Virus record (IMG/VR): IMGVR_UViG_3300033070_001349
Span: 84,483 to 148,482 of that record
Direction: 5' to 3' (one strand)
Length of the DNA: 64,000 nucleotides
DNA from: a virus
Lineage: Duplodnaviria > Caudoviricetes
In this document: piece by piece, positions 1-64,000 of the stretch
How the letters are laid out: every line of letters begins with the position of its first letter
How positions within the stretch are numbered: position 1 is the first letter of the stretch
Notes under the pieces: generated by a model
Seen by the model: the letters and a program-made list of their open reading frames with translations, nothing else
The model's database searches: none
What the model was told of the DNA's origin: nothing
Program-made: the position numbers and the translations under genes

Positions 1-213
1 GAGGGGGACAACGCCCCCGCGGGTGAGACCGCGCCGCCCGAGGCGGCCCCCGTGCAGCCCCCGCCGCTGGAGGCGGCCCCCGCCCAGGCCGTCACGGGCC
101 CCCTCGCCCCCGAGCCCGCCGCCCAGGCCGAGGCTCCCGCGGCCCCTTCGAGCGCTCCCGTGCCCCCCACCCTGGCCGGTGGCTACGCCGCCGACCCCAC
201 CACGCCGTTCTGA
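1..213 (+). CDS. 3' end of a Pro/Ala-rich hypothetical protein (partial)
   Basis: Frame 1 is open from the window edge to TGA at 211-213, with GC3-rich codons, ending ...YAADPTTPF. Confidence 0.6.
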   Translation, partial: EGDNAPAGETAPPEAAPVQPPPLEAAPAQAVTGPLAPEPAAQAEAPAAPSSAPVPPTLAGGYAADPTTPF

Positions 214-222
214 GAGGGGACC

Positions 223-1134
223 ATGAACGCCGACAACAAGACCCCCGGCGAGGGCTCCCCCGCCGCCCCCGCCCCCGCCAAGCCCTGGTACTCCACCGGC
301 TACCAGGGCGTCCGCGAGGAGCGCGTCCGCATCGCGGCCTCGGGCAAGCCCCGCACCTTCTGGCTCAAGCCCGACAGCTCGGGCCACCTCCTCCTCCTCG
401 ACGACAAGCCCTTCGTATTCGACGCCCACGAGTACAAGCAGGGCGATGAGCGGGAGATCGTGACGTGCCACGCGGGCATCTTCGACGAGCCCTCGTGCTG
501 CGAGATCCTCGGGAACACCCGGAGCCTCAACCGCTACGCGGCCTACCCCGCGATCGACCTCGACGGCTACCAGCCCACCGACCCGAAGAAGCCGCGGGTC
601 AAGAACTTCTACACCGTGCTCCTCGCCAAGGTGGGCCTCGCCTCCCTGCTGGAGAAGGAGCTCGCCGACGAGGGCTCGCTCATCGGCCGCCGCATCCGGT
701 TCTCGCGCTCGACGGACAAGTCCGCGCGGGCCGGGGACGCGGTGAAGTGCGTCGACTGGGTCGTCGGGTCCGAGAAGGTGAAGTACCTCGACGAGCGGCT
801 CTGGGGCGTCATGTACAAGCTCGCCGAGTACAAGGGCAAGTCGATCGGGTCGCTCCTGCGCGAGGCCGCCGAGAACCCGGAGAAGTACGAGGCGCTCAAC
901 CACACCTTCGACCTCGACGCCCTCAAGGACAGGGAGACGGGGAAGCTCATGCTCGGGCGGCTCCCGCTCTTCAACTTCCCCTCGATCTACGCGCCGAAGA
1001 GCCCGAAGGAGACCCGCATCCTCCTCGCGGGCGCGACCTCCTCGGCGTTCCAGGGCGACAAGTCCAAGGACAAGCCCGACGCCGAGCCGCAGGGCGGCGG
1101 CACCGGCCGCGCCGACGACACCGTCCCCTTCTGA
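223..1134 (+). CDS. single-stranded DNA-binding protein (T4 gp32-like)
   Basis: FWLKPD...LLDD start, Cys/His cluster (TCHAG...SCC), acidic tail ending DDTVPF; SD-like GAGGGG upstream; replication module context. Confidence 0.6.
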   Translation: MNADNKTPGEGSPAAPAPAKPWYSTGYQGVREERVRIAASGKPRTFWLKPDSSGHLLLLDDKPFVFDAHEYKQGDEREIVTCHAGIFDEPSCCEILGNTRSLNRYAAYPAIDLDGYQPTDPKKPRVKNFYTVLLAKVGLASLLEKELADEGSLIGRRIRFSRSTDKSARAGDAVKCVDWVVGSEKVKYLDERLWGVMYKLAEYKGKSIGSLLREAAENPEKYEALNHTFDLDALKDRETGKLMLGRLPLFNFPSIYAPKSPKETRILLAGATSSAFQGDKSKDKPDAEPQGGGTGRADDTVPF

Positions 1135-1172
1135 CCCGCCCCCGCAACCCACCGGCTTCCCATTCGCCCCCG

Positions 1173-1188
1173 CGAGTCATGTGACTCC
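1173..1188 (+). repeat. dispersed palindrome copy 1 (CGAGTCATGTGACTCC), intergenic
   Basis: Matches the 14-bp core GAGYCATGTGRCTC found 9 times in the window. Confidence 0.9.
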
Positions 1189-1236
1189 GGGGGCTGACGC
1201 CCTGACGGACCCTTGATTCCACCTGGAGGCCACCCC

Positions 1237-1629
1237 ATGACGACCCCGCCCTCGACTCCGCCCGTGATGAGCCTCGAAGAGGCGTGCGCCCGCGCCGCCC
1301 ACGAGGTGAACAACGTGTACAACCGCGCGATCGGCGACACGCTCTCCCCCGCGTTCGACGACCTCACCGAAGGGCAGAAGGGCGCGGCGGTGGAGGGGGC
1401 CCGCCACACTCTGGCAGGCGGAAGCGAGGAGGACTCGCACCGGAAGTGGATGGAGGCCCTCCTCGCCGAAGGGTGGACGCTCGGGCCGGTCAAGGACCCC
1501 GAGCTCAAGACCCACCCGAACCTCGTCCCCTACACCGAGCTCCCCAACGCGCAGCGGATCAAGGACACCCTCTTCCAGGCCACCGTCCGCTCGACCGCGG
1601 CGGCCGTCACCGCCGCGCGCGGGGGATGA
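1237..1629 (+). CDS. RyR-domain protein
   Basis: SHRKWM...EGWTLGPVKDPELKTHPNLVPYTELP...KD is the RyR repeat signature; GGAGG precedes ATG 1237. Confidence 0.8.
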   Translation: MTTPPSTPPVMSLEEACARAAHEVNNVYNRAIGDTLSPAFDDLTEGQKGAAVEGARHTLAGGSEEDSHRKWMEALLAEGWTLGPVKDPELKTHPNLVPYTELPNAQRIKDTLFQATVRSTAAAVTAARGG

Positions 1630-1645
1630 CCCGCTGGGCCCGCCG

Positions 1646-1861
1646 ATGAAGCTCCTCGCCGCCGCCCTCTACCTCGACCGCCCCTGCGCCATCCGCGCGT
1701 CCGTGGAGGACGACGGGGGCCACCGCCGGGTCATCTCCTACACCTGGAGGACGGCCCAGGAGTCCTCCATCCCCGACAGCTACCTCGACGCCCTCCAGGC
1801 TGAGTGCGAGTTCCAGCGCGCCGCCGAGCTCGCCAAGGACCAGGGCCGACTCCTCCCGTGA
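1646..1861 (+). CDS. hypothetical protein
   Basis: GC3-biased ORF whose stop overlaps the helicase start (GTGA). Confidence 0.6.
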   Translation: MKLLAAALYLDRPCAIRASVEDDGGHRRVISYTWRTAQESSIPDSYLDALQAECEFQRAAELAKDQGRLLP

Positions 1862-4470
1862 CGAGCCCGACCCCCACGAAGGTCATCGTCGACTCGATGG
1901 CGTGGGTCAGGAAGAGCGACCTCGCCGAGGTCCAGCTTGAGGCCCTGCGCCGGAACCTCACCCTCATCCCCAAGGCGGGCCCCTACGGCGACGCCCCGGC
2001 CCCGATCCTCCTCTACCAGGAGAACGCCGAGTGGTTCGGGATGGCGCGCGCCTACTACCTCGCCCGCCGCCAACCCCACCACGAGGTCGAGTTCCGATGC
2101 CGCCCCGGCGCGGCGTGGCCCGAGGGGCTTACCTGGAACCCCGAGGTCACCCTCCGCCCGGAGCAACAGCGCGCCCTCGACGAGGTCACGACGGCCTTCC
2201 GCGGCGGCGTGCTCGGGGGCATCGTCCGGGCCGCCCCGGGGTGGGGGAAGTGCGCCGTCTCCTCGACCTCCTTCGTCGACTCCACCACGGGGAGGAGAGA
2301 GACGATGGGGGCCTCGGTTGGTCGGCCCGTGGTCGTCCCCTCGCTCACCCCCGAGGGGCGGATCGAACATCGGTCCGTCGAGCGGGTGTGGTACGCCGGG
2401 AAGAAGCCGTGTCTCCGCATGGTCCTGGCCTCGGGCCAGAACTTCGGGGGGAGTGAAGATCACCCGGTGCTCACGGCCTCGGGCTACAAGGCCCTCTCCT
2501 CCCTTCGGGTAGGTGAGCTCGTGGCAACCGCGCGCTCCGTCCCGGCACCCGAGGGGGCCCCCTCCCTCACCGACGCCGAGGTACTCCTTTCCGCGGCGCT
2601 CTTGATGGACGGATCGACCAACCACACGTCCACCATCTACTGCAAGGGGGACCCGATCTTGACCGCCACGGTCCGGGCCGCTGCGATAGAGGTCGGGGGC
2701 CCCGACACGATCGGTCGCGAGTGGTTCGACCAAGGAGCCTACTACCTCGGGCTCTGCGGCCTCATCCCGTGGAGTGCTCGGCATGACCTACGCGGGCTCT
2801 CGAAGACCAAGCGGGTCCCTGCTCACTTCTTCGGCCTCGGAGACGCCCAGCTCGCACTCTTCCTTCGGTGGGTCTACACCGACGGGAATGTCTACGCGAA
2901 GGCTCCGCGGAAGGTAGAGCTATCCATGGCCTCCGAGGGCTTCATCGACGACGTTCAGTACCTCCTCCGGCGCTTCGGGATCGTCGCCCGTAAGACCTAC
3001 GCCCCCAAGTCGATCAAGAACAAGGTCACCGGAGAAAAGAAGTTCTATCCCGCGTGGCGCCTCCAGATCGCCGACGCTCCGAACCTCGTCCGCTTCCTCG
3101 AAGCCATCGGGCCCGTGCCGGGGAAGGAGGCGGCCTGCGTCGAAGTCCTCCAGCACGCCCGCGGGGTCTCCTCCAACCCGAACTGGGACGTGGTTCCCGT
3201 AGGGTCGAAGGAGCTCGCCGAGATCCGAGCCCAGGACCGCACGGGGGTGTGGGCTCGGGTCAAGGCCGCCGCGGGGTCCTACATCGGCCGGGACCGCTTC
3301 CTTCGTCTCTGCAAATCGAGTGGCTACGACGGCTCCTACCGCTCCTTCGCTGACGCCGACATCGTGTGGGAGAAGGTGAAGTCGCTCGAAGACCTCGGCG
3401 TTCAGGACGTGTACGACCTCACCGTGCCGGGGACGGAGAACGCCGTCGTCAACGCCGGGGTGGTCATCCACAATACGGTCTACTCGCTCCGGCTCATCGC
3501 CGAGCTCAAGGTCCCGACCCTCGTGGTGGTGCACAAGGAGTTCCTGGCAGACCAGTGGCTCGAACGGATCCACGGCAACCCGAAGAAGGGCCTCAAGCCC
3601 CTCCTCCTCGGGGCCAAGGTGGGCATCGCCCGCGGCGACCAGCTCGACTTCAAGGGGAAGCACATCGTCATCGGCATGGTGCACACCCTCGCCTCCAAGG
3701 ACTTCCCCCTGGAGTTCCTGCACTGGCCCGGCCTCATCCTCCCGGACGAATGCCACCGCATCGCGGCCCCGACGTGGAGCCCCACCCCCGGCCGGTTCCC
3801 CGCGCGGTGGCGCCTCGGGGTCTCGGCTACCCCTCGCCGGAAGGACGGCGCCGAGCGGGTCTTCCTAGACCACCTGGGCCCCGTGATCTTCAAGGGCGAG
3901 GAGCAGCGGCTCCCCTTCCGCGTCCGCCGGGTGTGGACCGGCTACAAGCCCCCCAAGGGCGGGCACGCCCACCTGTCGGGCCCGGCGGGGAAGGTGATGC
4001 TCCTCACGATCATGCTCGCCAACGCGGCCCGCAACGGGGTCATCGTCGAGCAACTCGTGGCCGCGATCCGCGCGGGCCGCAAGGTCATCGTCCTCTCCGA
4101 GCGCCTCGACCACCTCGACCGGCTCGACCAGCTCCTCCTCGCCGCGTGGACCGGGGACTGGGGGCCGCTCCCGACCACCGGCCGCTACGTGGGGGGGATG
4201 ACCTCGGAGGACCGCGAGGTCTCCGAGGGGAAACAGGTCATCTTCGCGACGTTCCAATACGCGGCCGAGGGCCTCGACATACCGCCGCTCGACACCCTCT
4301 TTCTGGTCTCCCCGGCCTCGGACGTGGAGCAGGCCGTGGGTCGCATCCGCCGCCCCTACGAGGGGAAGAAAGAGGCAGTCGTGGTCGACTTCCGGGACGA
4401 GAACGTGTCTTTCTGCGCCAGGGCCGCGGACGCCCGCGACAAGTTCTACCGGAAGTCCGGGGTGGTGTGA
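1858..4470 (+). CDS. superfamily 2 helicase (UvsW/ResIII-like) with intein
   Basis: Q motif LRPEQQ, Walker A PGWGK/T split by an intein, DECH, SATPRRKDG, EGLDIPPLD, QAVGRIRR; start placed at GTG 1858. Confidence 0.9.
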   Translation: MTSPTPTKVIVDSMAWVRKSDLAEVQLEALRRNLTLIPKAGPYGDAPAPILLYQENAEWFGMARAYYLARRQPHHEVEFRCRPGAAWPEGLTWNPEVTLRPEQQRALDEVTTAFRGGVLGGIVRAAPGWGKCAVSSTSFVDSTTGRRETMGASVGRPVVVPSLTPEGRIEHRSVERVWYAGKKPCLRMVLASGQNFGGSEDHPVLTASGYKALSSLRVGELVATARSVPAPEGAPSLTDAEVLLSAALLMDGSTNHTSTIYCKGDPILTATVRAAAIEVGGPDTIGREWFDQGAYYLGLCGLIPWSARHDLRGLSKTKRVPAHFFGLGDAQLALFLRWVYTDGNVYAKAPRKVELSMASEGFIDDVQYLLRRFGIVARKTYAPKSIKNKVTGEKKFYPAWRLQIADAPNLVRFLEAIGPVPGKEAACVEVLQHARGVSSNPNWDVVPVGSKELAEIRAQDRTGVWARVKAAAGSYIGRDRFLRLCKSSGYDGSYRSFADADIVWEKVKSLEDLGVQDVYDLTVPGTENAVVNAGVVIHNTVYSLRLIAELKVPTLVVVHKEFLADQWLERIHGNPKKGLKPLLLGAKVGIARGDQLDFKGKHIVIGMVHTLASKDFPLEFLHWPGLILPDECHRIAAPTWSPTPGRFPARWRLGVSATPRRKDGAERVFLDHLGPVIFKGEEQRLPFRVRRVWTGYKPPKGGHAHLSGPAGKVMLLTIMLANAARNGVIVEQLVAAIRAGRKVIVLSERLDHLDRLDQLLLAAWTGDWGPLPTTGRYVGGMTSEDREVSEGKQVIFATFQYAAEGLDIPPLDTLFLVSPASDVEQAVGRIRRPYEGKKEAVVVDFRDENVSFCARAADARDKFYRKSGVV
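2251..3474 (+). mobile_element. intein (408 aa) with LAGLIDADG endonuclease, in helicase Walker A
   Basis: Starts CAVSS, block B SEDHPVLT, AALLMDG and FLRWVYTDG motifs, ends VYDLTV...VIHN with Thr at +1. Confidence 0.9.
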
Positions 4471-4473
4471 TTC

Positions 4474-4502
4474 TTGACAACGCCTCCCCCCTATGCTAGA
4501 TT
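4474..4502 (+). promoter_or_regulatory. sigma70-type promoter, probably giving a leaderless mRNA
   Basis: TTGACA-17 nt-TAGATT with extended -10 TG; ATG lies 6 nt after the -10. Confidence 0.75.
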
Positions 4503-4508
4503 AGACCC

Positions 4509-5339
4509 ATGTTCGACTACAATCAGTGGTATGCGCAACACGGCGCGGACGTGAACGCCCGCCGGAAGCGGCGGTACGGGGAGGATCCCAAGTACCGCGA
4601 GCGCGTCCAGGCCCACAACGCCGACTCGCGCAAGAGGACCCGCGCGCAGCGCCGCGCGGCCCGGAACGAGGAGGAGAAGGCCAAGGCCACCACGAACACT
4701 CCCCGGTGGAAGGAGACCACGGTCACCTCCGACGGGGCCCCGGTCAAGGCGTTCTCCATCGGCGCCCTCGCCGCCATCACCCGGCGCTCCATCCAGAGCC
4801 TCCGGGCGTGGGAGCAAGCGGGGATCATCCCCGGCGCGGACGCCCGCTCCGCCCGCGGGGACCGGCTCTACACGGTGCCCCTTCTGGAGCGCATCTACGA
4901 CACCCTGGAGCGCGAGGGCCGCCTCCGGGAGACTGGCCGACAGCACGCGGCCGTCCACCACCTCGCCAAGACCGTCCGCTTCGCCGACGGGACCGAGAAG
5001 GTGCTCCCGCTGTTCCTGGTGGGGGCCCTCGCCAAGGGCCTCGGCCGGACGATCGTCACGGTGCAGTCGTGGATCCGGCTCGGCGCGCTCCCCGAGACCC
5101 CCCTGCGGGCCTCCATCCGGCAGTACCGGCTCTACACGGAGCCCATGATCGCCGCGGCCGTGAAGCGCCTCCGCGAGGTCGGCGACTTCCGGGCCTCGGA
5201 GGAGCGCCGCCAGGAGTTCCACGACAAGGTGCACGCCGACTGGAAGGCCGCGGGCTTCCTGACGGCCACCCTCGTCGAGGGCGAGCCCGTCGCCTCCGAG
5301 CCGCCCCCGGTCACCCCCGACCCCACCCCCGACACATGA
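4509..5339 (+). CDS. DNA-binding protein with two MerR-type HTH domains
   Basis: FSIGALAAITRRSIQSLRAWEQAGIIP...RLYT and LVGALAKGLGRTIVTVQSWIRLGALP...YRLYT. Confidence 0.75.
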   Translation: MFDYNQWYAQHGADVNARRKRRYGEDPKYRERVQAHNADSRKRTRAQRRAARNEEEKAKATTNTPRWKETTVTSDGAPVKAFSIGALAAITRRSIQSLRAWEQAGIIPGADARSARGDRLYTVPLLERIYDTLEREGRLRETGRQHAAVHHLAKTVRFADGTEKVLPLFLVGALAKGLGRTIVTVQSWIRLGALPETPLRASIRQYRLYTEPMIAAAVKRLREVGDFRASEERRQEFHDKVHADWKAAGFLTATLVEGEPVASEPPPVTPDPTPDT

Positions 5340-5689
5340 TCCGGTCGACCGCCTCCGCCGCCGTGTGGTGGCGGGTAACCACCTACTGGAAGAGGACGAA
5401 GATGAGCGAGACACTCGGGGACCGGCTGGTCCCTGTACCGATCGACAACCCCGGGGCCCCGGCGGCGAAGGTGACCCTGTCCCTGTCCCGCACCGTGAAC
5501 CTGGGCGACTTCAACTCCGTCAGGGCCGAGGTGGGCGTCGAGCTCCCGTGCTCCGCCACCGCCGACGCGATCGAGGCCTCCCACGAGCGGGCCGTCGCGT
5601 GGTGCACCAAGAAGATCGCCTCGCTCCTCCCGGCGGAGCCCCCGCCCGCCGCCCGCGCCTCCAACGGCGCCAACCCCTTCGGAGGCTGA
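5336..5689 (+). CDS. conserved phage hypothetical protein
   Basis: ATGA overlap with the upstream gene; RTVNLGDFNSVRAEV motif; GC3 bias. Confidence 0.6.
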   Translation: MIRSTASAAVWWRVTTYWKRTKMSETLGDRLVPVPIDNPGAPAAKVTLSLSRTVNLGDFNSVRAEVGVELPCSATADAIEASHERAVAWCTKKIASLLPAEPPPAARASNGANPFGG

Positions 5690-5695
5690 GAGACC

Positions 5696-6907
5696 ATGGC
5701 GAAGCAGAAGAAGCCCCCCAAGGGTGCCGCGGAAGAGCCCGATGCCCTCGAAGGCGAGGTCCTCGAAGGGTCCGAGCTCCCCCTCGACGCCGTCCTCAAG
5801 GCCCCGGTCGCCCCCACCGGCCCCCTCTCGGTGAAGGAGCGCATGGCGAAGCTCCTCGCGAGCCCGGCCATCAAGTCCCTCGCGAAGGACGGGACCATCA
5901 CCACGGTGGCCTCCACCGCCCTCGCGGTTCCGCGGGTCAGGACGCACGCCATCCTCTTCGACCTCGTGATGCGCGGGGGCTTCCCCACGGGGGTGATCCA
6001 CCACTGGTACGGGCCGAAGTCGAGCGGGAAGACCACCCTGGCCCTCCTCTGCATCGGGGTCATGCAGAAGACCTGTTCGTGCTGTTCGCAGCCCTTCTCC
6101 GAGTCCCCCGCCTGTTGCGCGACGCCGCGCCGCACCGTGTGTGCCTTCATCAACATGGAGGGCATCCTCGACAAGACCTGGGCCGCCCAGCTCGGGGTCG
6201 ACCTCGACCTCCTCGTCTACGCCTCCTTCCGCGCGGGCGAAGAGGCCTGCGACATGGTGGAGGCCCTCCTCGCCTCGGGCGAGGTCGACCTCGTCGCCAT
6301 CGACTCCCTCGCGGCGCTCACCCCGCAATCCGAGCTCAACAAGGCCGCCGCCGACGTGGACGTGGGGTCGCAGGCCCGCCTCGTCCACCGCCTCGTGCGC
6401 AAGACCGTGAGCCACATGAACGCGGCTGGCAACGCGACGAAGCGGCGGCCGACGATCATCTTCATCAACCAGATCCGCATGAAGGTGGGCGTGGTCTTCG
6501 GCAACCCCGAGACCACCTCGGCGGGCAACGGGCCCGGCTTCGCCGCCGCGATCGAGCTCCGGTTCTCTGCCCCCGAGTACCAGAAGGACAAGGACGACAA
6601 CCCGCTGGCGGTCACCCTCAAGCCCAAGGTGGAGAAGAGCAAGCTCTTCCCCGGCAAGGGCGAGAGCGCGGAGCTGGTCCTCGCGCAGCGACCCACTGAG
6701 CACACCCCCGTGGGGGGGATCCTCGACGCCCCGGTCCTCGTCAGCCTCGGCGTCCAGGCGGGTCTCGTGGAGGGCGCGGCCCCGAACATCACCTGCCTGG
6801 GCAGGAGCTTCCGCGGCAAGTCCACCCTGGAGATGGAGCTCCTCAAGGACCCCGGCTTCGCCTCCCAGCTCCGCGACTCGATCTTCGCGGTGATGCTCTC
6901 GCCATGA
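5696..6907 (+). CDS. recA: RecA-family recombinase
   Basis: YGPKSSGKTT, VAIDSLAAL, IFINQIRMKVGVVFGNPET, KVEKSK. Confidence 0.9.
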   Translation: MAKQKKPPKGAAEEPDALEGEVLEGSELPLDAVLKAPVAPTGPLSVKERMAKLLASPAIKSLAKDGTITTVASTALAVPRVRTHAILFDLVMRGGFPTGVIHHWYGPKSSGKTTLALLCIGVMQKTCSCCSQPFSESPACCATPRRTVCAFINMEGILDKTWAAQLGVDLDLLVYASFRAGEEACDMVEALLASGEVDLVAIDSLAALTPQSELNKAAADVDVGSQARLVHRLVRKTVSHMNAAGNATKRRPTIIFINQIRMKVGVVFGNPETTSAGNGPGFAAAIELRFSAPEYQKDKDDNPLAVTLKPKVEKSKLFPGKGESAELVLAQRPTEHTPVGGILDAPVLVSLGVQAGLVEGAAPNITCLGRSFRGKSTLEMELLKDPGFASQLRDSIFAVMLSP

Positions 6908-7503
6908 CCGACTCTCCCCCGACGCCCAAGTGGGCGCTCCCGTCGACCCGGCGGTTCAAGCGCTCCCAGAAGCAGGAGCGCCGGGTGGGGGAGGCCCTCG
7001 GGGGGCGCGCGCTCCCGCGCTCGGGCGGGGTGAAGGCGGCCAAGGGGCCGGACTCCCCGACCCTCGACGGCGACTTCCGAACCCCGACCCTCCACGGCGA
7101 GCACAAGCGCACCGAGACCCAGGAGATCCGGGTGGAGTCCGAGTGGTTCGTCAAGGTCACGGCCGGGGCCGCCCGGTGCCACAAGGTGCCCGTCGTGGTC
7201 CTACTCCTCGAATCCGTCGTCGGAGACGACCGCGAGTGGATCTTCCTTCCCTTGAGCTACGCCCAGGCCCGGATGGGCGAGCTCCTGCGCGACCCGAGCG
7301 CCTGGGAGGGCGCCGAGCTCGCCCCCCGGCCCGGGTGCCGGTCGTTCCTGTTCCGGGCGTCGGTCGCCTCCGCCCTACACGCGCTCGCGGGCGACAAGCT
7401 CCCCCTCTTCCTCCTCACCTGGGGTATGAACCTCGGGGCGACCGCCCAGGTGTGGGTCGGCGCTCCCCTCGCGCGCCTCACCCCCATGCTTCGAGAGCCA
7501 TGA
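6904..7503 (+). CDS. PD-(D/E)XK nuclease, Hjc-like Holliday junction resolvase
   Basis: QERRVG..LGGR..PRSG, GD, GEHKRT motif order. Confidence 0.6.
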   Translation: MTDSPPTPKWALPSTRRFKRSQKQERRVGEALGGRALPRSGGVKAAKGPDSPTLDGDFRTPTLHGEHKRTETQEIRVESEWFVKVTAGAARCHKVPVVVLLLESVVGDDREWIFLPLSYAQARMGELLRDPSAWEGAELAPRPGCRSFLFRASVASALHALAGDKLPLFLLTWGMNLGATAQVWVGAPLARLTPMLREP

Positions 7504-7826
7504 GCGCCAACGACCGCACCCTCCTCGCCCTCTCCGAGCGGGCCCTCCGGCCTACGGACAGGGCCCTCGTCCTCCTCTCGGAGTCCCCGAGTGGGGGCCT
7601 CGACGTAGCCCTGGTGTGCCGCCTCTGCGAGGCGGACTACCTCCCCCTCGAAGACGGCTCGTTTCTCTGCCGGGCGTGCAACCTCCGCATCCCTCCGGGC
7701 GAAGTGGAGGCACACGTCGTGGCCTTCGACTGGGTCGTGGCCTCTGCCCTCCTCCACCGGCCCGCCGGGCTCTTCGACCGGATCCGCCGGGTCCTGCGCA
7801 TGGCGAGGCTCGCGTGGTCACCCTGA
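7500..7826 (+). CDS. small Zn-ribbon protein
   Basis: ATGA overlap; CRLC...CRAC. Confidence 0.55.
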   Translation: MSANDRTLLALSERALRPTDRALVLLSESPSGGLDVALVCRLCEADYLPLEDGSFLCRACNLRIPPGEVEAHVVAFDWVVASALLHRPAGLFDRIRRVLRMARLAWSP

Positions 7827-8740
7827 AGCTCCCCCTCGCCGCCCTCGCCACGAGGGAACCCGTGGCGCCCACGGGGGAGGTCTACATCCGCGCCTCCAGG
7901 GTGGCCTCGATCTGTCCGCGTGAGGAGGTCCTGGCCCACCTCGGGGGCGTCGAGCGCACGAAGTCCACCTCGCCGGGAGACGCCGTCACCTACGCCCGAG
8001 GCCACGGGCTCCACGCAGCCGCCCGCGAGCACATCCTCCCCCAGATCGGCGTGCTTTACGGGAAGTGGTCGTGCCTCGACTGCGGCCGGGCCTACGGCGC
8101 CCCGTGGGAGACCCTTCCGCTGCGCGTGGAGGACGGCGTCCGCCCCCCGGCCCTCGCCGAGGCCCTCGTCCTCCGCCCCTCCCGGTGCGAGTCATGTGGC
8201 TCCGAGGAGTTCGCCTACCGGGAGCTCAAGTTCGAGGCCCCCGAGTACCGCACCGGGGGGTCCCCTGACGGCTTCCTCCGGCTCCCGGGGCTCCCGGGGC
8301 TCGGGCTCTTGGAGCTCAAGAGCACGGCCGCTCCGTGGGACGTTCGGCACGCCCCGCTCCTCTCGCACGCGATCCAGGTCCAGACCTACCTCTGGTTCAC
8401 CGGGCTCCCGTGGGCGGTGATCGTGTACTGGGACACGACCGCCGAGGGCATCGACGCGCTCTCCGCGTTCAAGCTCGACCGCGACCCGGTTACGATCGAC
8501 GCGATCCGCGCCGCGCTCGCTTCGGTCGTGAGGGGCGTCGAGGGCGGCCCGCTCCCCGCCCGGATCTGTTCGAGCGCCGACTGCCCGCGGGCGAAGCAGT
8601 GCTCCGTCGCGAAGGCCTGTTTCGAGGCGGCCCCGCGCCTCCCTGACCCCGAGGACCCGGAGGACGATCAGGATGGCCCCGATCGCTGGGGGGAGCCTGG
8701 GGTGACCCCTGACCTCGCCGCTTCCGAGGTGGTGTTTTGA
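7814..8740 (+). CDS. Cas4/AddB-like PD-(D/E)XK exonuclease
   Basis: ASICPRE, GSPDG, LELKS, QVQTY and C-terminal Cys cluster; internal CxxC pairs; start approximate. Confidence 0.7.
   Translation: MVTLKLPLAALATREPVAPTGEVYIRASRVASICPREEVLAHLGGVERTKSTSPGDAVTYARGHGLHAAAREHILPQIGVLYGKWSCLDCGRAYGAPWETLPLRVEDGVRPPALAEALVLRPSRCESCGSEEFAYRELKFEAPEYRTGGSPDGFLRLPGLPGLGLLELKSTAAPWDVRHAPLLSHAIQVQTYLWFTGLPWAVIVYWDTTAEGIDALSAFKLDRDPVTIDAIRAALASVVRGVEGGPLPARICSSADCPRAKQCSVAKACFEAAPRLPDPEDPEDDQDGPDRWGEPGVTPDLAASEVVF
8188..8203 (+). repeat. dispersed palindrome copy 2 (CGAGTCATGTGGCTCC), intragenic
   Basis: Core match. Confidence 0.9.
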
Positions 8741-9033
8741 CCGGCATCGTGCCCCCCGAAGACCTCACCGCGCTCCCTCTCGCCCTCCGCAACTCCGGGT
8801 GCGAGGCGTGCTCCCGCCGCGTCTCCATGTGGACCCTCGCCTCGGGCCCGGTGTGCGCCCGGTGCCTCCTCCTCCGGTCGCCGTGGGGGGTCTCCCACGC
8901 CGAAGGGGTGGCGGCCCTAGTCCGCGCGGCCTCGGGTCCCTCCGGCGACCCGGACAATCCTGCGGACCGCACGCTCGACGCCGTCGTTGCCGCCATCCTG
9001 GTCCCCTATCGCCTCTCCGCGAGGGCCTCTTGA
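8737..9033 (+). CDS. small Cys-containing hypothetical protein
   Basis: TTGA overlap with the upstream stop; CEAC...CARC. Confidence 0.5.
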   Translation: MTGIVPPEDLTALPLALRNSGCEACSRRVSMWTLASGPVCARCLLLRSPWGVSHAEGVAALVRAASGPSGDPDNPADRTLDAVVAAILVPYRLSARAS

Positions 9034-9050
9034 GGCGCCAGAGGCCCGCC

Positions 9051-9575
9051 GTGGCCGACCTCGTGAAGGTCGACGTGGGGCGATTCGAGCGCATCATCCT
9101 CGGGATCGACTACGGGCTCGCCGAGTCCGGCTGGGGGGCCGTCGGGTGGGAGTTCCCTGGCTCCCCTCCCTACGTGATCGCCTACGGCGTATGCCGGACC
9201 CGCGCCGGAGGGGACCCGTGGGATCGGACCGACGCCATGGTCGACCAGCTCCGGGAGGTCGAGGAGGTGACCAAGGCCACCGAGGTCGCCATGGAGGACT
9301 GGGGCCACCGCTCCGCGGGCAAGGCCACTACGAGCCACCTCATGGGCCTCGTCATCGGGGGCCTCCTCCGCGGCCTCCACCACCGCCCCCGCTCGGTCGG
9401 CATCACGGGGGAGTGGCACGCCACCCTCGGGTTGCCGTACAAGGGGGACAAGGTCGACGTGGCGACGTGGGTTCGGGAGGGCCTTCGCCTCGACCACACC
9501 CCCAAGCCCGACCACGCCTCCGACGCCCTCTCCATCGCCCTCGCCGCGTTCTCCCTGCCCCAACTCCAGAGGTGA
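9051..9575 (+). CDS. ruvC: RuvC-type Holliday junction resolvase
   Basis: ILGIDYG, AMED, GDKVDV, DHASDALSIA catalytic acidic residues; start set at GTG 9051. Confidence 0.85.
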   Translation: MADLVKVDVGRFERIILGIDYGLAESGWGAVGWEFPGSPPYVIAYGVCRTRAGGDPWDRTDAMVDQLREVEEVTKATEVAMEDWGHRSAGKATTSHLMGLVIGGLLRGLHHRPRSVGITGEWHATLGLPYKGDKVDVATWVREGLRLDHTPKPDHASDALSIALAAFSLPQLQR

Positions 9576-9582
9576 CACCGAC

Positions 9583-10587
9583 ATGACGGCCGCCGTGAAG
9601 CTCAAGCTCGTTCCCTCCCCCTCCGACCCCCTGGGGCTCGGCGCCCCGTCCTCCGCCCCCGAGCCCGGCACCGCGGCCTGGGCCGAGGCCATCCGTTCGG
9701 AGGCGCGCACCGTCGTCGCGGAGGTCGATCAGGCCTACATGCGCGTCGCCGAGATCCTCTACCGGGTGCAGACCCTCCGCGTGAACGGCGGGACCACGGA
9801 GGGCCCTCCCCTCCACACCGCCTGGGGCTTCAAGACCTTCGAGGAGTGGGTCGAGTCCGAGCTCGGGTTCCAGCGCCACAAGGCCAACGCCCTCATCCGC
9901 ATCCACCGCCGCTTCGCCGTCGACCTCACGGAGATGCCCGAGGCGACCCGGGCCAAGCTCCTCAAGATGGGGTGGACGAAGGCGCGCGAGGTCGTCCGCG
10001 TCCTGACCCTCAAGAACGCCGACCACTGGGCGACGATGGGCGAGCAGCTCTCCTTCCCCGACCTCCGCCGCGCCGTCGTCATCTACGCTGACGCCCTCGT
10101 GCAGAAGCAGATCGAGGACGCCAAGGCGGCCAAGACCCCCGCCCCGCCCACGAAGATCGACACGAGCGCCATCCTCGCCTCGGTCACGGAGACCCCGCCC
10201 GCCCCGGTGCACGTCGAGGGCGCTGGCTTCGAGCCCGAGGAGGACCTCGACGGCACCGAGGACGTTCCGCTGCCCCCGCCCGTGAGCACGATCCCCTTCT
10301 CGTTCGCCTTCTACCCCGAGCAGGCCGAGACCTTCGTCGAGGCCCTGAAGATCGCCGAGGCCCACAACCCCGGCAAGCCCAAGAGCTACTACCTGGAGAC
10401 GATCGCCCTGGAGTACCTCTCCGGCTACCATGTGGACGGGGACTCCAACGCCCGGCGGACCCTCACCTTCAAGCGCCTCTCCGAGACCCTCGGCGTGGAG
10501 CTCGTGGTGCGGGACAAGGCCTCCGGCGCGGTCCTCCTCGGCGGCGACGGGCCCCTCGCCGAGGCCCTCCGCAAGGGCGAGGTCTAG
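9583..10587 (+). CDS. hypothetical protein, possibly DNA-binding
   Basis: Strong GC3; GAGGTGA SD; GFKTFEEWVESELGF...LGWTK-like segment typical of phage proteins. Confidence 0.7.
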   Translation: MTAAVKLKLVPSPSDPLGLGAPSSAPEPGTAAWAEAIRSEARTVVAEVDQAYMRVAEILYRVQTLRVNGGTTEGPPLHTAWGFKTFEEWVESELGFQRHKANALIRIHRRFAVDLTEMPEATRAKLLKMGWTKAREVVRVLTLKNADHWATMGEQLSFPDLRRAVVIYADALVQKQIEDAKAAKTPAPPTKIDTSAILASVTETPPAPVHVEGAGFEPEEDLDGTEDVPLPPPVSTIPFSFAFYPEQAETFVEALKIAEAHNPGKPKSYYLETIALEYLSGYHVDGDSNARRTLTFKRLSETLGVELVVRDKASGAVLLGGDGPLAEALRKGEV

Positions 10588-10590
10588 GCC

Positions 10591-10806
10591 GTGGATCTGC
10601 CCATCTCCGAGGCCACCCTCCAGCTCGAATGGGGCACCGTGAAGCAGCTCACGGAGGCCCTGACCGCTTCGATCGAGGGGGGCGTGCCTCGGGGGGACGA
10701 CGAGGCGGCCGAGGCATGGCTCCGCGAGGTGGTGGGGACCCTCGGGTTCCTGTCGAAGAAGCTCGACGTGCTCGCCGTCACCCTCATCTCCCCTCCCGGG
10801 GGGTAG
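10591..10806 (+). CDS. hypothetical protein
   Basis: Fills the gap in the operon; GC3 bias. Confidence 0.55.
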   Translation: MDLPISEATLQLEWGTVKQLTEALTASIEGGVPRGDDEAAEAWLREVVGTLGFLSKKLDVLAVTLISPPGG

Positions 10807-10817
10807 ACTCCGCCCCC

Positions 10818-11375
10818 ATGCGCTCCCGCGAGCTCGTAGAGCACCTCCTCGGCATCCTCCAGCCCCGCGGGAGCGGCGTCTTCCCCGTCGCCCCGGCCCT
10901 CGCCGCCCGCGCCGCCTGCAAGGCGGTCCTCGGGCTCCTGGCCCGGGGGATGGAGTCGATCGCCGACGACGGCACCCTCGCCGCCTCCCCGTGGGAGGCC
11001 TCTTCGGTCTGGACCCAGGTTCGGCGCGAGTACCTCGTCCTCCGCGAGCGGACCCTGGAGGTGCTCTCCTGGGGCGGCACGATCGACCCGGACCCGGGGC
11101 CCGCGCCGCCCCTCGCCTCGACCCCAGAGGCCGCCACGGATACGCTCCTGGCCCTCCTCGAAGCCCTCGGGGTCCAGGTCCAATGGCAGGACCAACGGAA
11201 GGTGCACGAGCTCGCCCCCGAAGCCTTCGCCGCCTTCGAGGTCGTGGAAGCCCTCCTCCGGGTGGCCGCTGCCCGGCTCGCGTCGGTGCCGTGGGCCACC
11301 AGGGGCCTCCCGACGCCCCCGTGGCTCGACGACCCCGCGCCGATCCCGTCCAGAACGCCCCCGGTCGCGGTATAA
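10818..11375 (+). CDS. hypothetical protein
   Basis: GC3-biased frame from ATG 10818. Confidence 0.6.
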   Translation: MRSRELVEHLLGILQPRGSGVFPVAPALAARAACKAVLGLLARGMESIADDGTLAASPWEASSVWTQVRREYLVLRERTLEVLSWGGTIDPDPGPAPPLASTPEAATDTLLALLEALGVQVQWQDQRKVHELAPEAFAAFEVVEALLRVAAARLASVPWATRGLPTPPWLDDPAPIPSRTPPVAV

Positions 11376-11383
11376 CGCGCCCC

Positions 11384-12295
11384 GTGCCGAAGAAGTCCAA
11401 GGTCGCGCCCTCCCCCTCCCCTGTGGTCGACTCCATCCTCGGGGAGATCGAGGCGGGGGCAGGGTCCCCCCAGGTCGCCATCCCCAAGGCGGCCCTGGCG
11501 GACATCGTTGTCCACGTCCCGGTGATGACCCCCCTCGATCGCATCGTCGAGACCGAGTGGAACACCAACGTCCAGAGCGGCGAGAAGTTCTCCGAGCTCG
11601 TGGAGGACATCAAGGTCAACGGCTTCTCCGGGGCGGTCGACGTGGTGCCCTTCACCGGGCCCGACGGCCACGAGTCCTACCTCGTGGTCTCCGGCGAGTG
11701 GCGCTGCAAGGCCGCCCGGCTGCTCGGCCTGAAGGAGATCCCCGCCTCGCGGCTCTCCCACGCGAAGTTTCAGGACGCGGACTTCCAGCGGATCCTCTCG
11801 ATCCGGCGCAACAACATCCACGGGCGGCACGACCCGGAGAAGACCCGCGCGCTCATCGAGCACCTCGCGAAGAAGTACCCCCAGTCGGATGAGCTCCGGC
11901 GGCTCCTCGCCTTCGACAAGACCGCCGAGTGGAAGCGCCTCGTGGGGGACACGCGGAAGTCCCTCAAGGGCCAGGGCGCTACCCAGGCCCAGCTCGCCCA
12001 GTTCGACGAGAAGGCGAAGAAGGCCAGGAGCCTTGCCGACCTCTCGGCCATCGTCTCCCACCTCTTCGACACGCACAAGGAGACGGTCCCCTGGGGCTAC
12101 ATGGCGTTCTCCTTCGGCGGGAAGGAGCACCTCTACGTCGCTGCCACCGCGCCGACGATGCAGGCTGTGAAGCGCATCGTGGCCCACTGCGGCGACCGCA
12201 ACCTGGAGATCAACTCCGTCCTCGGCCCGGCCCTCACGGAGCTCGCGGACCGGCTCGCGAAGGGTGTCGAGGGCCCCCTCCCCGGCGACTTCTGA
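11384..12295 (+). CDS. ParB/Srx N-terminal domain protein
   Basis: EWNTN...LVEDIKVNGFSGAVDV...YLVVSGEWRCKAARLLGLKEIP (GxxR box); start GTG 11384, 7 nt after TATAAC. Confidence 0.8.
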   Translation: MPKKSKVAPSPSPVVDSILGEIEAGAGSPQVAIPKAALADIVVHVPVMTPLDRIVETEWNTNVQSGEKFSELVEDIKVNGFSGAVDVVPFTGPDGHESYLVVSGEWRCKAARLLGLKEIPASRLSHAKFQDADFQRILSIRRNNIHGRHDPEKTRALIEHLAKKYPQSDELRRLLAFDKTAEWKRLVGDTRKSLKGQGATQAQLAQFDEKAKKARSLADLSAIVSHLFDTHKETVPWGYMAFSFGGKEHLYVAATAPTMQAVKRIVAHCGDRNLEINSVLGPALTELADRLAKGVEGPLPGDF

Positions 12296-12425
12296 CAGGG
12301 TCTCCCGTGTCGGTGCCGGGCGGCAACCGCACGCCGAACGACAGTCGGTCTCCGCGCGCTCGCGTACGTGCGCACGAGCGACCCCCTGGTGTCCCCTCGC
12401 GGAGTCGTGTAGCGTCTCGCCCGTT

Positions 12426-15400
12426 GTGAGCCCCCCGCCCATCCTGACCCACGGTGAGCTCCTCGCAGAGCTCAAGTCCTCGTCCACCTCAGGGGCCCTC
12501 ACGGAGGCGAAGCACTACCCGCCGGGGTACTGCAAGCTCATGGGGAAGGCCCCCCAGTGGGTCTACATCAAGACCACGGACCCCAAGAAGCCGTGGAAGT
12601 ATTACGCCACGCCCGGGACCGAGAAGGGGGACACCGCGCTCGCCAAGTCCAAGGTGTGGGACGAGGCGGCCGACAAGAAGGAGACCCTCGCGGCCAAGGC
12701 GGGGGTTGCGGTCCACACCGCGCAGGACCTCTCCGGCCTCCCCGACGACGCCAAGGCCGCCCTCAAGGGCGAGTTCGGTGACGACTGGCAGGACGAGCTA
12801 TCGAAGACCCTCACCGACCTCAAGTCCCTCGAAGGCGAGCTCGAAGGCGAGCACGACGAGTGGATGGCGAGCAAGGGCGGGGGGAAGGGCGGCAAGGCCA
12901 AGGCCTCGAAGCCCGCCGCCGCTACCGCTACCGCCGCCCCGGCCGCCGAGCCCGAGCCGGAGCCCGATGCCGCCCCGGCGACCGGGGAGCCCGCCGCTGA
13001 GCCCGAGAAGCCTTCCGCCGAGGAGCCCGCCGAGCCCGCGCCGGAGGCCCCCTCGGAGCCCGAGAAGCCCTCCGAACCCGAGGCCCCTGTCCCGAGTCAT
13101 GTGACTCCGAGCGAGGAGCCCCCGGAGCCCGCCCCGCCCGAGCCCGAGGACGGGACGCACCCCGGAGACGACATTCTCGCCCTCCTCAAGGGGGAGCCCG
13201 AGGCCCCGAAGGAGCCCGAGGCGTCGCCCGCCGAGGAGCCCGCCGCGGCGAAGGAGCCCGAGCCCGAGGCTCCGAAGGCCGAGCCCGACACCGCGACCGC
13301 GGCGTCCTCGACCCCTGTGGCGCCGGAAGCCGCGGGCGCGGTGCCGTCTGAGATCCCGGACGTGGCGGACCTCGCCTACGCCGGGAACGCCCAGCACCTC
13401 GGCGGGCAGTCGAAGAAGCACTACTTCACCGACAAGAAGGGCAGGAAGTACCTCTTCAAGACGGCCAAGGATGCGAACGACGTGCGCAAGCCGTGGGCGG
13501 CCCAGGCCGCCGAGCTCGCGTCGAGCATCCAGCGGAAGGTTCTCGGGAAGGGCGTGCCGGTCAAGGTCCTCTCGATCGGGGGGAGCACCGGGACGATCCA
13601 GCCCGTGATGGAGCTCGGTGACCCTCCGTCCCTCGTCTCGACGCCGCCGGAGAAGCTCACCCTCGCCGATGCCAACGCCGTAGCGCAGGAGCACGTCATC
13701 GACTGGGGCACCGGCAACCACGATGGTCACGGAGGCCAGTTCATCCGGCTCAAGGACGGAACCCTCGTCGGGATCGACAAGGAGCAGGCCTTCCGCTTCC
13801 TCGGGACCCCGGGGGAGAAGCTCTCGACGAGCTACGACCCGAACCCGGACACGCCCTACTACAACGGCTTCTGGACCGCCTTCGCCGCGGGCAAGCTCCC
13901 GGCCGCCTTCGACCCCAAGAGTGCCATGCTTCCGGCGCTCAACAGCATGATGGCGTTGCCGGACGCCGAGTACAAGGAAGGCCTCCAGGCCTACTTCGAC
14001 TCGCTTCCGGCCTCGGCAAAGGCCGCCCGCCCGGACTTCGTCGAGAAGGCCCTCACCCGCAAGGCGTCCCTCAAGAGCGACTTCGAGGGCTTCCTCACGC
14101 CGCTCTACCGGAAGAAGGAGGGCAACCCCAAGGGCAAGTTCACCTTCGAGCACGGATGGATCCCCGACGGCAAGGTCCCGAAGGGAGCCGCCCCTGCGGA
14201 GACCTCGCCGGAGACCCTCCCGGCCCCGGCGATCCCGAACCCGCTCGTGGTGGACCCGAAGTACCAGAGCTTCCTCGACGACCTCGCGGCGGCGTCCAAG
14301 GTCGACCTGTCGAACGCCGCCGACCTGAGCCCGGTGGGCATCGCCAACGTCGCTCTCGACCACCTCCCCGCCAAGCAGGCGAAGGCCCTCCAGGCGAAGT
14401 ACGGCGACCTCCACCCGTACCTCCAGGCAGGCCACGCGGCCTACAAGTTCGCGAAGAAGGACTACACCAACGGCGCTTCGCCCGAGGCCATCAACAACGA
14501 TCTGTCTACGGCGGACCCGCCCGTGGATGTGTCGGACTACCACGCCGTGTACAAGGCGCTCCGGCACTCTCCCAAGTACAAGGACGGGGGCCTCTACGCC
14601 CAGGCCTACGCCGCGGTGCACGGACCCGACTGGAAGGAGAAGATGGCGAAGACCGTCGCCGCCCTGAACGGGGTGGTCTCCTCCGAGCCGGAACAGGATC
14701 ATAAGGACGTTCCGACCTGGGAACCGACCGACGCCGACATCGACGCGATGGCCGCCGCCGCGGGCGAGCCCTCGGACCCCGAGCCCCCGACCGCCACGCC
14801 GACCCCCGGCACCCCCATCCTCTCGGGCCCTCCCGCTGTCGGGTCGGAGTCGTGGCCCCACGAGAAGTACAAGGGCCTCTCGGCCGCCGTCGCCGCCATC
14901 TCCGCGGGCAAGGGCAAGACCTCGGACGCCATGCTCAAGGCGTTTCAGGACGAGGACTACCCGAAGAAGTACGGCCCTCAGGTCGCCGACTGCATCAACG
15001 CGATCCGGGTCGCGATGGGCAAGCCCGCGTACCTCAAGCTCCCGGGCAAGGTCCTCACGCAGACCGAGCTCGAATCGCTCCACCAGCTCATCTCGAACGA
15101 CGCGGACGGCTTCAAGACCAACGCCACCGCCGGGGTCTTCAAGCTCTCGACCGACCAGCTTCACGCCGCGAACGCGATGCTGGCCTTCCGCGGCTACGGC
15201 CCGATCGGCGCGGCCGAGCCCGAGGAGCCTGCCTCCTCCGCTCCTGCCCCCTCCGCCCCGGCGATCGAGGCCCCGAAGAGCTCCAAGCCGGTCCACCTGA
15301 CCCCGGCGATGGTCGCCGCGGTGCCCTCCCTCTTCGACGGGTTCGGCACGGACGAGGAGTCGGTGGAGGCGATCGACACCGCCCTCAACGACGCCGCCGA

Positions 15401-18400
15401 GGCCATGGAGAAGGATCCGACCAAGGCGACGAAGGGTGAGATCAACCCGTGGGTCAAGGGGCTCATGGATGCCCACGGCGACCACTGGAAGACCGTCGCC
15501 AAGGCCGCCATCACCAAGATCAACACGAAGAAGGGCGACCCGGACGACCTCGTTCTGAACCCGCCCCAGATCCTCTCGTCCCACCTCAAGGAGCTCACCC
15601 CCTCGGAGGTGATCGCCAAGATCGAGGGCTATGCCGCCAAGGGCCTCGGCGGTGAGGCCTTGAAGTGGCTCCAGCAGATCAAGGCCAAGCACGATGAGGA
15701 CTGGGAGAAGGTCGCGACCCGCGAGCTCACCAAGCTCGCGTCCAACCTCACCGACCACGCCCCGATCGGCGAGCCCATCATCCCGGGCACCTCAGACCCA
15801 GAGGCCCCCGCGAGCCCTGTGGCTCCTCTGGGCGTTCCCCCGAAATCCGCCGGTCCGGTCCTCACACCGGCCCTCGTCGCCGCCGTGCCCCCCTCCATGT
15901 TGGGGTACGGCCCGGACGATACGGAAGCTCTCCTCCAGAACCTCGAAGGCGACCTCAAGCAGGGCATCACGCCCCTCGGGTCCATCGGCTCGTGGTCGAA
16001 GGCCCTCCACGGCATGTACGGCGACGAGTGGATCGCCACCGCGAAGGCCGCGGTACAGGCAGCGAACCACACCGAGGGGGACCCGAACGACCTCCTCACC
16101 AACGTACCCATTCAGATCACGCACCAGCTCGGGCCGGGCGGTCCCTCGCCGGAGCAGTACCTCCAGTTCATCCAAGGGAAGCATCACCAGGGCGGCAAGG
16201 GCCACCAGTGGCTCGAACAGGTGAAGGCGAAGCACCCTGACGACTGGAAGGAGGTCGCCCTCGGGAAGCTCAAGGCCATCGCCGCGAAGCACACCGATCA
16301 CACCCCGCTCGGCGCGGCCTCCGCGGCCCCGGCTGGGGCGAGCGACGACCCCCCGGTGCCCCCCACGATCCACCCCGAGGACATCACCGACGCGGACGCC
16401 GCCCTCGACTCCCTCGCGGACAAGCTCGCGAATCATCCCTCGGGTTCCATGCTCGGCCTCGGCCCCACCCTCGGGTGGGTTCAGGCGCTCAAGGACAAGC
16501 ACGGCGACCAGTGGAAGGACGCCGCGAAGAAGGCCCTCGGGTTCGCCTCCGCCGCGGAGTCCCCCTCGAAGACCTCCGGCCTCGAAGCGGAAGGGTCGGC
16601 CATCGCGAAGATGATGGCCGCGGGTGCCGCCGCCTCCTCGAAGGGCCTCACCCAGGCCCTCGGGCTCTCGAAGCCCGTCGACCCTATGGGGGTGGCCCAC
16701 ATCGCCAACACCATCGCCAAGGTCGCGGCAGCTTCCCAGGCGTCGACCCCGGACGAGCTCTTCGCGGACGTGCTCGACTCGAAGGGCGACGGCTACTTCA
16801 AGTCCTCCCTGGGCAACACCGCCGCGAGCGAGAAGGAGTGGATGGAGGCCGTCCAGAAGATGGTCTACGCCCACACGGCGAAGCACCCTCTCAAGCCCTT
16901 CGAGCCCCAGGCCGCTCCTGCCGCGTCCCCCGTCTCCCCGGAGAAGCACCTCGCGTCCCTCAAGAACCCGGTCCACGACCTCGCGAACTACCTCACCAAG
17001 GGCTCCAAGGCCTTCCCCCCGGGCGTCGACATTCCCCACGCGGTTCACGCCCTCGCGGGTGCCGTCATGGGCAAGGACGGCTCCCTGTCGCCCGAGGCGG
17101 AGGCGGCCCTCGGCCTCACGCACGAGTACGCGAGCTCGATCAAGGGCATCCTCGACCTCTCGGGGGCGAAGAAGAGCAAGGAGAGCTTCTCCAACAGCGC
17201 CTTCCTCGGCGCGGTGGCCGGTGGCTTCAAGATGCCCGAGGAGAAGCTCCTCGCGATGGTGAACGGGTACCTCGCCGCCAAGGGCGAGGACCCGATCGTG
17301 ACCGCCGCGCCGGGCACCCCGGCGGCGGCCCCGAGCGCCACCGACCCGGCCGTCTCCCCCGGCGTGGACGTTCTCTCTCACCCCAAGGTCTCGGCCGTCC
17401 TGACCGACCCCGCGAACACCACGCCCCACGCGGTCTTCCAGGGCCTCACGAAGCTCACGGGCCAGGGCATCGGCCCGAGCGGGTGGCCGAGCAAGGCCCT
17501 CGCCCAGTGGGCCATGTCGAAGGGCCTCACGTCCGGGCAGGCCACCGCCCTCGCCCACCCGAAGCTCTCGGCCATGGGCCTCGTCGGGGATCCTGACGCC
17601 ACCCCCTCGGCGGTCTACTCCAAGGTCGCGAAGCTCACCGGGGACAAGGCCAACGAGCTCTCCGACGAGCTCGGGGACTCCTGGTACTCGGACTTCCTCG
17701 ACGGGTGGTCCACCCTCCATTCGCAGACCGTCGGGTCGACGCAGAAGGCCCCTCACGGGGTGTGGGTCGGCGACTTCACCAACAAGTTCGCCAAGAACCT
17801 CCTCTCGCACGACGAGTCCCCGAAGGACTGGTACGCGGACCTCCTCCACTTCGACAAGTCGGTCAAGAACGCCCCCGACGACATCGTGCAGGGGTGGCAC
17901 CAGTGGAAGGCCAAGTGCGAGAAGGAGTACGGGCCGACCTGGAAGGAGAAGCTCGTGGCCGCCGCCGCGGCCTACCACGGCAAGGGCTACGACTCCCTCC
18001 CTGACGAGGTGAAGGCCAAGGTCCCGCAGACCACCGAGAAGTTCTACGCGGCGATGTACCCGAAGGGGAAGCCCGTCACCGGCTCCCACCTCGACCTCTT
18101 CAACGTCAACGGCGTGAAGCAGGCGATCGAGGACTACAAGAGCGGCTCCGCGTGGCCCGAGCACGCGGCGATCTTCGACGCCGCCAAGGCCTCCTACGGG
18201 CCCGGCTGGGAGTCGGCCTTCCTCGCCGACTACGCGGCCCACAAGGGGGAGCCCGTCCCCCACACCCCCGTGGCTTCGCATCCCTACGAGCCGGTCGACT
18301 CGCCCCTCGTGGACACGCTCTGGTCCGCCGGTTACGGCCAGACCGCCTCGCTCGCGTCTATCTCGGTGAACTACCCCGAGCTCGCGGACAAGTGGAAGGC

Positions 18401-21400
18401 GAAGTACGGGCCCGACGCGCAGACCCACATCCACCTCGCCATGGCGGCCAAGATCAACGGGGTGGTCTCGCCCTCCATTGCGGTCAAGCTCCTCGGGAAC
18501 AAGATCCCGGTCTCCCCGGAGATGCTCAAGGCCCTGGTTCCCACATGGGGAGCCTCGGGGGAGACGCCGGAGGGCTACGCGGCGCTCGTCAAGCAAAAGC
18601 TCGACACGCTCGTGAACTACGGGGGGCCGAACGCGGATAGCCTCAAGACCGAGGCGGGCGCCCTGGAGAAGCAGTACGGTCCCAACTGGCACCTCAAGCT
18701 CGCCCTCGGCGACTTCTTCGAGCAAGGGGAGAGCGCGGGTACCACCGTCCCGGCCACCCTCCTCCAGAAGGCCCTCGTCACGCACACGCCCGTGGCCCCG
18801 TCCGCCCCAGCGGCGGTCCCTGCTGCTCCCCCCAAGGACCTCCCCTACGAGGGTCCTGACTCCGAGCTCTACAAAACCATGGCCGTCTTCGGCGGGGACC
18901 CCCTGGGCGTGGAGGAGTGGATCGGCCAGGAGCCCAAGGCGGACGACATCGTCAACAAGCTCAAGGCGAAGTACCCGGGGAAGTGGGCGGCCCACGCCCA
19001 CCTCGCCCATGCCGCCCTCTCCGGTAAGGACCTCGCGAAGAAGCACGTCGACAAGCTCCTCGGGCCGAACGCGCCGTACCTCTCCGACGATCTGAACGAC
19101 GACCTCGGCCTCTTCGGGCAGACCTTCAAGGACCACGCGGAGGTCATGGCGCACCTCCAGAAGAAGGTCAGCAAGCTCAAGGACGAGTCCGCCGAGGAGG
19201 CGGAGAAGCTCAAGGCGAAGTACGGCCCCAACTGGCTCCACAAGATCGCGGCCCACTACACCGAGACGCCGGTCCCGCCCCACGTAGTCCAGGCCCTCCT
19301 CCATGGCCCGGAGGCTCCCCTCGCGGGCTCCGCTCCGGCTACCCCCAGCCCCGCCGCCGGAGCTCCCGCCGAGCCGCCCCCTGACCTCTCGAAGGCCAAG
19401 GCGTTCTACGCCGCCCATCCCGAGATCGTGGCGGCCATGGCCTCCATGACCCCGGCGGAGTTCGCCGACGCCGCCAAGGCCGCCCACGCCTACCCCGGCA
19501 CCAACGCCGCGTGGGTCAACGCCCTCAAGGGCGCCACGGACCACGGCTACGGGATGTTCACCCCGGCCGAGGAGATCATCGCCTCCGTCAAGGCCCTCAA
19601 GGACGCCGGGGGCATCCCCGCCGACGCGAAGAAGGCCCCCGCTCCGATCAACGGCCCGGTGACGACCGCGACCAACGCCCCTATGCCCGGCATGGCCGGG
19701 GCGATTCTCAGCAAGTCCTTCGGCCCATGGCACCCGGCCGCGGAGATGCTCAACGCAAGCCCCGAGATGCTCGCGAAGCTCATCGACGCTTCCGCGCACC
19801 CCTACGGATACATGAACGGCCAGGGGTTCGCCCACGCCTACGCCAGCAAGCTCGCGTACGGCCCCGACCACAACCCTCACACCCCGGGCGCCACCCCTCC
19901 TCCCCCCGGATGGGAGAAGGCGATGGTGGCCGCCTACGTGGCCCACCATTCGACCCACTACGTACCCTCGAACGACTACGAGCAGGCCGAGTACAAGCAC
20001 TCGGTCACGACGACGCTCCAGAAGCACCTCGACAAGTACGTCAAGTCGCCGTTCAAGGCCCCGGCCTTCCATCACGACAAGGCCTTCGCCGCCCTCACGG
20101 CCGCTGGGAAGAAGACGGTCATCGCCAACCTCCTCAAGAGCGGCCACCTCAAGCCCACGCTGTCCGCCGTTCAGCTCGCGAAGCTCCAGGCCGTCGCCAA
20201 GCAGATCGTCGCCCAGACAGCCCTTCACGGGGGCGACTCGACCAAGGCTCAAGAGGCGGTCCTGACCCCTGCGGTCGTGAGCGCCCTCAAGTCCTACGGC
20301 CCGTCCTGGCCCCACGCGGCCAACGTCTTCCTCAAGCATGAGGGGCACCCGCCGATCAAGGCGCTCCCGTCGGACTGGATCGACCCCTCCGCGGTCCCCC
20401 TCCCCCCGGCGCTCAAGGCCTTCTACGAAGCGCCGACCACGATCCCGGGCACCTCGCTTACACCGCCCTTCGCGGGGGGGCCCAAGCCCGCCACGCCCAC
20501 CCCTGCGCCCACCCCTGCGCCCCCCCCGAAGGCCCCGCCTCCGCCGCCCCCGGCCCAGGTGCAGAGCGCGGCCAAGGTGGTCACCAAGGGCACCCCGAAG
20601 GCGGTCAAGGCCGCCCCCAAGGACCCGGCGCCTGCCGGGTGGGCCACCGGCACGGCCGCCGAGCCCCCGGCCCCCAAGGTCGGCCTCATCCCGAGCCTCC
20701 CGAAGCCCTCGGCGCCGAAGGTCCAGGGCACGGGCACGCCCATCCACGAGGCCCACGAGTCCGCCCAGGCGGCGGCCCACCACCTCCCCGGCGGGCAGAA
20801 GAAGGTCGTCACCTCGACCGACGGGACGCAGTGGGCCTCGTACCTCCCGCACGACCACCTCGGGGCCCCCCTCGGGCCTTCGGGCGCCTCGGCCACCAAC
20901 CTCTTCCACGGCCTCGCCGGGTTCGTGAAGCCCGGCGCGTCCTACGCGGTGAGCGCGGACGACCACGCGATCCTCCACCCCCTGCCCGAGGGGACCAAGA
21001 GCCTCGACGGCGTGCCCCCGAGCGCCCTCTCCCCGGCCGAGCTCCAAGACGTGGCGACCGAGCACGTCCTCGACTGGGCCATGGGCATCCACGCGACCCA
21101 CGGCGGGACCCTCCAGCGCACCCCCGACGGCCGCATCGTGGGCACCGCGAAGACCCAGCCCTTCGTCCACGACGATCAGGATAAGCTCTCGCTCGACTGG
21201 CAGTCCCCGACCTCGACGAAGCCCTCGTACTACAACAAGTTCTGGCAGGACTGGGTCGACGGCAAGCACGACTTCGACCCCCACACGCTCAAGGGCGCGA
21301 TCGAGTCGATCGAGTCCGTCGACCCCAAGGGCTACGCCGACTCGCTCCGCAAGCACTTCGAGGCTCTCCACCCGGGCCAGCCCGACACGGTCTACGACCG

Positions 21401-23183
21401 CGCGCAGTCGGCCCTCTACCGCAAGGCCGGGGTCCGCGCCGACTTCGAGCGCTTCCTCACCGACGCCTACCGGCAGCGCACCGGCAAGAGCAAGGGCTTC
21501 TTCACCTTCGACGAGGGGTGGATCGAGGCGCCCGAGGAGCCCTACGAGGTGCCCGTCCCCATGGAGGAGTACGCGAGCAGCCAGGGCATCGAGACGACGG
21601 CCTACCAGGACTACTCGACGACGCCCCCGAAGCCCGACGCCTCGAAGCTCACGCTCAAGGTTCCGAAGAGCCACGACCTCACCAAGCTCACCGACCTCCT
21701 CTCGAAGGTCGGCGTGAAGATGCACGGGACGCCTGTGACAGGCAGCGCGAACCACATGGTCTTCGTGGACGCGCAGGAGTTCAAGAACACCAACTCCGGC
21801 AAGACGAAGACCGTCGTCCCCAAGGCCGCGTCGACCAACACCCCGACCCGCCCGCGGTACTTCCCCAAGGTGTTCCGGCCCAAGCCGGTGACGGACGCCA
21901 ACGCCCTCAAGACGATCGAGAGCCACGACTTCCACTACACCGGGAAGGCCCTCCACGCCGACGGGCCCGCGCTCGAAGGTCAGGTGATGAAGGTCAAGAA
22001 GCTCTCGGGGAAGAAGGCCCCGGAGTATCAGGTCTCCTTCAAGCTCCGCGAGCCCTACTGGGGGAATCTCGCCTCGGGCGGCGCCTCGGCCACCTTCGCG
22101 TACAAGCAGGGCACCTTCGATCCGGCGACGGGCGAGCTCGACCACGGCAAGACCAAGATCGACAGCGTGCCTTCTCGGAAGTGGGACGTGGGTTCCCACG
22201 AGGCTCACTTCGTCACCGACCCCTCTCAATATGCCTACAAGGGGACGATGGTCCTCCACCTCAAGCCCGCGAAGGGCCAGACGGTCGAGGCGGCTCTTCA
22301 CGAGGCCCTCGAAGGGGTGAAGCCCGGCCTCGGCGCGGACCTCCTCAAGCCCCCGAGCGCGGAGGACAAGGAAGTCGCCCGGCTCTCCCGTCTCCTCTGG
22401 GCCAAGGCGCCCCAGAGCTCGGACCAGCTCGACGCCCTCGAAGCCAAGAACCCCAAGGTTCGCACGGTGGCCGCGCTCAAGAAACGCCTCGCGGCGGCCA
22501 ACGTCTCCGAGGAGGTGCAGTCCCGCGTGGTCGAGCGCGAGGTCTACGACGGCCACCTCACGCACGTCCTCCCCGGCCGGGCGAAGAGCATGGGGTGCCG
22601 GATGCTCTTCCAGGGCATCGGCGACATCAACGGGGCCCTGAACCTCGCGGCCTCCGGGATCATGGGCATCCACGAGCGCAACCTCGCAGGCTACCCCAAG
22701 ATCGGCGGCTCCTACGACGCGGACGTGGCGAGCGGCTCCGCCGACGGGACCCTGTGCCGCGTCGCGACGGACGCCGCCATGAGTGCCAGCTTCAACAGTC
22801 ACGCCTTCTCGGGGGACTATCAGGCCATCATCGCCCCCGATGAGCTCGACCGCCTCGACGCCTATATGTACCTGGGCGACACGTACGGAAACTGCAAGAA
22901 GAGCTCCTCGTCGTGGACCGGCCGAAACACGGTGGAGGCGAACGTGGCCTCGCTCACCAAGGGGCACCAGTCGGGCAACGAAATCTCCTTCCGCAAGGGG
23001 ATCCACCGCAACCGCATCCTGCGCATCGTCACGCAGAGCGAGTCCTCGCGAAAGGCCTTCATCGACGGCGCCAAGGCCCGCGGCATCACCGAAGTGAACG
23101 GGATGCCCGTCGAGGACTACTGCGTCGTCGGGAACAACCTCGGGGACGCCTATAACAAGTACGTGAAGCCGCTGGGGTACTAG
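12426..23183 (+). CDS. giant (~3,585 aa) multidomain protein: HipA-like kinase, helical repeats, pseudokinase, possible ART-like C-terminus
   Basis: Single open frame with strong GC3; kinase motifs YLFK, AELAS, GNHDGHGGQF, GIDK at about 13380-14165; degenerate copy at about 20780-21525; start chosen where coding bias begins. Confidence 0.8.
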   Translation: MSPPPILTHGELLAELKSSSTSGALTEAKHYPPGYCKLMGKAPQWVYIKTTDPKKPWKYYATPGTEKGDTALAKSKVWDEAADKKETLAAKAGVAVHTAQDLSGLPDDAKAALKGEFGDDWQDELSKTLTDLKSLEGELEGEHDEWMASKGGGKGGKAKASKPAAATATAAPAAEPEPEPDAAPATGEPAAEPEKPSAEEPAEPAPEAPSEPEKPSEPEAPVPSHVTPSEEPPEPAPPEPEDGTHPGDDILALLKGEPEAPKEPEASPAEEPAAAKEPEPEAPKAEPDTATAASSTPVAPEAAGAVPSEIPDVADLAYAGNAQHLGGQSKKHYFTDKKGRKYLFKTAKDANDVRKPWAAQAAELASSIQRKVLGKGVPVKVLSIGGSTGTIQPVMELGDPPSLVSTPPEKLTLADANAVAQEHVIDWGTGNHDGHGGQFIRLKDGTLVGIDKEQAFRFLGTPGEKLSTSYDPNPDTPYYNGFWTAFAAGKLPAAFDPKSAMLPALNSMMALPDAEYKEGLQAYFDSLPASAKAARPDFVEKALTRKASLKSDFEGFLTPLYRKKEGNPKGKFTFEHGWIPDGKVPKGAAPAETSPETLPAPAIPNPLVVDPKYQSFLDDLAAASKVDLSNAADLSPVGIANVALDHLPAKQAKALQAKYGDLHPYLQAGHAAYKFAKKDYTNGASPEAINNDLSTADPPVDVSDYHAVYKALRHSPKYKDGGLYAQAYAAVHGPDWKEKMAKTVAALNGVVSSEPEQDHKDVPTWEPTDADIDAMAAAAGEPSDPEPPTATPTPGTPILSGPPAVGSESWPHEKYKGLSAAVAAISAGKGKTSDAMLKAFQDEDYPKKYGPQVADCINAIRVAMGKPAYLKLPGKVLTQTELESLHQLISNDADGFKTNATAGVFKLSTDQLHAANAMLAFRGYGPIGAAEPEEPASSAPAPSAPAIEAPKSSKPVHLTPAMVAAVPSLFDGFGTDEESVEAIDTALNDAAEAMEKDPTKATKGEINPWVKGLMDAHGDHWKTVAKAAITKINTKKGDPDDLVLNPPQILSSHLKELTPSEVIAKIEGYAAKGLGGEALKWLQQIKAKHDEDWEKVATRELTKLASNLTDHAPIGEPIIPGTSDPEAPASPVAPLGVPPKSAGPVLTPALVAAVPPSMLGYGPDDTEALLQNLEGDLKQGITPLGSIGSWSKALHGMYGDEWIATAKAAVQAANHTEGDPNDLLTNVPIQITHQLGPGGPSPEQYLQFIQGKHHQGGKGHQWLEQVKAKHPDDWKEVALGKLKAIAAKHTDHTPLGAASAAPAGASDDPPVPPTIHPEDITDADAALDSLADKLANHPSGSMLGLGPTLGWVQALKDKHGDQWKDAAKKALGFASAAESPSKTSGLEAEGSAIAKMMAAGAAASSKGLTQALGLSKPVDPMGVAHIANTIAKVAAASQASTPDELFADVLDSKGDGYFKSSLGNTAASEKEWMEAVQKMVYAHTAKHPLKPFEPQAAPAASPVSPEKHLASLKNPVHDLANYLTKGSKAFPPGVDIPHAVHALAGAVMGKDGSLSPEAEAALGLTHEYASSIKGILDLSGAKKSKESFSNSAFLGAVAGGFKMPEEKLLAMVNGYLAAKGEDPIVTAAPGTPAAAPSATDPAVSPGVDVLSHPKVSAVLTDPANTTPHAVFQGLTKLTGQGIGPSGWPSKALAQWAMSKGLTSGQATALAHPKLSAMGLVGDPDATPSAVYSKVAKLTGDKANELSDELGDSWYSDFLDGWSTLHSQTVGSTQKAPHGVWVGDFTNKFAKNLLSHDESPKDWYADLLHFDKSVKNAPDDIVQGWHQWKAKCEKEYGPTWKEKLVAAAAAYHGKGYDSLPDEVKAKVPQTTEKFYAAMYPKGKPVTGSHLDLFNVNGVKQAIEDYKSGSAWPEHAAIFDAAKASYGPGWESAFLADYAAHKGEPVPHTPVASHPYEPVDSPLVDTLWSAGYGQTASLASISVNYPELADKWKAKYGPDAQTHIHLAMAAKINGVVSPSIAVKLLGNKIPVSPEMLKALVPTWGASGETPEGYAALVKQKLDTLVNYGGPNADSLKTEAGALEKQYGPNWHLKLALGDFFEQGESAGTTVPATLLQKALVTHTPVAPSAPAAVPAAPPKDLPYEGPDSELYKTMAVFGGDPLGVEEWIGQEPKADDIVNKLKAKYPGKWAAHAHLAHAALSGKDLAKKHVDKLLGPNAPYLSDDLNDDLGLFGQTFKDHAEVMAHLQKKVSKLKDESAEEAEKLKAKYGPNWLHKIAAHYTETPVPPHVVQALLHGPEAPLAGSAPATPSPAAGAPAEPPPDLSKAKAFYAAHPEIVAAMASMTPAEFADAAKAAHAYPGTNAAWVNALKGATDHGYGMFTPAEEIIASVKALKDAGGIPADAKKAPAPINGPVTTATNAPMPGMAGAILSKSFGPWHPAAEMLNASPEMLAKLIDASAHPYGYMNGQGFAHAYASKLAYGPDHNPHTPGATPPPPGWEKAMVAAYVAHHSTHYVPSNDYEQAEYKHSVTTTLQKHLDKYVKSPFKAPAFHHDKAFAALTAAGKKTVIANLLKSGHLKPTLSAVQLAKLQAVAKQIVAQTALHGGDSTKAQEAVLTPAVVSALKSYGPSWPHAANVFLKHEGHPPIKALPSDWIDPSAVPLPPALKAFYEAPTTIPGTSLTPPFAGGPKPATPTPAPTPAPPPKAPPPPPPAQVQSAAKVVTKGTPKAVKAAPKDPAPAGWATGTAAEPPAPKVGLIPSLPKPSAPKVQGTGTPIHEAHESAQAAAHHLPGGQKKVVTSTDGTQWASYLPHDHLGAPLGPSGASATNLFHGLAGFVKPGASYAVSADDHAILHPLPEGTKSLDGVPPSALSPAELQDVATEHVLDWAMGIHATHGGTLQRTPDGRIVGTAKTQPFVHDDQDKLSLDWQSPTSTKPSYYNKFWQDWVDGKHDFDPHTLKGAIESIESVDPKGYADSLRKHFEALHPGQPDTVYDRAQSALYRKAGVRADFERFLTDAYRQRTGKSKGFFTFDEGWIEAPEEPYEVPVPMEEYASSQGIETTAYQDYSTTPPKPDASKLTLKVPKSHDLTKLTDLLSKVGVKMHGTPVTGSANHMVFVDAQEFKNTNSGKTKTVVPKAASTNTPTRPRYFPKVFRPKPVTDANALKTIESHDFHYTGKALHADGPALEGQVMKVKKLSGKKAPEYQVSFKLREPYWGNLASGGASATFAYKQGTFDPATGELDHGKTKIDSVPSRKWDVGSHEAHFVTDPSQYAYKGTMVLHLKPAKGQTVEAALHEALEGVKPGLGADLLKPPSAEDKEVARLSRLLWAKAPQSSDQLDALEAKNPKVRTVAALKKRLAAANVSEEVQSRVVEREVYDGHLTHVLPGRAKSMGCRMLFQGIGDINGALNLAASGIMGIHERNLAGYPKIGGSYDADVASGSADGTLCRVATDAAMSASFNSHAFSGDYQAIIAPDELDRLDAYMYLGDTYGNCKKSSSSWTGRNTVEANVASLTKGHQSGNEISFRKGIHRNRILRIVTQSESSRKAFIDGAKARGITEVNGMPVEDYCVVGNNLGDAYNKYVKPLGY
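13093..13108 (+). repeat. dispersed palindrome copy 3 (CGAGTCATGTGACTCC), in a Pro/Glu linker
   Basis: Core match. Confidence 0.9.
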
Positions 23184-23185
23184 AA

Positions 23186-23653
23186 GTGAGCGACCTCTTC
23201 CACACGCCGTGCATCCTCCACTGCGAGAACGACCCCTCGATCCTCGACCAGATCATCGTGGGCCTCCGCACCTACGCCCGCCCGATCGACGCCTCCCCCG
23301 GGGCGACGCTCGACGGGGTCGCCATGTACACGGCCGCCGAGCGGGGGCTCTTCATCCCCGGCGGGCCCCTCCGCAAGGCGGAGGGGGGCTCCTACCGCCT
23401 CACCGACGCCGCCCGCCGCAACCGGATGAACGTCCCCCTCCGGTGGAGCTTCACCCCCCTGACGCTCGAATCCTGGGACGCCTACCGGCAGAAGCACAAC
23501 GTGACCGGCGGGGACGTGCTCCGCGCCCAGGTGGGCGACACCAACGGCCTCCTCAACTTCTACCGCCAGGAGTTCCTGCCCAGGGGGTGGGAGGAGGAGT
23601 ACCTCAAGGATACGCGCGTCCCGCCCGAGGAGCCCGAGACCGACGACGCTTGA
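23186..23653 (+). CDS. hypothetical protein closely coupled to the giant gene
   Basis: Starts 2 nt after the giant gene stop; strong GC3. Confidence 0.7.
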   Translation: MSDLFHTPCILHCENDPSILDQIIVGLRTYARPIDASPGATLDGVAMYTAAERGLFIPGGPLRKAEGGSYRLTDAARRNRMNVPLRWSFTPLTLESWDAYRQKHNVTGGDVLRAQVGDTNGLLNFYRQEFLPRGWEEEYLKDTRVPPEEPETDDA

Positions 23654-23687
23654 CCATCGCGTCTCGTGTGATACATACGGCGGCCCC

Positions 23688-26600
23688 ATGGCGCTCTCCT
23701 ACGAGTTTGTGACCCGCGCCGAGCGCCTGGAGCACATCGCGAACGAGATCGCCGAGGCCGAGGTGGTGGCCCTCGACCTTGAGACCACGCCCAAGAAGCA
23801 GTGGTTGAAGCGCCAGGGGGCGGCCTTCTCGCCCCTGTACGGCGAGAGCCGCATCGCGTCGTTCAACACCGGCAAGGGGCGCTACGTCATCGACCTCTGG
23901 CAGACCGGGGGCCTCGGGCCGATCGCCAAGGCCCTCCACAACCCCACCGCCGCGGTCGGCAAGGGCCGCCCGGTGATGGTCCTCCAGAATTGCCTCACGG
24001 CCGACAGCCGGGTCCTCCTGGCCGACGGGTCCAAGGTCCGGCTCGACAAGCTGGTCCGGGACAAGCACCCCGGGCCGGTGCTGTGCCTCAACGAGGCGAC
24101 AGGCGAGATCGAGTCCAAGCCCATCGTCGGGTGGATCAAGGCGCCGGTTCGACCGTGGGAGGACTGGCTCCGGGTCCAGGTCCGGGGCAAGGGGTGCCTG
24201 CGGCTCACCAAGGACCACGTCGTCCTGACCCGGCGGGGCCGAGTACCCGCGGCGGACCTTCGCGTAGGGGATGAGATCCTCACCCGCTCCCCCGCCCTCA
24301 CCGCCGCCCAACGGGACCTCATCTTCGGGTCCCTCCTTGGGGATGCCTCTATCGTCCTCCAGGCTGAGTCCAAGGCCCGCTCCCCCCTCTTCCAGGTCTC
24401 GCATTCCGAGCCCCAGCGGGCCTACGTCGAGTTCAAGGCCCGGGTCATGGGCGACCTCTTCAAGGGCCTCTCCCGCGGGAAGCCCGCGAAGCGGGGCTTC
24501 GGGGCCCGCACGGGCGTCGTCCTGTCCTGCGCCAGGACCCGCTCCGACGCTCGACTGTGGCCCGTACGAGACGCCTGCATCCGCGAGGGCAAGAAGACCC
24601 TCACCCCCGAGTGGCTTGCCGAATTGACGTGGGCGTCCCTCGCCGTATGGTACTGCGACGACGGCTCCCTCGCGGGGCGAGGGGTCTCCGTTTGCGTGTC
24701 GAAGTTCGGGGAGACGGGCATCCCGCTCCTGGTCTCCCACCTCGAAGGGCTCGGCCTTCCGGTGGGGCTCACGACTCGCGAGGACGGCCACGTCTACCTC
24801 CACATGGCCGGGAGCAAGGGCGAGCGGCGCAACCCGGCCATGACCGGCTTCTGGGAGAACATCGCCCCGTGGGTTCCCCCCTGCATGGCGTACAAGCTCC
24901 CCGAGGAGTACCGCGAGCTCGCCTCCGAGACCCGGTGGATGGAACCTGAGGCCCCGAAGGTTGGGGCCGACACGGTGATCGAGATTCGCCCCCTGGCTCG
25001 GGAGCCCGGGGACGCCCGCCGTCACGGCGGGTTCAAGCGAGAGGGTCGCGGGCTCGCTCAATACTGTTTGACGGTGCAGGACAACCCCAACTTCTTCGTC
25101 GAGGGCCTGTCCGTAAGCAACTGCAAATTCGACCAGCGCTACCTACTCCACGAGTACGGGATCGAGCTCTGGCCTGTCTTCGACACCTTCCGCGCCTCGG
25201 CGATGATCCACAACGGGAAGGGGCTCGGTCACAACCTCTGGGACCTCTACGACCGCGAGCTCCAGATGGAGCCCTCCGTCGAGGACCTCGGCGGGTCCAA
25301 CTGGGGCTCGACCGTCCTGACGCAGCAGCAACTCGACTACGCCGCGGACGACATCATCTACCTGCCCCACCTCCGGGACAGCTTGAAGCCCAAGCTCGCG
25401 CGGCTCGGGCTCAACCGCGTGGCGCAGATCGAGTTCGGCGCCATCCTCCCCGAGGCAGTGGTCGAGCTCAACGGCTTCCCCTTCGACTCGGACGCATGGC
25501 TCGCCCTCGCGGCGACCAACCGCGCCGCCCGTGACAACCTCGGCCGGGAGATCCTCCGGCTCCTCCCCAACCCCTCGGGCCAGCTCTCCCTCATGGGGAG
25601 CGAGGAGTGGATGTACGGGCCCGATTGCCTCTCCGACTGGGCCGACTCCGTCACGGACGAGATGGAGGAGGCCGAGGGGGACGACAGCTCCGGGGGGTTC
25701 CAGGCCGCGTGGTACGAGGTTCAGGCCCAGCTTCGGCGGGCCGCTCGGCCCAAGGGGTCGAAGAAGACCGCGCACTTCAACCCCGATTCGCAGAAGCAGC
25801 TACTCGCGAGCCTCCGCCGGATGGGCGGGCCCCTCAAGGACCTCCCGGACACCTCCGAGGCCACCCTCTCGCTCTACGCGGCCAAGCTCCCGGCGATCAA
25901 GAAGCTCCTCGACTACCGAGAGGCGGCTACCCGGTGCAAGAGCTTCGGCCCCGAGTACCTCCAACACGTCAGTCCGGTCACCGGCCGCATCCACCTAGAC
26001 TACTACCCCCTCCTCGTCACCGGCCGGTACGCCCACCGGAACCCGAACCTCGGGCAGATCCCCAGGTACAAGCCCTTCCGCAAGTGCTTCAAGGTCAAGC
26101 CCGGCCGCCGGATGACCTTGTGCGACTACTCCATGGTCGAAATCGTCCTCATGGCCGAGCTCACCGGGGATAGGACCCTGTGCAGGCTGCTCCGCGAGGG
26201 CCGGGACGTGCACCGCTACGTCGCCTCGCGCATCCTGAACAAGCCCGAGGCGGACATCACGAAGGAGGAGCGGCAGCAGGCCAAGCCCGCCGACTTCGGG
26301 TTCATCTACGGCCTTGGCGCCGAGCGCTTCGTCTCCTACGCCCTCGTGGGCTACAACGTGGTGCTCACGCTCGAACAGTCGCACCACATCCGCAACACCT
26401 TCTTCGGTGAGTTCCCGGACATCGCGGATTGGCAGGAGTACGCCATCGCGAACGGCAAGCGGACCCACATGACGCGCTCGATCCTCGGGCGCCTCCGCTA
26501 CACCGGGGAGAAGGAGCACAACGAGTACCTCAACACGCCAGACCAAGCCTCGGGCGCGGACGGCCTGAAGATGGCCCTGCGGGACCTCCACTTCGCCCTC

Positions 26601-26807
26601 CGTAACAAGTTCGGCCCCGACGCGGTGAAGATGGTTCACCACGTCCACGACGAGACCATCCTCGAACACGCGGACGACCCGGACCTGGAGAAGGAAGTCC
26701 AGAAGGTTCAGTCCTCGGTGATGGTCGAGGCCATGTCCCGCATCGTGACGAAAGTCCCTGTGGTAGCGGAGTCCGCCTCCGGCTACTCGTGGGCCGACAA
26801 GGGCTAG
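23688..26807 (+). CDS. polA: family A DNA polymerase with 3'-5' exonuclease and intein
   Basis: ExoI DLET, ExoII QN/CKFD split by an intein, ExoIII YAADD; TGR..RNPNL, motif A DYSMVE, motif B RQQAKPADFGFIYG, motif C VHDE. Confidence 0.92.
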   Translation: MALSYEFVTRAERLEHIANEIAEAEVVALDLETTPKKQWLKRQGAAFSPLYGESRIASFNTGKGRYVIDLWQTGGLGPIAKALHNPTAAVGKGRPVMVLQNCLTADSRVLLADGSKVRLDKLVRDKHPGPVLCLNEATGEIESKPIVGWIKAPVRPWEDWLRVQVRGKGCLRLTKDHVVLTRRGRVPAADLRVGDEILTRSPALTAAQRDLIFGSLLGDASIVLQAESKARSPLFQVSHSEPQRAYVEFKARVMGDLFKGLSRGKPAKRGFGARTGVVLSCARTRSDARLWPVRDACIREGKKTLTPEWLAELTWASLAVWYCDDGSLAGRGVSVCVSKFGETGIPLLVSHLEGLGLPVGLTTREDGHVYLHMAGSKGERRNPAMTGFWENIAPWVPPCMAYKLPEEYRELASETRWMEPEAPKVGADTVIEIRPLAREPGDARRHGGFKREGRGLAQYCLTVQDNPNFFVEGLSVSNCKFDQRYLLHEYGIELWPVFDTFRASAMIHNGKGLGHNLWDLYDRELQMEPSVEDLGGSNWGSTVLTQQQLDYAADDIIYLPHLRDSLKPKLARLGLNRVAQIEFGAILPEAVVELNGFPFDSDAWLALAATNRAARDNLGREILRLLPNPSGQLSLMGSEEWMYGPDCLSDWADSVTDEMEEAEGDDSSGGFQAAWYEVQAQLRRAARPKGSKKTAHFNPDSQKQLLASLRRMGGPLKDLPDTSEATLSLYAAKLPAIKKLLDYREAATRCKSFGPEYLQHVSPVTGRIHLDYYPLLVTGRYAHRNPNLGQIPRYKPFRKCFKVKPGRRMTLCDYSMVEIVLMAELTGDRTLCRLLREGRDVHRYVASRILNKPEADITKEERQQAKPADFGFIYGLGAERFVSYALVGYNVVLTLEQSHHIRNTFFGEFPDIADWQEYAIANGKRTHMTRSILGRLRYTGEKEHNEYLNTPDQASGADGLKMALRDLHFALRNKFGPDAVKMVHHVHDETILEHADDPDLEKEVQKVQSSVMVEAMSRIVTKVPVVAESASGYSWADKG
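23991..25121 (+). mobile_element. intein (377 aa) with LAGLIDADG endonuclease, in the polymerase ExoII motif
   Basis: CLTADSRV start, LTKDHVVLT, FGSLLGDAS and AVWYCDDGS motifs, ends NFFVEGLSVSN with Cys at +1. Confidence 0.9.
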
Positions 26808-26819
26808 CATCCCCCTACC

Positions 26820-26835
26820 GGAGCCACATGACTCC
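26820..26835 (-). repeat. dispersed palindrome copy 4, intergenic before the GroES-like gene
   Basis: GGAGCCACATGACTCC on + is GGAGTCATGTGGCTCC on -. Confidence 0.9.
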
Positions 26836-26868
26836 GACACCTCACTCCCCTCTCGAAAGACCCTGCCC

Positions 26869-27387
26869 ATGAAGATCGCTCCCCTCGGTGACCGTGTTCT
26901 CGTCCGGCTCGACACGGCGGAGGTGTCGCGCGGCGGCATCTTCCTCCCCGGCGCCACCCTCATCACCGTGGGCCGCGGTGTGGTCGAGAGCGTCGGCCCC
27001 GGCCGCCTCGCCCCCTCCGTGACCTACATCGAGCCCGCCGACCTCACGGAGGACCTCGTCCACTTCGCCCTCCGGCACCGCGAGGAGCTCTCGAAGGGCG
27101 ACCGGCTCCCCATGGAGGTGAAGCCCGGCGACCGCATCCTCTTCCCGCAGGCGGCCGGGACCCCCCTGGAGGTCGACACCCCCGAGGAGTCCACCCCCGA
27201 GGAGCCCGCCGCGGTCCCTTCGGCCCAGGAGCTCCCCGTCGAGGAGCCCGCCCCGCGCCCCCTCCGCCGAACCAAGCGGGAGCGCTTCGTCCTCCTCCGC
27301 CACGACGACATCATGGCGGTCCTCTCGGGCGAGGGCGAGATCCACCAGCGGATCCCCGAGCCCGGTGAGCCCCTGCCCGGAACCTGA
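26869..27387 (+). CDS. groES: GroES-like co-chaperonin with two insertions
   Basis: MKIAPLGDRVLV, GGIFLP, GVVESVGPG, EVKPGDRILF, LLRHDDIMAVL. Confidence 0.85.
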   Translation: MKIAPLGDRVLVRLDTAEVSRGGIFLPGATLITVGRGVVESVGPGRLAPSVTYIEPADLTEDLVHFALRHREELSKGDRLPMEVKPGDRILFPQAAGTPLEVDTPEESTPEEPAAVPSAQELPVEEPAPRPLRRTKRERFVLLRHDDIMAVLSGEGEIHQRIPEPGEPLPGT

Positions 27388-27405
27388 TACGCTGCCCCCG
27401 CCGTC

Positions 27406-28107
27406 GTGCCGAAGAAGCCCCCCGTCCTGACCAAGCCCAAGACGCCCTCGAAGGGGGAGGTCCTCGCCCAGCTCAAGGCCCTTCCGTGCTTCGAGGAGGT
27501 CAAGGCCAAGATCCTAGACGGGGTGCCGGTGCTTCAGGTGGCCCGGTGGATTCAGGACCAGGGCGAGTACGCCACCGCCTCGGAGGCCTCGCTCGCCAGG
27601 GCCCTCCACCGCTTCAAGGAGGAGCTACCTCCCGCGGCCTTCGTCCAGGCCGCCCTCCCGAAGGTCCACCAGGAAGCCCTCGCCGAGGTGAAGCAGGGCC
27701 TCGCCGAGGTGGACGAGTTGGCCCACCTCTACGCCTTGCAGAAGGGGCGGATCCACAAGCTCCTCAAGGTCGAGGAGACCATGCCCTCGATCCTCTTCCC
27801 GAACCTGTCCCAGGAGTTCCGCATCGCCGCCGAGCTCCTCCGCACCTCGGCGGAGCTCAAGGGCAAACTCGGGCTCCTCAAGCCGGGCCCGCGCGAGCCC
27901 TCCGGTGACCAGGGGGCGGGGGAGGAGGTCCCGATCGAGGACACGATCGAGGCCCTCGCCGCCGCCCACCCGACCGTCCCCGTCGCCGCCGTCTTCCGGG
28001 ACCCGGAGAAGGTCCACCGCATCATCGGGTTGATGAAGACCGTGTCGACCCTCCAGGTGATGGTGGAGTCCGCCCCCGCCAAGCTCGGCACCGGGGGCGG
28101 CCCGTGA
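27406..28107 (+). CDS. putative terminase small subunit
   Basis: N-terminal HTH-like segment plus coiled coil; GTGA overlap with TerL. Confidence 0.5.
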   Translation: MPKKPPVLTKPKTPSKGEVLAQLKALPCFEEVKAKILDGVPVLQVARWIQDQGEYATASEASLARALHRFKEELPPAAFVQAALPKVHQEALAEVKQGLAEVDELAHLYALQKGRIHKLLKVEETMPSILFPNLSQEFRIAAELLRTSAELKGKLGLLKPGPREPSGDQGAGEEVPIEDTIEALAAAHPTVPVAAVFRDPEKVHRIIGLMKTVSTLQVMVESAPAKLGTGGGP

Positions 28108-31100
28108 TCGACATTCGCGGGGGCCGCGCCCGCTCGATCCGAGAGCAGTCAGAGGTCGAAGCCGCCCTCCGCGAGGAGCTCAAGGGCCTCACCCCGGAGG
28201 AGCTCGCCGTCCTCGACCTCCTCTTGAAGGAGCAGGGCAAGGCGCCCCTCCCCGGGGTGGACCCGGGCCTCTCGGTCCTGCGGGCCCTCGAACGCACGGA
28301 GTGGAAGGTCCCGCCGGTCGACATGCGGACCTTCATCTACGACCCCTACTACCTCGGGGAGTCGTGCGGCGAGCTCTACCCCTCCCACTACGCGGACCTC
28401 TCTGAGCTCTTCGACCGCGGGGGCTACCACGAGGCCCTGTGGACGGGCGCGATCGGATGCCTGCGGGGAGACACCCCCGTCCACGACCCGGTCACGGGCA
28501 TCACCGCCTCCGTGGAGGCCCGCTACCAGGAGGGCCGTCCCTTCCACGTCTGGTCCCGCTCGGACGCCGGGCCGGTGATCGCCGAGGCGTGGGCCCCCCT
28601 GCGCTACCCCGAGGCCCCGATGTTCCGGGTCACCCTCGACACCGGGGAGTCGTGCGTCGTCACCCCCGAGCATCGGTTCTGGGACGGTTTCAGGTGGGTG
28701 ACCGCTTCCGAGGTCCGCGAACGCCTGCGAGGATCCGAGCTTGTCCTGCTTCCGTCCAGTTCGGACATCGTCCCTTCAACTCGTGCGCGAGGTGCTCTCC
28801 GTTCGACGCGAAGAGTTCCAGGTTCTCCGGGCGGTTGTCGGCCGGGTCTCCGTTCCGATGGTGGACGACCTCCTTCGGATCGAGAAGACGCCCGAGGGTG
28901 GTCTCCATCACGAGGCGATGCTCTCGGACGTACCCGTGGCTATCCGCGTTCGGATGGTCAGGGCGAAGGAGGAGCACATAGCCGGACTTGTCGAGCATCC
29001 GCCCCCCCTTCCACGACCAGTTCCTCCCTTCTCTCGGGCCCCGACGCCGAGGCTCTTCTCCTAGCGCTCGAAGGGCGGCGGCCACCCGGTTCCGACTCGA
29101 TCCGACGAGTGCGGCGACTTCTGGCAGCGTGTGCCCTTCTCGGTACAGCTCTAGGGCTCGGGCCCGACGCTCATCCGTCCATCGCGCCCCAAGGTTGCAG
29201 GGCTTCTCGGGCGTCCATCGGGCCGTCATGGGGTGAGCTCTACCCTGACGGGAGCGAATGGACAAGGACGGCGGCTCGTGTCGTGTCCGTGGAAACAGAG
29301 GCCCCCGAGCCCTACTTCGACTTCCACGTCCCGATCCACAACAACTACGCCGCCGCGGGCCTATGGCACCACAACACCGGCAAGAGCTTCTCCGCCTCCG
29401 TCGGCGTGTGCCGCGTCCTCTACGAAATCTCGTGCATGAGGGACCCGCACGGGGCCTTCCACATCGCCCGGCACTCGCCGATCCACCTCGTGTGCCTCTC
29501 CGTCACCGAGGACCTCGCGATCAAGGTCGCCTTCGACTACATCATCGAGAAGATCCAGCTCTCCCCCTACTTCCGCGAGAACTTCCCCTACCGCCCAGGG
29601 AAGAAGGAGTTTCTCTTCCCGAACAAGGTGTCCCTCGCGGCCCGCGCGACCACCGACACCTCGGCCCTCGGGCTCAACGTCATCTCGGTCTTCCTCGACG
29701 AGTCCGACTTCATCAAGAAGCCCGGCAAGGCGAAGCTCGCGGCCGGGGAGAAGGACACCGCCGAGCGCATCTACGCGAAGCTCAAGCGCCGCGTGAAGAG
29801 CCGCTTCCAGCGCAACGGCCGCCTCCCCGGGATGCTCTTCATCGTCTCGTCCAAGCGCCGCACCGACGACTTCTCCGCCCGGCACATCGAGAAGAGCCGC
29901 CACGACCCCACCGTCTTCGTCTCGGACAAGTCCCTGTGGGACGTGAAGCCCGAGTCCTACTCGAAGGAGCGCTTCCACGTCTTCGTCGGGAACGAGAGCC
30001 TCCCCTCGAAGATCCTAGAGCCCGCCGAGGTCGAGACCTACCGGGCCGTCGCAGAGGGCAAGGATACGTGCGTGGTCTTGGAGGTCCCCGAGGACTTCCG
30101 CCCTGACTTCGAGCGCGAGCTCGAAGAGGCGATCCGGGACATCGCCGGGGTCGCCACGGTCTCGATCGCCCCCTTCATTCAGCGCCGCGAGCGGATCCAG
30201 GCGGCGGCCGACTACGGCGACGCGAACGGCCTCCTCCACCCGTTCAGCACCGTCGAGTACGTTCCGGGGTCCGGCGCTGAGTTCCTGTGGGGCATCCTCG
30301 CCGAGACCTACTCGCACCCCCTCTCCGAGGGTGGCTACGAGACCAAGTGGCGCCCGCGGCTCAACCCGTGGGCCGCACGCCACGTCCACATCGACCCGTC
30401 GCTCACCGGGGACTCGACCGGCCTCGCGATCGGCCACGTCGCCGGGTACAAGGAGGTCCTCCGCCGGGACTCCAACCACAGGATCTACGCCGAGAAGGCC
30501 CCGGTCATCGTCATCGACCTGATCCTGCGGATCGTCCCGCCCCTAGGGGACGAGATCATCCTCGGGGACGTGCGGGCCCTCGTCTACCAGTGGGCCGAGC
30601 ACGGGTTCCGCCTCGCGAAGATCACCATGGACTCCTTCCAGAGCGCGGACGGACTCCAGCAGATGGCCCAGAAGGGGTACAGCGCCGAGGTCTACTCGGT
30701 CGACCGGACCCCCACCGCCTACGAGATGCTCAAGACGGCCCTCTACGAGGGGCGCCTCATCTACTACGGCTACCCCAAGCTCCTCGAAGAGCTCAGGAAG
30801 CTCGAAAAGAACCACGTCACGCACAAGGTCGACCACCCGCCCATGGGCTCCAAGGACTGCGCGGACGCCGTGGCGGCCCTGGTGGCGACCCTGTCGGGCG
30901 TGATCGCCGACGTGGCGACAGACCCCCTACCCATGCTCCGCGGTCTCTCGTATTCTCCCGAGCTCGTGAGCCCCTCCGCCGCCTCCACCCCCGCCCAGGC
31001 CGCCCAGGTCGCCCACGCTCCAGTCTCCGACCGGGTGGCCTCGGCCCCTCTCGGGATGGTGGCCCCGGAGCCACATGACTCCAACCCCTACGGCGCGGAG

Positions 31101-31112
31101 TACGAGCCCTGA
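28104..31112 (+). CDS. terminase large subunit with intein
   Basis: Walker A TGAIG/TGKS after splicing, Walker B VFLDE, nuclease HIDPSLTGDSTG, ITMDSFQS, KVDHPPMGSKDCADAV. Confidence 0.9.
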   Translation: MIDIRGGRARSIREQSEVEAALREELKGLTPEELAVLDLLLKEQGKAPLPGVDPGLSVLRALERTEWKVPPVDMRTFIYDPYYLGESCGELYPSHYADLSELFDRGGYHEALWTGAIGCLRGDTPVHDPVTGITASVEARYQEGRPFHVWSRSDAGPVIAEAWAPLRYPEAPMFRVTLDTGESCVVTPEHRFWDGFRWVTASEVRERLRGSELVLLPSSSDIVPSTRARGALRSTRRVPGSPGGCRPGLRSDGGRPPSDREDARGWSPSRGDALGRTRGYPRSDGQGEGGAHSRTCRASAPPSTTSSSLLSGPDAEALLLALEGRRPPGSDSIRRVRRLLAACALLGTALGLGPDAHPSIAPQGCRASRASIGPSWGELYPDGSEWTRTAARVVSVETEAPEPYFDFHVPIHNNYAAAGLWHHNTGKSFSASVGVCRVLYEISCMRDPHGAFHIARHSPIHLVCLSVTEDLAIKVAFDYIIEKIQLSPYFRENFPYRPGKKEFLFPNKVSLAARATTDTSALGLNVISVFLDESDFIKKPGKAKLAAGEKDTAERIYAKLKRRVKSRFQRNGRLPGMLFIVSSKRRTDDFSARHIEKSRHDPTVFVSDKSLWDVKPESYSKERFHVFVGNESLPSKILEPAEVETYRAVAEGKDTCVVLEVPEDFRPDFERELEEAIRDIAGVATVSIAPFIQRRERIQAAADYGDANGLLHPFSTVEYVPGSGAEFLWGILAETYSHPLSEGGYETKWRPRLNPWAARHVHIDPSLTGDSTGLAIGHVAGYKEVLRRDSNHRIYAEKAPVIVIDLILRIVPPLGDEIILGDVRALVYQWAEHGFRLAKITMDSFQSADGLQQMAQKGYSAEVYSVDRTPTAYEMLKTALYEGRLIYYGYPKLLEELRKLEKNHVTHKVDHPPMGSKDCADAVAALVATLSGVIADVATDPLPMLRGLSYSPELVSPSAASTPAQAAQVAHAPVSDRVASAPLGMVAPEPHDSNPYGAEYEP
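28690..29229 (-). CDS. HNH homing endonuclease nested antisense inside the TerL intein
   Basis: N-terminal HTH (LELYREGHTLPEVAALVGSSRNRV), WKGGR, GYV...HP...GYVREHRLVME..LGR.L...EVVHHRNGDPADNRPENL. Confidence 0.85.
   Translation of the reverse strand: MTARWTPEKPCNLGARWTDERRARALELYREGHTLPEVAALVGSSRNRVAAALRALGEEPRRRGPREGRNWSWKGGRMLDKSGYVLLLRPDHPNADSHGYVREHRLVMETTLGRLLDPKEVVHHRNGDPADNRPENLELFASNGEHLAHELKGRCPNWTEAGQARILAGVRGPRKRSPT
29237..29265 (-). promoter_or_regulatory. candidate internal promoter for the antisense HNH gene
   Basis: On -: TTGTCC-17 nt-TAGAGC-7 nt-ATG, the same geometry as other leaderless promoters here, but with an imperfect -10. Confidence 0.4.
31067..31082 (-). repeat. 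dispersed palindrome copy 5, in the TerL tail just upstream of the portal gene
   Basis: GGAGCCACATGACTCC. Confidence 0.9.
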
Positions 31113-31116
31113 CGCC

Positions 31117-33903
31117 ATGGGGATCCTCGACGGCCTCACCTCCGTAGCCCGCCGGGTCCGGCAGTGGGCCACCTCGACCAGGACCCGCCAAGCCCGCGAG
31201 CTTGCCGTGGGCGGCACTGGGGCCTCCGCCCTCGGCACCGGCTACGACCTCCTCTCGTCCTACGGGGCGGACAACCTCTCCTCGTACCTCCAGCTCGACC
31301 ACGGCCTGTTGGAGCGGTACAGCGACTATGAGGGGATGGACGAGTACCCCCTGGTCTCGTGTCTAGCGGGCGATTCGCTCGTTTTCACGCTCGAAGAGGG
31401 ATGGGTTCCGATCCGCACGCTGGCCGATCGCGGTCTGGAGTTCCACGTCCTCGCCTACGACAAGGCGACCCGGTCCCTCGTCCCGGCGAAGGCATCGGAC
31501 GCTCGCTGCACGGGGCCAGAAGGGCACGCGAAGCCCATGGTTCGGGTCGTCACGGACGATGGCCGAACCATCACCTGTACGTCGGACCACCTCTTCCTCC
31601 TCAAGGACGAGGTCTGGCGTACCGCGGGGGACCTCCAACCCGGAGACCGGCTCATGCCCGGGGTTCTGCGCCAGAGGCACCTCGCCGTATGCTCGCAGAC
31701 CTACTGGGAGGTGCACCAGCCCCAGTCGGACTCCACCTACCGGGCCTCGGATGGCAAGCGGTGGGTGTGGCTCCACCGGCTCGTGGCGGAGACGCTCCTC
31801 GGGGCGGTCCCTTCGGCGGGAGAGGTCGTCCACCACATCGACGAGAACACGCACAACAACGCCCCGAGCAACCTGAGCATCGAGGACAACGCCTCCCACG
31901 CCCGGATCCACCTCGCAGGCATCGACAACACGCGCTTCTTCCCGGAGTGGACGGCGGAGCGCCGCGCCCAGGCCGCCGAGCGGATGCGGGGCAACGACTT
32001 CGCCCTCGGCAAGAAGTTCTCGCCCGAGGTCAAGCAGCGGTTGTCGGAGGCCCGGAAGGGCCGCCCCAAGTCCGAAGCGCACCGTCGGGCCATCGGTCTC
32101 GCGCAGCCCTCTCGCGTCGCTCTGCCCCGCGAGGTGGTCGAGGGAGCCCTCCGGGAAGGGGGCACCGTAGCGCGTGCCGCTCGCCTTCTCGGGGTATCGT
32201 GGAGCACCATGAATCGTAGGGCCGAGGAGTTCGACCTCCTCTCGTCCGAGGCGAACCATCGGGTACTTCGGGTGGAGGTTCTCCCCTCGCGCGAGCCCGT
32301 CTACGACCTCACGGTGCCGGGCTTCCACAACTTCGTCTGCAACGGCGTGGTCGTCCACAACAGCGCCCTCGACGTGTACGCCGACGACGCGACGCAGACC
32401 GACCAGCAGACGGGGAAGGCGATCTGGGCCAAGTCCAAGGACCACCGCGTCGAGGAGATCCTGAACGACCTCCTCCACAAGGTGCTCCACATCGAGGACG
32501 AGCGCTGGGAGCTCGCCCGCACGCTCTGCAAGCACGGCAACGACTACGAGGAGCCCATCATCACGAACGAGGGCGTGGTGGCCCTCAACTTCCTCCCGGC
32601 CCCGACGATGCGCCGCCTCGAAGGCTCCAGGGGGGAGCTCTACGGCTACGTTCAGGACTTCCGGGGGAAGGTCGGGTACACGGTCCAAGAGTGGCAGCAG
32701 CTCATGGAGGCGCGCGACACCAAGCCGCGCCGCCCCCCTTTCGACCCAAGGGACCCGAACCTCGAACCTCCGGGGGAGGACGAGTACGTCGCGCCCTTCG
32801 AGGACTGGGAGGTGGTGCACTTCCGGCTCCGGGGCAGGCACCGCCGGTCGGTCTACGGCCACGCGGTTCTGGAGTCGGCGCGGTTCATCTACCGGCGGCT
32901 CATGCTCTTGGAGGACGCGGCCCTCATCTTCCGCCTCCAGCGGGCCCCCGAGAAGCTCGCCTTCTACGTGGACGTGGGTCAGATGCCCTCCACCGAGGCT
33001 CTCGCGCACGTCCGCCGTGTGCGCAACGACCACAAGAAAAAGAAGTTCATCAACCCCACGACGGGCCAGCTCGCGACCCGGATAGAGGCCTTCTCCCCCG
33101 ACGCCGACTACTGGGTCCCCTCCCGCGACGGCAAGGACTCCACCCGGATCGAGACGGTCTCCTCCCCCTCGTGGCAGCACATGGAGGACATCGAATACTT
33201 CCGCTCGATCCTCTTCGCCGCCATGAAGATCCCCAAGGCGTACCTCGGCGGTGACGAGGGCGTGGTGAACTCCGTCCTCTCCTCGCAGGACGTTCGCTTC
33301 GCCCGCACGATCCTCCGGGTGCAACAGGCCCTCAGGCAGGGCCTCCAGGCGATCTGCCGCATCCACCTCGCGGCCCTCGGGATCGACCCGAACCGGGTCG
33401 AGTTCGAGATCGAGATGACCATTCCGAGCTCGATCTTCGAGCTCGCCCAGCTCGAAGCCCGGAACGCTCGCGCCGACCTCGCGGGCCGGATGCGCGAGTT
33501 CGTCGACATGCGCACGATCCTTCAGGACGTGTTCGGGCTCTCGGACGAGGAGACCCTCCGGGTGGTGCAGGGCAAGCACCAGGACGCGGTCAGGGACGCC
33601 TTCACGCAGGCCAAGGTCCAATCCATCATGGGCGGTCCCGGCGGGCCCCGCGCTCCCGGGGGTGCCCCTGGCGGGCCCGAGGCCGCGCCCATCCCGCTCA
33701 CGCGCCGCCGGGCCGGGCTCCCGAACCTCATGCCGAACGACCTGGAGAAGGAGCTCTACGCCTCCCCCACCTCCAGCCGCCGGTCCCGGCAGTTCGAGAA
33801 GAAGCTCGACGAGGTCCTCAAGGGCGACCAGCTCCTCGCGGCCCGGCTCCAAGAGGTGAAGGAGCTCGTTCAGATGGTCTCCCAGTTCCGCCGTGCCTCG
33901 TGA
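31117..33903 (+). CDS. portal protein (T4 gp20-like) with intein
   Basis: MDEYPLVS/SALDVYADD, LEDAALIFRLQRAPE..AFYVDVG, DYWVP.RDG...TRIET, EDIEYF...LFAAMKIPKAYL, DVRFARTI. Confidence 0.9.
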   Translation: MGILDGLTSVARRVRQWATSTRTRQARELAVGGTGASALGTGYDLLSSYGADNLSSYLQLDHGLLERYSDYEGMDEYPLVSCLAGDSLVFTLEEGWVPIRTLADRGLEFHVLAYDKATRSLVPAKASDARCTGPEGHAKPMVRVVTDDGRTITCTSDHLFLLKDEVWRTAGDLQPGDRLMPGVLRQRHLAVCSQTYWEVHQPQSDSTYRASDGKRWVWLHRLVAETLLGAVPSAGEVVHHIDENTHNNAPSNLSIEDNASHARIHLAGIDNTRFFPEWTAERRAQAAERMRGNDFALGKKFSPEVKQRLSEARKGRPKSEAHRRAIGLAQPSRVALPREVVEGALREGGTVARAARLLGVSWSTMNRRAEEFDLLSSEANHRVLRVEVLPSREPVYDLTVPGFHNFVCNGVVVHNSALDVYADDATQTDQQTGKAIWAKSKDHRVEEILNDLLHKVLHIEDERWELARTLCKHGNDYEEPIITNEGVVALNFLPAPTMRRLEGSRGELYGYVQDFRGKVGYTVQEWQQLMEARDTKPRRPPFDPRDPNLEPPGEDEYVAPFEDWEVVHFRLRGRHRRSVYGHAVLESARFIYRRLMLLEDAALIFRLQRAPEKLAFYVDVGQMPSTEALAHVRRVRNDHKKKKFINPTTGQLATRIEAFSPDADYWVPSRDGKDSTRIETVSSPSWQHMEDIEYFRSILFAAMKIPKAYLGGDEGVVNSVLSSQDVRFARTILRVQQALRQGLQAICRIHLAALGIDPNRVEFEIEMTIPSSIFELAQLEARNARADLAGRMREFVDMRTILQDVFGLSDEETLRVVQGKHQDAVRDAFTQAKVQSIMGGPGGPRAPGGAPGGPEAAPIPLTRRRAGLPNLMPNDLEKELYASPTSSRRSRQFEKKLDEVLKGDQLLAARLQEVKELVQMVSQFRRAS
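31360..32361 (+). mobile_element. intein (334 aa) with in-frame HNH, NUMOD3-like and HTH modules, in the portal gene
   Basis: CLAGDSLV start, TSDHLFL, HRLVAE...VHHIDENTHNNAPSNL, GKKFSPEVKQRLSEARKG, ends VYDLTVPGFHNFVCNGVVVHN with Ser at +1. Confidence 0.9.
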
Positions 33904-33910
33904 CGGGCTA

Positions 33911-33940
33911 TTGACGCCGCTCGGGTCCCTTCGGTAGCGT
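33911..33940 (+). promoter_or_regulatory. possible sigma70-type promoter
   Basis: TTGACG-18 nt-TAGCGT upstream of GTG 33951. Confidence 0.4.
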
Positions 33941-33950
33941 CCTCTTCGTC

Positions 33951-34643
33951 GTGAGTTCGTTCGAGTCGATGATCGAAGCAAGGCGCCGGGCTCTTCAAGA
34001 GCAGGCCCCGTTCGTCTTCGACCCCACCGCTGAGTGGGCGATCCTTCGGACCTACCCGACCTACACCTCCGTTCGTATCGGCACCCGCACGGCGGTCGTG
34101 ATCGAGTCGGCCTCGGGTCTCCTCGTCCTTCCGCCCTCCCACCTCCGCGCTCGGGTCTCCCTTTCGGAGGGAGCGATCCCGGCCGCCGCGCTCGTGGACG
34201 CCTCCCCGGACGCCGACGACGCCTCCGTCATGCGTCGGGCTCTCCGCGCGGCTTCCTTCGGGGAGGGCCTGGACGCGAAGTTCCTGACCGGCCGGGTGTC
34301 CCGATCGGATATCCAGGTCGAGGACCCGGACAGGTTCCGCTCCGTCTCGCTTGTGGATGAGGACACCCGCATGGCCCTTCGCGCGCCCATGCGTGCGGCC
34401 ATCCGGGCTCAACTCTCTGAGCGCGAGAGGCTCTACCGCAGGGCGTGCGCCCGCTCCGTCTCCGAGGACGCGGCGACCCCCCTTCGGGCCCTTCTGTTGG
34501 CGACGCCTTCGGCGTTGGCCGCCTGCGTCCGCACCGGGCGCAGGGTAGTCGAAACCATCGAAGACCCCTTGTTTCTCGCGAACTACCACCGTAGTCTCGC
34601 CGAGCGACACATCCCCCACACGATCCTCGCAGGTACGGAGTAG
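33951..34643 (+). CDS. hypothetical head-module protein
   Basis: ORF between portal and scaffold/protease genes. Confidence 0.6.
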   Translation: MSSFESMIEARRRALQEQAPFVFDPTAEWAILRTYPTYTSVRIGTRTAVVIESASGLLVLPPSHLRARVSLSEGAIPAAALVDASPDADDASVMRRALRAASFGEGLDAKFLTGRVSRSDIQVEDPDRFRSVSLVDEDTRMALRAPMRAAIRAQLSERERLYRRACARSVSEDAATPLRALLLATPSALAACVRTGRRVVETIEDPLFLANYHRSLAERHIPHTILAGTE

Positions 34644-34656
34644 AGAGAGACACGCC

Positions 34657-35706
34657 ATGGGCAAGGACCAGTACGGACTCACGAGCCTCGCCGAGGACAT
34701 GAACTTCCTGGGCGTGCAGACGCCGCGCCGCCAGGGCGCCCCCGAGGAGCTCCTCCGCATGGAGGAGAGCTTCGCGGGCCTGGGCGGTCGCCGCTCCACC
34801 CTGTCCCGCATGAACGAGTCGGCCCCGCGCCAGAGCTCCGGCCAGCGCCCCCAGGCCCCCCGCCAGGGGCAGCGGCCCTCGGCCCGGGTCGCCGAACACC
34901 TCCAGGCCTTCGAGTCCGCGTCGCGGACCCAGCGGCCGGTCCCGCAGAACTTCCGCCGGGGCATCCAGACCGCGACCGTGCAGCGCCTCATGGAGAACGT
35001 CTCCCGCTCCCTCGCCGAGCTCCGGTCGGTCGACCGGGCCGAGGCGGTCCGGGCATGGGCGCAGACGGCCGTGGTCAGCGAGACCTTCGCCCACCGCTTC
35101 AAGAAGATCGGCAAGCGCCTCGGCGAGCGCCGCATCATCGCCGCGGGCGAGCTCTGCGGTCGCCTCGCCAACCAGAGCGCGGCGATCGTCTCGGAGCTTC
35201 GCTCGCACCGCAACCCCGCCAACCTCGCGGCCAAGATGACCCAGGCGCTCGGCGTGGTGGCCGAGTCGATGCGGCTCTACGGCGGCCTGACCGAGGGCCC
35301 CGACGCGCCCTTCCCCGTCCCCCCGCCCGGCGCCCCCGCGCCGAAGATGCCCCCCACGGGCGGCGCCCCCGAGGAGGACCCCCTCTCGATCGGCATGGGC
35401 TCGCCGACGCAGGGCATGGAGGGCGACATCAGCGGCGGCATGGGCGGCGGCATGGGCGGTGGGATGCCCGGCGGCATGGAGGCCGAGGCCGACCCGATGG
35501 GCCTCGGCGGCTTCGGGGTCGACCCGAACGCCCCCCCGAAGCCCGGCGCCCCCGGCGTCCCCGGCGCCCCCATGGAGGGGATCGAGGACCAGGAGAACCT
35601 CTGGTTCCCCTACCAGGACGGCCGCGACGACCCCGACCTGATCGAGGGCGACGGGGCCCCGGGGGACGACGACCCCGACCCTTTGGCGGTGCCCGAGACG
35701 CCGTAG
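34657..35706 (+). CDS. putative prohead core/scaffold-associated protein with possible -1 frameshift extension to 35858
   Basis: Strong GC3, low-complexity Gly/Met/Pro tail, position before the protease; C CCT TTG at 35679-35685. Confidence 0.65.
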   Translation: MGKDQYGLTSLAEDMNFLGVQTPRRQGAPEELLRMEESFAGLGGRRSTLSRMNESAPRQSSGQRPQAPRQGQRPSARVAEHLQAFESASRTQRPVPQNFRRGIQTATVQRLMENVSRSLAELRSVDRAEAVRAWAQTAVVSETFAHRFKKIGKRLGERRIIAAGELCGRLANQSAAIVSELRSHRNPANLAAKMTQALGVVAESMRLYGGLTEGPDAPFPVPPPGAPAPKMPPTGGAPEEDPLSIGMGSPTQGMEGDISGGMGGGMGGGMPGGMEAEADPMGLGGFGVDPNAPPKPGAPGVPGAPMEGIEDQENLWFPYQDGRDDPDLIEGDGAPGDDDPDPLAVPETP

Positions 35707-35863
35707 AGGCGTGGCGGCTCCGGCGGACGGCCTACTCCTCGGGTCGCCGCGAGCGCATCGGGTACAAGGCCCCGAAGTTCGGGGCGAAGCGGACTGCCAC
35801 CTTCGCCCCCTCCGTGCTCCCGACAGAGTTCCGACGCAAGCGATCGAAGCGGTACTAGACACG

Positions 35864-37222
35864 ATGCCCACCTCTACCGAACGCCAAGAGCTGATCGAGA
35901 CCGCGACGATCACCTTCCGGCCCGTCCTCACCGAGGGGGTCGGCGGGAAGAAGCTCGTGGTGCGCGGGGAGTTCGCCCGCTCCGGGGTCCCCACGGCCAA
36001 CGGCCGCATCTACTCCCGGGCCCTGTGGGAGCGGGAGCTTCGCCGCCTCCAGAAGGCCATCCGGGAGCGCAAGGTGACCGGGGAGCTCAACCACCCGCGG
36101 GACGGGGTGGCGGATATGTTCAACACCGCCCACCTCCTTACCGCGCTCGCGATCACGCCCGAGGGCATCGTGATCGGCGAGGCGGAGGTCCTCGAAAACC
36201 TCCCCGGGGGGAAGGTCGTCGCCGAGCTCTACGCCCGCGGGGCCAAGGTGGGCGTGTCGTCCAGGGGCTTCGGGTCCACCCGTCCTGACGCGAGCGGGAA
36301 CGACGTGGTGCAGGAAGACTACGAGCTCAAGACCTTCGACTTCGTCTCCGACCCGGCGGACTCCTTCGCCTACCCGGAGGCCGTCACAGAATCCACCACC
36401 GCAGGAGCCCGTTCGATGCCCGAGAGCCGTCAGACCGCCACGCAATTCCTCGAAGGGGTCGCGGAGGTCCGCGCCGCCGTCTACGAGAAGATCGCCGAGG
36501 ACCCCACCGGCCTCCCGAAGGAGGTCTACGAGAGCCTCCGCAAGCACTTCGCCGGGGGCGTCCTCGCCGAGGGGACCGGGGACGTGGCGGCCCTCCGCGC
36601 GGAGCGGGACGAGGCGGTCAAGCTCGCCCGCCGCTACGGCTTCCAGCTCTTCGTGGAGCGCCGGATGGCCGAGGTGGACGAGGACGAGGCCAAGAGCCTG
36701 GGCGAGGCCGTGGGCGACCTCGACCAGTACGAGAGCCCCGCCGCCCTCGCCGAGGCGGTCAACTCCCACCTCCAGAAGCTCGCCTCGGCCCGGCAGGAGG
36801 CCTCCCTCGCGGAGAGCCACGCCCAGTCGAGGGCCGAGGAGCGCCGTGGGTACGAGGCCCGCATCGCCGCCTACGAGACCGCCCTCCAGAACGCCCTCGC
36901 CCTGAACGAGGAACTCGCCGCCGGGACCTACGTCCGCGAGCACGGCGTTCCCCGCGCCGAGGTCCCCCGCCGCCCGGTCCAGACCCAGCGCACGGCGCCC
37001 CGCGACCACATCGACGACATCGTCGAGTCGGTCCGCCGCCGGTCCCGGCCCGGCTCGGTCGAGGAGAGCCGCGAGCGGGTCCGCCAGTACGTGGGCCGGG
37101 GTCACTCCCGCGCCCCCGGCGGGGCCGTGAACGAGGAACGGGCCACCGCCCCGCGCGGCGACGAAGACTACCACGGGCTCGGAGCGTCGCTCGACGACCT
37201 CAAGGCCCTCGCAGGCATCTAG
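35864..37222 (+). CDS. prohead protease (T4 gp21-like) fused to a scaffold-like C-terminal region
   Basis: NGRIYS, GELNHP, KVGVSSRGFGS, FDFVSDPA; helical charged C-terminal half. Confidence 0.88.
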   Translation: MPTSTERQELIETATITFRPVLTEGVGGKKLVVRGEFARSGVPTANGRIYSRALWERELRRLQKAIRERKVTGELNHPRDGVADMFNTAHLLTALAITPEGIVIGEAEVLENLPGGKVVAELYARGAKVGVSSRGFGSTRPDASGNDVVQEDYELKTFDFVSDPADSFAYPEAVTESTTAGARSMPESRQTATQFLEGVAEVRAAVYEKIAEDPTGLPKEVYESLRKHFAGGVLAEGTGDVAALRAERDEAVKLARRYGFQLFVERRMAEVDEDEAKSLGEAVGDLDQYESPAALAEAVNSHLQKLASARQEASLAESHAQSRAEERRGYEARIAAYETALQNALALNEELAAGTYVREHGVPRAEVPRRPVQTQRTAPRDHIDDIVESVRRRSRPGSVEESRERVRQYVGRGHSRAPGGAVNEERATAPRGDEDYHGLGASLDDLKALAGI

Positions 37223-37258
37223 CGAAACCACCACCCCCTACTAGGGAGACCGACGACG

Positions 37259-38767
37259 ATGAGTGAGGCACGGCAGATCCTCGCCGAGAGCGGGCAGAGG
37301 AGCATCAGCGACAAGGGCTACGTCCGGGCCCTCCAGAACAAGTGGGGGGCCCTGCTCGAAGGCCTCCCGCGGCGCTCGCGCACCGACCAGTACGCCCTCG
37401 GCGTGACGGCGATGCTCATGGAGAACGAGGCGCGGCACCTCAAGGCGATGAACGAGGAGACCCGGTCGTTCAACGTCGGGTCGTTCACGAAGTTCATCTT
37501 CCCCGTGCTCAGGCGCGTCTTTCCGAACCTCATCGCGAACGAGATCGTCTCCGTTCAGCCGATGACGGCGCCGGTCGGGGCGATCTTCTACCTGGACCTG
37601 ATCTACGGCACCAGCAAGGGCGCCACGGTCCAGGGCAACATCTTCCCGCGCGACTTCGACAAGGACTACTCGTCGGAGTACATCAACGGCGAGCCCCTCG
37701 CGGGCGGAGACGGCACCAACTACGGCGCGTCGGGGACGGCCCTCACCGGCACCCTCGCCTTCCGCCCGGTCCGCGCGAAGGACGACATGCGCGGCGTCCG
37801 CGTGAAGATCGCCGAGATCAACGCGAGCACGGGCGCCGAGGTCCAGGTGGCCCTCGACAACGGCGACGGGACCTTCACCTTCTCGCCCACGGGCGGGTCG
37901 GTGGGCGGCACCCTGAACTACTCGAACGGCGCGCTCACGGGCTTCAAGTTCCAGAACGTCCCCGGCTCGGGCAACCCGATCAAGGCCTTCTACCACTACG
38001 ACGGCGAGCTCCAGACGAGCCTCCCGCAGGTCCAGCTCGACGTGAAGAGCGCGCCCGTCGTCGCCCAGGCCCGGCGCCTCAAGGCGCTCTGGTCGTCGGA
38101 GAGCGCCGAGGACCTCCGCGTGTTCCACGGCCTGGAGGCCGAGACCGAGCTCGTCTCGGGCGTCGCCTCCGAGATGGCCCTGGAGATCGACCGCGAGGTG
38201 CTCATGGACCTCTTCGCGGCCTCCACCTCGACCACCGGGTCCTTCGACCGCATCCCGCCCGCGGGCATCGCGGAGTTGGATCACTTCCGCTCGCTCTTCA
38301 CGGTGGTGTCGACCGTCTCGAACATCATCCACAAGAAGACGCTCCGCGCGCCCGCGAACTGGATGGTCACCTCGCCCGAGGTGAGCGCGCTCTTCGACCA
38401 GCTCTCGACCCACGGCGACTACCGGCCGCTGTTCGTCTCGGGCACCGAGAGCCCCTACGGCCCCGCGGACGCCCCGCGCCCGATGAGCCACCACGGCCAG
38501 TTCGGCATCTTCCGCGCGGGCACGCTCAAGAACAAGTGGTCGCTCTACGAGGACCCCTTCTTCCAGCGCGACCGCATCCTCCTCGGCCTGAAGGGCGGGT
38601 CGTTCCTCGATGCGGGCTACGTGTGGGCTCCCTACGTGCCCCTCCAGGTGACCCCCACCTTCCTCGACCCGAGCGACATGGGCTTCCGCAAGGGGATGCG
38701 CACCCGCTACGCCCGCAAGCTGGTCCGCCAGGACTACTACGGTCAGGTCGTCGTCTCGAACCTCTGA
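37259..38767 (+). CDS. major capsid protein (T4 gp23-like)
   Basis: PVLRRVFPNLIANEIVSVQPMTAPVGAIFY, ARRLKALWS.E.AEDL...HGLEAE.EL, EIDREV, APYVPL, FRKGMRTRYA. Confidence 0.93.
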   Translation: MSEARQILAESGQRSISDKGYVRALQNKWGALLEGLPRRSRTDQYALGVTAMLMENEARHLKAMNEETRSFNVGSFTKFIFPVLRRVFPNLIANEIVSVQPMTAPVGAIFYLDLIYGTSKGATVQGNIFPRDFDKDYSSEYINGEPLAGGDGTNYGASGTALTGTLAFRPVRAKDDMRGVRVKIAEINASTGAEVQVALDNGDGTFTFSPTGGSVGGTLNYSNGALTGFKFQNVPGSGNPIKAFYHYDGELQTSLPQVQLDVKSAPVVAQARRLKALWSSESAEDLRVFHGLEAETELVSGVASEMALEIDREVLMDLFAASTSTTGSFDRIPPAGIAELDHFRSLFTVVSTVSNIIHKKTLRAPANWMVTSPEVSALFDQLSTHGDYRPLFVSGTESPYGPADAPRPMSHHGQFGIFRAGTLKNKWSLYEDPFFQRDRILLGLKGGSFLDAGYVWAPYVPLQVTPTFLDPSDMGFRKGMRTRYARKLVRQDYYGQVVVSNL

Positions 38768-38821
38768 GTCCCGGCTCGTTATGTCCTGGCGTAGCTGCCC
38801 GAAGCAGGCTACGTCAGGGCC

Positions 38822-39895
38822 ATGGCGAACATCCTCTGGCCCCTCCTCAACTCCTGGTCCCGTGAACGTGCGTGGTGGTTCGGCGTCTTCCTCGGAGACG
38901 GCTGCGCCCCTGCGAACGGCTCCGGCCTCACCTGTACCGGCTCGTTCAGCACGACCGTCCGCTGGCGCGCGCTCGTCACCGACTTCAAGGAAGGCATCCG
39001 CGAGGTGAAGCACTCGCCGGGTACCTTCGTGTGCTCGGTCTGTTCTCGTGCTCTGTCCGATTGGATGAAGCAGATTCATGGGTACAGCGGGAAGAAGTCC
39101 CACCTCATCCGCTGGCCCGAAGAGCTCCCGGCCGAGTTCAAGCCCGACTTCCTCCGGGGCCTGATCGACACGGACGGCCACCTCTCGATCTACGATCGCA
39201 AGGCCCACGGCCAGCGCGGGAACCCCACCCCCATCGCCGCCTACCGCTCTCTCTCGCTTCCGATGGTGGAGCGGGTCCGGGACGAGCTCGCGGCCCTCTG
39301 TGGGGTCACGAAGGTGAAGCCCCTCCAGGCGGAGAACCTCACCTGGGGAATCTCCTACGGGGGGTCCTCGACCATGAAGGTCGCCGACCTCCTCTACGGC
39401 AACGCCCCCGAGCACCTCCGTAACGAGGACCGGATGGACGTGTACCGCGAGATGGTGCTCCTGCGGGACAAGCTCATGGCCCCGTGTGCGTGCGGGAACC
39501 CCGAGACCTTCACCGACGGGCTCTGCTACGAGTGCTTCGAGAAGACCCAGGTGCACGTCACGGGTCCGGGGACCCTCTGCGGGGCCTGCAAGGTGCGCCC
39601 GGTGGTGGCCTCGGAGCGCTGCGACATTTGCCGCAAGCGCGAGGACCGGGCGGCGAAGAAGGCGGCCGGGACGCCGAAGAAGACCTATGGGGCATGTGCC
39701 TGTGGGAGTCCGGCCACCCGGAAGGGGACGGCCGACAGGGTCCCCCTCTGCGAGGCCTGCTACGCCAGGAAGCGCCGGGGGGTTCCCCTCCGCTCCGCAC
39801 TCGCAGTGCCCGAGGGCGGGTGGCACTCGCGGGCCGGGGAGTCCCTACCCGGTCGTCCCCGGACCGCCGACCCAGCCCCTACCCTGTCGTCCTAA
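38822..39895 (+). CDS. free-standing LAGLIDADG homing endonuclease with Cys-rich C-terminal repeats
   Basis: WWFGVFLGDG and FLRGLIDTDG; CACG, CYEC, CGAC, CDIC, CACG, CEAC. Confidence 0.8.
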   Translation: MANILWPLLNSWSRERAWWFGVFLGDGCAPANGSGLTCTGSFSTTVRWRALVTDFKEGIREVKHSPGTFVCSVCSRALSDWMKQIHGYSGKKSHLIRWPEELPAEFKPDFLRGLIDTDGHLSIYDRKAHGQRGNPTPIAAYRSLSLPMVERVRDELAALCGVTKVKPLQAENLTWGISYGGSSTMKVADLLYGNAPEHLRNEDRMDVYREMVLLRDKLMAPCACGNPETFTDGLCYECFEKTQVHVTGPGTLCGACKVRPVVASERCDICRKREDRAAKKAAGTPKKTYGACACGSPATRKGTADRVPLCEACYARKRRGVPLRSALAVPEGGWHSRAGESLPGRPRTADPAPTLSS

Positions 39896-39898
39896 GCC

Positions 39899-40429
39899 TC
39901 ACCCCACCAGACCGCCCTCGATCATCGCCGCGATCACCTCGGCGTCCGCGAAGCCCTGCGTGTCGAGGTTGCCCGACCCGAGCCGGTTGCGGATCGCGTT
40001 CCGGCGCTCGGCGGCGTCCGCGGCGTCCTGACGCATGATGGCCTCGGCCGCCGCGTGGGCGTCCTTCGAGCTCCGGGCCGTGAGGACGTGGTGGCCGTAG
40101 CCGCTCCACACGGCCAGACCCCGGAGGCGGCGCGAGCTCTCGTCGGCGATCGGCCTGTCCACCAGGAAGTGGGTCTCCCCGGGGATGTTGCGGTGGACGA
40201 GCCACACGTAGGTGGTCTTGCCCTTGGCGTTCACGCCCACGGGGTAGCGGATCACCCGAACGCCCGCCGCGTACTCCGCCCGGGTGGTCACGTAGGCCTC
40301 GTGGTCAGCGCCCTTGGGGGCGTCGATGCACCCCTCGTACACTTCGCGGGCGAGGCTCGACTCGTACCGGCGGGCCTCGTCGGCGTTGCGGAAGGGAGCG
40401 GGGGTGGTCTCGGTTATCGCGGCGTCCAT
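39899..40429 (-). CDS. hypothetical protein (inverted cassette gene 2)
   Basis: ATG 40429 with GGAGG SD; GC3 bias on the - strand. Confidence 0.7.
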   Translation of the reverse strand: MDAAITETTPAPFRNADEARRYESSLAREVYEGCIDAPKGADHEAYVTTRAEYAAGVRVIRYPVGVNAKGKTTYVWLVHRNIPGETHFLVDRPIADESSRRLRGLAVWSGYGHHVLTARSSKDAHAAAEAIMRQDAADAAERRNAIRNRLGSGNLDTQGFADAEVIAAMIEGGLVG

Positions 40430-40443
40430 CGCGGGCCTCCTAT

Positions 40444-40650
40444 TCACGCCCGGACCCGGCGCTGGGCCTCCTCGACCGCGCAGAGGCACCGGAAGGCGTC
40501 GCCCGGGGCGAGCTCGGCCTTGGCCGCCGCGTACCCCATGTGGACGCTCTCGACCTCGCGGGGGGTCTTGGCGGCCTGGGCGTCGCGGAGGATGGTGGCG
40601 GCGATCCGGCGAGAGGACTTGGCGCTGGGGCGGGAGGACTTGCTGCTCAT
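40444..40650 (-). CDS. small hypothetical protein (inverted cassette gene 1)
   Basis: ATG 6 nt after a TAGATT -10; GC3 bias on the - strand. Confidence 0.7.
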   Translation of the reverse strand: MSSKSSRPSAKSSRRIAATILRDAQAAKTPREVESVHMGYAAAKAELAPGDAFRCLCAVEEAQRRVRA

Positions 40651-40656
40651 GCACCT

Positions 40657-40684
40657 AATCTAGCGCATGGATTCTGATAGTCAA
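40657..40684 (-). promoter_or_regulatory. sigma70-type promoter, leaderless
   Basis: On -: TTGACT-16 nt-TAGATT-6 nt-ATG; shares GCTAGATTAG with the promoter at 4474. Confidence 0.7.
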
Positions 40685-40696
40685 GCCCCTACGATC

Positions 40697-40738
40697 GAAA
40701 AGAGACAGGGGCGGTGCCGTTTCCAGTACCGCCCCTGT
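40697..40738 (-). terminator. intrinsic terminator
   Basis: 11-bp stem ACAGGGGCGGT/ACCGCCCCTGT followed on - by CTCTTTT. Confidence 0.6.
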
Positions 40739-40805
40739 TGGATGGTAGCCCCATCGCGAGTCGCGAGGGGTACTCTAGCGCGAGACGCCCCCTAGGCCAC
40801 CCCCT

Positions 40806-40847
40806 AAAGAGAAGGGCGCCGAGCCTCTTCCGAAGCCCGGCGCCCTC
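40806..40847 (-). terminator. second terminator-like hairpin
   Basis: On -: AGGGCGCCGGGC...GCTCGGCGCCCT followed by TCTCTTT. Confidence 0.5.
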
Positions 40848-40878
40848 CGCGGCTTCCGCCGCCGTGATCCGCCATCAC

Positions 40879-40906
40879 AACCTAGCACCAGCCCCGACCT
40901 CGTCAA
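40879..40906 (-). promoter_or_regulatory. sigma70-type promoter
   Basis: On -: TTGACG-16 nt-TAGGTT with extended -10 TG. Confidence 0.6.
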
Positions 40907-40938
40907 CCCGATAGCGGGTGTGGTAGGGTCTCGGCCAC

Positions 40939-41616
40939 ATGGGACAACTCGACGGCCTCGACGAACTCCTGGGACAGCCTCGGACGGTCTATCGCGGGCC
41001 CTCACACGTTCACGCCGGGCCTTCGTCGAGGGTGCCCCTCGGCCCCCCCGCTCCAGCCCGAGACCCCCGCCGCCCGCCGCCGCGCCCGGCCCCCACGGAG
41101 TCCCCGTACGGCGGGGACTACCTCGGGCTCACCGGCCTCGACCAGACCCTGACCCGGGGGTACCGGCCGGAGGACGCGATCGACTACGAGGACCCCCCGC
41201 CCGAGGACTCCCCGGAGTCGATCCCACTGGTGGCCCGCGCCTCCGCGGGCAGGCCCCTGGCCGCGCCCCCCACCGCGCCCCGGAGTCATGTGGCTCCGCC
41301 CCCTCCGGCTTTCTCGCCCCTGCGGGCGGCACCGTCGCCTGTCTCCTCCTCGGAGCGAGGCCGGGTCCTCCGGGGGATCGCGCACCACCTCCGCGAGGCC
41401 TCGGTCCTCCTCGACCAGCTAGCGGCGCTCGAAGTCCCGGTCGCCGAGGCCCCCGTCCTGACCCCGCCGGATTCGGCCCCGGACCCCTTCCGCGAGGCCC
41501 CGGTCCCCATGACCCGCGCCCCCACGGCCGCCGCTCCTACGGCCGCCGAGGATGCGCCCGAGGACGACTCGATCCCCGTGGAAGTGGACTCGACGGAGGC
41601 TCCCGCCCTCGGGTAG
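40939..41616 (+). CDS. Pro-rich hypothetical protein
   Basis: GC3-biased ORF. Confidence 0.6.
   Translation: MGQLDGLDELLGQPRTVYRGPSHVHAGPSSRVPLGPPAPARDPRRPPPRPAPTESPYGGDYLGLTGLDQTLTRGYRPEDAIDYEDPPPEDSPESIPLVARASAGRPLAAPPTAPRSHVAPPPPAFSPLRAAPSPVSSSERGRVLRGIAHHLREASVLLDQLAALEVPVAEAPVLTPPDSAPDPFREAPVPMTRAPTAAAPTAAEDAPEDDSIPVEVDSTEAPALG
41282..41297 (+). repeat. dispersed palindrome copy 6 (GGAGTCATGTGGCTCC)
   Basis: Core match. Confidence 0.9.
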
Positions 41617-41625
41617 GGTACCCCC

Positions 41626-42072
41626 ATGCCCCTCGTCAAACTTCAGGCCCCGCCCCCGCCGACCACCGTCATCACCCCCCGTGGGCGCATCCGCGGCGGC
41701 GCGCTGATCGAGGTGGAGGAGGCGGAGGTTTCTGCCTACCGGCGCCTCGGGTTCGTCCCGGCCGTCGAATCCCACGCCGACCGGGTCCCCGAGGTGCCCC
41801 TCGCCGACCCGGTCGAGCCGTCCTCCCCTCCCGTCGAGGAGGACGGCGCCTCCGAGGAGGCCGAGGACCTCGACCCTGTCGAGGCAGGCGCCGAGGACTC
41901 GCGGAGTGCGGAGTCCGCGAAGCACGCCAAGGGGGCCAAGGGGAGGGCCAAGGGGAAGGCCAAGTCGCCCAAGGCGGCCCCGCCCCCGGTCGAGCCTCCG
42001 GTCGACGCCCCCGCCGTCGATGCCCCCACCGATCCCCTCCCGCCCGTCACCGAAGGAGCTCCCCATGAGTGA
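41626..42072 (+). CDS. hypothetical low-complexity protein
   Basis: ORF in the operon. Confidence 0.55.
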   Translation: MPLVKLQAPPPPTTVITPRGRIRGGALIEVEEAEVSAYRRLGFVPAVESHADRVPEVPLADPVEPSSPPVEEDGASEEAEDLDPVEAGAEDSRSAESAKHAKGAKGRAKGKAKSPKAAPPPVEPPVDAPAVDAPTDPLPPVTEGAPHE

Positions 42073-42253
42073 ACCCCCCCGGCGCGTCTGCCCTGACTGC
42101 GGCACGCCCCTCGTCTCGACCCCCATCGCCGGGAGCACGAACTTCCGGTACACCTGTCCGAAGGGGCACGCCGTGTCCGAGGTGGCGGACAACAAGGGCC
42201 GCACCTACCTCGCGGACGGCTCCGGCCCGTCCAAGCGCTTCCTCGGCGGCTGA
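42065..42253 (+). CDS. small Zn-ribbon protein
   Basis: AAGGAG SD; CPDCG...CPKGH. Confidence 0.6.
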   Translation: MSEPPRRVCPDCGTPLVSTPIAGSTNFRYTCPKGHAVSEVADNKGRTYLADGSGPSKRFLGG

Positions 42254-42266
42254 TAGGCGGTAACCC

Positions 42267-43010
42267 GTGGCCGACGCCTCCCTCAAGCTCCGCGACGCCG
42301 CGGGCATCCACGACTGGATCCTCCGGCGTCTCGGAGCGCCGCAGCTACTCATCGAGCTCGACCAGGGCCAGCTCGATATCTGCGTGGAGGACGCCACCCG
42401 GTGGTTCGCGTCGAAGAAGGGGGTCGTGCGCACGGGCACCCTCCAACTCCAGGCCAACGTCGCCCTCTACCAGCTTCCCGAGGACGTGGGCCACGTCACC
42501 GGCCTCGCCGCGGTGGAGCCCACGCCGGACCTGTCCCTCGCGCTCGGCGGTACCTTCCTCCTCCCCGAGCAACAGCTTCCGTACAGCGCCCTCGGGTACC
42601 CCGCCTCCGGCGGCGTCCTGAGCTCCTACGTGCAGTCCCTCCAGTACATCGAGACGAGCCGCCGGGTGTTCGGCAGGGACCCCGACTTCGAGTTCGACCA
42701 GTCCACCGGGCGGCTCCGCGTGTCCCCGACCCCGACGGTGGCCTCCCGGGCGGAGTACACCTACAAGAGCGACAAGTTCACCCTCGACCAGCTCACCGAG
42801 CTCGACCACAACCTCCTCAAGCGCTACGCCCTCGCGGTGGCGAAGGAGATCGTCGGGCGCATCCGCTCCAAGCGGGCGGAGCACCCGGGGGCGCAGGGGC
42901 AGGTGCGTCTCGACGGGGACACACTCCTCAAGGAGTCGGCCGACGACAGGGAGAAGCTCGACGCGGAGATCCTCGCCACCTCGGCGCCCCTCTCCTTCCT
43001 GACCGGGTGA
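42267..43010 (+). CDS. neck protein (T4 gp13-like)
   Basis: WILRRLGAPQLLIELDQGQL, KRYALAVAKEIVGRIRSK, PGAQGQVRLDGDTL. Confidence 0.8.
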   Translation: MADASLKLRDAAGIHDWILRRLGAPQLLIELDQGQLDICVEDATRWFASKKGVVRTGTLQLQANVALYQLPEDVGHVTGLAAVEPTPDLSLALGGTFLLPEQQLPYSALGYPASGGVLSSYVQSLQYIETSRRVFGRDPDFEFDQSTGRLRVSPTPTVASRAEYTYKSDKFTLDQLTELDHNLLKRYALAVAKEIVGRIRSKRAEHPGAQGQVRLDGDTLLKESADDREKLDAEILATSAPLSFLTG

Positions 43011-43020
43011 CCCTGACGCC

Positions 43021-43617
43021 ATGGCCCCCCAGTACCGCCGCGGCCCTGTGCCCCCCGTGCGCCCCTACGACTCGGGTCAAGAGACGGTCCGCCCTCTCGA
43101 AGGCCTCTACCACCAGGGAGACCAGGAGCTCCGCCTCTTCGACGCCTGGGCCGAGGAGCACGTACGCATCGGGGGCACGCGGATCGCCGTCTACTCGATC
43201 GACCCGGCGGGCTCGACGATGAGCGCCGTCCACGACGAGGTGACCGACCGTCGCTACCGCGGCCCTTTCCCCATGTGGGGCTGGGCCGAGTACCCCGAGG
43301 GTCAGCCCGTGGTCACCGACCCGGGCGTCACCATCCGATGGCCGGTGAAGTTCTGGGTCCCGCGGGCCTCGATCGAGAAGGCGCGCGCCCCGGCTCCCAT
43401 GGAGGGGGACATCATCCGCTTCTGGGACAAGCCCTTCTTCACCGCGAACGGGGACTCCGACCTCCCGACGGAGGGGGGCTACTTCTTCCTCATCACGAAG
43501 GTGAACGAGGACGGCCACCCCTACGATGATCCCGGGTTCGTGGGCTTCTCCTTCGAGGGCACCCGCGACACGGCCTTTTCCCCGGAGCGCCGGATGGACG
43601 ATCGGGTGCGGAGATGA
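43021..43617 (+). CDS. neck/head-closure protein (gp14-like)
   Basis: Follows the gp13-like gene; P.EGDII motif. Confidence 0.55.
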   Translation: MAPQYRRGPVPPVRPYDSGQETVRPLEGLYHQGDQELRLFDAWAEEHVRIGGTRIAVYSIDPAGSTMSAVHDEVTDRRYRGPFPMWGWAEYPEGQPVVTDPGVTIRWPVKFWVPRASIEKARAPAPMEGDIIRFWDKPFFTANGDSDLPTEGGYFFLITKVNEDGHPYDDPGFVGFSFEGTRDTAFSPERRMDDRVRR

Positions 43618-44069
43618 ACGCCGACCGACTCGCCCTCGCCCGTGCCGCGGTATCCCGAGGCGTCTCCCTCCTCTGCGCGACGTGCGACCACTATGTGGCC
43701 GCGCGGGTCGCCGGTCTGCCGGGGGATGCCTGCGGCCGGGTGGGATGCGTGGGCCCCTTTGGCGGCGGGGAGTTCCCGGACTACCAGGGCCCGATCGAGG
43801 ACCCCTCCAGATGGTGCATCGCCTGCGGGGCGGAGTCCGTTCGGGGGGTCCGAGTGGCCGGAGGGACCAAGACCTTCGGCCTCTGCGGGAGTCATGTGGC
43901 TCTGGCCCACGACGCGCTCCCGGCCTCGGGGGCGAGCCCCCTCCTCGAAGTCGTCTCCCCGACCTTCGTCCCCGCCGAGCTCGTGCGGCGAGTCCCCCCG
44001 CGCGTCCGCTCGCGCGGGTCGTCCATCGTCGAGATCCTGGCCGAGGTCGCCGAGGGGCGCCCGAAGTGA
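43614..44069 (+). CDS. Cys-rich hypothetical protein
   Basis: ATGA overlap; CATC, C..CV, CIAC, LCGSH. Confidence 0.6.
   Translation: MNADRLALARAAVSRGVSLLCATCDHYVAARVAGLPGDACGRVGCVGPFGGGEFPDYQGPIEDPSRWCIACGAESVRGVRVAGGTKTFGLCGSHVALAHDALPASGASPLLEVVSPTFVPAELVRRVPPRVRSRGSSIVEILAEVAEGRPK
43888..43903 (+). repeat. dispersed palindrome copy 7 (GGAGTCATGTGGCTCT)
   Basis: Core match. Confidence 0.88.
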
Positions 44070-44899
44070 GCGCCCCCCGCATGGCCGTGTCGGTCTCGCT
44101 CGACCCCAAGGGCCAGCGGCTCTTCAAGGCCATGCGGCACTTTCCCGAGCGCGTGCGGCTCTTCCGTCGGTGGGTCCTCCGCGAGCTCGCCGAGGACATT
44201 CACCGCGGCGTCCTCGACCGCATCCCCGGGGGCCGCGACAATGACCGCTATGCCCGGTCCATCCGCGTGAAGAGCCTTCAGGCAGGCTCCGCGGTGGACG
44301 CGCTCTCCGTGGCCGTCGACCCGAAGAGGAGCCGGTCCCCCAAGGTGGATCCCGCCCTGACCGTCGTCTTCGTCCGCCACCGCGGGCCCAACCGCGACCC
44401 CGCCGTCGAGATTCTCCGGCGGCATAGCCCCTGGACCCTCGACACGATCCCCCTCCTGCCCTCCAAGCGCCGCGCGGCCATCTCCATGCGTGAGGTCTCG
44501 GAGCGGTCCCACGCCGAGGTGGCGCGGCTCCGGGCGAAGGACGCCCCGGCGTGGCGCATGGCCCTCAACCGCCTCGGGTACAGGGACTTCCCCGGCGCCT
44601 TCGCTGGCCCGAACCGCTCCGGGGAGGCGGTTCCGACCCTCCTCTACGTCGGCGCCCGGCTGGAGTTCGGCGGCGAGGACGCGGCCGTTCCCCACTGGCG
44701 TCCGGCGGTGATGGACGCCCGCCGGGCCCTCCCCAGACGCGCTTTACAAAAGTCCCGTCTGGTGCTCAAACTCCTCACCGACCCGACATTCTCGACGCGC
44801 AGTCTCCTCCCGAGGCTACCGCGTCAGACGGTACGGGAGGCCAAGGACCTTCTTGCCTTCCAAGAGCGTCTGCACCTCAAAGGAGCCTCTTCGACATGA
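44066..44899 (+). CDS. basic hypothetical protein, possibly a tail-completion/morphogenesis protein
   Basis: GTGA overlap (alternative ATG 44081); position in the neck module; PHWRPA motif. Confidence 0.55.
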   Translation: MSAPRMAVSVSLDPKGQRLFKAMRHFPERVRLFRRWVLRELAEDIHRGVLDRIPGGRDNDRYARSIRVKSLQAGSAVDALSVAVDPKRSRSPKVDPALTVVFVRHRGPNRDPAVEILRRHSPWTLDTIPLLPSKRRAAISMREVSERSHAEVARLRAKDAPAWRMALNRLGYRDFPGAFAGPNRSGEAVPTLLYVGARLEFGGEDAAVPHWRPAVMDARRALPRRALQKSRLVLKLLTDPTFSTRSLLPRLPRQTVREAKDLLAFQERLHLKGASST

Positions 44900-45297
44900 C
44901 CCCCGCCATCACCGCCAGCCTGAACGACGTTCGCGCCCGCCTCCACGAGGACACCAACTCCGTCGCGTGGGGCCCCGAGTCGGTCCCCACCACCCGCCAC
45001 GGCAAGGGCACCCCGGGGTCGGGCGGCGCGGACAACCGCAACGACACCCTCGACAAGCTCGACGCCTACCTGAGCAACATCGTCTCGCACCTCCGCGCGA
45101 CGAAGCTCGCGGCGACCGACGACGCGGCCTTCTCGCGCATCCGCTCGACGGCCAAGCGCCTCGCCGCGGCGGGCTCGCTCCCGGCGATGCCCGGCGACAG
45201 CGCGAGCGACGCCGACGCGGCCGTGTGGCTCGCCAAGGCGTCCACGGTGGGCTTCGCCTCCGAGGTCTTCGCCGACGCCAACGGCGACGGCGAGTAG
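44896..45297 (+). CDS. hypothetical protein
   Basis: AGGAG SD, ATGA overlap, strong GC3. Confidence 0.65.
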   Translation: MTPAITASLNDVRARLHEDTNSVAWGPESVPTTRHGKGTPGSGGADNRNDTLDKLDAYLSNIVSHLRATKLAATDDAAFSRIRSTAKRLAAAGSLPAMPGDSASDADAAVWLAKASTVGFASEVFADANGDGE

Positions 45298-45311
45298 TAC
45301 CCTCCTCGCCG

Positions 45312-46091
45312 ATGCCCTCGGCCCCCCGCGACGCGCTCTACCTCGCCCGCTCCAACGGACAGGCCCCCAACGGGGAGGTCACGCTCGACGACTTCGATCG
45401 CGGCGTGGCCGAGACGCTCGGGGCGAAGGTCCTCCCCTACCCGGGCCCGCGCGGCTCCGAGCTCCTTAGCTTCTTCTGGCAGCTTCGGTCTGTCCGCCCG
45501 CCCCCGCGGCTCCCGGGTATCCCCGTCATCTTCGCGCCCGCCGAGGACCTGGACCGCTTCAAGATCCCCTACGTCCTGATCACCCCCTCGGCCCCGCAAG
45601 CAGCCCTCCAGCGGTGGCACCCTGGGACGATCGAGTACCGGGCGCCAGCCCCATCGGCCCAGCCCAGGACGGTGAACGGCGTCGCGGGCTTCGACCGCTA
45701 CGTCGAGAAGCGGCAGGCCCACCCCTTCGACCTTCAGTACACCCTCTCGCTCGTCACCAAGCGCTCCACGATGCCGCAGGCCGCCCCCAGGGGGCGAGAC
45801 CACCCCCCGGTCCCGACTTTCGAGGGCGGCTCCTCGAACATGCTCTTGACCGAGGTCCTGCGTGTGTATCCAGCGCAGTGCGGGGTCAACGTGCTCGATT
45901 CCGTGGGGGACTACCGGACCTACTCGGCCTCCATGACGGGCATGACCAAGACGGACCGAACGAACGAGGTGGGCGACCGCGTGCTCGGGTACGACCTCAC
46001 GCTCCTCGTCTACGGCGAGCTCGACCTGGACCCAGTCACAGAACGCCCGGCCGTGCGGGGGTCGTTGACCCGTCGGTTCCAATCCGCCTAG
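45312..46091 (+). CDS. putative tail terminator (gp15-like)
   Basis: Position before the sheath; PFDLQYTLSL and LVYGELD segments. Confidence 0.5.
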   Translation: MPSAPRDALYLARSNGQAPNGEVTLDDFDRGVAETLGAKVLPYPGPRGSELLSFFWQLRSVRPPPRLPGIPVIFAPAEDLDRFKIPYVLITPSAPQAALQRWHPGTIEYRAPAPSAQPRTVNGVAGFDRYVEKRQAHPFDLQYTLSLVTKRSTMPQAAPRGRDHPPVPTFEGGSSNMLLTEVLRVYPAQCGVNVLDSVGDYRTYSASMTGMTKTDRTNEVGDRVLGYDLTLLVYGELDLDPVTERPAVRGSLTRRFQSA

Positions 46092-46104
46092 ACTCCCCCC
46101 CACA

Positions 46105-46497
46105 ATGCGAGTGCGGAGCGGAAGAGACCCGGTGGTTTGGTCCGGCGGACGGATCGCCCCTCGGTCCGAGGCGGACCTCACCGCAGAGGAGGCCTCGAAC
46201 CCCGAGGTCCAGAGCGCGCTCGAAGCCGGGCGCCTCTCCCGCCTCACGTCCGCGAGCGAGCCCGAGGATGTGCCTGCGGTCGCGGCGCCCCCCTCGCCCT
46301 CCGTTCCCCTCCGGTTTCCCGAGCCCGCGCGGGCTGAGGTCCAGGCCGAGGTTTCGGTCGCGGTCTCCGTCGCGGTCTCCGTCGGGGCCCCGGCTCCGAC
46401 GGCCGAAGAGGAGGACGCCCCTGATTCACCCCCGGCCCCGACCGATGACCCCCACGGCTCTTCGGAGGGGGACGACACTGAGGACGACGCCCCATGA
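46105..46497 (+). CDS. small protein preceding the sheath
   Basis: ATGA overlap with the sheath start. Confidence 0.55.
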   Translation: MRVRSGRDPVVWSGGRIAPRSEADLTAEEASNPEVQSALEAGRLSRLTSASEPEDVPAVAAPPSPSVPLRFPEPARAEVQAEVSVAVSVAVSVGAPAPTAEEEDAPDSPPAPTDDPHGSSEGDDTEDDAP

Positions 46498-49400
46498 CGA
46501 ACCTGCTTTCCCCCGGAGTCTACGTCGAGGAGTTCGCGGAGACCCCGCAGACGATCGACGCGGTCTCCCCCTCCGCGGTCGGCATCCTCGGGTTCACCCC
46601 GTTCGGTCCGAGCCGCGTCACGCGCGTCTCCACCCTGGCTGAGTTCGGCCGCCTCTTCGGCGGCCTGACCACGAAGTCCCTCACGCCCTACGAGGTCTCC
46701 GCCTTCTTCACGAACGGTGGCGGCCGGGCGTACATCCGGCGCATCACCCCGGCCGACGCCGTCTCGGCCACGGCCCGGCTCCGCTCGGTCACCTACGACC
46801 AGCGGATCGAGACGGGCGCCACGGGCACGGCCGCCTTCTCCAAGACCGCGGGGGCCTCGGTGCTCAAGGACAACGGGGGGCTCTCGCCCCTCGTGCCGCA
46901 GACGGTGACCTTCCGGTGGCGCAGCGCGGGCTACGCCGTGACCTCGCAGATCGCCCGAACCAGGGACGGCTCCGCCCCCCTCGTCGGGGCGAACGGCGTC
47001 GCGCTCTACGAGGGCCGCGCCGACGCGCGGGCCACGCGCCTCATCCCCGGCGCGACCGCCCCCGGCGGCGTCTACTATCGCTCCGTCTCGGACGGCAACA
47101 CGGCCGTCGAGGTGTGCCACGTCAACGCCGGGGTCTCGCAGGCCCTCTCGGTCACGGTCTCGGGCAACCGGATCACCGTGAACCTCGCCACGGACAGCTC
47201 CGCCGTCGTGACCTCGACGGCGACCCAGGTGGCAGCGGCCTTCGCGCTCGTGGCCGCTGCCACGGCCCTCGCCACGGCCACGGCGGCGGGGGACGGCAGC
47301 GGGCTCGCGGCAGTCGGCGCGGTGGAGCCCCTGCGCGGGATGCCTGCGACGGCGGACGCCGCCCTCGACGCCATCGTGCCCGGGACGTTCGTCCTGACCT
47401 GGACCGCCGGGGCAGCCTCCAAGACCATCACCTTCGCGGCCACGACCTCCCCGGTGGTGACCGCCACCAACGTCGCGGGCTCGGTCGCCACGCTCGACCT
47501 CCGTACGGGGCGGTTCTCGCTCGTGTGCGCCACCGCGGAGACCCCTGGCGGGCCCGACGCGGGCGCGATCATGTCCCTCGACTACACCCCGGCCACGACG
47601 ACTCGATCGCTGGTCGACGACGGGGCCGGGGCCTTCCAGGCGGGGACGCTCCTCTCCGTTCCCGGGACGGTCGGGCTCGCGACCGGCGCGTACGACTTCA
47701 CGACCGTGGCCCCCGTCCAGGCCACCCGGGCGATCGGCGCCGGGCCCAACGGCACGGTGACCATCACGGTCGACCTCCCTGGCGTCATCGGGAACGGCTA
47801 CACGGTGACGATCGTCCTCCCGGGCGGCACCTCGGCGCTCTCCGCGCGGCTCGTGGGCGAGGCCATCACCCTGAACCTCGCGGTGACCTCGGGCACCCCC
47901 ACCTCCGGGGCCAACACCGCCACCCTGATCGCCACCGCCATCGCCGCCCTCCCCGGGGTGAGCGCGGTCGCCTCCGGGACCGGCGCGGACGAGATCACCG
48001 CCGCCGCCGCCGCCGCCAGCTTCACGGGCGGGGTCGACGACACGCGGCCCCACAACATCGCCGCGGTCCTCGCGACCTACTCGATCTACGCCCGGACCGT
48101 CACGGCGGTGTCCGCCGGGGAGTGGGGCAACCGCACCCGCCTCCGCGTCTCCGGGGACTCGAACTACTACACGCCCGCCACCGGGGCCTTCGGCCGCTAC
48201 CGGGTGTTCGTCGACCGGCAGGACACCGCAACGCTCGCGTGGTCCCCGGTGGAGACCTACGAGGAGCTCGTCTTCAACGACGCCACCTCCCCCTCCTTCT
48301 GGCAGGACGAGCTCGCCGACCTCTCCGAGGTGGTCCTCGTGGCGGAGACCGGCGCGGACGAGGCCCTCGGCCAGCTCAACGGCCGGGCCAGGACCCACGT
48401 CATCGGCGGCGGCGACGAGAGCACGGGCGGGCAGACCTTCTCCGTGACCCTCCCGCACGGCCCTGTCGGCGCCCGCTCGGTCACGATCGCCTACACGGAC
48501 TCGGACGGCACCGCCCGGACGATCACCGACAACGGTTTCGGGGTTCTCTCGGGTTCGGTCGACGCCTCCTATGCTGCGGTGGTCGGGGGCCTCAACCCCA
48601 ACCGCATCAACCTCGCGACCGGCGCGATCAACGTCCGCACCGCCCTCCCCGTACGGCGCGGGACCCTCGTGACAGTGACGTACGTGTCGGCCCCCGCGGC
48701 GGACTCGCACACGGAGACGCTCGGGGTGGCCTCCACCGGGGGGGCCGTCGGTGCGGACGGCACCTTCGACGCCACCAACTACTCCCGCTCCCAGTTCACG
48801 GAGCCCTCTCTCGCGGCCACCGTGGGGGGCGTCTACGGCCTCGACGCGATCGAGGAGATCATGCAGGTGACGATCCCCGACTTCGCCGGGGACACCCTGG
48901 TCTCCCAGGACCTCTGCGCGTACGCTGACGCCCGCGCCGCGGTCTCGCCCGGGGGCGGGGACCGCTTCATCATCCTGACCCCGCCGCGCGGGTCCACGGC
49001 CGAGGCCGCGGTCGACTGGGTCCACAACCAGCTCGGCGTGAGGACCAAGTACGCGGCCGTCTACTGGCCGTGGATCAAGGTCGCCGACCCGCTCCGCAAC
49101 AACCGCCTCAAGGTCATCCCCCCCACGGGCCACGTCGCGGGCATCTACGCCCGCACGGACGCGACGCGCAACGTCGGCAAGGCCCCGGCCGGGACGGTCG
49201 ACGGCCGCCTCCTCTACGCCGCGGACCTGGAGCGCATCCCGACCCAGGGCGACCGGGACGTGGTCTACCCGCGCTTCATCAACCCCCTGCGGCAGGACTC
49301 CCAGGTCGGGCGCTGCGTGTGGGGGGCCCAGACCCTCGCGCCCACCTCCGTGTGGCGGGACGTGAACGCCGTCCGGCTCTTCATGTTCGCCGAGCGCTCG

Positions 49401-49679
49401 GTCTTCAACTCGACCCACTGGATCGTCTTCGAGAACAATGGCCCGGCGCTCTGGGCCCGCATCAAGCTCCAGTTGGAGGGCTTCTTCGCCAACCTCTTCA
49501 CCGACGGCTACCTCGCCGGGCGCACGCGCGCCGAGGCCTACGCCGTGATCTGCGACGACTCCAACAACCCGCAGTCGAGCGTGGACGCGGGCCGGGTCGT
49601 CGTGGACGTGAAGCTCGCGCCGCAGAAGCCCGCGGTCTTCGTCACCTTCCGCTTCTCCCAGCTCGCCCTCTCCACCTGA
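46494..49679 (+). CDS. tail sheath protein with large inserted domains
   Basis: SPGVYVEE, FFTNGGGRAYI, YAAVYWPWIKV.DP, PPTGHVAGIYARTD, KAPAG, VWGAQTL, VNAVRLF, FENNGPALW. Confidence 0.93.
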   Translation: MTNLLSPGVYVEEFAETPQTIDAVSPSAVGILGFTPFGPSRVTRVSTLAEFGRLFGGLTTKSLTPYEVSAFFTNGGGRAYIRRITPADAVSATARLRSVTYDQRIETGATGTAAFSKTAGASVLKDNGGLSPLVPQTVTFRWRSAGYAVTSQIARTRDGSAPLVGANGVALYEGRADARATRLIPGATAPGGVYYRSVSDGNTAVEVCHVNAGVSQALSVTVSGNRITVNLATDSSAVVTSTATQVAAAFALVAAATALATATAAGDGSGLAAVGAVEPLRGMPATADAALDAIVPGTFVLTWTAGAASKTITFAATTSPVVTATNVAGSVATLDLRTGRFSLVCATAETPGGPDAGAIMSLDYTPATTTRSLVDDGAGAFQAGTLLSVPGTVGLATGAYDFTTVAPVQATRAIGAGPNGTVTITVDLPGVIGNGYTVTIVLPGGTSALSARLVGEAITLNLAVTSGTPTSGANTATLIATAIAALPGVSAVASGTGADEITAAAAAASFTGGVDDTRPHNIAAVLATYSIYARTVTAVSAGEWGNRTRLRVSGDSNYYTPATGAFGRYRVFVDRQDTATLAWSPVETYEELVFNDATSPSFWQDELADLSEVVLVAETGADEALGQLNGRARTHVIGGGDESTGGQTFSVTLPHGPVGARSVTIAYTDSDGTARTITDNGFGVLSGSVDASYAAVVGGLNPNRINLATGAINVRTALPVRRGTLVTVTYVSAPAADSHTETLGVASTGGAVGADGTFDATNYSRSQFTEPSLAATVGGVYGLDAIEEIMQVTIPDFAGDTLVSQDLCAYADARAAVSPGGGDRFIILTPPRGSTAEAAVDWVHNQLGVRTKYAAVYWPWIKVADPLRNNRLKVIPPTGHVAGIYARTDATRNVGKAPAGTVDGRLLYAADLERIPTQGDRDVVYPRFINPLRQDSQVGRCVWGAQTLAPTSVWRDVNAVRLFMFAERSVFNSTHWIVFENNGPALWARIKLQLEGFFANLFTDGYLAGRTRAEAYAVICDDSNNPQSSVDAGRVVVDVKLAPQKPAVFVTFRFSQLALST

Positions 49680-49752
49680 GATAGGCGTGCGGTCCACGTA
49701 ACCCCGGACTGCCTCTGTACACCGTCGACCCCGTAGGAGAGACTCCCCCGCC

Positions 49753-50364
49753 ATGGCAACGATCGTCCTGACCAACCTCGACACCTCCCCCCTCCCCCTC
49801 GGCGACCTGGGCAGCAAGTCGCTCGCGGTCGGGGAGGTGCTCACCATCCCCCGCCCTGTCAACGCACTCCCCGCCATGGCCTCGGTCATCGCGGCGGTGG
49901 CGGCGGGCAAGCTCTCCGTGTCGGTCACCCCCACGGCCGCGGAGCTCGCCTCCGGCCTCATGGCGCCGCCGCAGTCGGTGCAGGCGGAGGACACCGCCCC
50001 GGTGGCGTCGTCCGCCGTCGTCGCGGGGGTCCCCTTCGTGATCCGCAAGGCCTTCACCGCCGGGGCGCCCGGCGCGGCGGACGACGTGGAGCTCATCGCG
50101 GCCAACGCCCTCCCGCGGAAGTTCCGCGTCCTCGCCGCCTTCGCCTACTTCTCGACGGCGATCGACGCCACGGTGGCCTCGCTCCGCTCGCGGGCGGCCG
50201 GGGCGGGCACGCTCCTCGGGGCCTTCTCGTCCGCCGTCGCCGTGAGCCAGTCCTCGACGCCGCCCACGGCCATCGCCCCCGGCACCCTCGACGGCCTCTT
50301 CCTCCGGCGCGGCGACCGCGGCGTCGCGGGCGAGGTCGTCGTCATCGTCCAGGCCGAGAGCTGA
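49753..50364 (+). CDS. hypothetical (probably virion) protein
   Basis: AGGAG SD; strong GC3; between sheath and tube. Confidence 0.65.
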   Translation: MATIVLTNLDTSPLPLGDLGSKSLAVGEVLTIPRPVNALPAMASVIAAVAAGKLSVSVTPTAAELASGLMAPPQSVQAEDTAPVASSAVVAGVPFVIRKAFTAGAPGAADDVELIAANALPRKFRVLAAFAYFSTAIDATVASLRSRAAGAGTLLGAFSSAVAVSQSSTPPTAIAPGTLDGLFLRRGDRGVAGEVVVIVQAES

Positions 50365-50414
50365 TCGGCCCCCTTCGACCGCCACCCGATCACACGGCCT
50401 GCTAGGGAGATTCC

Positions 50415-50957
50415 ATGGCCCGCGCACAGAGCACCGACTTCCTCCAGGGGTTCCGCTTCCACGTCAGGATGACCGGGCCCACCGGGGAGGACCCCCTCCG
50501 CCCCGCCGGGCGCCCGGACGCGGGCTTCTCCGCCGTCGAGACCCCCAAGTATTCGATCGAGGTGGCCGAGTACAAGGAAGGGACGATGGTCTACGCCCGG
50601 AAGCAGCCGGGCTCGCCCAAGTTCGAGGACATTTCCATGAGCCGTGGGATCGCCCGCGGCGACACCACCTTCTGGGCGTGGGCGCAGAACGCCGGGGAGG
50701 GAGCGGGCGAGTACCGCGCCGACCTCGACATCATGGTCTACCACCGCGCCCAGGCCCTCGTCCGCACCGCCGGAGACGTGCGCAACACCCTGCGCATCAA
50801 CACGGACCGCCCCGCCGTCATCATCCACGTCCTCGAAGCCCTCCCGACGGGGGTACCCCTCTTCGGCCCGCTCGAAGCGACCGGGTCGGACATCGCCGTG
50901 CAGGAGCTCTCCGTCGCCTACGAGACGGCCTATCGCGAAGACCCTCCCCTGGCGTAA
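50415..50957 (+). CDS. tail tube protein (gp19-like)
   Basis: DFLQGFRFHV, AGFS, EYKEG, KQPG..KFEDISMSRG, IAVQELSVAYE. Confidence 0.88.
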   Translation: MARAQSTDFLQGFRFHVRMTGPTGEDPLRPAGRPDAGFSAVETPKYSIEVAEYKEGTMVYARKQPGSPKFEDISMSRGIARGDTTFWAWAQNAGEGAGEYRADLDIMVYHRAQALVRTAGDVRNTLRINTDRPAVIIHVLEALPTGVPLFGPLEATGSDIAVQELSVAYETAYREDPPLA

Positions 50958-50969
50958 CCTGGGGCTCCT

Positions 50970-51623
50970 GTGGCCCGGTACGCAATCACCGACTACCTCC
51001 AGAACCACACCTTCTGGCTCATGGACGCCGGGCCCCTGCGGTCCAACCGGCCGCCCGCCCTCACGCCCACCTACGCCTTCTCGTCCATCTCGGCCCCGAC
51101 GATCGAAGCCCAGGTCACGACCATCCGTCAGGCCAATCACCCGCACGGCGTCCCCGTGGTGACCGGCGGCGAGGAGGGCCCGATCGTCCTACGGCGCGGG
51201 GCCTCCTTCGGCGACACCGAGTTCTACCGATGGATCGTGACGGGCATCCGCGGCGACCCCTCGGCGCACGCTGCCTCCCGGGTGCTCGGGGGCCTCGCGG
51301 CGCCCACGCCGTACGTCCGCCGCGACCTCCTCCTCGTGCACTTCATGCCCCGGCTTCCCTTTGTGGCGGTCAACACGAACCTCACCTCGGGTGCCAACCG
51401 CGTAGGCTCCCAGGGCGGTGCGGTGGGATCCCTTCTCCAGGCCCTCCTCCCGGCGCCGTTCGAGGGCGGGATCCGCGTGCCCGCGCGGGCTTGGCTCTTG
51501 AAGGGGTGCGTGCCGACCAAGTACCAAGCGGCCTCGGACTTCGATGCTACCAACTCCCAGGTGAGCGTGATGGAGCTCACCGTGCAACCCGAACACCTCT
51601 CCGAGATCAACCTCGGGAGCTAG
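50970..51623 (+). CDS. second tail tube-like protein
   Basis: DYLQNHTF, FSSISAP, IVLRRG, WLLKGCVPTKY..ASDFDA, VMELTVQPE. Confidence 0.8.
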   Translation: MARYAITDYLQNHTFWLMDAGPLRSNRPPALTPTYAFSSISAPTIEAQVTTIRQANHPHGVPVVTGGEEGPIVLRRGASFGDTEFYRWIVTGIRGDPSAHAASRVLGGLAAPTPYVRRDLLLVHFMPRLPFVAVNTNLTSGANRVGSQGGAVGSLLQALLPAPFEGGIRVPARAWLLKGCVPTKYQAASDFDATNSQVSVMELTVQPEHLSEINLGS

Positions 51624-51631
51624 CCGCAGAG

Positions 51632-51829
51632 ATGGAGACCTCCGTGACGATTCCCGACCGGGCCGAGATCGCCGCCGCCGCCACCGACGTGCACAACGCC
51701 CTCGACCGCTACCGCAAGGTCGTCGCTCGCCACAGGGCCCCGGGGGCGGAGGACCCCGCCGCCTTCATCGACGCGGCCCGCGCCCACCTCCGCGAGGCGG
51801 CCTACGTGGCGGGGGTTGTCCCCCGGTGA
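51632..51829 (+). CDS. small hypothetical protein
   Basis: GC3-biased frame; GTGA overlap downstream. Confidence 0.5.
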   Translation: METSVTIPDRAEIAAAATDVHNALDRYRKVVARHRAPGAEDPAAFIDAARAHLREAAYVAGVVPR

Positions 51830-52557
51830 CTGCCCCCGCCACGCTCTCCGTACGGAAGAAGCTCCTCCTCGTCCTCTTCGACCTCACCCGAGGGAACCCG
51901 GCGGTGGTGGTCGATATGGAGACGATCGCCATGGCCGCGTGGGCGTTCTACCCGCAGGAGTTCGGGCTCAAGCGGTACCGCCAGCCCAACGTCAACGCGG
52001 TGTGGGCCCGGTTCTGCGCGAGCGACTGGCTCATCGTCACCGGCTACGTCCTGCGACCTGTTGGGGACGACGGGCCGCTCGGGGTCAGCATCACCGAGCC
52101 CGGCGCTCAGGCCGCGCGGCTCCTCGTGGGCGGAGGCCACCGGCTCCCGGGGCCGCACGTAGACCTCGCCCTCCTCGCAGCCTCCCCCCTACCGGCTGTC
52201 CCCGCCCGAGTCGATTCCCCCACGGCGGCACCGCCGCCCAGGCAGTTGCGGCACCGCCGCGCCAAGGCGCCCGCCCCTTCGCCCGCCCCCCCGACCCCTA
52301 CACCGCCCGCCCCCACGCCCGAGGTCCGGCCGCTCTCGGTCCGCGAGGAGCGCCACCTCGCCCTCCTCGCCCAGCATGTTCGGCGAGGTACCCGGAAGCT
52401 CACCGGGGCCGACCTCGCCGAGGTGACCCACCATCGCCCCCTCCACGAGCTCCTCAAGGCCGCCCGCCTGGGCGACAGGACGGACCTCGTGGGCGTCCTC
52501 CAGACCCTCCAATCCATGGCAGTGAGGAGCCTCTCCCGTGCGACCGCGGACGCTTGA
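51826..52557 (+). CDS. hypothetical protein, possible winged-helix N-terminus
   Basis: AWAFYPQEFGLKRY..P motif; ITEPG. Confidence 0.55.
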   Translation: MTAPATLSVRKKLLLVLFDLTRGNPAVVVDMETIAMAAWAFYPQEFGLKRYRQPNVNAVWARFCASDWLIVTGYVLRPVGDDGPLGVSITEPGAQAARLLVGGGHRLPGPHVDLALLAASPLPAVPARVDSPTAAPPPRQLRHRRAKAPAPSPAPPTPTPPAPTPEVRPLSVREERHLALLAQHVRRGTRKLTGADLAEVTHHRPLHELLKAARLGDRTDLVGVLQTLQSMAVRSLSRATADA

Positions 52558-52711
52558 GGCCGTCCTGAGCCTGGAGGCCACCCTGGCGATCAACACCGGC
52601 CCGGTGATGCGCCCCATGGGGGTCACGCCCCTCCGGCGCCCCCTGACCGAGCCCCTCCCGCGGGTGAAGTACAAGGTCCCGAAGGAGTACGAGGCGCTCT
52701 ACGGAAACTAG
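52538..52711 (+). CDS. 57-aa hypothetical protein (below the ORF-track cutoff)
   Basis: GAGGAG SD, GTG 52538 to TAG 52711, strong GC3. Confidence 0.5.
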   Translation: MRPRTLEAVLSLEATLAINTGPVMRPMGVTPLRRPLTEPLPRVKYKVPKEYEALYGN

Positions 52712-52792
52712 GTTCGAGGTCCTTTCGACCCTAGCTAACGACCTAGTTTTGTGGACCGTCCGCCCGCTTCGGTGATACACACAACCCGCTGT

Positions 52793-53287
52793 ATGGCGGA
52801 CCTGACCCCCGAGAGCTTCTTCCCGGCCTGCGAGGCCCGCTACGGGGGCAGGTGCGCCAACTGCGGCGGGCTGGACCGGCTAGCCCCGCGGTGGGCGATC
52901 GACCCGGAGGACGGGGGTCACCGTGTCGAGTCCAACACCGTCCTCCTCTGCCGCTCGTGCGCCCTCGGCGCGGTCGCCTCGGCCCGGCTCCCCGAAAACA
53001 CCCCGGCGAGCTTGTGGGTCTCGGTCCCCCTCCACGACTGGGTCCTTTCGCAGGGGGGATCGACCTTCCTCCGCCGACTTGTGGAGTACCTCGCGGATGC
53101 TCCCGAGAGCGACCTGGACGACCTCGCGATGTACCAGGACCCGGACTCCCCTGCGACCCGGCTCCACTTCCGACTCGACTCCGCCCTGTACCACCGCGCT
53201 CTCGATCGAGTCCGCCGATCGGGCTTCACCTTCACCGACGCCCTGACCCACCTCGCTGTCCTCCGCCGCACGAGCCCCATCCCATGA
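52793..53287 (+). CDS. degenerate HNH Zn-finger fused to ribbon-helix-helix-like segments
   Basis: YGGRCANCG...GG....SNTVLLCRSC lacking the catalytic His. Confidence 0.6.
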   Translation: MADLTPESFFPACEARYGGRCANCGGLDRLAPRWAIDPEDGGHRVESNTVLLCRSCALGAVASARLPENTPASLWVSVPLHDWVLSQGGSTFLRRLVEYLADAPESDLDDLAMYQDPDSPATRLHFRLDSALYHRALDRVRRSGFTFTDALTHLAVLRRTSPIP

Positions 53288-54207
53288 GCGACCTCCCCGA
53301 CGACGCCCCCGCCCCCGACCCGAACGACCCCGACGGCCTCGCCCGCAAGGTCGCGATGCGGATGGAGGATGAAATCCGAACGACGCGCTCCTCCGTCCGC
53401 GCGGTCGAGCTCCCGTGCGGCTACCTCGAACGACGCGAGGGGCAGGACGCGGTGCTCCACCGCGACGCCGTGCTCCAAGAGGCGGACGGGGCCGTCGAGG
53501 ACATGCTCGGGTCGGACAGCGTGGCCCCCCACCTCAAGTTCGGCGCCCTCATCGCGCAGTGCACCAAGCGCATCGGGCCCTTCTCCGACCAGGGCGTCAT
53601 CGGGGGGACCATCATGCCTTCCCTCACCATCGGGGACCGCGCCTTCCTCCTCCTCCAGACCCGCATGGTGGCGCTCGGCGACCCCCACTACGTGATCGAG
53701 CCCTGCGACAACGCCTCGTGCCTGAACGAGAAGGGCAAGCGGACCGAGAGCCTCTACACGGTCGACCTCAAGGACATCAAGGTCCTGCCCATGCCGGACC
53801 CGATGAAGCGGTCCTACGCCCTCAAGGTGAAGCACTCGCGCGGCGTCTCGGAGGCGGTCTTCCACCCCATGACGGGTTTCGACGAGGGCCGGATCGCTCG
53901 CTTCGAGACCGACAAGGCGACCCTCCAGATCCTCGCGCGGCTCGACAGGTGGGACGGGAGGGACACGTACATCCGGCCCGACGGCAAGAACGCCCGCGAG
54001 ATCATCACCTGGGCGAAGACCCTGTCGTGGGAGGCCCGCGAGCAGCTCCGCGAGGCCTACGTGGAGGTCGAGGGTGGGGTCGACACGACCCTCCAGCTCG
54101 AATGTCCGATCTGCGGCCGGGAGTTCGAGCGGGAGTTGGCGGTCTCCGGGGATTTTTTTCGCCCCTCGGCGATCTTGCGGCGCTGGAAGAAGACCTCGAA
54201 CTCTTGA
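53284..54207 (+). CDS. tail/baseplate assembly chaperone (gp26-like) with -1 frameshift extension to 54344
   Basis: LTIGDRAFLLL..R...LG, GGVDT...CPICG...FFRP; directly upstream of the tape measure gene. Confidence 0.8.
   Translation: MSDLPDDAPAPDPNDPDGLARKVAMRMEDEIRTTRSSVRAVELPCGYLERREGQDAVLHRDAVLQEADGAVEDMLGSDSVAPHLKFGALIAQCTKRIGPFSDQGVIGGTIMPSLTIGDRAFLLLQTRMVALGDPHYVIEPCDNASCLNEKGKRTESLYTVDLKDIKVLPMPDPMKRSYALKVKHSRGVSEAVFHPMTGFDEGRIARFETDKATLQILARLDRWDGRDTYIRPDGKNAREIITWAKTLSWEAREQLREAYVEVEGGVDTTLQLECPICGREFERELAVSGDFFRPSAILRRWKKTSNS
54153..54159 (+). other. -1 programmed ribosomal frameshift site T TTT TTT
   Basis: T7 run in phase as X XXY YYZ; the -1 frame continues as a coding-like 63-codon segment to TAG 54344. 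Confidence 0.75.
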
Positions 54208-54347
54208 TGCGCTGGTACAAGCTCTCGCCGATCGACGCGATGAAGCTCCCGTACTCGCGCAGGCGCCGGATCGTCCTCGCCCGCAAGGATGCGGAGCGCA
54301 AGCAGGCCGCCAAGTCCGGCGGCACCATCACCCGGTCCATCTAGGTC

Positions 54348-54363
54348 GGAGCCACATGACTCC
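54348..54363 (-). repeat. dispersed palindrome copy 8, intergenic upstream of the tape measure gene
   Basis: GGAGCCACATGACTCC. Confidence 0.9.
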
Positions 54364-54385
54364 GGCTCCGTGATAGCGTCCGTTC

Positions 54386-57300
54386 ATGGGCATGAACTTC
54401 AACTTCCTCGGCCTCGGCGTCTCCTTCGGGGGACGGGACCAGGGCTTGGAGAGGGAGCAGGGGCTCGTGCATCGGGGCTTCTTGGCGATCAAGGACTCGA
54501 TCGGGGCCCTCGCCGACGCCTCCCCCTTCGAGCGCATGGGCGAGGGGGTTCAGCGCATGGCGGACCACGTCACCGACGTGGTCAATCAGGTCCGAGGGCT
54601 CTCCGAGGGGGTCAACCTCACCACGGGCTACGAGGCCCACATGCAGGCCCTCTCGGTCGAGTCGCGGCGGCTCGGCGCGAACATGGGCTATGCGGGCTCC
54701 CAGCTCAACCGCTTCTCCTCGCGCGCGGCCGGGCTCGCCGACGGGCTCAACATTTCGGCCCAGGACGCCGCGCAGGCGATCGACGCGGTCGCCCGCGGCG
54801 GCGAGGGCCTGCGGCTCGTGGGGATCAGGACGGCCGCCGACGCCGCCCGGTTCCAGGCCTCGGGCCTCGGTGATATCTCGGCCATCTCCTCGCAGATCCA
54901 CCAGATGCGGTCGGAGTACGAGCTCACCGACGCCCAGATCCAACAGGTCATCGGGTCGACGGCCGCGATGGGCCGGGCCACGGGCAACGTCAACGCGGCC
55001 TTCCAGTCGATGGGGGGCGTGATCGACGCCCTGCGGCAGCGCGCGGCCCTCCAGGGGTCCACGCTCGACCCCGCCGAGCTCGCGCGGTCGGCCGCCGAGG
55101 TCCAGGGCCTCGCGGCGGGCTTCTACCAGATGACCCACAACGCCGAGGAGGCCCGCCGGATGGCCCTCGACGTGTTCCAGTCGCAGCTCGGGGCGCAGCA
55201 AAACTGGAGCAATATGTTCGCGGGCACGGAGTCGGACGTGTCCGACTTCGTCACCAACATGAGCGTCGCCCAGGGGGACGTGAATCAGGCCTTCACGCAG
55301 ATGCGGCAGGGCCCGGCGGAGTTCGTCCGCGGCCTCGTCCAGATGTACCGGACGGCGAAGCGCAACGGCCCCGTCACCGCCGAGCAATTCAACTTCCTCC
55401 GGGCGCAGATGGAGCGCGCCCTCGGGCCGCAGTCGGCGCAGATGATGGTCAACTTCATGCGCAGCGCCGACGACGCCGCGCTCGACACCATGACCAGCGT
55501 CCAGGGCGCCACGGCCGACCTCGGGCGGATGGGGCGCGAGGCGCACCGCACGGGGCGTACACTCCAAGAGGAGTTCCAGCGGGTCAAGGACATCGGCACG
55601 GCGAGCTTCCGCTCCATCGGCCGCCACGAGGCCGTCGCGATGGTGCGGGACACCGCGCGTGAGTTTCGCGTCTTCAACGGTGTGATGCGCGACGCGGCGG
55701 CCAGCGGCGGCCCCATGGCGGCCGTCGTCGAGCGGCTCTCGGCCATCCACCAGATCGGCGCCCTCGCCCTCCTCCCGGGCACCCTGCGGCCGATGGCGGT
55801 GCTCTTCGGGCACCTCACCGACCAGCTCGTCCCCCTCATCACCGCCCTCGGCGCCATGGGCTTCCGCGTCGGCGCCCTCCTCAACCCCTACACGCTCGTG
55901 ATCGCGGCGGTGGGGTTCCTGGTCCTCAACTTCTTCGACCTCTACGTGCGGACCCGCTCCGTGAGCGCCGCCTTCGACGGCCTCATCGAGCGCGTGACCA
56001 ACTTCGGCCGGGTCGCGGGGGACTACGCCTCCCGCGCCGCCTCGGCGCTTCTGAACCTCCTCGACGGATGGTCCGAGGAGGCGAGGGCGTGGGCGGAGAC
56101 CTTCGACTGGGGCGGCTTCTTTGCCCGGTGGATCAACCGCGCCCTCCACGCGATCCTCGCGGTGGGCGGGTGGTTCCAGAGCCTCGGGGACAAGGTCTTC
56201 GAGGAGCTCGGGCGCATCTTCACGGGGCAGAACGCGCAGACCCGCGTCGGCGGCATCGTCCAGAACCTCGGCGTGGTCCTCCAGCGGGCCCTCTCCGGGC
56301 TCGGGGACGCGCTCTCGCGTATCGACTGGCGGGCGGCGGGCCGGATCGCCCTCATGGGGCTCCTCGGCGCGATGCTCGGGCCGGTCCTCGGGACGACCGT
56401 GGCGGTTATGCCGTGGGGCCGACTCGGCAAGGCCATCAGCGACGGGCTCAACCGCGCCATGAGCTTCGTCCGCGGCGGCGGGCTCGGGACGTGGCTCACG
56501 ACTCAGTTCCGCTCCATGACCGCCACGATCGCGCGGGAGTGGCCGCCGATCGAGGCCGAGATCATCCGGTGGGCCCGCACCATCCCCCCGAAGATCAGCG
56601 CGGCCATCGCCGGGGGCGGGGACTTCCTCACCCGGCTCTTCACCTTCCTGACGCAGGCGGTCACCGCCGTCCGCCGATGGGTCGAGGACCATCAGGACGA
56701 GATCGTGTCCGCGGTGTCGGCCATCGGGTCCAGGGTCTTCGCTGCCCTCGGGTGGCTCGGGTCTCAGGCGGTCTCCGCGCTGTGGCAGTGGATCCGCCAG
56801 CTCCCCGCGCTCCTCCCGCGCATCGGCGAGTTCATGCAGGCGTCGCTTCTGGCGGCGGCCCGGGGCCTCCAGACCCTCGCGATGGGCCTCGTCGCCTCCA
56901 TCACGACGGCGCTCTCCCGGGCCTTCCCGCAGTATGCCTCGACCTTCGCCTCCGTCCGGCAGATCGCCGACCGGCTCCTCCGGTTCATGTACGACACCTT
57001 CTCCGGCGGCCTCTCCACCGTGTTCAACATGGTGGGGACGACGATCCGGGGGATGGCGTCGGCCTTCACGACCCTCGCGGGCGTCGCGTCGAGCGTGGTC
57101 GACACGATTCAGCACCCGTGGGAGGCGTTCAAGGCGTGGTTCCTGGGGATGTACGCCGAGCTCCGCACGGGGGGCATCCACGCCCTCGTCGCCATCACCG
57201 CGAAGTGGGACGAGGCCAAGGCCTCGATCCTCGCCGCGTGGGAGGAGGTGAAGGGCTACTTCGCCCTCGGGAGCGGCGAGATCCGCGGCTCCTTCGGCGG

Positions 57301-58054
57301 CGCGATCGAGTGGATCGAAGGCAAGTGGGAGTCGTTCAAGGCCAAGGTCCGGTCGGGGATCGACGAGGTCTCCGGGCTCCTCCGCTCGATCTTCGGCGGC
57401 GGCGGCGAGGCGGACCAGGGTGCCCAACGGGCCGGGGGGATGGCCGAGGGGGTCGCCTCGACCGCCCGCTCCGTCGTCACCGACACCACCCGGGCCGTCT
57501 CCGGGGGGATCGTGTCGGGCCTAGTGGGGGCCTTCCGCTCGGGGTTCGGCACCGTTCTCTCCGCCCTAAACGGCTTCAAGGACCGCTTCCTCGACGTGTT
57601 CGCCCGCTTCGGGCGCCTCCTGCGCGACAAGGTGATGGAGGCCCTCGACGGGGCGAGGCAGGCGATCAACAACGCCCTCGCCGGGATCGAGGGGGCCATC
57701 GCCGCCATCACCGGGCGGCTCCGGTCGGCCATGGGCCTAGCCGCCCAGCTTATGACCGCCACGGCGGTAGCCACCCCCGCCCAGGGCACCCCCGGGGCGC
57801 CCGCCCCAGCCGCTACATCGCCCGTCCGCCGCCTCGACCACCCCACCGGCCCGGAGGACCTCCGGCAGGCCATCCACGACCCCCTGTGGGCTCGGACGTA
57901 CATGGCGGTCTTCGACCTTCGCATGGGTCAGCTCGTGGCCGCGGTGGAGCGCGGGGGGCGCAACGGGCAGGCGTCGGGTGGTCGCCGTCAGGACCCCGAC
58001 CGGGGCGGCGGGGACAGGCAACGGACCGAAGAGGGGATCCAGGCAGGCCGATGA
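54386..58054 (+). CDS. tail tape measure protein
   Basis: 1222 aa, Ala/Gly-rich helical, periodic Trp/Phe; follows the chaperone. Confidence 0.88.
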   Translation: MGMNFNFLGLGVSFGGRDQGLEREQGLVHRGFLAIKDSIGALADASPFERMGEGVQRMADHVTDVVNQVRGLSEGVNLTTGYEAHMQALSVESRRLGANMGYAGSQLNRFSSRAAGLADGLNISAQDAAQAIDAVARGGEGLRLVGIRTAADAARFQASGLGDISAISSQIHQMRSEYELTDAQIQQVIGSTAAMGRATGNVNAAFQSMGGVIDALRQRAALQGSTLDPAELARSAAEVQGLAAGFYQMTHNAEEARRMALDVFQSQLGAQQNWSNMFAGTESDVSDFVTNMSVAQGDVNQAFTQMRQGPAEFVRGLVQMYRTAKRNGPVTAEQFNFLRAQMERALGPQSAQMMVNFMRSADDAALDTMTSVQGATADLGRMGREAHRTGRTLQEEFQRVKDIGTASFRSIGRHEAVAMVRDTAREFRVFNGVMRDAAASGGPMAAVVERLSAIHQIGALALLPGTLRPMAVLFGHLTDQLVPLITALGAMGFRVGALLNPYTLVIAAVGFLVLNFFDLYVRTRSVSAAFDGLIERVTNFGRVAGDYASRAASALLNLLDGWSEEARAWAETFDWGGFFARWINRALHAILAVGGWFQSLGDKVFEELGRIFTGQNAQTRVGGIVQNLGVVLQRALSGLGDALSRIDWRAAGRIALMGLLGAMLGPVLGTTVAVMPWGRLGKAISDGLNRAMSFVRGGGLGTWLTTQFRSMTATIAREWPPIEAEIIRWARTIPPKISAAIAGGGDFLTRLFTFLTQAVTAVRRWVEDHQDEIVSAVSAIGSRVFAALGWLGSQAVSALWQWIRQLPALLPRIGEFMQASLLAAARGLQTLAMGLVASITTALSRAFPQYASTFASVRQIADRLLRFMYDTFSGGLSTVFNMVGTTIRGMASAFTTLAGVASSVVDTIQHPWEAFKAWFLGMYAELRTGGIHALVAITAKWDEAKASILAAWEEVKGYFALGSGEIRGSFGGAIEWIEGKWESFKAKVRSGIDEVSGLLRSIFGGGGEADQGAQRAGGMAEGVASTARSVVTDTTRAVSGGIVSGLVGAFRSGFGTVLSALNGFKDRFLDVFARFGRLLRDKVMEALDGARQAINNALAGIEGAIAAITGRLRSAMGLAAQLMTATAVATPAQGTPGAPAPAATSPVRRLDHPTGPEDLRQAIHDPLWARTYMAVFDLRMGQLVAAVERGGRNGQASGGRRQDPDRGGGDRQRTEEGIQAGR

Positions 58055-58377
58055 GCGTCCGTCTCAACCCCCGCTCGCGCCTCGTCGGGACCGAGCTCCT
58101 CGGCCTCGAAGAGCAGCGTTTCGACTTCGTCGAGCTCCCTGAGCTCGTGCCCCAGAGCGACGACGTGACGCACGCCTTCGAGCGGGGGGACACCCTCGCG
58201 ACCCTCGCGACCGCCTACTACCAGGACCCGAAGCTCCAGTACGTGATCGCCCGCGCGAACGGGATCACCCTTTGGCCCTTCGGCCTCGCCCCCGGTCGGT
58301 CGCTCCGCATCCCCTCCGCCCGCTACGTGCTCCAGGTGTGGCTCCCCTCTCTGCGGGCGAGGGCTCGGACCCGATGA
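58051..58377 (+). CDS. LysM-domain baseplate protein (gp53/gpX-like)
   Basis: GDTLATLATAYYQDPKLQYVIARANGI...PGRSLRIP. Confidence 0.8.
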   Translation: MSVRLNPRSRLVGTELLGLEEQRFDFVELPELVPQSDDVTHAFERGDTLATLATAYYQDPKLQYVIARANGITLWPFGLAPGRSLRIPSARYVLQVWLPSLRARARTR

Positions 58378-59786
58378 GCCTCGTCTCCCCGGGTTACGAC
58401 TTCTCGTCCCCCTTCGCCACGGCCACGATCGTCACCGAGCAGGGGGAGCGGGTGCCTCTCTGGTATGCCCCACCCGAGGCCCGCCCGGAGCGAGGGACCA
58501 ACGCCTTCCCCTATGTCACGGAGATCACGGCGAAGATCACCCTCGCCAACATCCCCATCCTCACCGCCCGCCTCACGCCGCCGTACGACGACCTCATCGC
58601 CTTCCTCGACTCGGCCCTCGTCGAGTGGGGCACCTCGAAGCTCGAAGTTCAGTTCGGGTACGCCACGGGCCTCCAGGGGCCCGTGCTTTCCCCGGTCCTC
58701 TCCGGCATCCTCCTCAAGCCGGACGTGCAAGTGTCGGTGGATGGCTCGATCGTCCTGAACGCCCAGGGCCTCTCGACCTTCAACATCGCCTCGCAGGCCG
58801 GGGCGAGGCTCCTCCGCGGCACCCGGCAGGCGATCGTCGAGCGGCTCCTCCTCGGGCCGGACCCGCAGAACCCACGCGACCTCTACCTCGACGACGACGA
58901 GATGATCCGGGCCCCGGCCGAGGTCCGGTCGGCGTGGAACGGCCGGACCATCGAGATCCAACAGGCAGGCGTCTCCGACTGGCAGTGGATCCAGACCCTC
59001 GTGTGGGAGTGCCGGGCCGCCTTCTACATGGTGGGTAACTCCATGAAGGTCTTTCCGCGCGACACCCGCGCGACCGAGCGCCCAACGCGCCACTTCGTCT
59101 ACTACGACTACCCGGGCGGGCAGCTCGGGCCCTCGGCGGCCGACGGGCCGACCTACCCCATCCTCTCCATGTCCTCCCCCTCCATGGGGATCTACCTCCC
59201 TGGCTACCTGCGGGGCTCGGTCCTCCAGGGGGCCTCCTCGGAGACCCGCGGGGCAGACCGGAGGGTGGTGGACGACAGCACCGTCAGGATGGGCCGCACC
59301 GGCTCCGGCGGGGTGAACGAGCGGCCCTCGGCGTCCAACCCGGGCACCGGGCCGCAGGCGGAGGGCTTGGAGGTGTTCCCCGGACAGGCGGCCGACGCCA
59401 GGGTCCGTGAACAGGTTGGCGCGGCGCAGCTAGACTTCGCGCAGCGGGCCGGGATCCGCATGGAGGTGGACACCCTCGGCGTGCCGGACCTCCTCCCCGG
59501 GGAGACCGTCTCCGTGTCTGGGCTCGGAATCCGCCTCTCGGGCCCGCACTACATGATCTTCGAGGTGCTCCACACCGTCGGCACGGGCGGGTACAGCACG
59601 CACATTACGCAATATGCCAACGTGTCGGAGACCTGGACACGGGCCCTCCCCGGGGCCGGGCCCGTGCCGCAGCGGGACCCGATCCAGACCCTCGCCCCGG
59701 GCCAGGAGCGGATCGAGGTTCGGTCCCGCGAGGAGCAACAGCGCCTGGACGACGCTTCGGGCCGTACAGGGGAGGGCATCCTGTGA
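58374..59786 (+). CDS. baseplate hub protein (gp27/gpD-like)
   Basis: QFGY, QAGVSDWQWI, LGVPDLLPGETVSVSGLG..LSG..Y....V.H...GGYST. Confidence 0.78.
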   Translation: MSLVSPGYDFSSPFATATIVTEQGERVPLWYAPPEARPERGTNAFPYVTEITAKITLANIPILTARLTPPYDDLIAFLDSALVEWGTSKLEVQFGYATGLQGPVLSPVLSGILLKPDVQVSVDGSIVLNAQGLSTFNIASQAGARLLRGTRQAIVERLLLGPDPQNPRDLYLDDDEMIRAPAEVRSAWNGRTIEIQQAGVSDWQWIQTLVWECRAAFYMVGNSMKVFPRDTRATERPTRHFVYYDYPGGQLGPSAADGPTYPILSMSSPSMGIYLPGYLRGSVLQGASSETRGADRRVVDDSTVRMGRTGSGGVNERPSASNPGTGPQAEGLEVFPGQAADARVREQVGAAQLDFAQRAGIRMEVDTLGVPDLLPGETVSVSGLGIRLSGPHYMIFEVLHTVGTGGYSTHITQYANVSETWTRALPGAGPVPQRDPIQTLAPGQERIEVRSREEQQRLDDASGRTGEGIL

Positions 59787-60667
59787 ACCTCGCGGAGCTC
59801 ATGGCCGCCGTGTTTCGCCACGGCTTCGAGTACGCCTTCAAGCGCTTCCCCGGGGTCTACCGGGGGACGGTCACCGACGTGAAGGATCCGCAGAAACGGG
59901 GCCGCGTCCGGGCCCTGGTTCCCTCCGTGGGTCCAGAGCCGCTCTCGGCGTGGTTCGACCCGGTCACCCCGCAGGCCGGGCCGCTTCGGGGGTGGTTCAA
60001 CCCCCCGGCGGTCGGGGACGGGGTGCTCGTGGTGTTCGACCTCGGGGACCCCTCCAAGCCCCTCGCGTACCTCGGGGGGTGGTTCGGGTACCCGAGCAAC
60101 CGGAGCGAGCTCCCCGCCGACCTGGGGTATGACACGCAAGGCAACCCGAGGCGGTTCGGGTTCGTGTCGCGCTTCGGGCACGCGCTCATCTTCAACGACA
60201 CCCCTGGCCAGGAGCGCGTCGAGCTCCGGTGGCGGAAGCCCGACTCTGGGGACCGGGCCCTCAACGACTCATCGGTCACGGCGACGACGGGCAAGAGGGC
60301 CGCCCTCTCCTTTGAGCCGGACGGGTCCGTGGTGGTCACGACCGGGCGGGGCGCGTCGATTCGCCTCGACGACACCGCGGAGTCGGTCCGGGTGGCGGAC
60401 GCCAACGGGACGACCGTGACGATCGACTCCGACGGCGTCCGCATCTCCTCCCCGAGCAAGACGGTGAAGGTTGAGGCCGCCGTGGTCGACCTCGACGCTG
60501 TCTCCGTCCGGGTCGGAGGGAACGCTGACCAGCCCATCCCCAGAGGCACCAGCCTTCTCCAGTACCTCGCGACGCACACGCACGGCACGGGGACGGGGCC
60601 CTCGACAACCCCGATCCAGCCCCCCGGCCAGGACCTCCTCTCGGGCACCGCAACCGTAGGACCCTGA
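59783..60667 (+). CDS. baseplate central spike (gp5/gpV/VgrG-like)
   Basis: GVYRGTVTDVKDPQKRGRVRALVP OB fold, PAVGDGVLVVF..GDP, C-terminal THTH. Confidence 0.88.
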   Translation: MNLAELMAAVFRHGFEYAFKRFPGVYRGTVTDVKDPQKRGRVRALVPSVGPEPLSAWFDPVTPQAGPLRGWFNPPAVGDGVLVVFDLGDPSKPLAYLGGWFGYPSNRSELPADLGYDTQGNPRRFGFVSRFGHALIFNDTPGQERVELRWRKPDSGDRALNDSSVTATTGKRAALSFEPDGSVVVTTGRGASIRLDDTAESVRVADANGTTVTIDSDGVRISSPSKTVKVEAAVVDLDAVSVRVGGNADQPIPRGTSLLQYLATHTHGTGTGPSTTPIQPPGQDLLSGTATVGP

Positions 60668-61132
60668 ATGGCGCTCATCCCCTCGACCCTTCGCCGCGGT
60701 CTCCTCGCCTCCGTGAACGGGGCCCCTCGGTCGGTGGCCCAGGCCGCCATGGAGTGGGCCACGGCCTACCGGGACTACGCCATCTCCGCCCAAGCGGGGG
60801 TGGCGCTGTGGGTCCCGAGCGGGACGGAGGTGGCCCGGCTCGCCGCGGCGCTCACACCGGGGCTGAGTCCCCTCGGTACGGCCCAGCTCCTCGCGGAGGG
60901 GTGGGCCAACGGGGTCGGAGCCATGTGGCTCGCGCCTCCGGCGGTCTTCGGTCCGGGGGCGGTCGCGGGGGTGGCGGGCCTCGACGCCCTCAAGGCCTCC
61001 CTCACCGCGTGCTTCCTCAACCGCTTTCAGTCCGTCGACTCAGCCTGCGGTACGATGACCGTGGCGCTCGACGCCGTCACCCGAACCGTCACCGTCGCCA
61101 TACCCGGCGTCGGTGTGGTACCTCTCTCGTAG
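60668..61132 (+). CDS. hypothetical baseplate-module protein
   Basis: ORF between spike and gp25-like gene. Confidence 0.6.
   Translation: MALIPSTLRRGLLASVNGAPRSVAQAAMEWATAYRDYAISAQAGVALWVPSGTEVARLAAALTPGLSPLGTAQLLAEGWANGVGAMWLAPPAVFGPGAVAGVAGLDALKASLTACFLNRFQSVDSACGTMTVALDAVTRTVTVAIPGVGVVPLS
60917..60932 (+). repeat. dispersed palindrome copy 9 (GGAGCCATGTGGCTCG)
   Basis: Symmetric variant GAGCCA-TG-TGGCTC of the core. Confidence 0.75.
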
Positions 61133-61518
61133 TGGTCGCGCTCCGAGGCATAGGGTTCCCGTTTCGACGGGGACCGGAAGGGTTCCCGGCCCCCGCGGTC
61201 GACTCGGAGCTCATCCGGGACTCGATCCGCCAGCTCATGGGGGTTTCCCCCACGGAGCGCCCCATGCGCCCAGGCGTGGGCTCCCAGGCCCTCGCGTTCC
61301 TGTTCGAGTCTACGGAGGCGGACCTCGGCGCCCTGGTGGCGGCGGACACGGCGCAGCTACTCGGTCGCTACGAGCCGCGGATCCAGGTCCTCGCGGTGAA
61401 GGTGCTCGAAGCGGACCGGGCCCGAGGGAGCCTCGTGATCGGTGTCGACTACGCCATCCTCTCCACCGGCATCGCCGAGGGGGTGGAGGTGGTTCTCGGC
61501 GGAGGAGGTCCGGCGTGA
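61132..61518 (+). CDS. baseplate wedge protein (gp25/GPW-like)
   Basis: GIGFPF, IRDSIRQL....P.ERPMRP..GS, YEPRI. Confidence 0.85.
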   Translation: MVALRGIGFPFRRGPEGFPAPAVDSELIRDSIRQLMGVSPTERPMRPGVGSQALAFLFESTEADLGALVAADTAQLLGRYEPRIQVLAVKVLEADRARGSLVIGVDYAILSTGIAEGVEVVLGGGGPA

Positions 61519-63683
61519 GCCCCAGGCCCTTCGACTACGACACCTTTCAGGACGACCTCCTCGGCCGCCTCCAGGTGCGGTTCGCAGCGACCTTCAACGA
61601 CTTCGCGGTGTCGTCCCTGGCGATCGTACTCATGGACGCCGAGTGCTACGGGCTCGACGCCCTGGGGTACTACCTCGACTCGCGCGTGGCCGAGGTGTAC
61701 CTGTCGACGGCGACGACGCGCGGGGCGGTCTCCCGGCTCTGCCGCCAGTTGGGCTACCCCATGCGCGGCGCCTCTGCGGCCACGATGGAGCTCTCCGTGG
61801 CCGTCCCCGACGCGCAGGCCGCGGCGGTCACGATTCCCGCCGGGTTCCAGATCCAGGGGCCCGCGGGGCGCGTGTTCGAGGTGGCCTCGCCGGTCACCTT
61901 CCTCCCGGGCGACACCGGGGGCGCCGTCACCCGCTCCCTCCCTACGGTGGAGGGCACCGCGCAACAGGAGACCTTCGTCTCCGCGGGCACCCCGTCGCAG
62001 GCCTTCCGCCTCCGGCGCATCCCCGAGGGGATGTTCGTCACCTCGGGCTCGATCGAGGTGCGGGTCAACGGGGCCCTGTGGGCGGAGGGGTCCGGCTTCG
62101 GGGCCCTCCAAGAGTACGAGGTGGGCTACAACGACGACCCGCCCTCCGTGCGCTTCGGGGACGGCGTCGTAGGCCTCATCCCCCCTTCCGGTGCCACGGT
62201 CTCTGTCCGCTACCGCGTGTGCTCGGGGGCCTCCGGGCGGACCGAGCAGGGCCTAGTGACCGCCCCCGTGACCGACCTCGTGGTGGGCCTCGCCACCGTC
62301 GCCCTGACGATCACCTCCCCCAACCGCTCCGTCGGCGGGGACGACCCGGAGACCCTCGAAGAGGCCCGGCGCAACGCCCCGACCTACCGCCGGACCCGGG
62401 ACGTGGTCGTGACCCTCTCCGACTACGAGCAGTCGGCCACGGCTTTCGCGGACCCGGTGGCCGGTCGGGTGGCGGTGGCTCAGGCCTCGGCCACGCGGAG
62501 CGCTGCCAGGGACCTAGCGCTCGTGAACCAGCTCGCCGCGATCCGCAGCGCGGCCTCGGCCCCGGTGGGCCCCGTAGACGCGCGGGTAGCCTCTCTCCGG
62601 TCGAAGCTCGGGAGCATCACGTCCGAGCTCGGCGTCCTCCTCGTGAATCTCGGGTACGTGGCGAACGAGGCCGACCGGGTGAACACCGCCGCTACGGGCG
62701 TTCAGGCCGCGGCCCGGTCCGTTGAGGGCGGGGCCTCCGGCCTCGGCGCTACGGCGGCGTCTCAATCGACCGCCGCGGGTCTGGTGCGTGCCGCGGTCCA
62801 GGGCTTTACCGTCGTCTCCTCGCCGACCGCGGAGCAGATCCGACAGTCCACGCTCGACTCCATCCTCTCGAAGCTCGACACGATCGGGGCTGGGGCCGGT
62901 TCGATCACGAGCGCGGGCACCAGCATCGGCGCCCAGGTGGCGACCCTCCTCGCTCAGGTGGCGACCCTCCGAGACGTGGTGGCGACCCTCGGCGCCTTCC
63001 TGACAGACGGCACGGTGCTCTACGCACTGGAGGCCGCGCGCGCGTCCGTAGCCGCGGCCGTGGGTACGGCGGCACCTGCCACGGCGGCCTACGCCGACGT
63101 GGCGGCGATCGAGGCGGCGGTCGTGTCTGACTTCTCGGGCTCCTACGCGGCGATCGACGCGGCGTGCACCGAAATCTACGCCCACGTCGACCAGATCCTC
63201 GCGGCGGACGGGCAGGCCAACCTCATCACCGTCCCGATCCTGTCGAAGGACTCGGCGGGCTTCTACGTCCCGCCCTCCGTCACCCTCCTCGCGGCCCTCC
63301 AGGGTCACCTCGACGCCCGCAAGGGCACCACGCAGACCGTGTCCGTCGTGAGCGGCGGGGCCTTCCTCCTCCCAGCGGTTGTGGCCCTGCGGGTGGGCGT
63401 GCGGTCCGGCTACTCCGCGGTGCTCCTGCAGACCGCGGTCGAGGCGGCGGTCAACGGGATCCTCCGCGGCCGGAGGTTCGGCGTGCCTCTCTACGTCTCG
63501 GACGTGTGGCGGGCAGCCGTGTCCCTAATGGGGGTGGCGTTCGTCAACGTCACGATCGACGGCCACCTCTCCGGGTCCTCAACCCTCACGGACCGGCTCG
63601 ATGCCTCGGGCAACCTCATCCCGCTTTCGGGCGAGATCATCACCAAGGGCACCGTCTCGGTCTCCGTGGAGGCAGCGCCGTGA
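61515..63683 (+). CDS. baseplate J-like wedge protein (gp6-like) with an Ala-rich insertion
   Basis: FDYD, EVYLSTA, LGY, TIPAG, VRFGDGVVG.IPP, GGDDPETLEEARRNAP, VTLSDY. Confidence 0.85.
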   Translation: MSPRPFDYDTFQDDLLGRLQVRFAATFNDFAVSSLAIVLMDAECYGLDALGYYLDSRVAEVYLSTATTRGAVSRLCRQLGYPMRGASAATMELSVAVPDAQAAAVTIPAGFQIQGPAGRVFEVASPVTFLPGDTGGAVTRSLPTVEGTAQQETFVSAGTPSQAFRLRRIPEGMFVTSGSIEVRVNGALWAEGSGFGALQEYEVGYNDDPPSVRFGDGVVGLIPPSGATVSVRYRVCSGASGRTEQGLVTAPVTDLVVGLATVALTITSPNRSVGGDDPETLEEARRNAPTYRRTRDVVVTLSDYEQSATAFADPVAGRVAVAQASATRSAARDLALVNQLAAIRSAASAPVGPVDARVASLRSKLGSITSELGVLLVNLGYVANEADRVNTAATGVQAAARSVEGGASGLGATAASQSTAAGLVRAAVQGFTVVSSPTAEQIRQSTLDSILSKLDTIGAGAGSITSAGTSIGAQVATLLAQVATLRDVVATLGAFLTDGTVLYALEAARASVAAAVGTAAPATAAYADVAAIEAAVVSDFSGSYAAIDAACTEIYAHVDQILAADGQANLITVPILSKDSAGFYVPPSVTLLAALQGHLDARKGTTQTVSVVSGGAFLLPAVVALRVGVRSGYSAVLLQTAVEAAVNGILRGRRFGVPLYVSDVWRAAVSLMGVAFVNVTIDGHLSGSSTLTDRLDASGNLIPLSGEIITKGTVSVSVEAAP

Positions 63684-64000
63684 TCGTCCACCTCCGCGCC
63701 ACTGACGGGGTCGTCACTCCGCGCCTCCTCGACGACGCTCACGCCGGCGCCATTGTCCGGGGGGCGTCGGCGACCTTCGTCTACACCCTCCTCAAGGACG
63801 ACGGTCGCACGCCTGAGGTCCTGACAGGGGCCCGCCTCGTCCTCTCGGTCCAAGACCAGCCGGACGACCCCAGGCCCTTCCTCACCAAGGACTCGCAGGG
63901 GACCTCTCCTACCATCACGGTCCCCAACCCTCGGAACGGCGAGGTCTTCGTGGCCTTCGTCCCCGGGGACACGAGCGGGCGGTCGCCCGGCGACTACCGC
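63680..64000 (+). CDS. 5' part of a baseplate/fibre-associated Ig-like protein (partial)
   Basis: GTGA overlap; open to the window end; beta-rich pattern ...GEVFVAFVPGDT...PGDY. Confidence 0.55.
   Translation, partial: MIVHLRATDGVVTPRLLDDAHAGAIVRGASATFVYTLLKDDGRTPEVLTGARLVLSVQDQPDDPRPFLTKDSQGTSPTITVPNPRNGEVFVAFVPGDTSGRSPGDYR

Follow-up and report, generated by a model that had tools for sequence, protein, structure and literature searches.

Within the window (the whole 64,000-nucleotide stretch of phage DNA analysed), positions 12426 to 23183 of the plus strand hold one real gene for 3,585 residues, so that the giant phage protein of about 3,600 residues announced by the first-pass annotation is indeed the product of a single gene. 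The open frame extends from 12264 to 23183 and has a GC3 of 0.94. The GTG at 12426 is the likely start, and the resulting 3,585 residues equal the length of the database representative. The upstream start at 12264 was rejected, because it would add 54 codons that are rich in Arg and reach back into the end of the preceding ParB-like gene. The giant gene sits between this ParB-like gene and a DNA polymerase gene, in surroundings of the replication type, and about 5 kb upstream of the terminase. The genome also encodes a T4-type portal, a gp23 capsid protein and, 12.5 kb downstream of the giant gene, a prohead protease of the T4 gp21 type (Peptidase_S77, positions 35711 to 37222, Pfam E 6.6e-13). 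All the features described below lie on the plus strand.

A leader, to which we return, is followed after its putative cleavage site by a small conserved domain (12510 to 12740; PPG...W.YIK...KPWKYY) common to the N-termini of relatives, and then by an acidic linker rich in Pro, Glu and Ala (residues ~150-299, 12873 to 13322), delimited from the translation and its composition. Kinase domain 1 comes next (residues 300-590, 13323 to 14195). Its AF2 model (pLDDT 95.4) has a catalytically complete, atypical protein-kinase-like fold, and the motifs read off earlier are found at residues 325 (LGGQS), 342 (YLFK), 362 (AELAS), 422 (EHVIDWGTGNHDGHGGQF) and 449 (GIDK). K345, D433, an Asn/Gln-type residue at 438 and D451 are all present, and D433 and D451 are kept in 181 and 183, respectively, of 189 family copies (96-97%). 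The fold search returned hundreds of kinase matches, led by PI4KII-alpha (Z 14.2), CtkA of H. pylori (13.5), Fam20 (11.8) and AFK (11.7). The predicted structure, with its full catalytic set, thus agrees with the kinase claim of the first reading and places the domain in the protein-kinase-like superfamily. With PI4KII-alpha, CtkA and HipA it has in common the fold, the Gly-rich loop, the beta-3 Lys, an H-D-x-H-x-x-N catalytic loop and the metal-binding Asp, but it lacks a sequence-level match to any Pfam kinase model and has its own signatures (LGGxGK, EHVLDW..SQHDSH..N and GIDKEQ). The giant protein has no Pfam match to PI3/PI4-kinase (PF00454), the likeness being one of fold only; no usable match to Pfam, PHROGs or NCBIfam was obtained for the whole protein or its pieces, and a search of the PDB by sequence with the kinase, as single sequences and profiles, found nothing.

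The kinase family is large: clustering at 50% identity leaves about 1,200 clusters, 326 IMG/VR contigs carry it, and no Pfam, PHROG or NCBIfam model represents it. The giant gene itself belongs to the syntenic core of a T4-like clade without cultured members. Among cultured phages, a tblastn search with the kinase matched only 12 mycobacteriophage records, and the same kinase is carried by McProf, Onyinye and Phrappuccino (in gp195). In McProf, gp54 combines VG15, this kinase and an ADP-ribosyltransferase (ART) and is encoded directly after the portal gene; a literature search on McProf and ADP-ribosyltransferase found nothing. The same kinase fold (TM 0.75-0.85) is found in Atlas clusters consisting 100% of Phage_Mu_F head proteins, and it also matches, at TM 0.62, a cluster in which MuF occurs with DRAT or ADPrib_exo_Tox. 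What the family brings together, in giant phage proteins, is an atypical kinase and ADP-ribosyltransferases.

In our protein, the C-terminal end is a module of 546 residues (model pLDDT 93.8). In 107 of 150 relatives this module comes directly after the kinase, which represents the usual layout of the family. The front part of the module (residues 3041-3380, 21546 to 22565) is modelled as beta-rich domains and a helical hairpin with weak fold matches only. The last ~200 residues, by contrast, are predicted to adopt an ART fold of the DarT type (residues 3381-3575, 22566 to 23150): DarT chains occupy the first four places among the VIA matches (Z 11.8, 11.7, 10.6 and 9.7 over model residues 342-536), with other ARTs following at Z 7 or lower, and the best Foldseek match is DarT1 8baq (probability 1.00, TM by target 0.61). 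G398, R437, D446 and E480 (module numbering) are invariant in the family. The invariant Glu (residue 3519 of the protein) begins a beta strand at roughly the place expected of a catalytic Glu, as judged from conservation and the model, and the position of the ART beta-1 Arg/His is not strongly conserved. A conserved tail (Y.KYVKP.GY in the consensus) and the stop codon complete the gene (23151 to 23183). By sequence, the module is isolated: residues 3040-3585 have no Pfam match, the DarT model (PF14487), run at E 10 over the complete phage record, finds nothing, and neither the PDB (single sequences and profiles) nor the cultured phages (tblastn) gave a match. A BFVD fold search returned weak matches only (E above 1e-3), to uncharacterised proteins of giant viruses, baculoviruses and iridoviruses. 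Whereas the DarT of DarTG toxin-antitoxin systems is a stand-alone toxin, the phage ART ends a giant protein, and no DarG macrodomain or NADAR partner was detected beside it. If a DarT-like fold serves a phage instead of acting against it, the role known for this enzyme type would be turned round. The DarT-like module is absent from the first-pass annotation.

The module adjoins kinase domain 2 (residues 2760-3040, 20703 to 21545), which is homologous to domain 1 (39% identity over 180 residues, BLASTP E 1e-32) and degenerate, as had been proposed. In an alignment with 188 other family copies, Ala occupies the positions of both D433 and D451, Thr that of N438 and Tyr that of the ATP-binding K345; D426, H432, H435, K452 and Q454 are retained. 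The dead copy had been read as a regulator or decoy of domain 1. Our data make it more likely that it is a docking scaffold for the C-terminal module. A complex model docks domain 2 onto the module with an ipSAE of 0.64, as compared with 0.00 for the best control; at least 35% of contacts recur between runs, the partner pLDDT is at least 79, and tail residues 542-545 contact the C-lobe of the pseudokinase. Of 80 solved complexes 58 attained the mark used, as did 2 of 110 mismatched pairs, a calibration that is rough since self-made alignments were used. We propose that a dead copy has been retained because the ART module, together with its tail, docks onto the kinase C-lobe.

The version of the first-pass annotation, a HipA-type toxin kinase checked or mimicked by its dead copy within the same molecule, appears highly improbable to us. 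It can draw on the homology of the two copies, on the presence of HipA (Z 10.3 and 9.0) and of an Atlas HipA_2 cluster (TM 0.64) among the fold matches of domain 1, and on sub-threshold HipA_C matches in two relatives, namely Onyinye gp16 (18.2 bits for a cut-off of 30.5) and one of 25 relatives. The name HipA-like is acceptable at the superfamily level and no further, as PI4KII-alpha, CtkA, Fam20 and AFK all give higher Z scores and HipA_C (PF07804) does not match the giant protein, whole or in pieces, even at E 10. No HipB-type antitoxin or HipA N-terminal domain was found among the neighbouring genes or inside the protein, which is a further difference from HipA. Moreover, 2,170 residues separate the dead copy from copy 1, and its predicted partner, the ART module, adjoins it directly; most tandem kinase pairs in relatives are two intact copies, and the close relative P0110 carries only a degenerate copy, again adjoining the ART module.

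The two kinase copies are separated by about 15 degenerate helical repeats of ~65 residues (14514 to 20360; motif K-A-K-[YH]-G-x-x-W), delineated by an iterated HMM and a motif list. The composition of the protein is peculiar (K 8.5%, R 1.2%, A 14.8%, P 9.7%), and the early remark that it is rich in Lys, Ala and Pro and poor in Arg, unlike its neighbours, proved accurate, since Arg makes up 3.9-12.7% of the products of 27 neighbouring genes. Arg is absent altogether from residues 1099 to 2898 (1,798 residues), a stretch that includes the repeat array, and its avoidance is a trait of the whole family. One might see in these repeats, in the extreme Arg avoidance across the spacer and in a family length that varies from 959 to 4,395 residues through changes in non-catalytic regions the marks of a mainly structural protein of the head core or ejection conduit, whose repeat array would set a length and whose enzyme domains would be accessory or vestigial. 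Such a role seems quite improbable, however, given the conservation of the catalytic Asp residues in nearly all kinase copies, the invariant residues of the ART module and the existence of a 959-residue relative with hardly any spacer.

The leader (residues 1-28, 12426 to 12509) may be a propeptide or serve to target the protein to the capsid; it contains two L-x-E sites, LAE at residues 13-15 and LTE|A at residues 25-28. In T4, gp21 cuts after L/I-x-E, thereby removing N-terminal propeptides of 7-65 residues (PMC9026906). The idea that the N-terminal LTEA resembles a gp21-type site is credible, as relatives share the site and the presumed processing enzyme, an S77 protease, is encoded downstream. 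The motif L-x-E|(A/V)K, at a median position of 22, is found in 51 of 140 relatives, as against 2.7% per internal window of 70 residues, and in 13 of 32 T4-like syntenic loci as against 6 of 45 others. In the genome itself, an N-terminal [TLIE]L[AT]E is present in only 7 of 136 ORFs, the major capsid protein included, and internal [LI]xE sites are depleted in the giant protein (10 observed versus 21.4 +/- 4.4 in shuffles). Judged by its sequence, the protein has the two attributes of a T4-type capsid-targeted protein, in that its genome encodes a gp21-family protease and an L/I-x-E site lies near its N-terminus, and by analogy this suggests packaging and ejection in the manner of Alt, a T4 ART that is packaged and ejected (PMC9026906). 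L-x-E is nevertheless a short motif, its strict form occurs in only about 40% of the syntenic relatives, and Pfam detects no MuF, portal or other head domain in the protein.

This last point, together with a position between the ParB-like gene and PolA that is conserved in about 35 loci, counts against a packaged effector and would fit an enzyme that stays in the cytoplasm of the infected cell and works there with the replication module (ParB-like, PolA and RecA neighbours); it might, for instance, modify the DNA and proteins of host or phage from inside. We consider this rather unlikely: the N-terminal site is conserved while internal sites are depleted, the same kinase is fused to MuF elsewhere, and, a short way downstream, the same strand carries the terminase and portal genes.

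We favour instead, with a probability of about 55%, a head-packaged and injected multi-enzyme effector of a T4-like phage, that is, a far larger analogue of Alt. Gene structure, both folds, the state of the catalytic residues, family size, synteny and composition come directly from the analysis, whereas we infer packaging, cleavage and ejection, as well as the two enzymatic activities and their targets. The protein would be made late and directed by its leader to the prohead core, where the S77 protease would trim it after L-x-E; it would then remain beside the packaged DNA until its ejection into the next host. In that cell, the kinase copy that is intact (PI4KII/CtkA-like) may phosphorylate host targets and the DarT-like ART may draw on the NAD+ of the host to modify one of its macromolecules, be it DNA or protein, leading to host takeover or disarmed defences. 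The pseudokinase would have been retained to hold the ART module and tail, and the repeat array would be an expandable spacer.

The giant protein resembles T4 Alt and the T4 internal proteins, which are directed to the capsid, processed by gp21 and ejected, in its genome's T4-type head module, S77 protease included, and in its N-terminal L/I-x-E site; as with Alt, its head cargo would putatively include an ADP-ribosyltransferase (PMC9026906). It is five times larger than Alt, however, its ART is DarT-like and not of the Alt/VIP2 type, and beyond the ART it comprises a kinase with its pseudokinase copy as well as a repeat array. Carrying two or more predicted effector domains (kinase, pseudokinase and ART fold) in one polypeptide, it also recalls the polyvalent proteins and the MuF polymorphic toxins, giant phage proteins with several effector domains in which ARTs are frequent (PMC5512222, PMC5576092). 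The kinase of the polyvalent proteins, found in elements of Verrucomicrobia and Bacteroidetes, has lost its C-terminal subdomain (PMC5512222), whereas ours keeps a helical C-lobe. Relatives of our kinase are fused to MuF, but the giant protein itself has no MuF domain; MuF toxins are reported in temperate phages, whereas the phage studied here is probably virulent and T4-like. The word kinase is absent from the paper on MuF toxins (PMC5576092). Phage T7 likewise encodes a kinase, for which a broad action on the proteins and defences of the host has been proposed, but it belongs to a different family, is expressed after entry and not carried in the virion, and has no ART attached (PMC13645617).

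The near-total avoidance of Arg may itself have a meaning. One might speculate, with considerable doubt, that it is a functional rule for the injected cargo of this kinase family, whatever ART is attached. DRAT and ADPrib_exo_Tox are Arg-specific ART families. As these are the ARTs fused to the kinase in relatives, one reading of the rule is self-immunity of the protein against its own tethered Arg-directed chemistry; another is a physical requirement for exit from a DNA-filled capsid. If the rule were true, the DarT-like domain would be an injected nucleic-acid or Arg ADP-ribosylase of this T4-like clade, cooperating with the kinase. A narrower link, between Arg depletion and the DarT-like module, was discarded: the association proved not separable, because members without the module may be incomplete contigs. 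The cultured carriers McProf, Onyinye and Phrappuccino make packaging, kinase targets and the Arg rule directly testable.

Immediately downstream of the giant gene lies an ORF of 155 residues (23186 to 23653), a candidate immunity or chaperone partner. Its family matches neither Pfam nor the PDB (single sequences and profiles), and a Protein Atlas feature search gave no usable match. Of 32 syntenic loci, at least 20 have a homologue in the corresponding place, and this conserved arrangement resembles that of the immunity genes of MuF toxins (PMC5576092).

The window makes up the final 64 kb of a 148,482-bp IMG/VR record (70% G+C, estimated completeness 78%) and carries a T4-type head module consisting of the portal Gp20 (with an intein), a Peptidase_S77 prohead protease, the Gp23 capsid protein, whose best identity to cultured or deposited phages is only 27-35%, and a tail sheath. 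RecA, RuvC, a ParB-like protein, a family A DNA polymerase (with an intein) and a GroES homologue are also encoded. The giant gene lies within a single open frame (12264-23183, GC3 0.94), of which the 54 codons preceding 12426 are Arg-rich and overlap the 3' end of the ParB-like gene; translation from 12426 yields 3,585 residues, exactly as in the database representative. Long ORFs on the opposite strand fail the GC3 test and were rejected as the usual shadow frames of high-GC DNA.

The first-pass annotation described the product as a protein, presumably virion-delivered, that bears a HipA-like kinase and a dead second copy, and the motifs that it listed were all found in place. Domain 1 (aa 300-590) has no sequence match in Pfam, PHROG, NCBIfam or the PDB, and carries the complete catalytic set of the family alignment (D433 in 181 of 189 copies, D451 in 183, K345 in 175, D426 in 185, and N or Q438 in 183, position 438 being here a Q, as in 29 other copies). 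Its AlphaFold model (113-sequence alignment; pLDDT 95.4, pTM 0.92) was matched by Foldseek to PI3K/VPS34, PI4KII-alpha and ordinary protein kinases. An exhaustive structural search ranked PI4KII-alpha (Z 14.2) and H. pylori CtkA (13.5) above Fam20 (11.8), actin-fragmin kinase (11.7), CotH (10.7), MavQ (10.7), VPS34 (10.5) and HipA (10.3). This ranking places domain 1 among the atypical protein-kinase-like folds, in the PI3/4K-AFK-HipA assemblage: the kinship with HipA holds within the assemblage, but HipA appears to be a cousin rather than the parent family. The modelled fold would suit lipid or protein substrates alike, without discriminating between them.

The observations of the first-pass annotation stand; its interpretation is right in part but incomplete, and it overlooked a third element. 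Directly after the kinase, 107 of 150 relatives carry a module of about 540 residues that ends the protein, here aa 3040-3585 (model from 70 sequences, pLDDT 93.8). Its last ~195 residues have as best structural matches four DarT structures (Z 11.8, 11.7, 10.6 and 9.7), followed by other ADP-ribosyltransferases (ARTs), namely CopC/OspC3, Tpt1, CteC, Scabin, pierisin and pertussis toxin; the best Foldseek match is DarT1 with NAD+, and the DarT Pfam model gives no match. Within the module, G398, R437, D446 and E480 are invariant in the family, and E480 starts a beta strand near the expected site of the ART catalytic Glu; the enzyme may be catalytically competent. The combination of kinase and ART is a recurring one: the mycobacteriophage proteins McProf gp54 (VG15, the same kinase and ADPrib_exo_Tox) and Onyinye gp16 (the same kinase and ADPrib_exo_Tox) share it, and DRAT is present in one relative.

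Domain 2 (aa 2760-3040) is 39% identical to domain 1 across 180 residues (E 1e-32) and is indeed catalytically dead, both catalytic Asp (D433 and D451) being replaced by Ala, K345 by Tyr and N438 by Thr, with D426, H432, H435, K452 and Q454 retained. Many family members have two tandem kinase copies, generally both intact; degenerate copies are uncommon, recurring in about 8 other proteins. Complex prediction docked domain 2 on the C-terminal module with an ipSAE of 0.64 (three runs: 0.65, 0.64 and 0.39; all three controls 0.00), a between-run contact agreement of at least 35% and a partner pLDDT of at least 79; in calibration, 58 of 80 solved complexes attained the mark, as did 2 of 110 mismatched pairs, counts that are rough since alignments made for this analysis were used. 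The modelled interface sets the kinase C-lobe helices (protein residues ~2967-3005) against module residues 105-110 and the conserved terminal tail KPLGY. The nearest relative of the module, P0110, is a 1,796-aa orthologue at the equivalent locus of a related phage (contig L005, 4799-10189); it has nine of the helical repeats and a degenerate kinase before the ART module. It has no intact kinase, and its kinase bears other substitutions (equivalent to D433R, N438R and D451G). Such an arrangement is consistent with a structural function of the kinase fold next to the ART, kept after the loss of catalysis; the proposed role of the pseudokinase as a decoy for kinase 1 does not agree with it. An I-x-E↓A site lies just ahead of the pseudokinase (aa 2773-2775, window ~20742-20750); a cut there would separate the pseudokinase and ART module, ~810 aa together, from the portion with kinase 1 and the repeats.

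A phmmer search of 1.84 billion representatives returned 1,209 clusters at E <1e-3, almost all in proteins of 1,000-4,400 residues, and 326 IMG/VR contigs contain a relative. Among the 80 best contigs, some 35 share the order RecA ... orf334, ParB-like, giant gene, small ORF, PolA, orf233, terminase, portal, which makes the giant gene part of the core of a T4-like clade that is uncultured. Kinase copies in prophages are found chiefly in Bacillota genomes. The length of relatives varies between 959 aa (leader, small domain, kinase and module) and more than 4,000 aa. In the giant protein, an acidic linker of Pro and Glu stands ahead of kinase 1, and aa 697-2645 form some 15 degenerate helical repeats of ~65 residues (motif K-A-K-[YH]-G-x-x-W); P0110 has 9 such repeats, and they recur in ten further relatives. 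Immediately 3' of the giant gene, a 155-aa ORF (23186-23653) is represented by an equally placed homologue at 20 or more of 32 syntenic loci; it matches no recognisable family in Pfam, the PDB or the Atlas. As small candidate immunity ORFs follow MuF toxin genes in 89% of cases (PMC5576092), an immunity or chaperone partner is a reasonable guess by analogy.

The composition is unlike that of the neighbours, as had been noticed: Lys makes up 8.5% and Arg 1.2% of the residues, while the products of 27 neighbouring genes have R 3.9-12.7%. The Lys codon is nearly always AAG, and residues 1099-2898 are without any Arg (by arithmetic, a chance of ~1e-65 at a neighbour-like 8% R). The AT skew, close to 0 over most of the window, reaches about +0.2 over the gene (12001-24000) because the coding strand is rich in AAG-Lys, Ala and Pro. 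Arg depletion is common to the whole family (when the two catalytic modules are set aside, the medians are R 1.0% and K 9.4%, half of the members having R <1%), including gp54 (K 10.0, R 2.3) and gp16 (K 11.6, R 1.3), both of which lie among neighbours of R 5.7-8.7%. It could protect the protein against its own tethered Arg-directed enzyme, or reflect a need for weak DNA contacts in a cargo leaving the capsid, and each explanation fits in part. Residues 1-200 of gp54, the part with the VG15 head domain (aa 7-203), are richer in Arg (6%), which favours weak DNA contacts.

Proteases of the gp21 type cleave after L/I-x-E, taking off N-terminal propeptides of 7-65 residues, and Alt is both packaged and ejected (PMC9026906). 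The LTEA recognised earlier as resembling such a site is present (LTE↓A at 25-28, with LAE at 13-15), and the motif L-x-E↓(A/V)(K) recurs near the N-terminus of 51 of 140 relatives (median position 22), against 2.7% per internal 70-residue window; it is found in 13 of 32 T4-like syntenic loci versus 6 of 45 others. Internal [LI]xE sites number half of those in shuffles (10 versus 21.4 +/- 4.4). An N-terminal [TLIE]L[AT]E occurs in only 7 of 136 genome ORFs: besides the capsid protein and the giant protein, these are one small ORF and four members of a candidate cargo operon. Upstream of the window, at G000:C1:46507-50540, successive ORFs have a common leader (e.g. NRRTLAEMMNLSE, NHGTLTEMMRLAE, MDARTLTEMAALAD) that includes L-x-E sites, making them candidate capsid-targeted cargo; their Arg content is normal, which speaks against Arg avoidance as a general cargo rule. 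Atlas clusters that share the kinase fold at TM 0.75-0.85 consist of MuF proteins of head morphogenesis. From this circumstantial evidence we infer head packaging and delivery of the giant protein, although the replication-type neighbourhood of its gene argues the other way.

Both polyvalent proteins and ARTs packaged in the head are established notions (PMC5512222, PMC9503650). The polyvalent-protein kinase described there appears to be a different family, as it has no C-terminal subdomain and comes from other lineages; in a search of incomplete coverage we found no description of the present kinase-ART family or its Arg avoidance. The giant protein is a variation on the theme of head-packaged polyvalent effectors, with a well-supported domain map, an inferred delivery route and, in its Arg avoidance, one strong signal.

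The GroES (Cpn10) homologue (26869-27387), between the DNA polymerase and terminase genes, is also kept in contig L005. Inteins with LAGLIDADG or HNH endonuclease signatures interrupt four essential genes, those for the helicase (1804-4470), DNA polymerase A (23688-26807), terminase (28104-31112) and portal (31075-33903).

Follow-up and report, generated by a model that had tools for sequence, protein, structure and literature searches.

A phage terminase intein with a putative HNH homing endonuclease gene nested on its opposite strand

The terminase large subunit (TerL) encoded in the DNA analysed here, a stretch of 64,000 nucleotides referred to as the window, is likely to carry a composite selfish element in its ATP-binding loop, consisting of a cis-splicing intein and an independent HNH homing endonuclease gene that lies antisense within it. 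A preliminary description of the window had proposed such a dual-coding mobile element. That proposal is supported at the level of sequence by purifying selection on the HNH frame only, a sense frame free of stop codons in 48 lineages, a filler predicted to be disordered between two well-folded Hint lobes, Shine-Dalgarno (SD) and -10 signals in many relatives, and a patchy distribution.

The intein and the gene nested within it

The components of the element and of the surrounding gene are as follows (positions in the window, strand, description, basis).

28104..31112, plus: TerL precursor ORF with the intein included, 1002 aa (ORF list and translation)
28104..28457, plus: N-extein, terminating in the first Walker A half, WTGAIG (translation; comparison with an intein-free allele)
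28458..29375, plus: class-1 intein, 306 aa, with Cys1, TPEH block B, terminal HHN and +1 Thr (sequence, relatives)
28458..28784, plus: N-terminal Hint lobe, intein aa 1-109 (AlphaFold2 pLDDT about 84-95)
28690..29229, minus: gene of an HTH+HNH_3 endonuclease (179 codons and a stop), contained in the intein on the opposite strand (Pfam, PHROG, dN/dS)
28690..28784, both strands: two-strand coding overlap of the last 32 HNH codons with folded Hint residues, intein aa 78-109 (coordinates; structured in both models)
28777..29001, minus: HNH nuclease core, endonuclease aa 77-151 (pLDDT 90-95; invariant residues)
28785..29264, plus: filler, intein aa 110-269, 160 residues, rich in Arg, Gly, Ser and Pro, predicted disordered (pLDDT below 50)
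29065..29175, minus: N-terminal three-helix HTH domain, endonuclease aa 19-55 (pLDDT about 87-92, Foldseek, HTH_23)
29230..29265, minus: weak promoter-like string TTGTCC-17-TAGAGC-7 directly 5' of the HNH ATG, a candidate leaderless-mRNA promoter (sequence present)
29265..29375, plus: C-terminal Hint lobe, intein aa 270-306, blocks F and G (pLDDT 87-95; motif YDF.VP..NNY....G..HHN kept)
29376..31112, plus: C-extein, beginning with TGKS (second Walker A half) and containing the remaining ATPase part as well as the nuclease domain (translation, homologues)

Annotated large subunits of phage terminases share 33-37% identity with the C-extein (E about 1e-74), and the closest TerL homologues carry PF27249. 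The intein corresponds to TerL aa 119-424 and splits the Walker A loop as GAIG / TGKS. An intein-free allele (P0005) reads WTGSIG-TGKS, which is the window's WTGAIG/C...HHN/TGKS minus the intein, indicating a precise in-frame insertion. The TPEH motif is located at intein aa 69-72, and the 3' end of the intein reads HHN followed by Thr. In an alignment of 10 relatives C1, H72 (block B), D288 (block F) and N306 are invariant and H305 is nearly so. All elements of the intein with intact splicing blocks that had been described earlier were located at 28458-29375. The Pfam Intein_splicing model matched the window intein weakly (1.1e-3, 19.2 bits, under the 35.8 cut-off). A Foldseek search with the intein model matched the RecA, NpuDnaB, SspDnaB and DnaE mini-inteins (E 1e-6 to 1e-4, TM up to 0.83). 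Since the catalytic residues are intact and the Walker A loop has an essential role, we infer that the precursor is probably spliced at the protein level.

On the opposite strand, an ORF is stop-free from 29265, with an ATG at 29229 and a stop codon at 28690-28692. Its product matched Pfam HNH_3 (PF13392; 9.7e-11, 41.6 bits, cut-off 24.8), HTH_23 (6e-6) and PHROG HNH families (1.5e-26), in agreement with the complete HTH plus HNH endonuclease of 179 aa announced in the preliminary description; the overlap of its 3' end with Hint codons, also noted there, was found to involve the last 32 codons, opposite intein aa 78-109. Residues H104, R105, H123, H124, N132, N136 and H146 are invariant in an alignment of 12 homologues. 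In the AlphaFold2 model of the protein (mean pLDDT 77.9) the HTH helices span residues 19-30, 35-42 and 46-55, and by Foldseek this part resembles the DNA-binding domain of GcrA (target TM 0.80-0.86). For the nuclease domain Foldseek returned no PDB match at E<=1e-3, I-HmuI ranking 17th with a TM of 0.31, and a PDB profile search with the endonuclease yielded HTH-type matches only. The HNH gene is the sole minus-strand gene within a plus-strand late-gene block. Spurious, very long antisense ORFs are frequent in the window, one of 872 aa lying opposite the portal gene.

The filler that separates the two Hint lobes is the reverse complement of the antisense HTH+HNH_3 gene. It had been called featureless, and the structural prediction bears this out, with pLDDT below 50 between well-folded lobes. 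An alignment of the filler from 48 lineages contains no invariant column, and a functional sense-frame domain in this region was rejected; the sole constraint on the filler appears to be the absence of stop codons.

Proposed mechanism and distribution of the element

In the mechanism that we favour, translation of TerL would run through the filler, after which the Hint lobes would associate and splice out the whole insert in cis, rebuilding the Walker A sequence GAIG-TGKS in a TerL of 696 aa. The HNH gene would be transcribed and translated separately by means of antisense signals near the C-terminal Hint lobe, just 5' of its ATG. The endonuclease would cut or nick intein-free P-loop alleles of co-infecting relatives, and recombinational repair would then copy the intein and the nuclease gene jointly, i.e. 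homing. The roles would accordingly be divided, the intein making the insertion harmless in an essential gene and the nuclease providing mobility.

A search of IMG/VR with the whole TerL gave no relatives; TerL relatives were obtained by protein search. The alleles closest to the window include intein-free (69%) and intein-bearing (67%) forms, and this patchy distribution is the whole of the evidence for mobility in the window's own lineage. In another cluster (L005-L016) variable sites amount to 5.5% in the HNH region as compared to 24% in the C-extein, 21 of the 39 variable sites in the L005 cluster falling at codon position 3; the low divergence of the intein relative to the extein suggests recent horizontal spread. 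Related inteins were found in different terminase families, in an AAA+ ATPase and in a DEAD helicase, and loci of the family occur in isolates of Plastorhodobacter daqingensis and Polynucleobacter (L069, L072). A profile search with the sense-frame filler retrieved 889 protein clusters at E<=1e-3, 368 of them also at E<=1e-10. Eight of these matches were sampled: in six of them, one marginal, an Intein_splicing match spans the filler match, and the named exteins among the eight are terminase, helicase and primase-helicase.

These distributions bear on a different explanation, namely that the HNH gene has been domesticated, either as a packaging-associated nuclease acting with the terminase or as an antisense RNA regulating terL, and plays no part in homing. 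Its position inside terL, as the only minus-strand gene of the late block, would be in line with such a function, as would the common occurrence in phages of HNH proteins beside terminase genes, with a packaging role in HK97-like phages (PMC3592412). We nevertheless consider it improbable: the nested gene is not confined to terminases, inteins with it having been found in AAA+ ATPases, DEAD helicases and a primase-helicase too; the whole element is absent from close TerL alleles; and one cluster shows much lower divergence in the intein than in the extein.

Two-strand coding and expression signals

Selection on the two strands was compared among the window and its two closest relatives (L027 and L028), whose DNA is 66-69% identical over the HNH region and differs mostly at HNH codon position 3. 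In the HNH frame dN/dS is 0.07-0.18 and amino acid identity 71-74%, with synonymous sites saturated (dS above 1). In the sense frame of the same DNA the apparent dN/dS is about 2 and identity 31-40%, with zero stops in all three sequences. The comparison of dN/dS in both frames, as the preliminary description had suggested, thus points to purifying selection on the HNH frame only.

The number of sense-frame stops expected under synonymous recoding of the HNH gene was calculated by exact dynamic programming. For the window alone 2.0 stops are expected, with P(0) = 0.038, so that its open sense frame is only marginally unusual owing to a GC content of 68%. The probabilities of zero stops for the window, L027 and L028 are 0.039, 0.032 and 0.056, respectively, or about 7e-5 jointly. 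All 48 non-redundant nested loci, with a GC content of 0.32-0.68, have zero sense-frame stops (2-12.8 expected; median P(0) 5e-4, minimum 1.8e-9), and in all of them the codon phase is fixed, HNH codon position 1 lying opposite host position 1. As a control, 84 free-standing homologues were found to contain 4.15 stops per 100 codons in the equivalent frame, versus 0.0 in the nested genes; the remaining two antisense frames displayed no change between free-standing and nested HNH genes. Judged from these sequence comparisons, an open sense frame beyond chance is marginal for the window alone and decisive across the relatives.

The same data were considered with respect to a functionally split intein, or 'fractured gene', in which two TerL polypeptides, one of N-extein and N-intein and the other of C-intein and C-extein begun at an internal GTG, would be joined by trans-splicing, with the HNH gene between them and the open sense frame incidental. 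A true split version of the element does exist in L111, where ORF 1 encodes the N-extein and N-intein and meets a stop within the HNH region, ORF 2 is a Met-initiated C-intein with an AAA+ C-extein, and the HNH gene lies antisense between the two. The record's own gene call for TerL (P0003, 609 aa, versus the 1002-aa ORF) begins at an internal GTG at an equivalent place, and a frame open by chance is expected in about 4% of recodings at 68% GC. The window shows neither of the features found in L111, a stop beyond the N-intein and a start of its own for the C-intein with the C-extein; the TerL frame is continuous, and neither an ATG nor an SD precedes the C-terminal Hint lobe. Moreover, the window and both close relatives have an open sense frame despite their saturated synonymous sites (jointly about 7e-5), as do 48/48 nested lineages, unlike free-standing homologues. 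A split intein in the window is therefore quite unlikely, and the contiguous, cis-splicing form is preferred.

As to expression of the nested gene, the TTGTCC-17-TAGAGC-7-ATG string to which the preliminary description had drawn attention is present at 29265-29227 on the minus strand. It is weak as a promoter: a scan of 28300-29600 for sigma-70 consensus promoters and terminators gave zero sites, and the window's HNH copy lacks both an SD and a consensus promoter, having only the TAGAGC hexamer 7 nt upstream of the ATG. A string of similar architecture occurs in L027 (TAGACT) and L028 (TAGGCT), in both of which the ATG at 29229 is also kept; conservation at this string could stem from sense-frame coding. 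Across the 48 nested HNH genes, SD-like motifs were detected in 24 (10% background, p = 7e-12) and -10-like boxes in 21 (4% background, p = 1e-16). The early timing of the endonuclease and the antisense damping of terL that had been suggested are pure speculation.

The lack of a consensus promoter or SD in front of the window copy could also be taken to mean that the antisense HNH is an inactive relic, whether an inverted former in-frame domain or a dead, unexpressed invader, and that the element is effectively a mini-intein plus junk. Also in line with it is an intein of the portal gene, likewise in the window, which carries HNH_3 in frame and whose nuclease core is 39% identical to the antisense HNH. 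This explanation is very unlikely in view of the low dN/dS (0.07-0.18), the 71-74% amino acid identity retained although the DNA is only 66-69% identical, the invariance of all catalytic HNH residues, the conserved ATG start and the strong enrichment of SD and -10 signals in relatives; in addition, the order of domains is HTH then HNH in the antisense gene as opposed to HNH then HTH in the portal intein.

The sequence itself is backed by an independent Logan contig of 34 kb, which covers the whole gene with 3 differences, and by a 394-bp contig from a different study, identical over 29084-29477; an Rfam search of 28200-29600 gave zero matches, so that nothing there points to an intron of group I or II. 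Several kinds of artefact come into question, namely an antisense frame left open by chance at high GC, an error or inversion in the assembly, and a group I intron in place of an intein; the frequency of very long spurious antisense ORFs such as that opposite the portal gene might be invoked in their favour. They are already refuted by the Pfam and PHROG matches above thresholds, purifying selection on the HNH frame, support from an independent contig and an independent sample, recurrence of the layout in dozens of contigs that are unrelated and whose GC content goes as low as 32%, the null Rfam result, and the presence of the Hint fold and splicing residues, and their probability is negligible.

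Origin and relation to known systems

With the composite of cis-splicing intein and antisense homing gene as the preferred reading, a free-standing HNH gene would have entered a mini-intein on one or a few occasions, and terminases, AAA+ ATPases and helicases would then have received the unit in their P-loops as it spread. One or few invasions are suggested by the fixed codon phase in all lineages together with the clustering of the nested genes on the HNH tree (8 state changes, compared to 39 with shuffled labels). The bipartition that holds 41 of the 48 nested genes is weakly supported, and seven nested genes fall outside it; since this main bipartition is weak, a single origin is unproven. 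Divergence of the Hint and HNH sequences is correlated (r = 0.71, Mantel p about 0.005), a result driven by the close trio (r = 0.03 without it).

A broader scenario, plausible but put forward tentatively, is that the window element belongs to a large and essentially unannotated superfamily, of at least 368-889 clusters at 50% identity, of P-loop-targeting inteins with a phase-locked antisense HTH-HNH gene that has its own promoter and RBS. A mini-intein would have captured a free-standing HNH gene once or very few times to found this superfamily, which would still be spreading, in phages of many bacterial phyla, among terminases, AAA+ ATPases and helicases, and would repeatedly have yielded split inteins such as L111; the minus-strand transcript might time or damp terminase expression. 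If so, the superfamily would constitute a living series of the intermediates postulated in endonuclease acquisition and in the origin of split inteins.

In the composite element, a splicing-only intein would have gained mobility by being fused with a free endonuclease gene as DNA and not as protein. This is an intermediate foreseen by 'splicing first' models, and its contiguous and split versions can both be compared. The coding of about 540 nt on two strands, with purifying selection on one and selection only for 'no stop codon' on the other, is useful for testing overlap-aware models of selection. Gene callers break or truncate the terminase (609 of 1002 aa in the record) and overlook the endonuclease, and hundreds of phage terminases, ATPases and helicases are therefore probably mis-annotated. 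The family may also serve as a source of tools, providing compact inteins that tolerate an unstructured loop of 160 residues and a set of putative P-loop-directed HNH nucleases.

The novelty implied by the preliminary description was overstated, as antisense intein endonucleases have been published, of the LAGLIDADG type (1998) and of the VSR-like type (bioRxiv 10.1101/2025.01.02.630785). Inteins with an antisense LAGLIDADG ORF are those of Synechocystis DnaX and a Chloroflexus SpoVR-like protein (Gorbalenya 1998; Gogarten et al. 2002, as cited in bioRxiv 10.1101/2025.01.02.630785), and further examples occur in actinophages (bioRxiv 10.1101/2025.01.02.630785). The present element shares with them a contiguous intein in which the endonuclease slot is a separate opposite-strand ORF, the sense frame is open and mobility is apparently retained; it differs in its HTH+HNH_3 endonuclease, and the LAGLIDADG cases are few, with no phase-lock, recoding statistics or P-loop-wide spread described.

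The VSR-like inteins of the same preprint come from phages, where many interrupt the terminase large subunit, and have the endonuclease in a separate frame, antisense or shifted. Their in-frame translation is predicted to be structureless, and the authors propose that a free-standing endonuclease gene invaded the intein (bioRxiv 10.1101/2025.01.02.630785). The window element resembles them in being a terminase phage intein with a separate-frame endonuclease and a sense translation predicted to be structureless; unlike them, it has an endonuclease of the HNH type and is related to hundreds of metagenomic clusters from many phyla. The preprint's data set consists of cultured actinophages with 63 non-canonical inteins, and HNH is given there as an in-frame domain only (bioRxiv 10.1101/2025.01.02.630785). 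In the literature considered, HNH appears as an in-frame intein domain only and not among antisense intein endonucleases; the antisense HTH+HNH_3 gene is a new type within a published concept.

Splicing elements and nuclease genes as separate units that move together have a parallel in the 'collaborative homing' reportedly described in 2009 by Bonocora and Shub and by Zeng et al., in which an ORF-less group I intron of T4-like phages and cyanophages is combined with a neighbouring free-standing endonuclease. That case differs in that splicing takes place at the RNA and not the protein level, and in the position of the nuclease gene, which is adjacent to the splicing element and not nested in it on the opposite strand.

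Fractured genes consist of split inteins with a free-standing endonuclease gene, GIY-YIG or Vsr-like, between the halves; HNH was merely predicted as possible, and the model of the same authors connects the contiguous and split forms (Dassa et al. 2009, PMC2677866). In common with these, the present element has a free-standing endonuclease gene in the endonuclease slot of the intein, and L111 is exactly such a split form, whereas the window intein is contiguous and its open frame under selection. An insertion that leaves the host frame open and conceals, in another of its frames, an HNH homing gene has also been reported (2025, PMC11855218). The resemblance lies in this arrangement of frames; that gene is on the same strand as its host, and the insertion is devoid of intein splicing domains and is thought to be tolerated as a loop and not spliced out.

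Within the window, in-frame endonucleases had been attributed to the other three inteins; this held for the two that were checked, the PolA intein with LAGLIDADG_2 and the portal intein with HNH_3. The latter, like the terminase element, combines Hint, HNH_3 and HTH in one mobile unit, but its nuclease is translated in frame as part of the intein itself, from the same strand, with HNH preceding HTH.

The terminase intein and its antisense gene

The window, taken from a 148-kb virus record in IMG/VR, contains a large terminase (TerL) precursor interrupted by an intein, inside which an HNH endonuclease gene lies antisense. The features concerned are the following:

28104-31112, + strand: TerL precursor ORF, 1002 aa, from the ORF list and its translation
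28458-29375, + strand: intein, TerL residues 119-424, interrupting the Walker A loop (WTGAIG, then C...HHN, then TGKS)
29229->28690, - strand: antisense HNH gene, 179 stop-free codons (191 if started at an upstream TTG), with Pfam and PHROG matches
29065-29175, - strand: N-terminal HTH of the endonuclease, with a GcrA DNA-binding domain-like fold (Foldseek target TM 0.80-0.86)

The coordinates and motifs that the preliminary description had given for the intein and the antisense gene were all recovered. The intein boundaries are fixed exactly, since an intein-free homologue (69% extein identity) has WTGSIGTGKS. Its splicing motifs comprise Cys1, TPEH as block B, an Asp in block F and a terminal His-Asn ahead of Thr; in ten relatives neither Cys1 nor the block-B His, the block-F Asp or the terminal Asn varies. 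From residue 425 onward, annotated phage large terminases share 33-37% identity with TerL (E about 1e-74). The precursor would be expected to splice in cis. The antisense protein matched PHROG HNH families (1.5e-26) and two Pfam models, HTH_23 (6e-6) and HNH_3 (9.7e-11, exceeding the curated threshold), and is presumably an active nuclease; the sequence match of its HTH to GcrA was weak (Pfam GcrA, E = 0.06). In the record's own gene call this TerL is P0003, 609 aa (29283-31112), its start being placed at an internal GTG within the C-terminal Hint lobe, and the call for the homologue P0015 is shortened in the same way. Gene callers break up genes of this layout, so that public data contain wrong annotations for such terminases.

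In the AlphaFold2 model of the 306-aa sense-frame intein, aa 1-109 and 270-306 form two confident lobes (pLDDT about 90), while residues 110-269 fall below a pLDDT of 50; its Foldseek matches were the mini-inteins of RecA, DnaB and DnaE, with E about 1e-6. The antisense protein was modeled as a three-helix HTH (aa 19-55) followed by an HNH beta-beta-alpha core (aa 77-151, pLDDT 90-95). As the HNH gene spans intein codons 78-258, about 32 codons genuinely encode two segments that are folded in these models, the remaining HNH codons facing a filler predicted to be disordered (the sense-frame segment between the Hint lobes).

Selection on the two reading frames

The closest equal-length TerL homologues, P0004 and P0014 (loci L027 and L028/L029, respectively), both have this intein, inserted at the identical position, together with the same antisense gene, whose ATG start is equivalent. 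Over one stretch of DNA with 66-69% nucleotide identity between the window and these relatives, amino-acid identity was 71-74% in the HNH frame and 31-40% in the sense frame; dN/dS was 0.07-0.18 in the former and apparently about 2 in the latter, and the majority of differences fell at the third position of HNH codons (sense position 2). By these comparisons it is the minus-strand frame that carries the information, the plus-strand frame being only kept open.

In this genome the mere openness of a frame says little, because long antisense ORFs are common in it as a GC-rich artefact; an 872-aa stop-free frame opposite the portal gene (31363-33981, - strand) and many more in the window are of this kind. 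The number of sense stops was set against an exact calculation across synonymous recodings of the HNH gene with extein codon usage; in the nested phase, any HNH codon with TT, CT or TC as its last two bases creates a sense stop if the next codon begins with A. For the window 2.0 stops were expected (P(0) = 0.038, marginal because of its GC of 68%), and the two close relatives, nearly independent of it since synonymous sites are saturated, gave 0.032 and 0.056. A search of IMG/VR and GTDB genomes with the HNH protein and its alignment yielded 188 loci and 145 non-redundant homologues, of which 48 (GC 0.32-0.68) lie antisense within an ORF that is 300 aa or longer. All 48 nested genes lie in the identical antisense phase and have zero sense stops, against 2-12.8 expected (median P(0) 5e-4, minimum 1.8e-9), whereas free-standing homologues have 4.15 stops per 100 codons in the same frame; in the remaining two antisense frames both groups are equally stop-rich. 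The forbidden dipeptide Phe-[Ile/Met/Thr/Asn/Lys] was absent from all eight representative nested proteins inspected. Selection thus acts against sense stops in nested genes. These results are direct evidence for translation of the host frame across the antisense gene. The core of the preliminary description, a splicing intein whose filler is antisense to a separate HNH gene, is supported by the selection on the HNH frame, the stop-free sense frame and the recurrence of the arrangement.

Distribution, split form and origin

Several terminase families are represented among the host ORFs, their inteins lying at G↓[S/T/C]GK[S/T] or GK↓[T/C] (arrow, insertion point); further hosts are an AAA+ ATPase (L030) and a DEAD-box helicase (L018). 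In the latter (L018:2880-8474) the intein follows MSGDTVKNDS in a 1865-aa DEAD/Helicase_C protein; a Prim-Pol/DnaB-like primase-helicase, P0149, carries one by filler profile, so that this intein is not confined to terminases. The profile drew solely on the part of the sense-frame filler that faces the HNH core; its 48 sequences have a mean column identity of 22% and no invariant columns. Among 1.84 billion proteins it matched 889 cluster representatives (E<=1e-3), or 368 under the stricter limit of E<=1e-10. Pfam Intein_splicing spans the filler in six of eight sampled matches (one of the six marginal), and the named exteins among them are Terminase_3, helicase and Prim-Pol/DnaB-like helicase. 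Nested copies occur in contigs binned with Planctomycetota, Acidobacteriota, Actinomycetota, Pseudomonadota, CPR bacteria and archaea.

One relative, L111, has six stops in the sense frame and an HNH protein 60% identical to that of the window. Its parts are:

2808-3470, - strand: ORF of an AAA+ ATPase gene with N-extein and N-intein, ending in a stop
2309-3004, + strand: HNH gene, antisense between the two ORFs
1461-2288, - strand: separate Met-initiated ORF with a 37-aa C-intein and the AAA+ C-extein

Judged from this layout, L111:1461-3470 is a naturally split antisense-HNH intein, a 'fractured gene' with an HNH endonuclease. It resembles the fractured genes of Dassa et al. 2009 (PMC2677866), which contain GIY-YIG and Vsr-like genes; unlike in those, the nuclease is of the HNH type, a version that had only been predicted there. 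Such a split form raises the main alternative, namely that the TerL halves of the window are translated separately and then trans-spliced, which we regard as highly improbable, as the sense frame is open in the window, in both close relatives and in 48/48 nested lineages, pointing to a contiguous precursor.

The intein is patchily distributed among TerL alleles: in the window's lineage an intein-free and an intein-bearing allele are equally close to the window's TerL (69% and 67%, respectively). We infer homing at the Walker A site. Within the L005-L016 cluster 5.5% of sites vary in the HNH region versus 24% in the flanking C-extein, a contrast that classically marks an element as younger than its hosts; the HNH proteins of the window and L028 are 72% identical and thus more conserved than their exteins (48%). 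In a FastTree phylogeny with 133 homologues, being nested took 8 state changes, compared to 39 with shuffled labels, and one weakly supported bipartition contains 41 of the 48 nested genes. A more permissive antisense phase than the invariant nested one exists, since synonymous changes could always clear the codon-aligned phase of stops. The tree clustering and the invariant phase favour, but do not prove, one or few captures of the HNH gene followed by spread as a unit.

Antisense endonuclease ORFs in inteins are known. For the LAGLIDADG case, Gorbalenya 1998 and Gogarten et al. 2002 are credited in a preprint (bioRxiv 10.1101/2025.01.02.630785) that itself reports VSR-like ones, describes the opposing in-frame translation as structureless and proposes an origin by invasion of a free-standing gene. 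Terminase inteins at the P-loop are also well known (Kelley et al. 2016). In these accounts of antisense-endonuclease inteins HNH occurs in frame only (10.1101/2025.01.02.630785), and full-text literature searches found no report of an antisense HNH inside an intein. The finding is thus an HNH-type variant of a known layout, locked in phase and very widely spread, and not a new category. The ShiLan element (PMC11855218) differs in lacking an intein and in hiding its HNH gene on the same strand, in an alternative frame.

Expression signals and neighbouring inteins

SD-like motifs precede the nested HNH start in 24 of 48 lineages versus a 10% background (p = 7e-12), and -10-like boxes, several of them perfect TATAAT, in 21 of 48 versus 4% (p = 1e-16). 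The region upstream of the window's own copy has neither. The TTGTCC-17-TAGAGC-7-ATG string, described earlier as promoter-like, is present there, but a consensus promoter scan of the region found no site. In the window and both close relatives a -35-like hexamer is followed, after a spacer of 16-18 nt, by TAGAGC/TAGACT/TAGGCT, with 7 nt from there to the ATG, a layout that would suit a leaderless mRNA; its conservation could equally reflect sense-frame coding. Independent transcription of the HNH gene in this phage is a reasonable expectation, while its early expression and an antisense regulation of terL are speculative.

Within the nuclease domain, the TerL homologues P0015 and P0027 have a second insertion site (VDHPPxG↓C...VHN↓SKD), occupied by a different intein with in-frame HNH_3, and other homologues carry in-frame LAGLIDADG inteins; the family thus hosts at least three intein types. 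Side observations in the window include:

23688-26807: family A DNA polymerase with an intein, in-frame LAGLIDADG_2
31075-33903: T4-like portal protein with an intein, in-frame HNH_3 and HTH
26869-27387, + strand: GroES-like ORF, 172 aa (MKIAPLGDRVLVRL...), with extra insertions, just upstream of the terminase region

The portal gene is intein-free in L027 and L028, as is the polymerase gene in L028.
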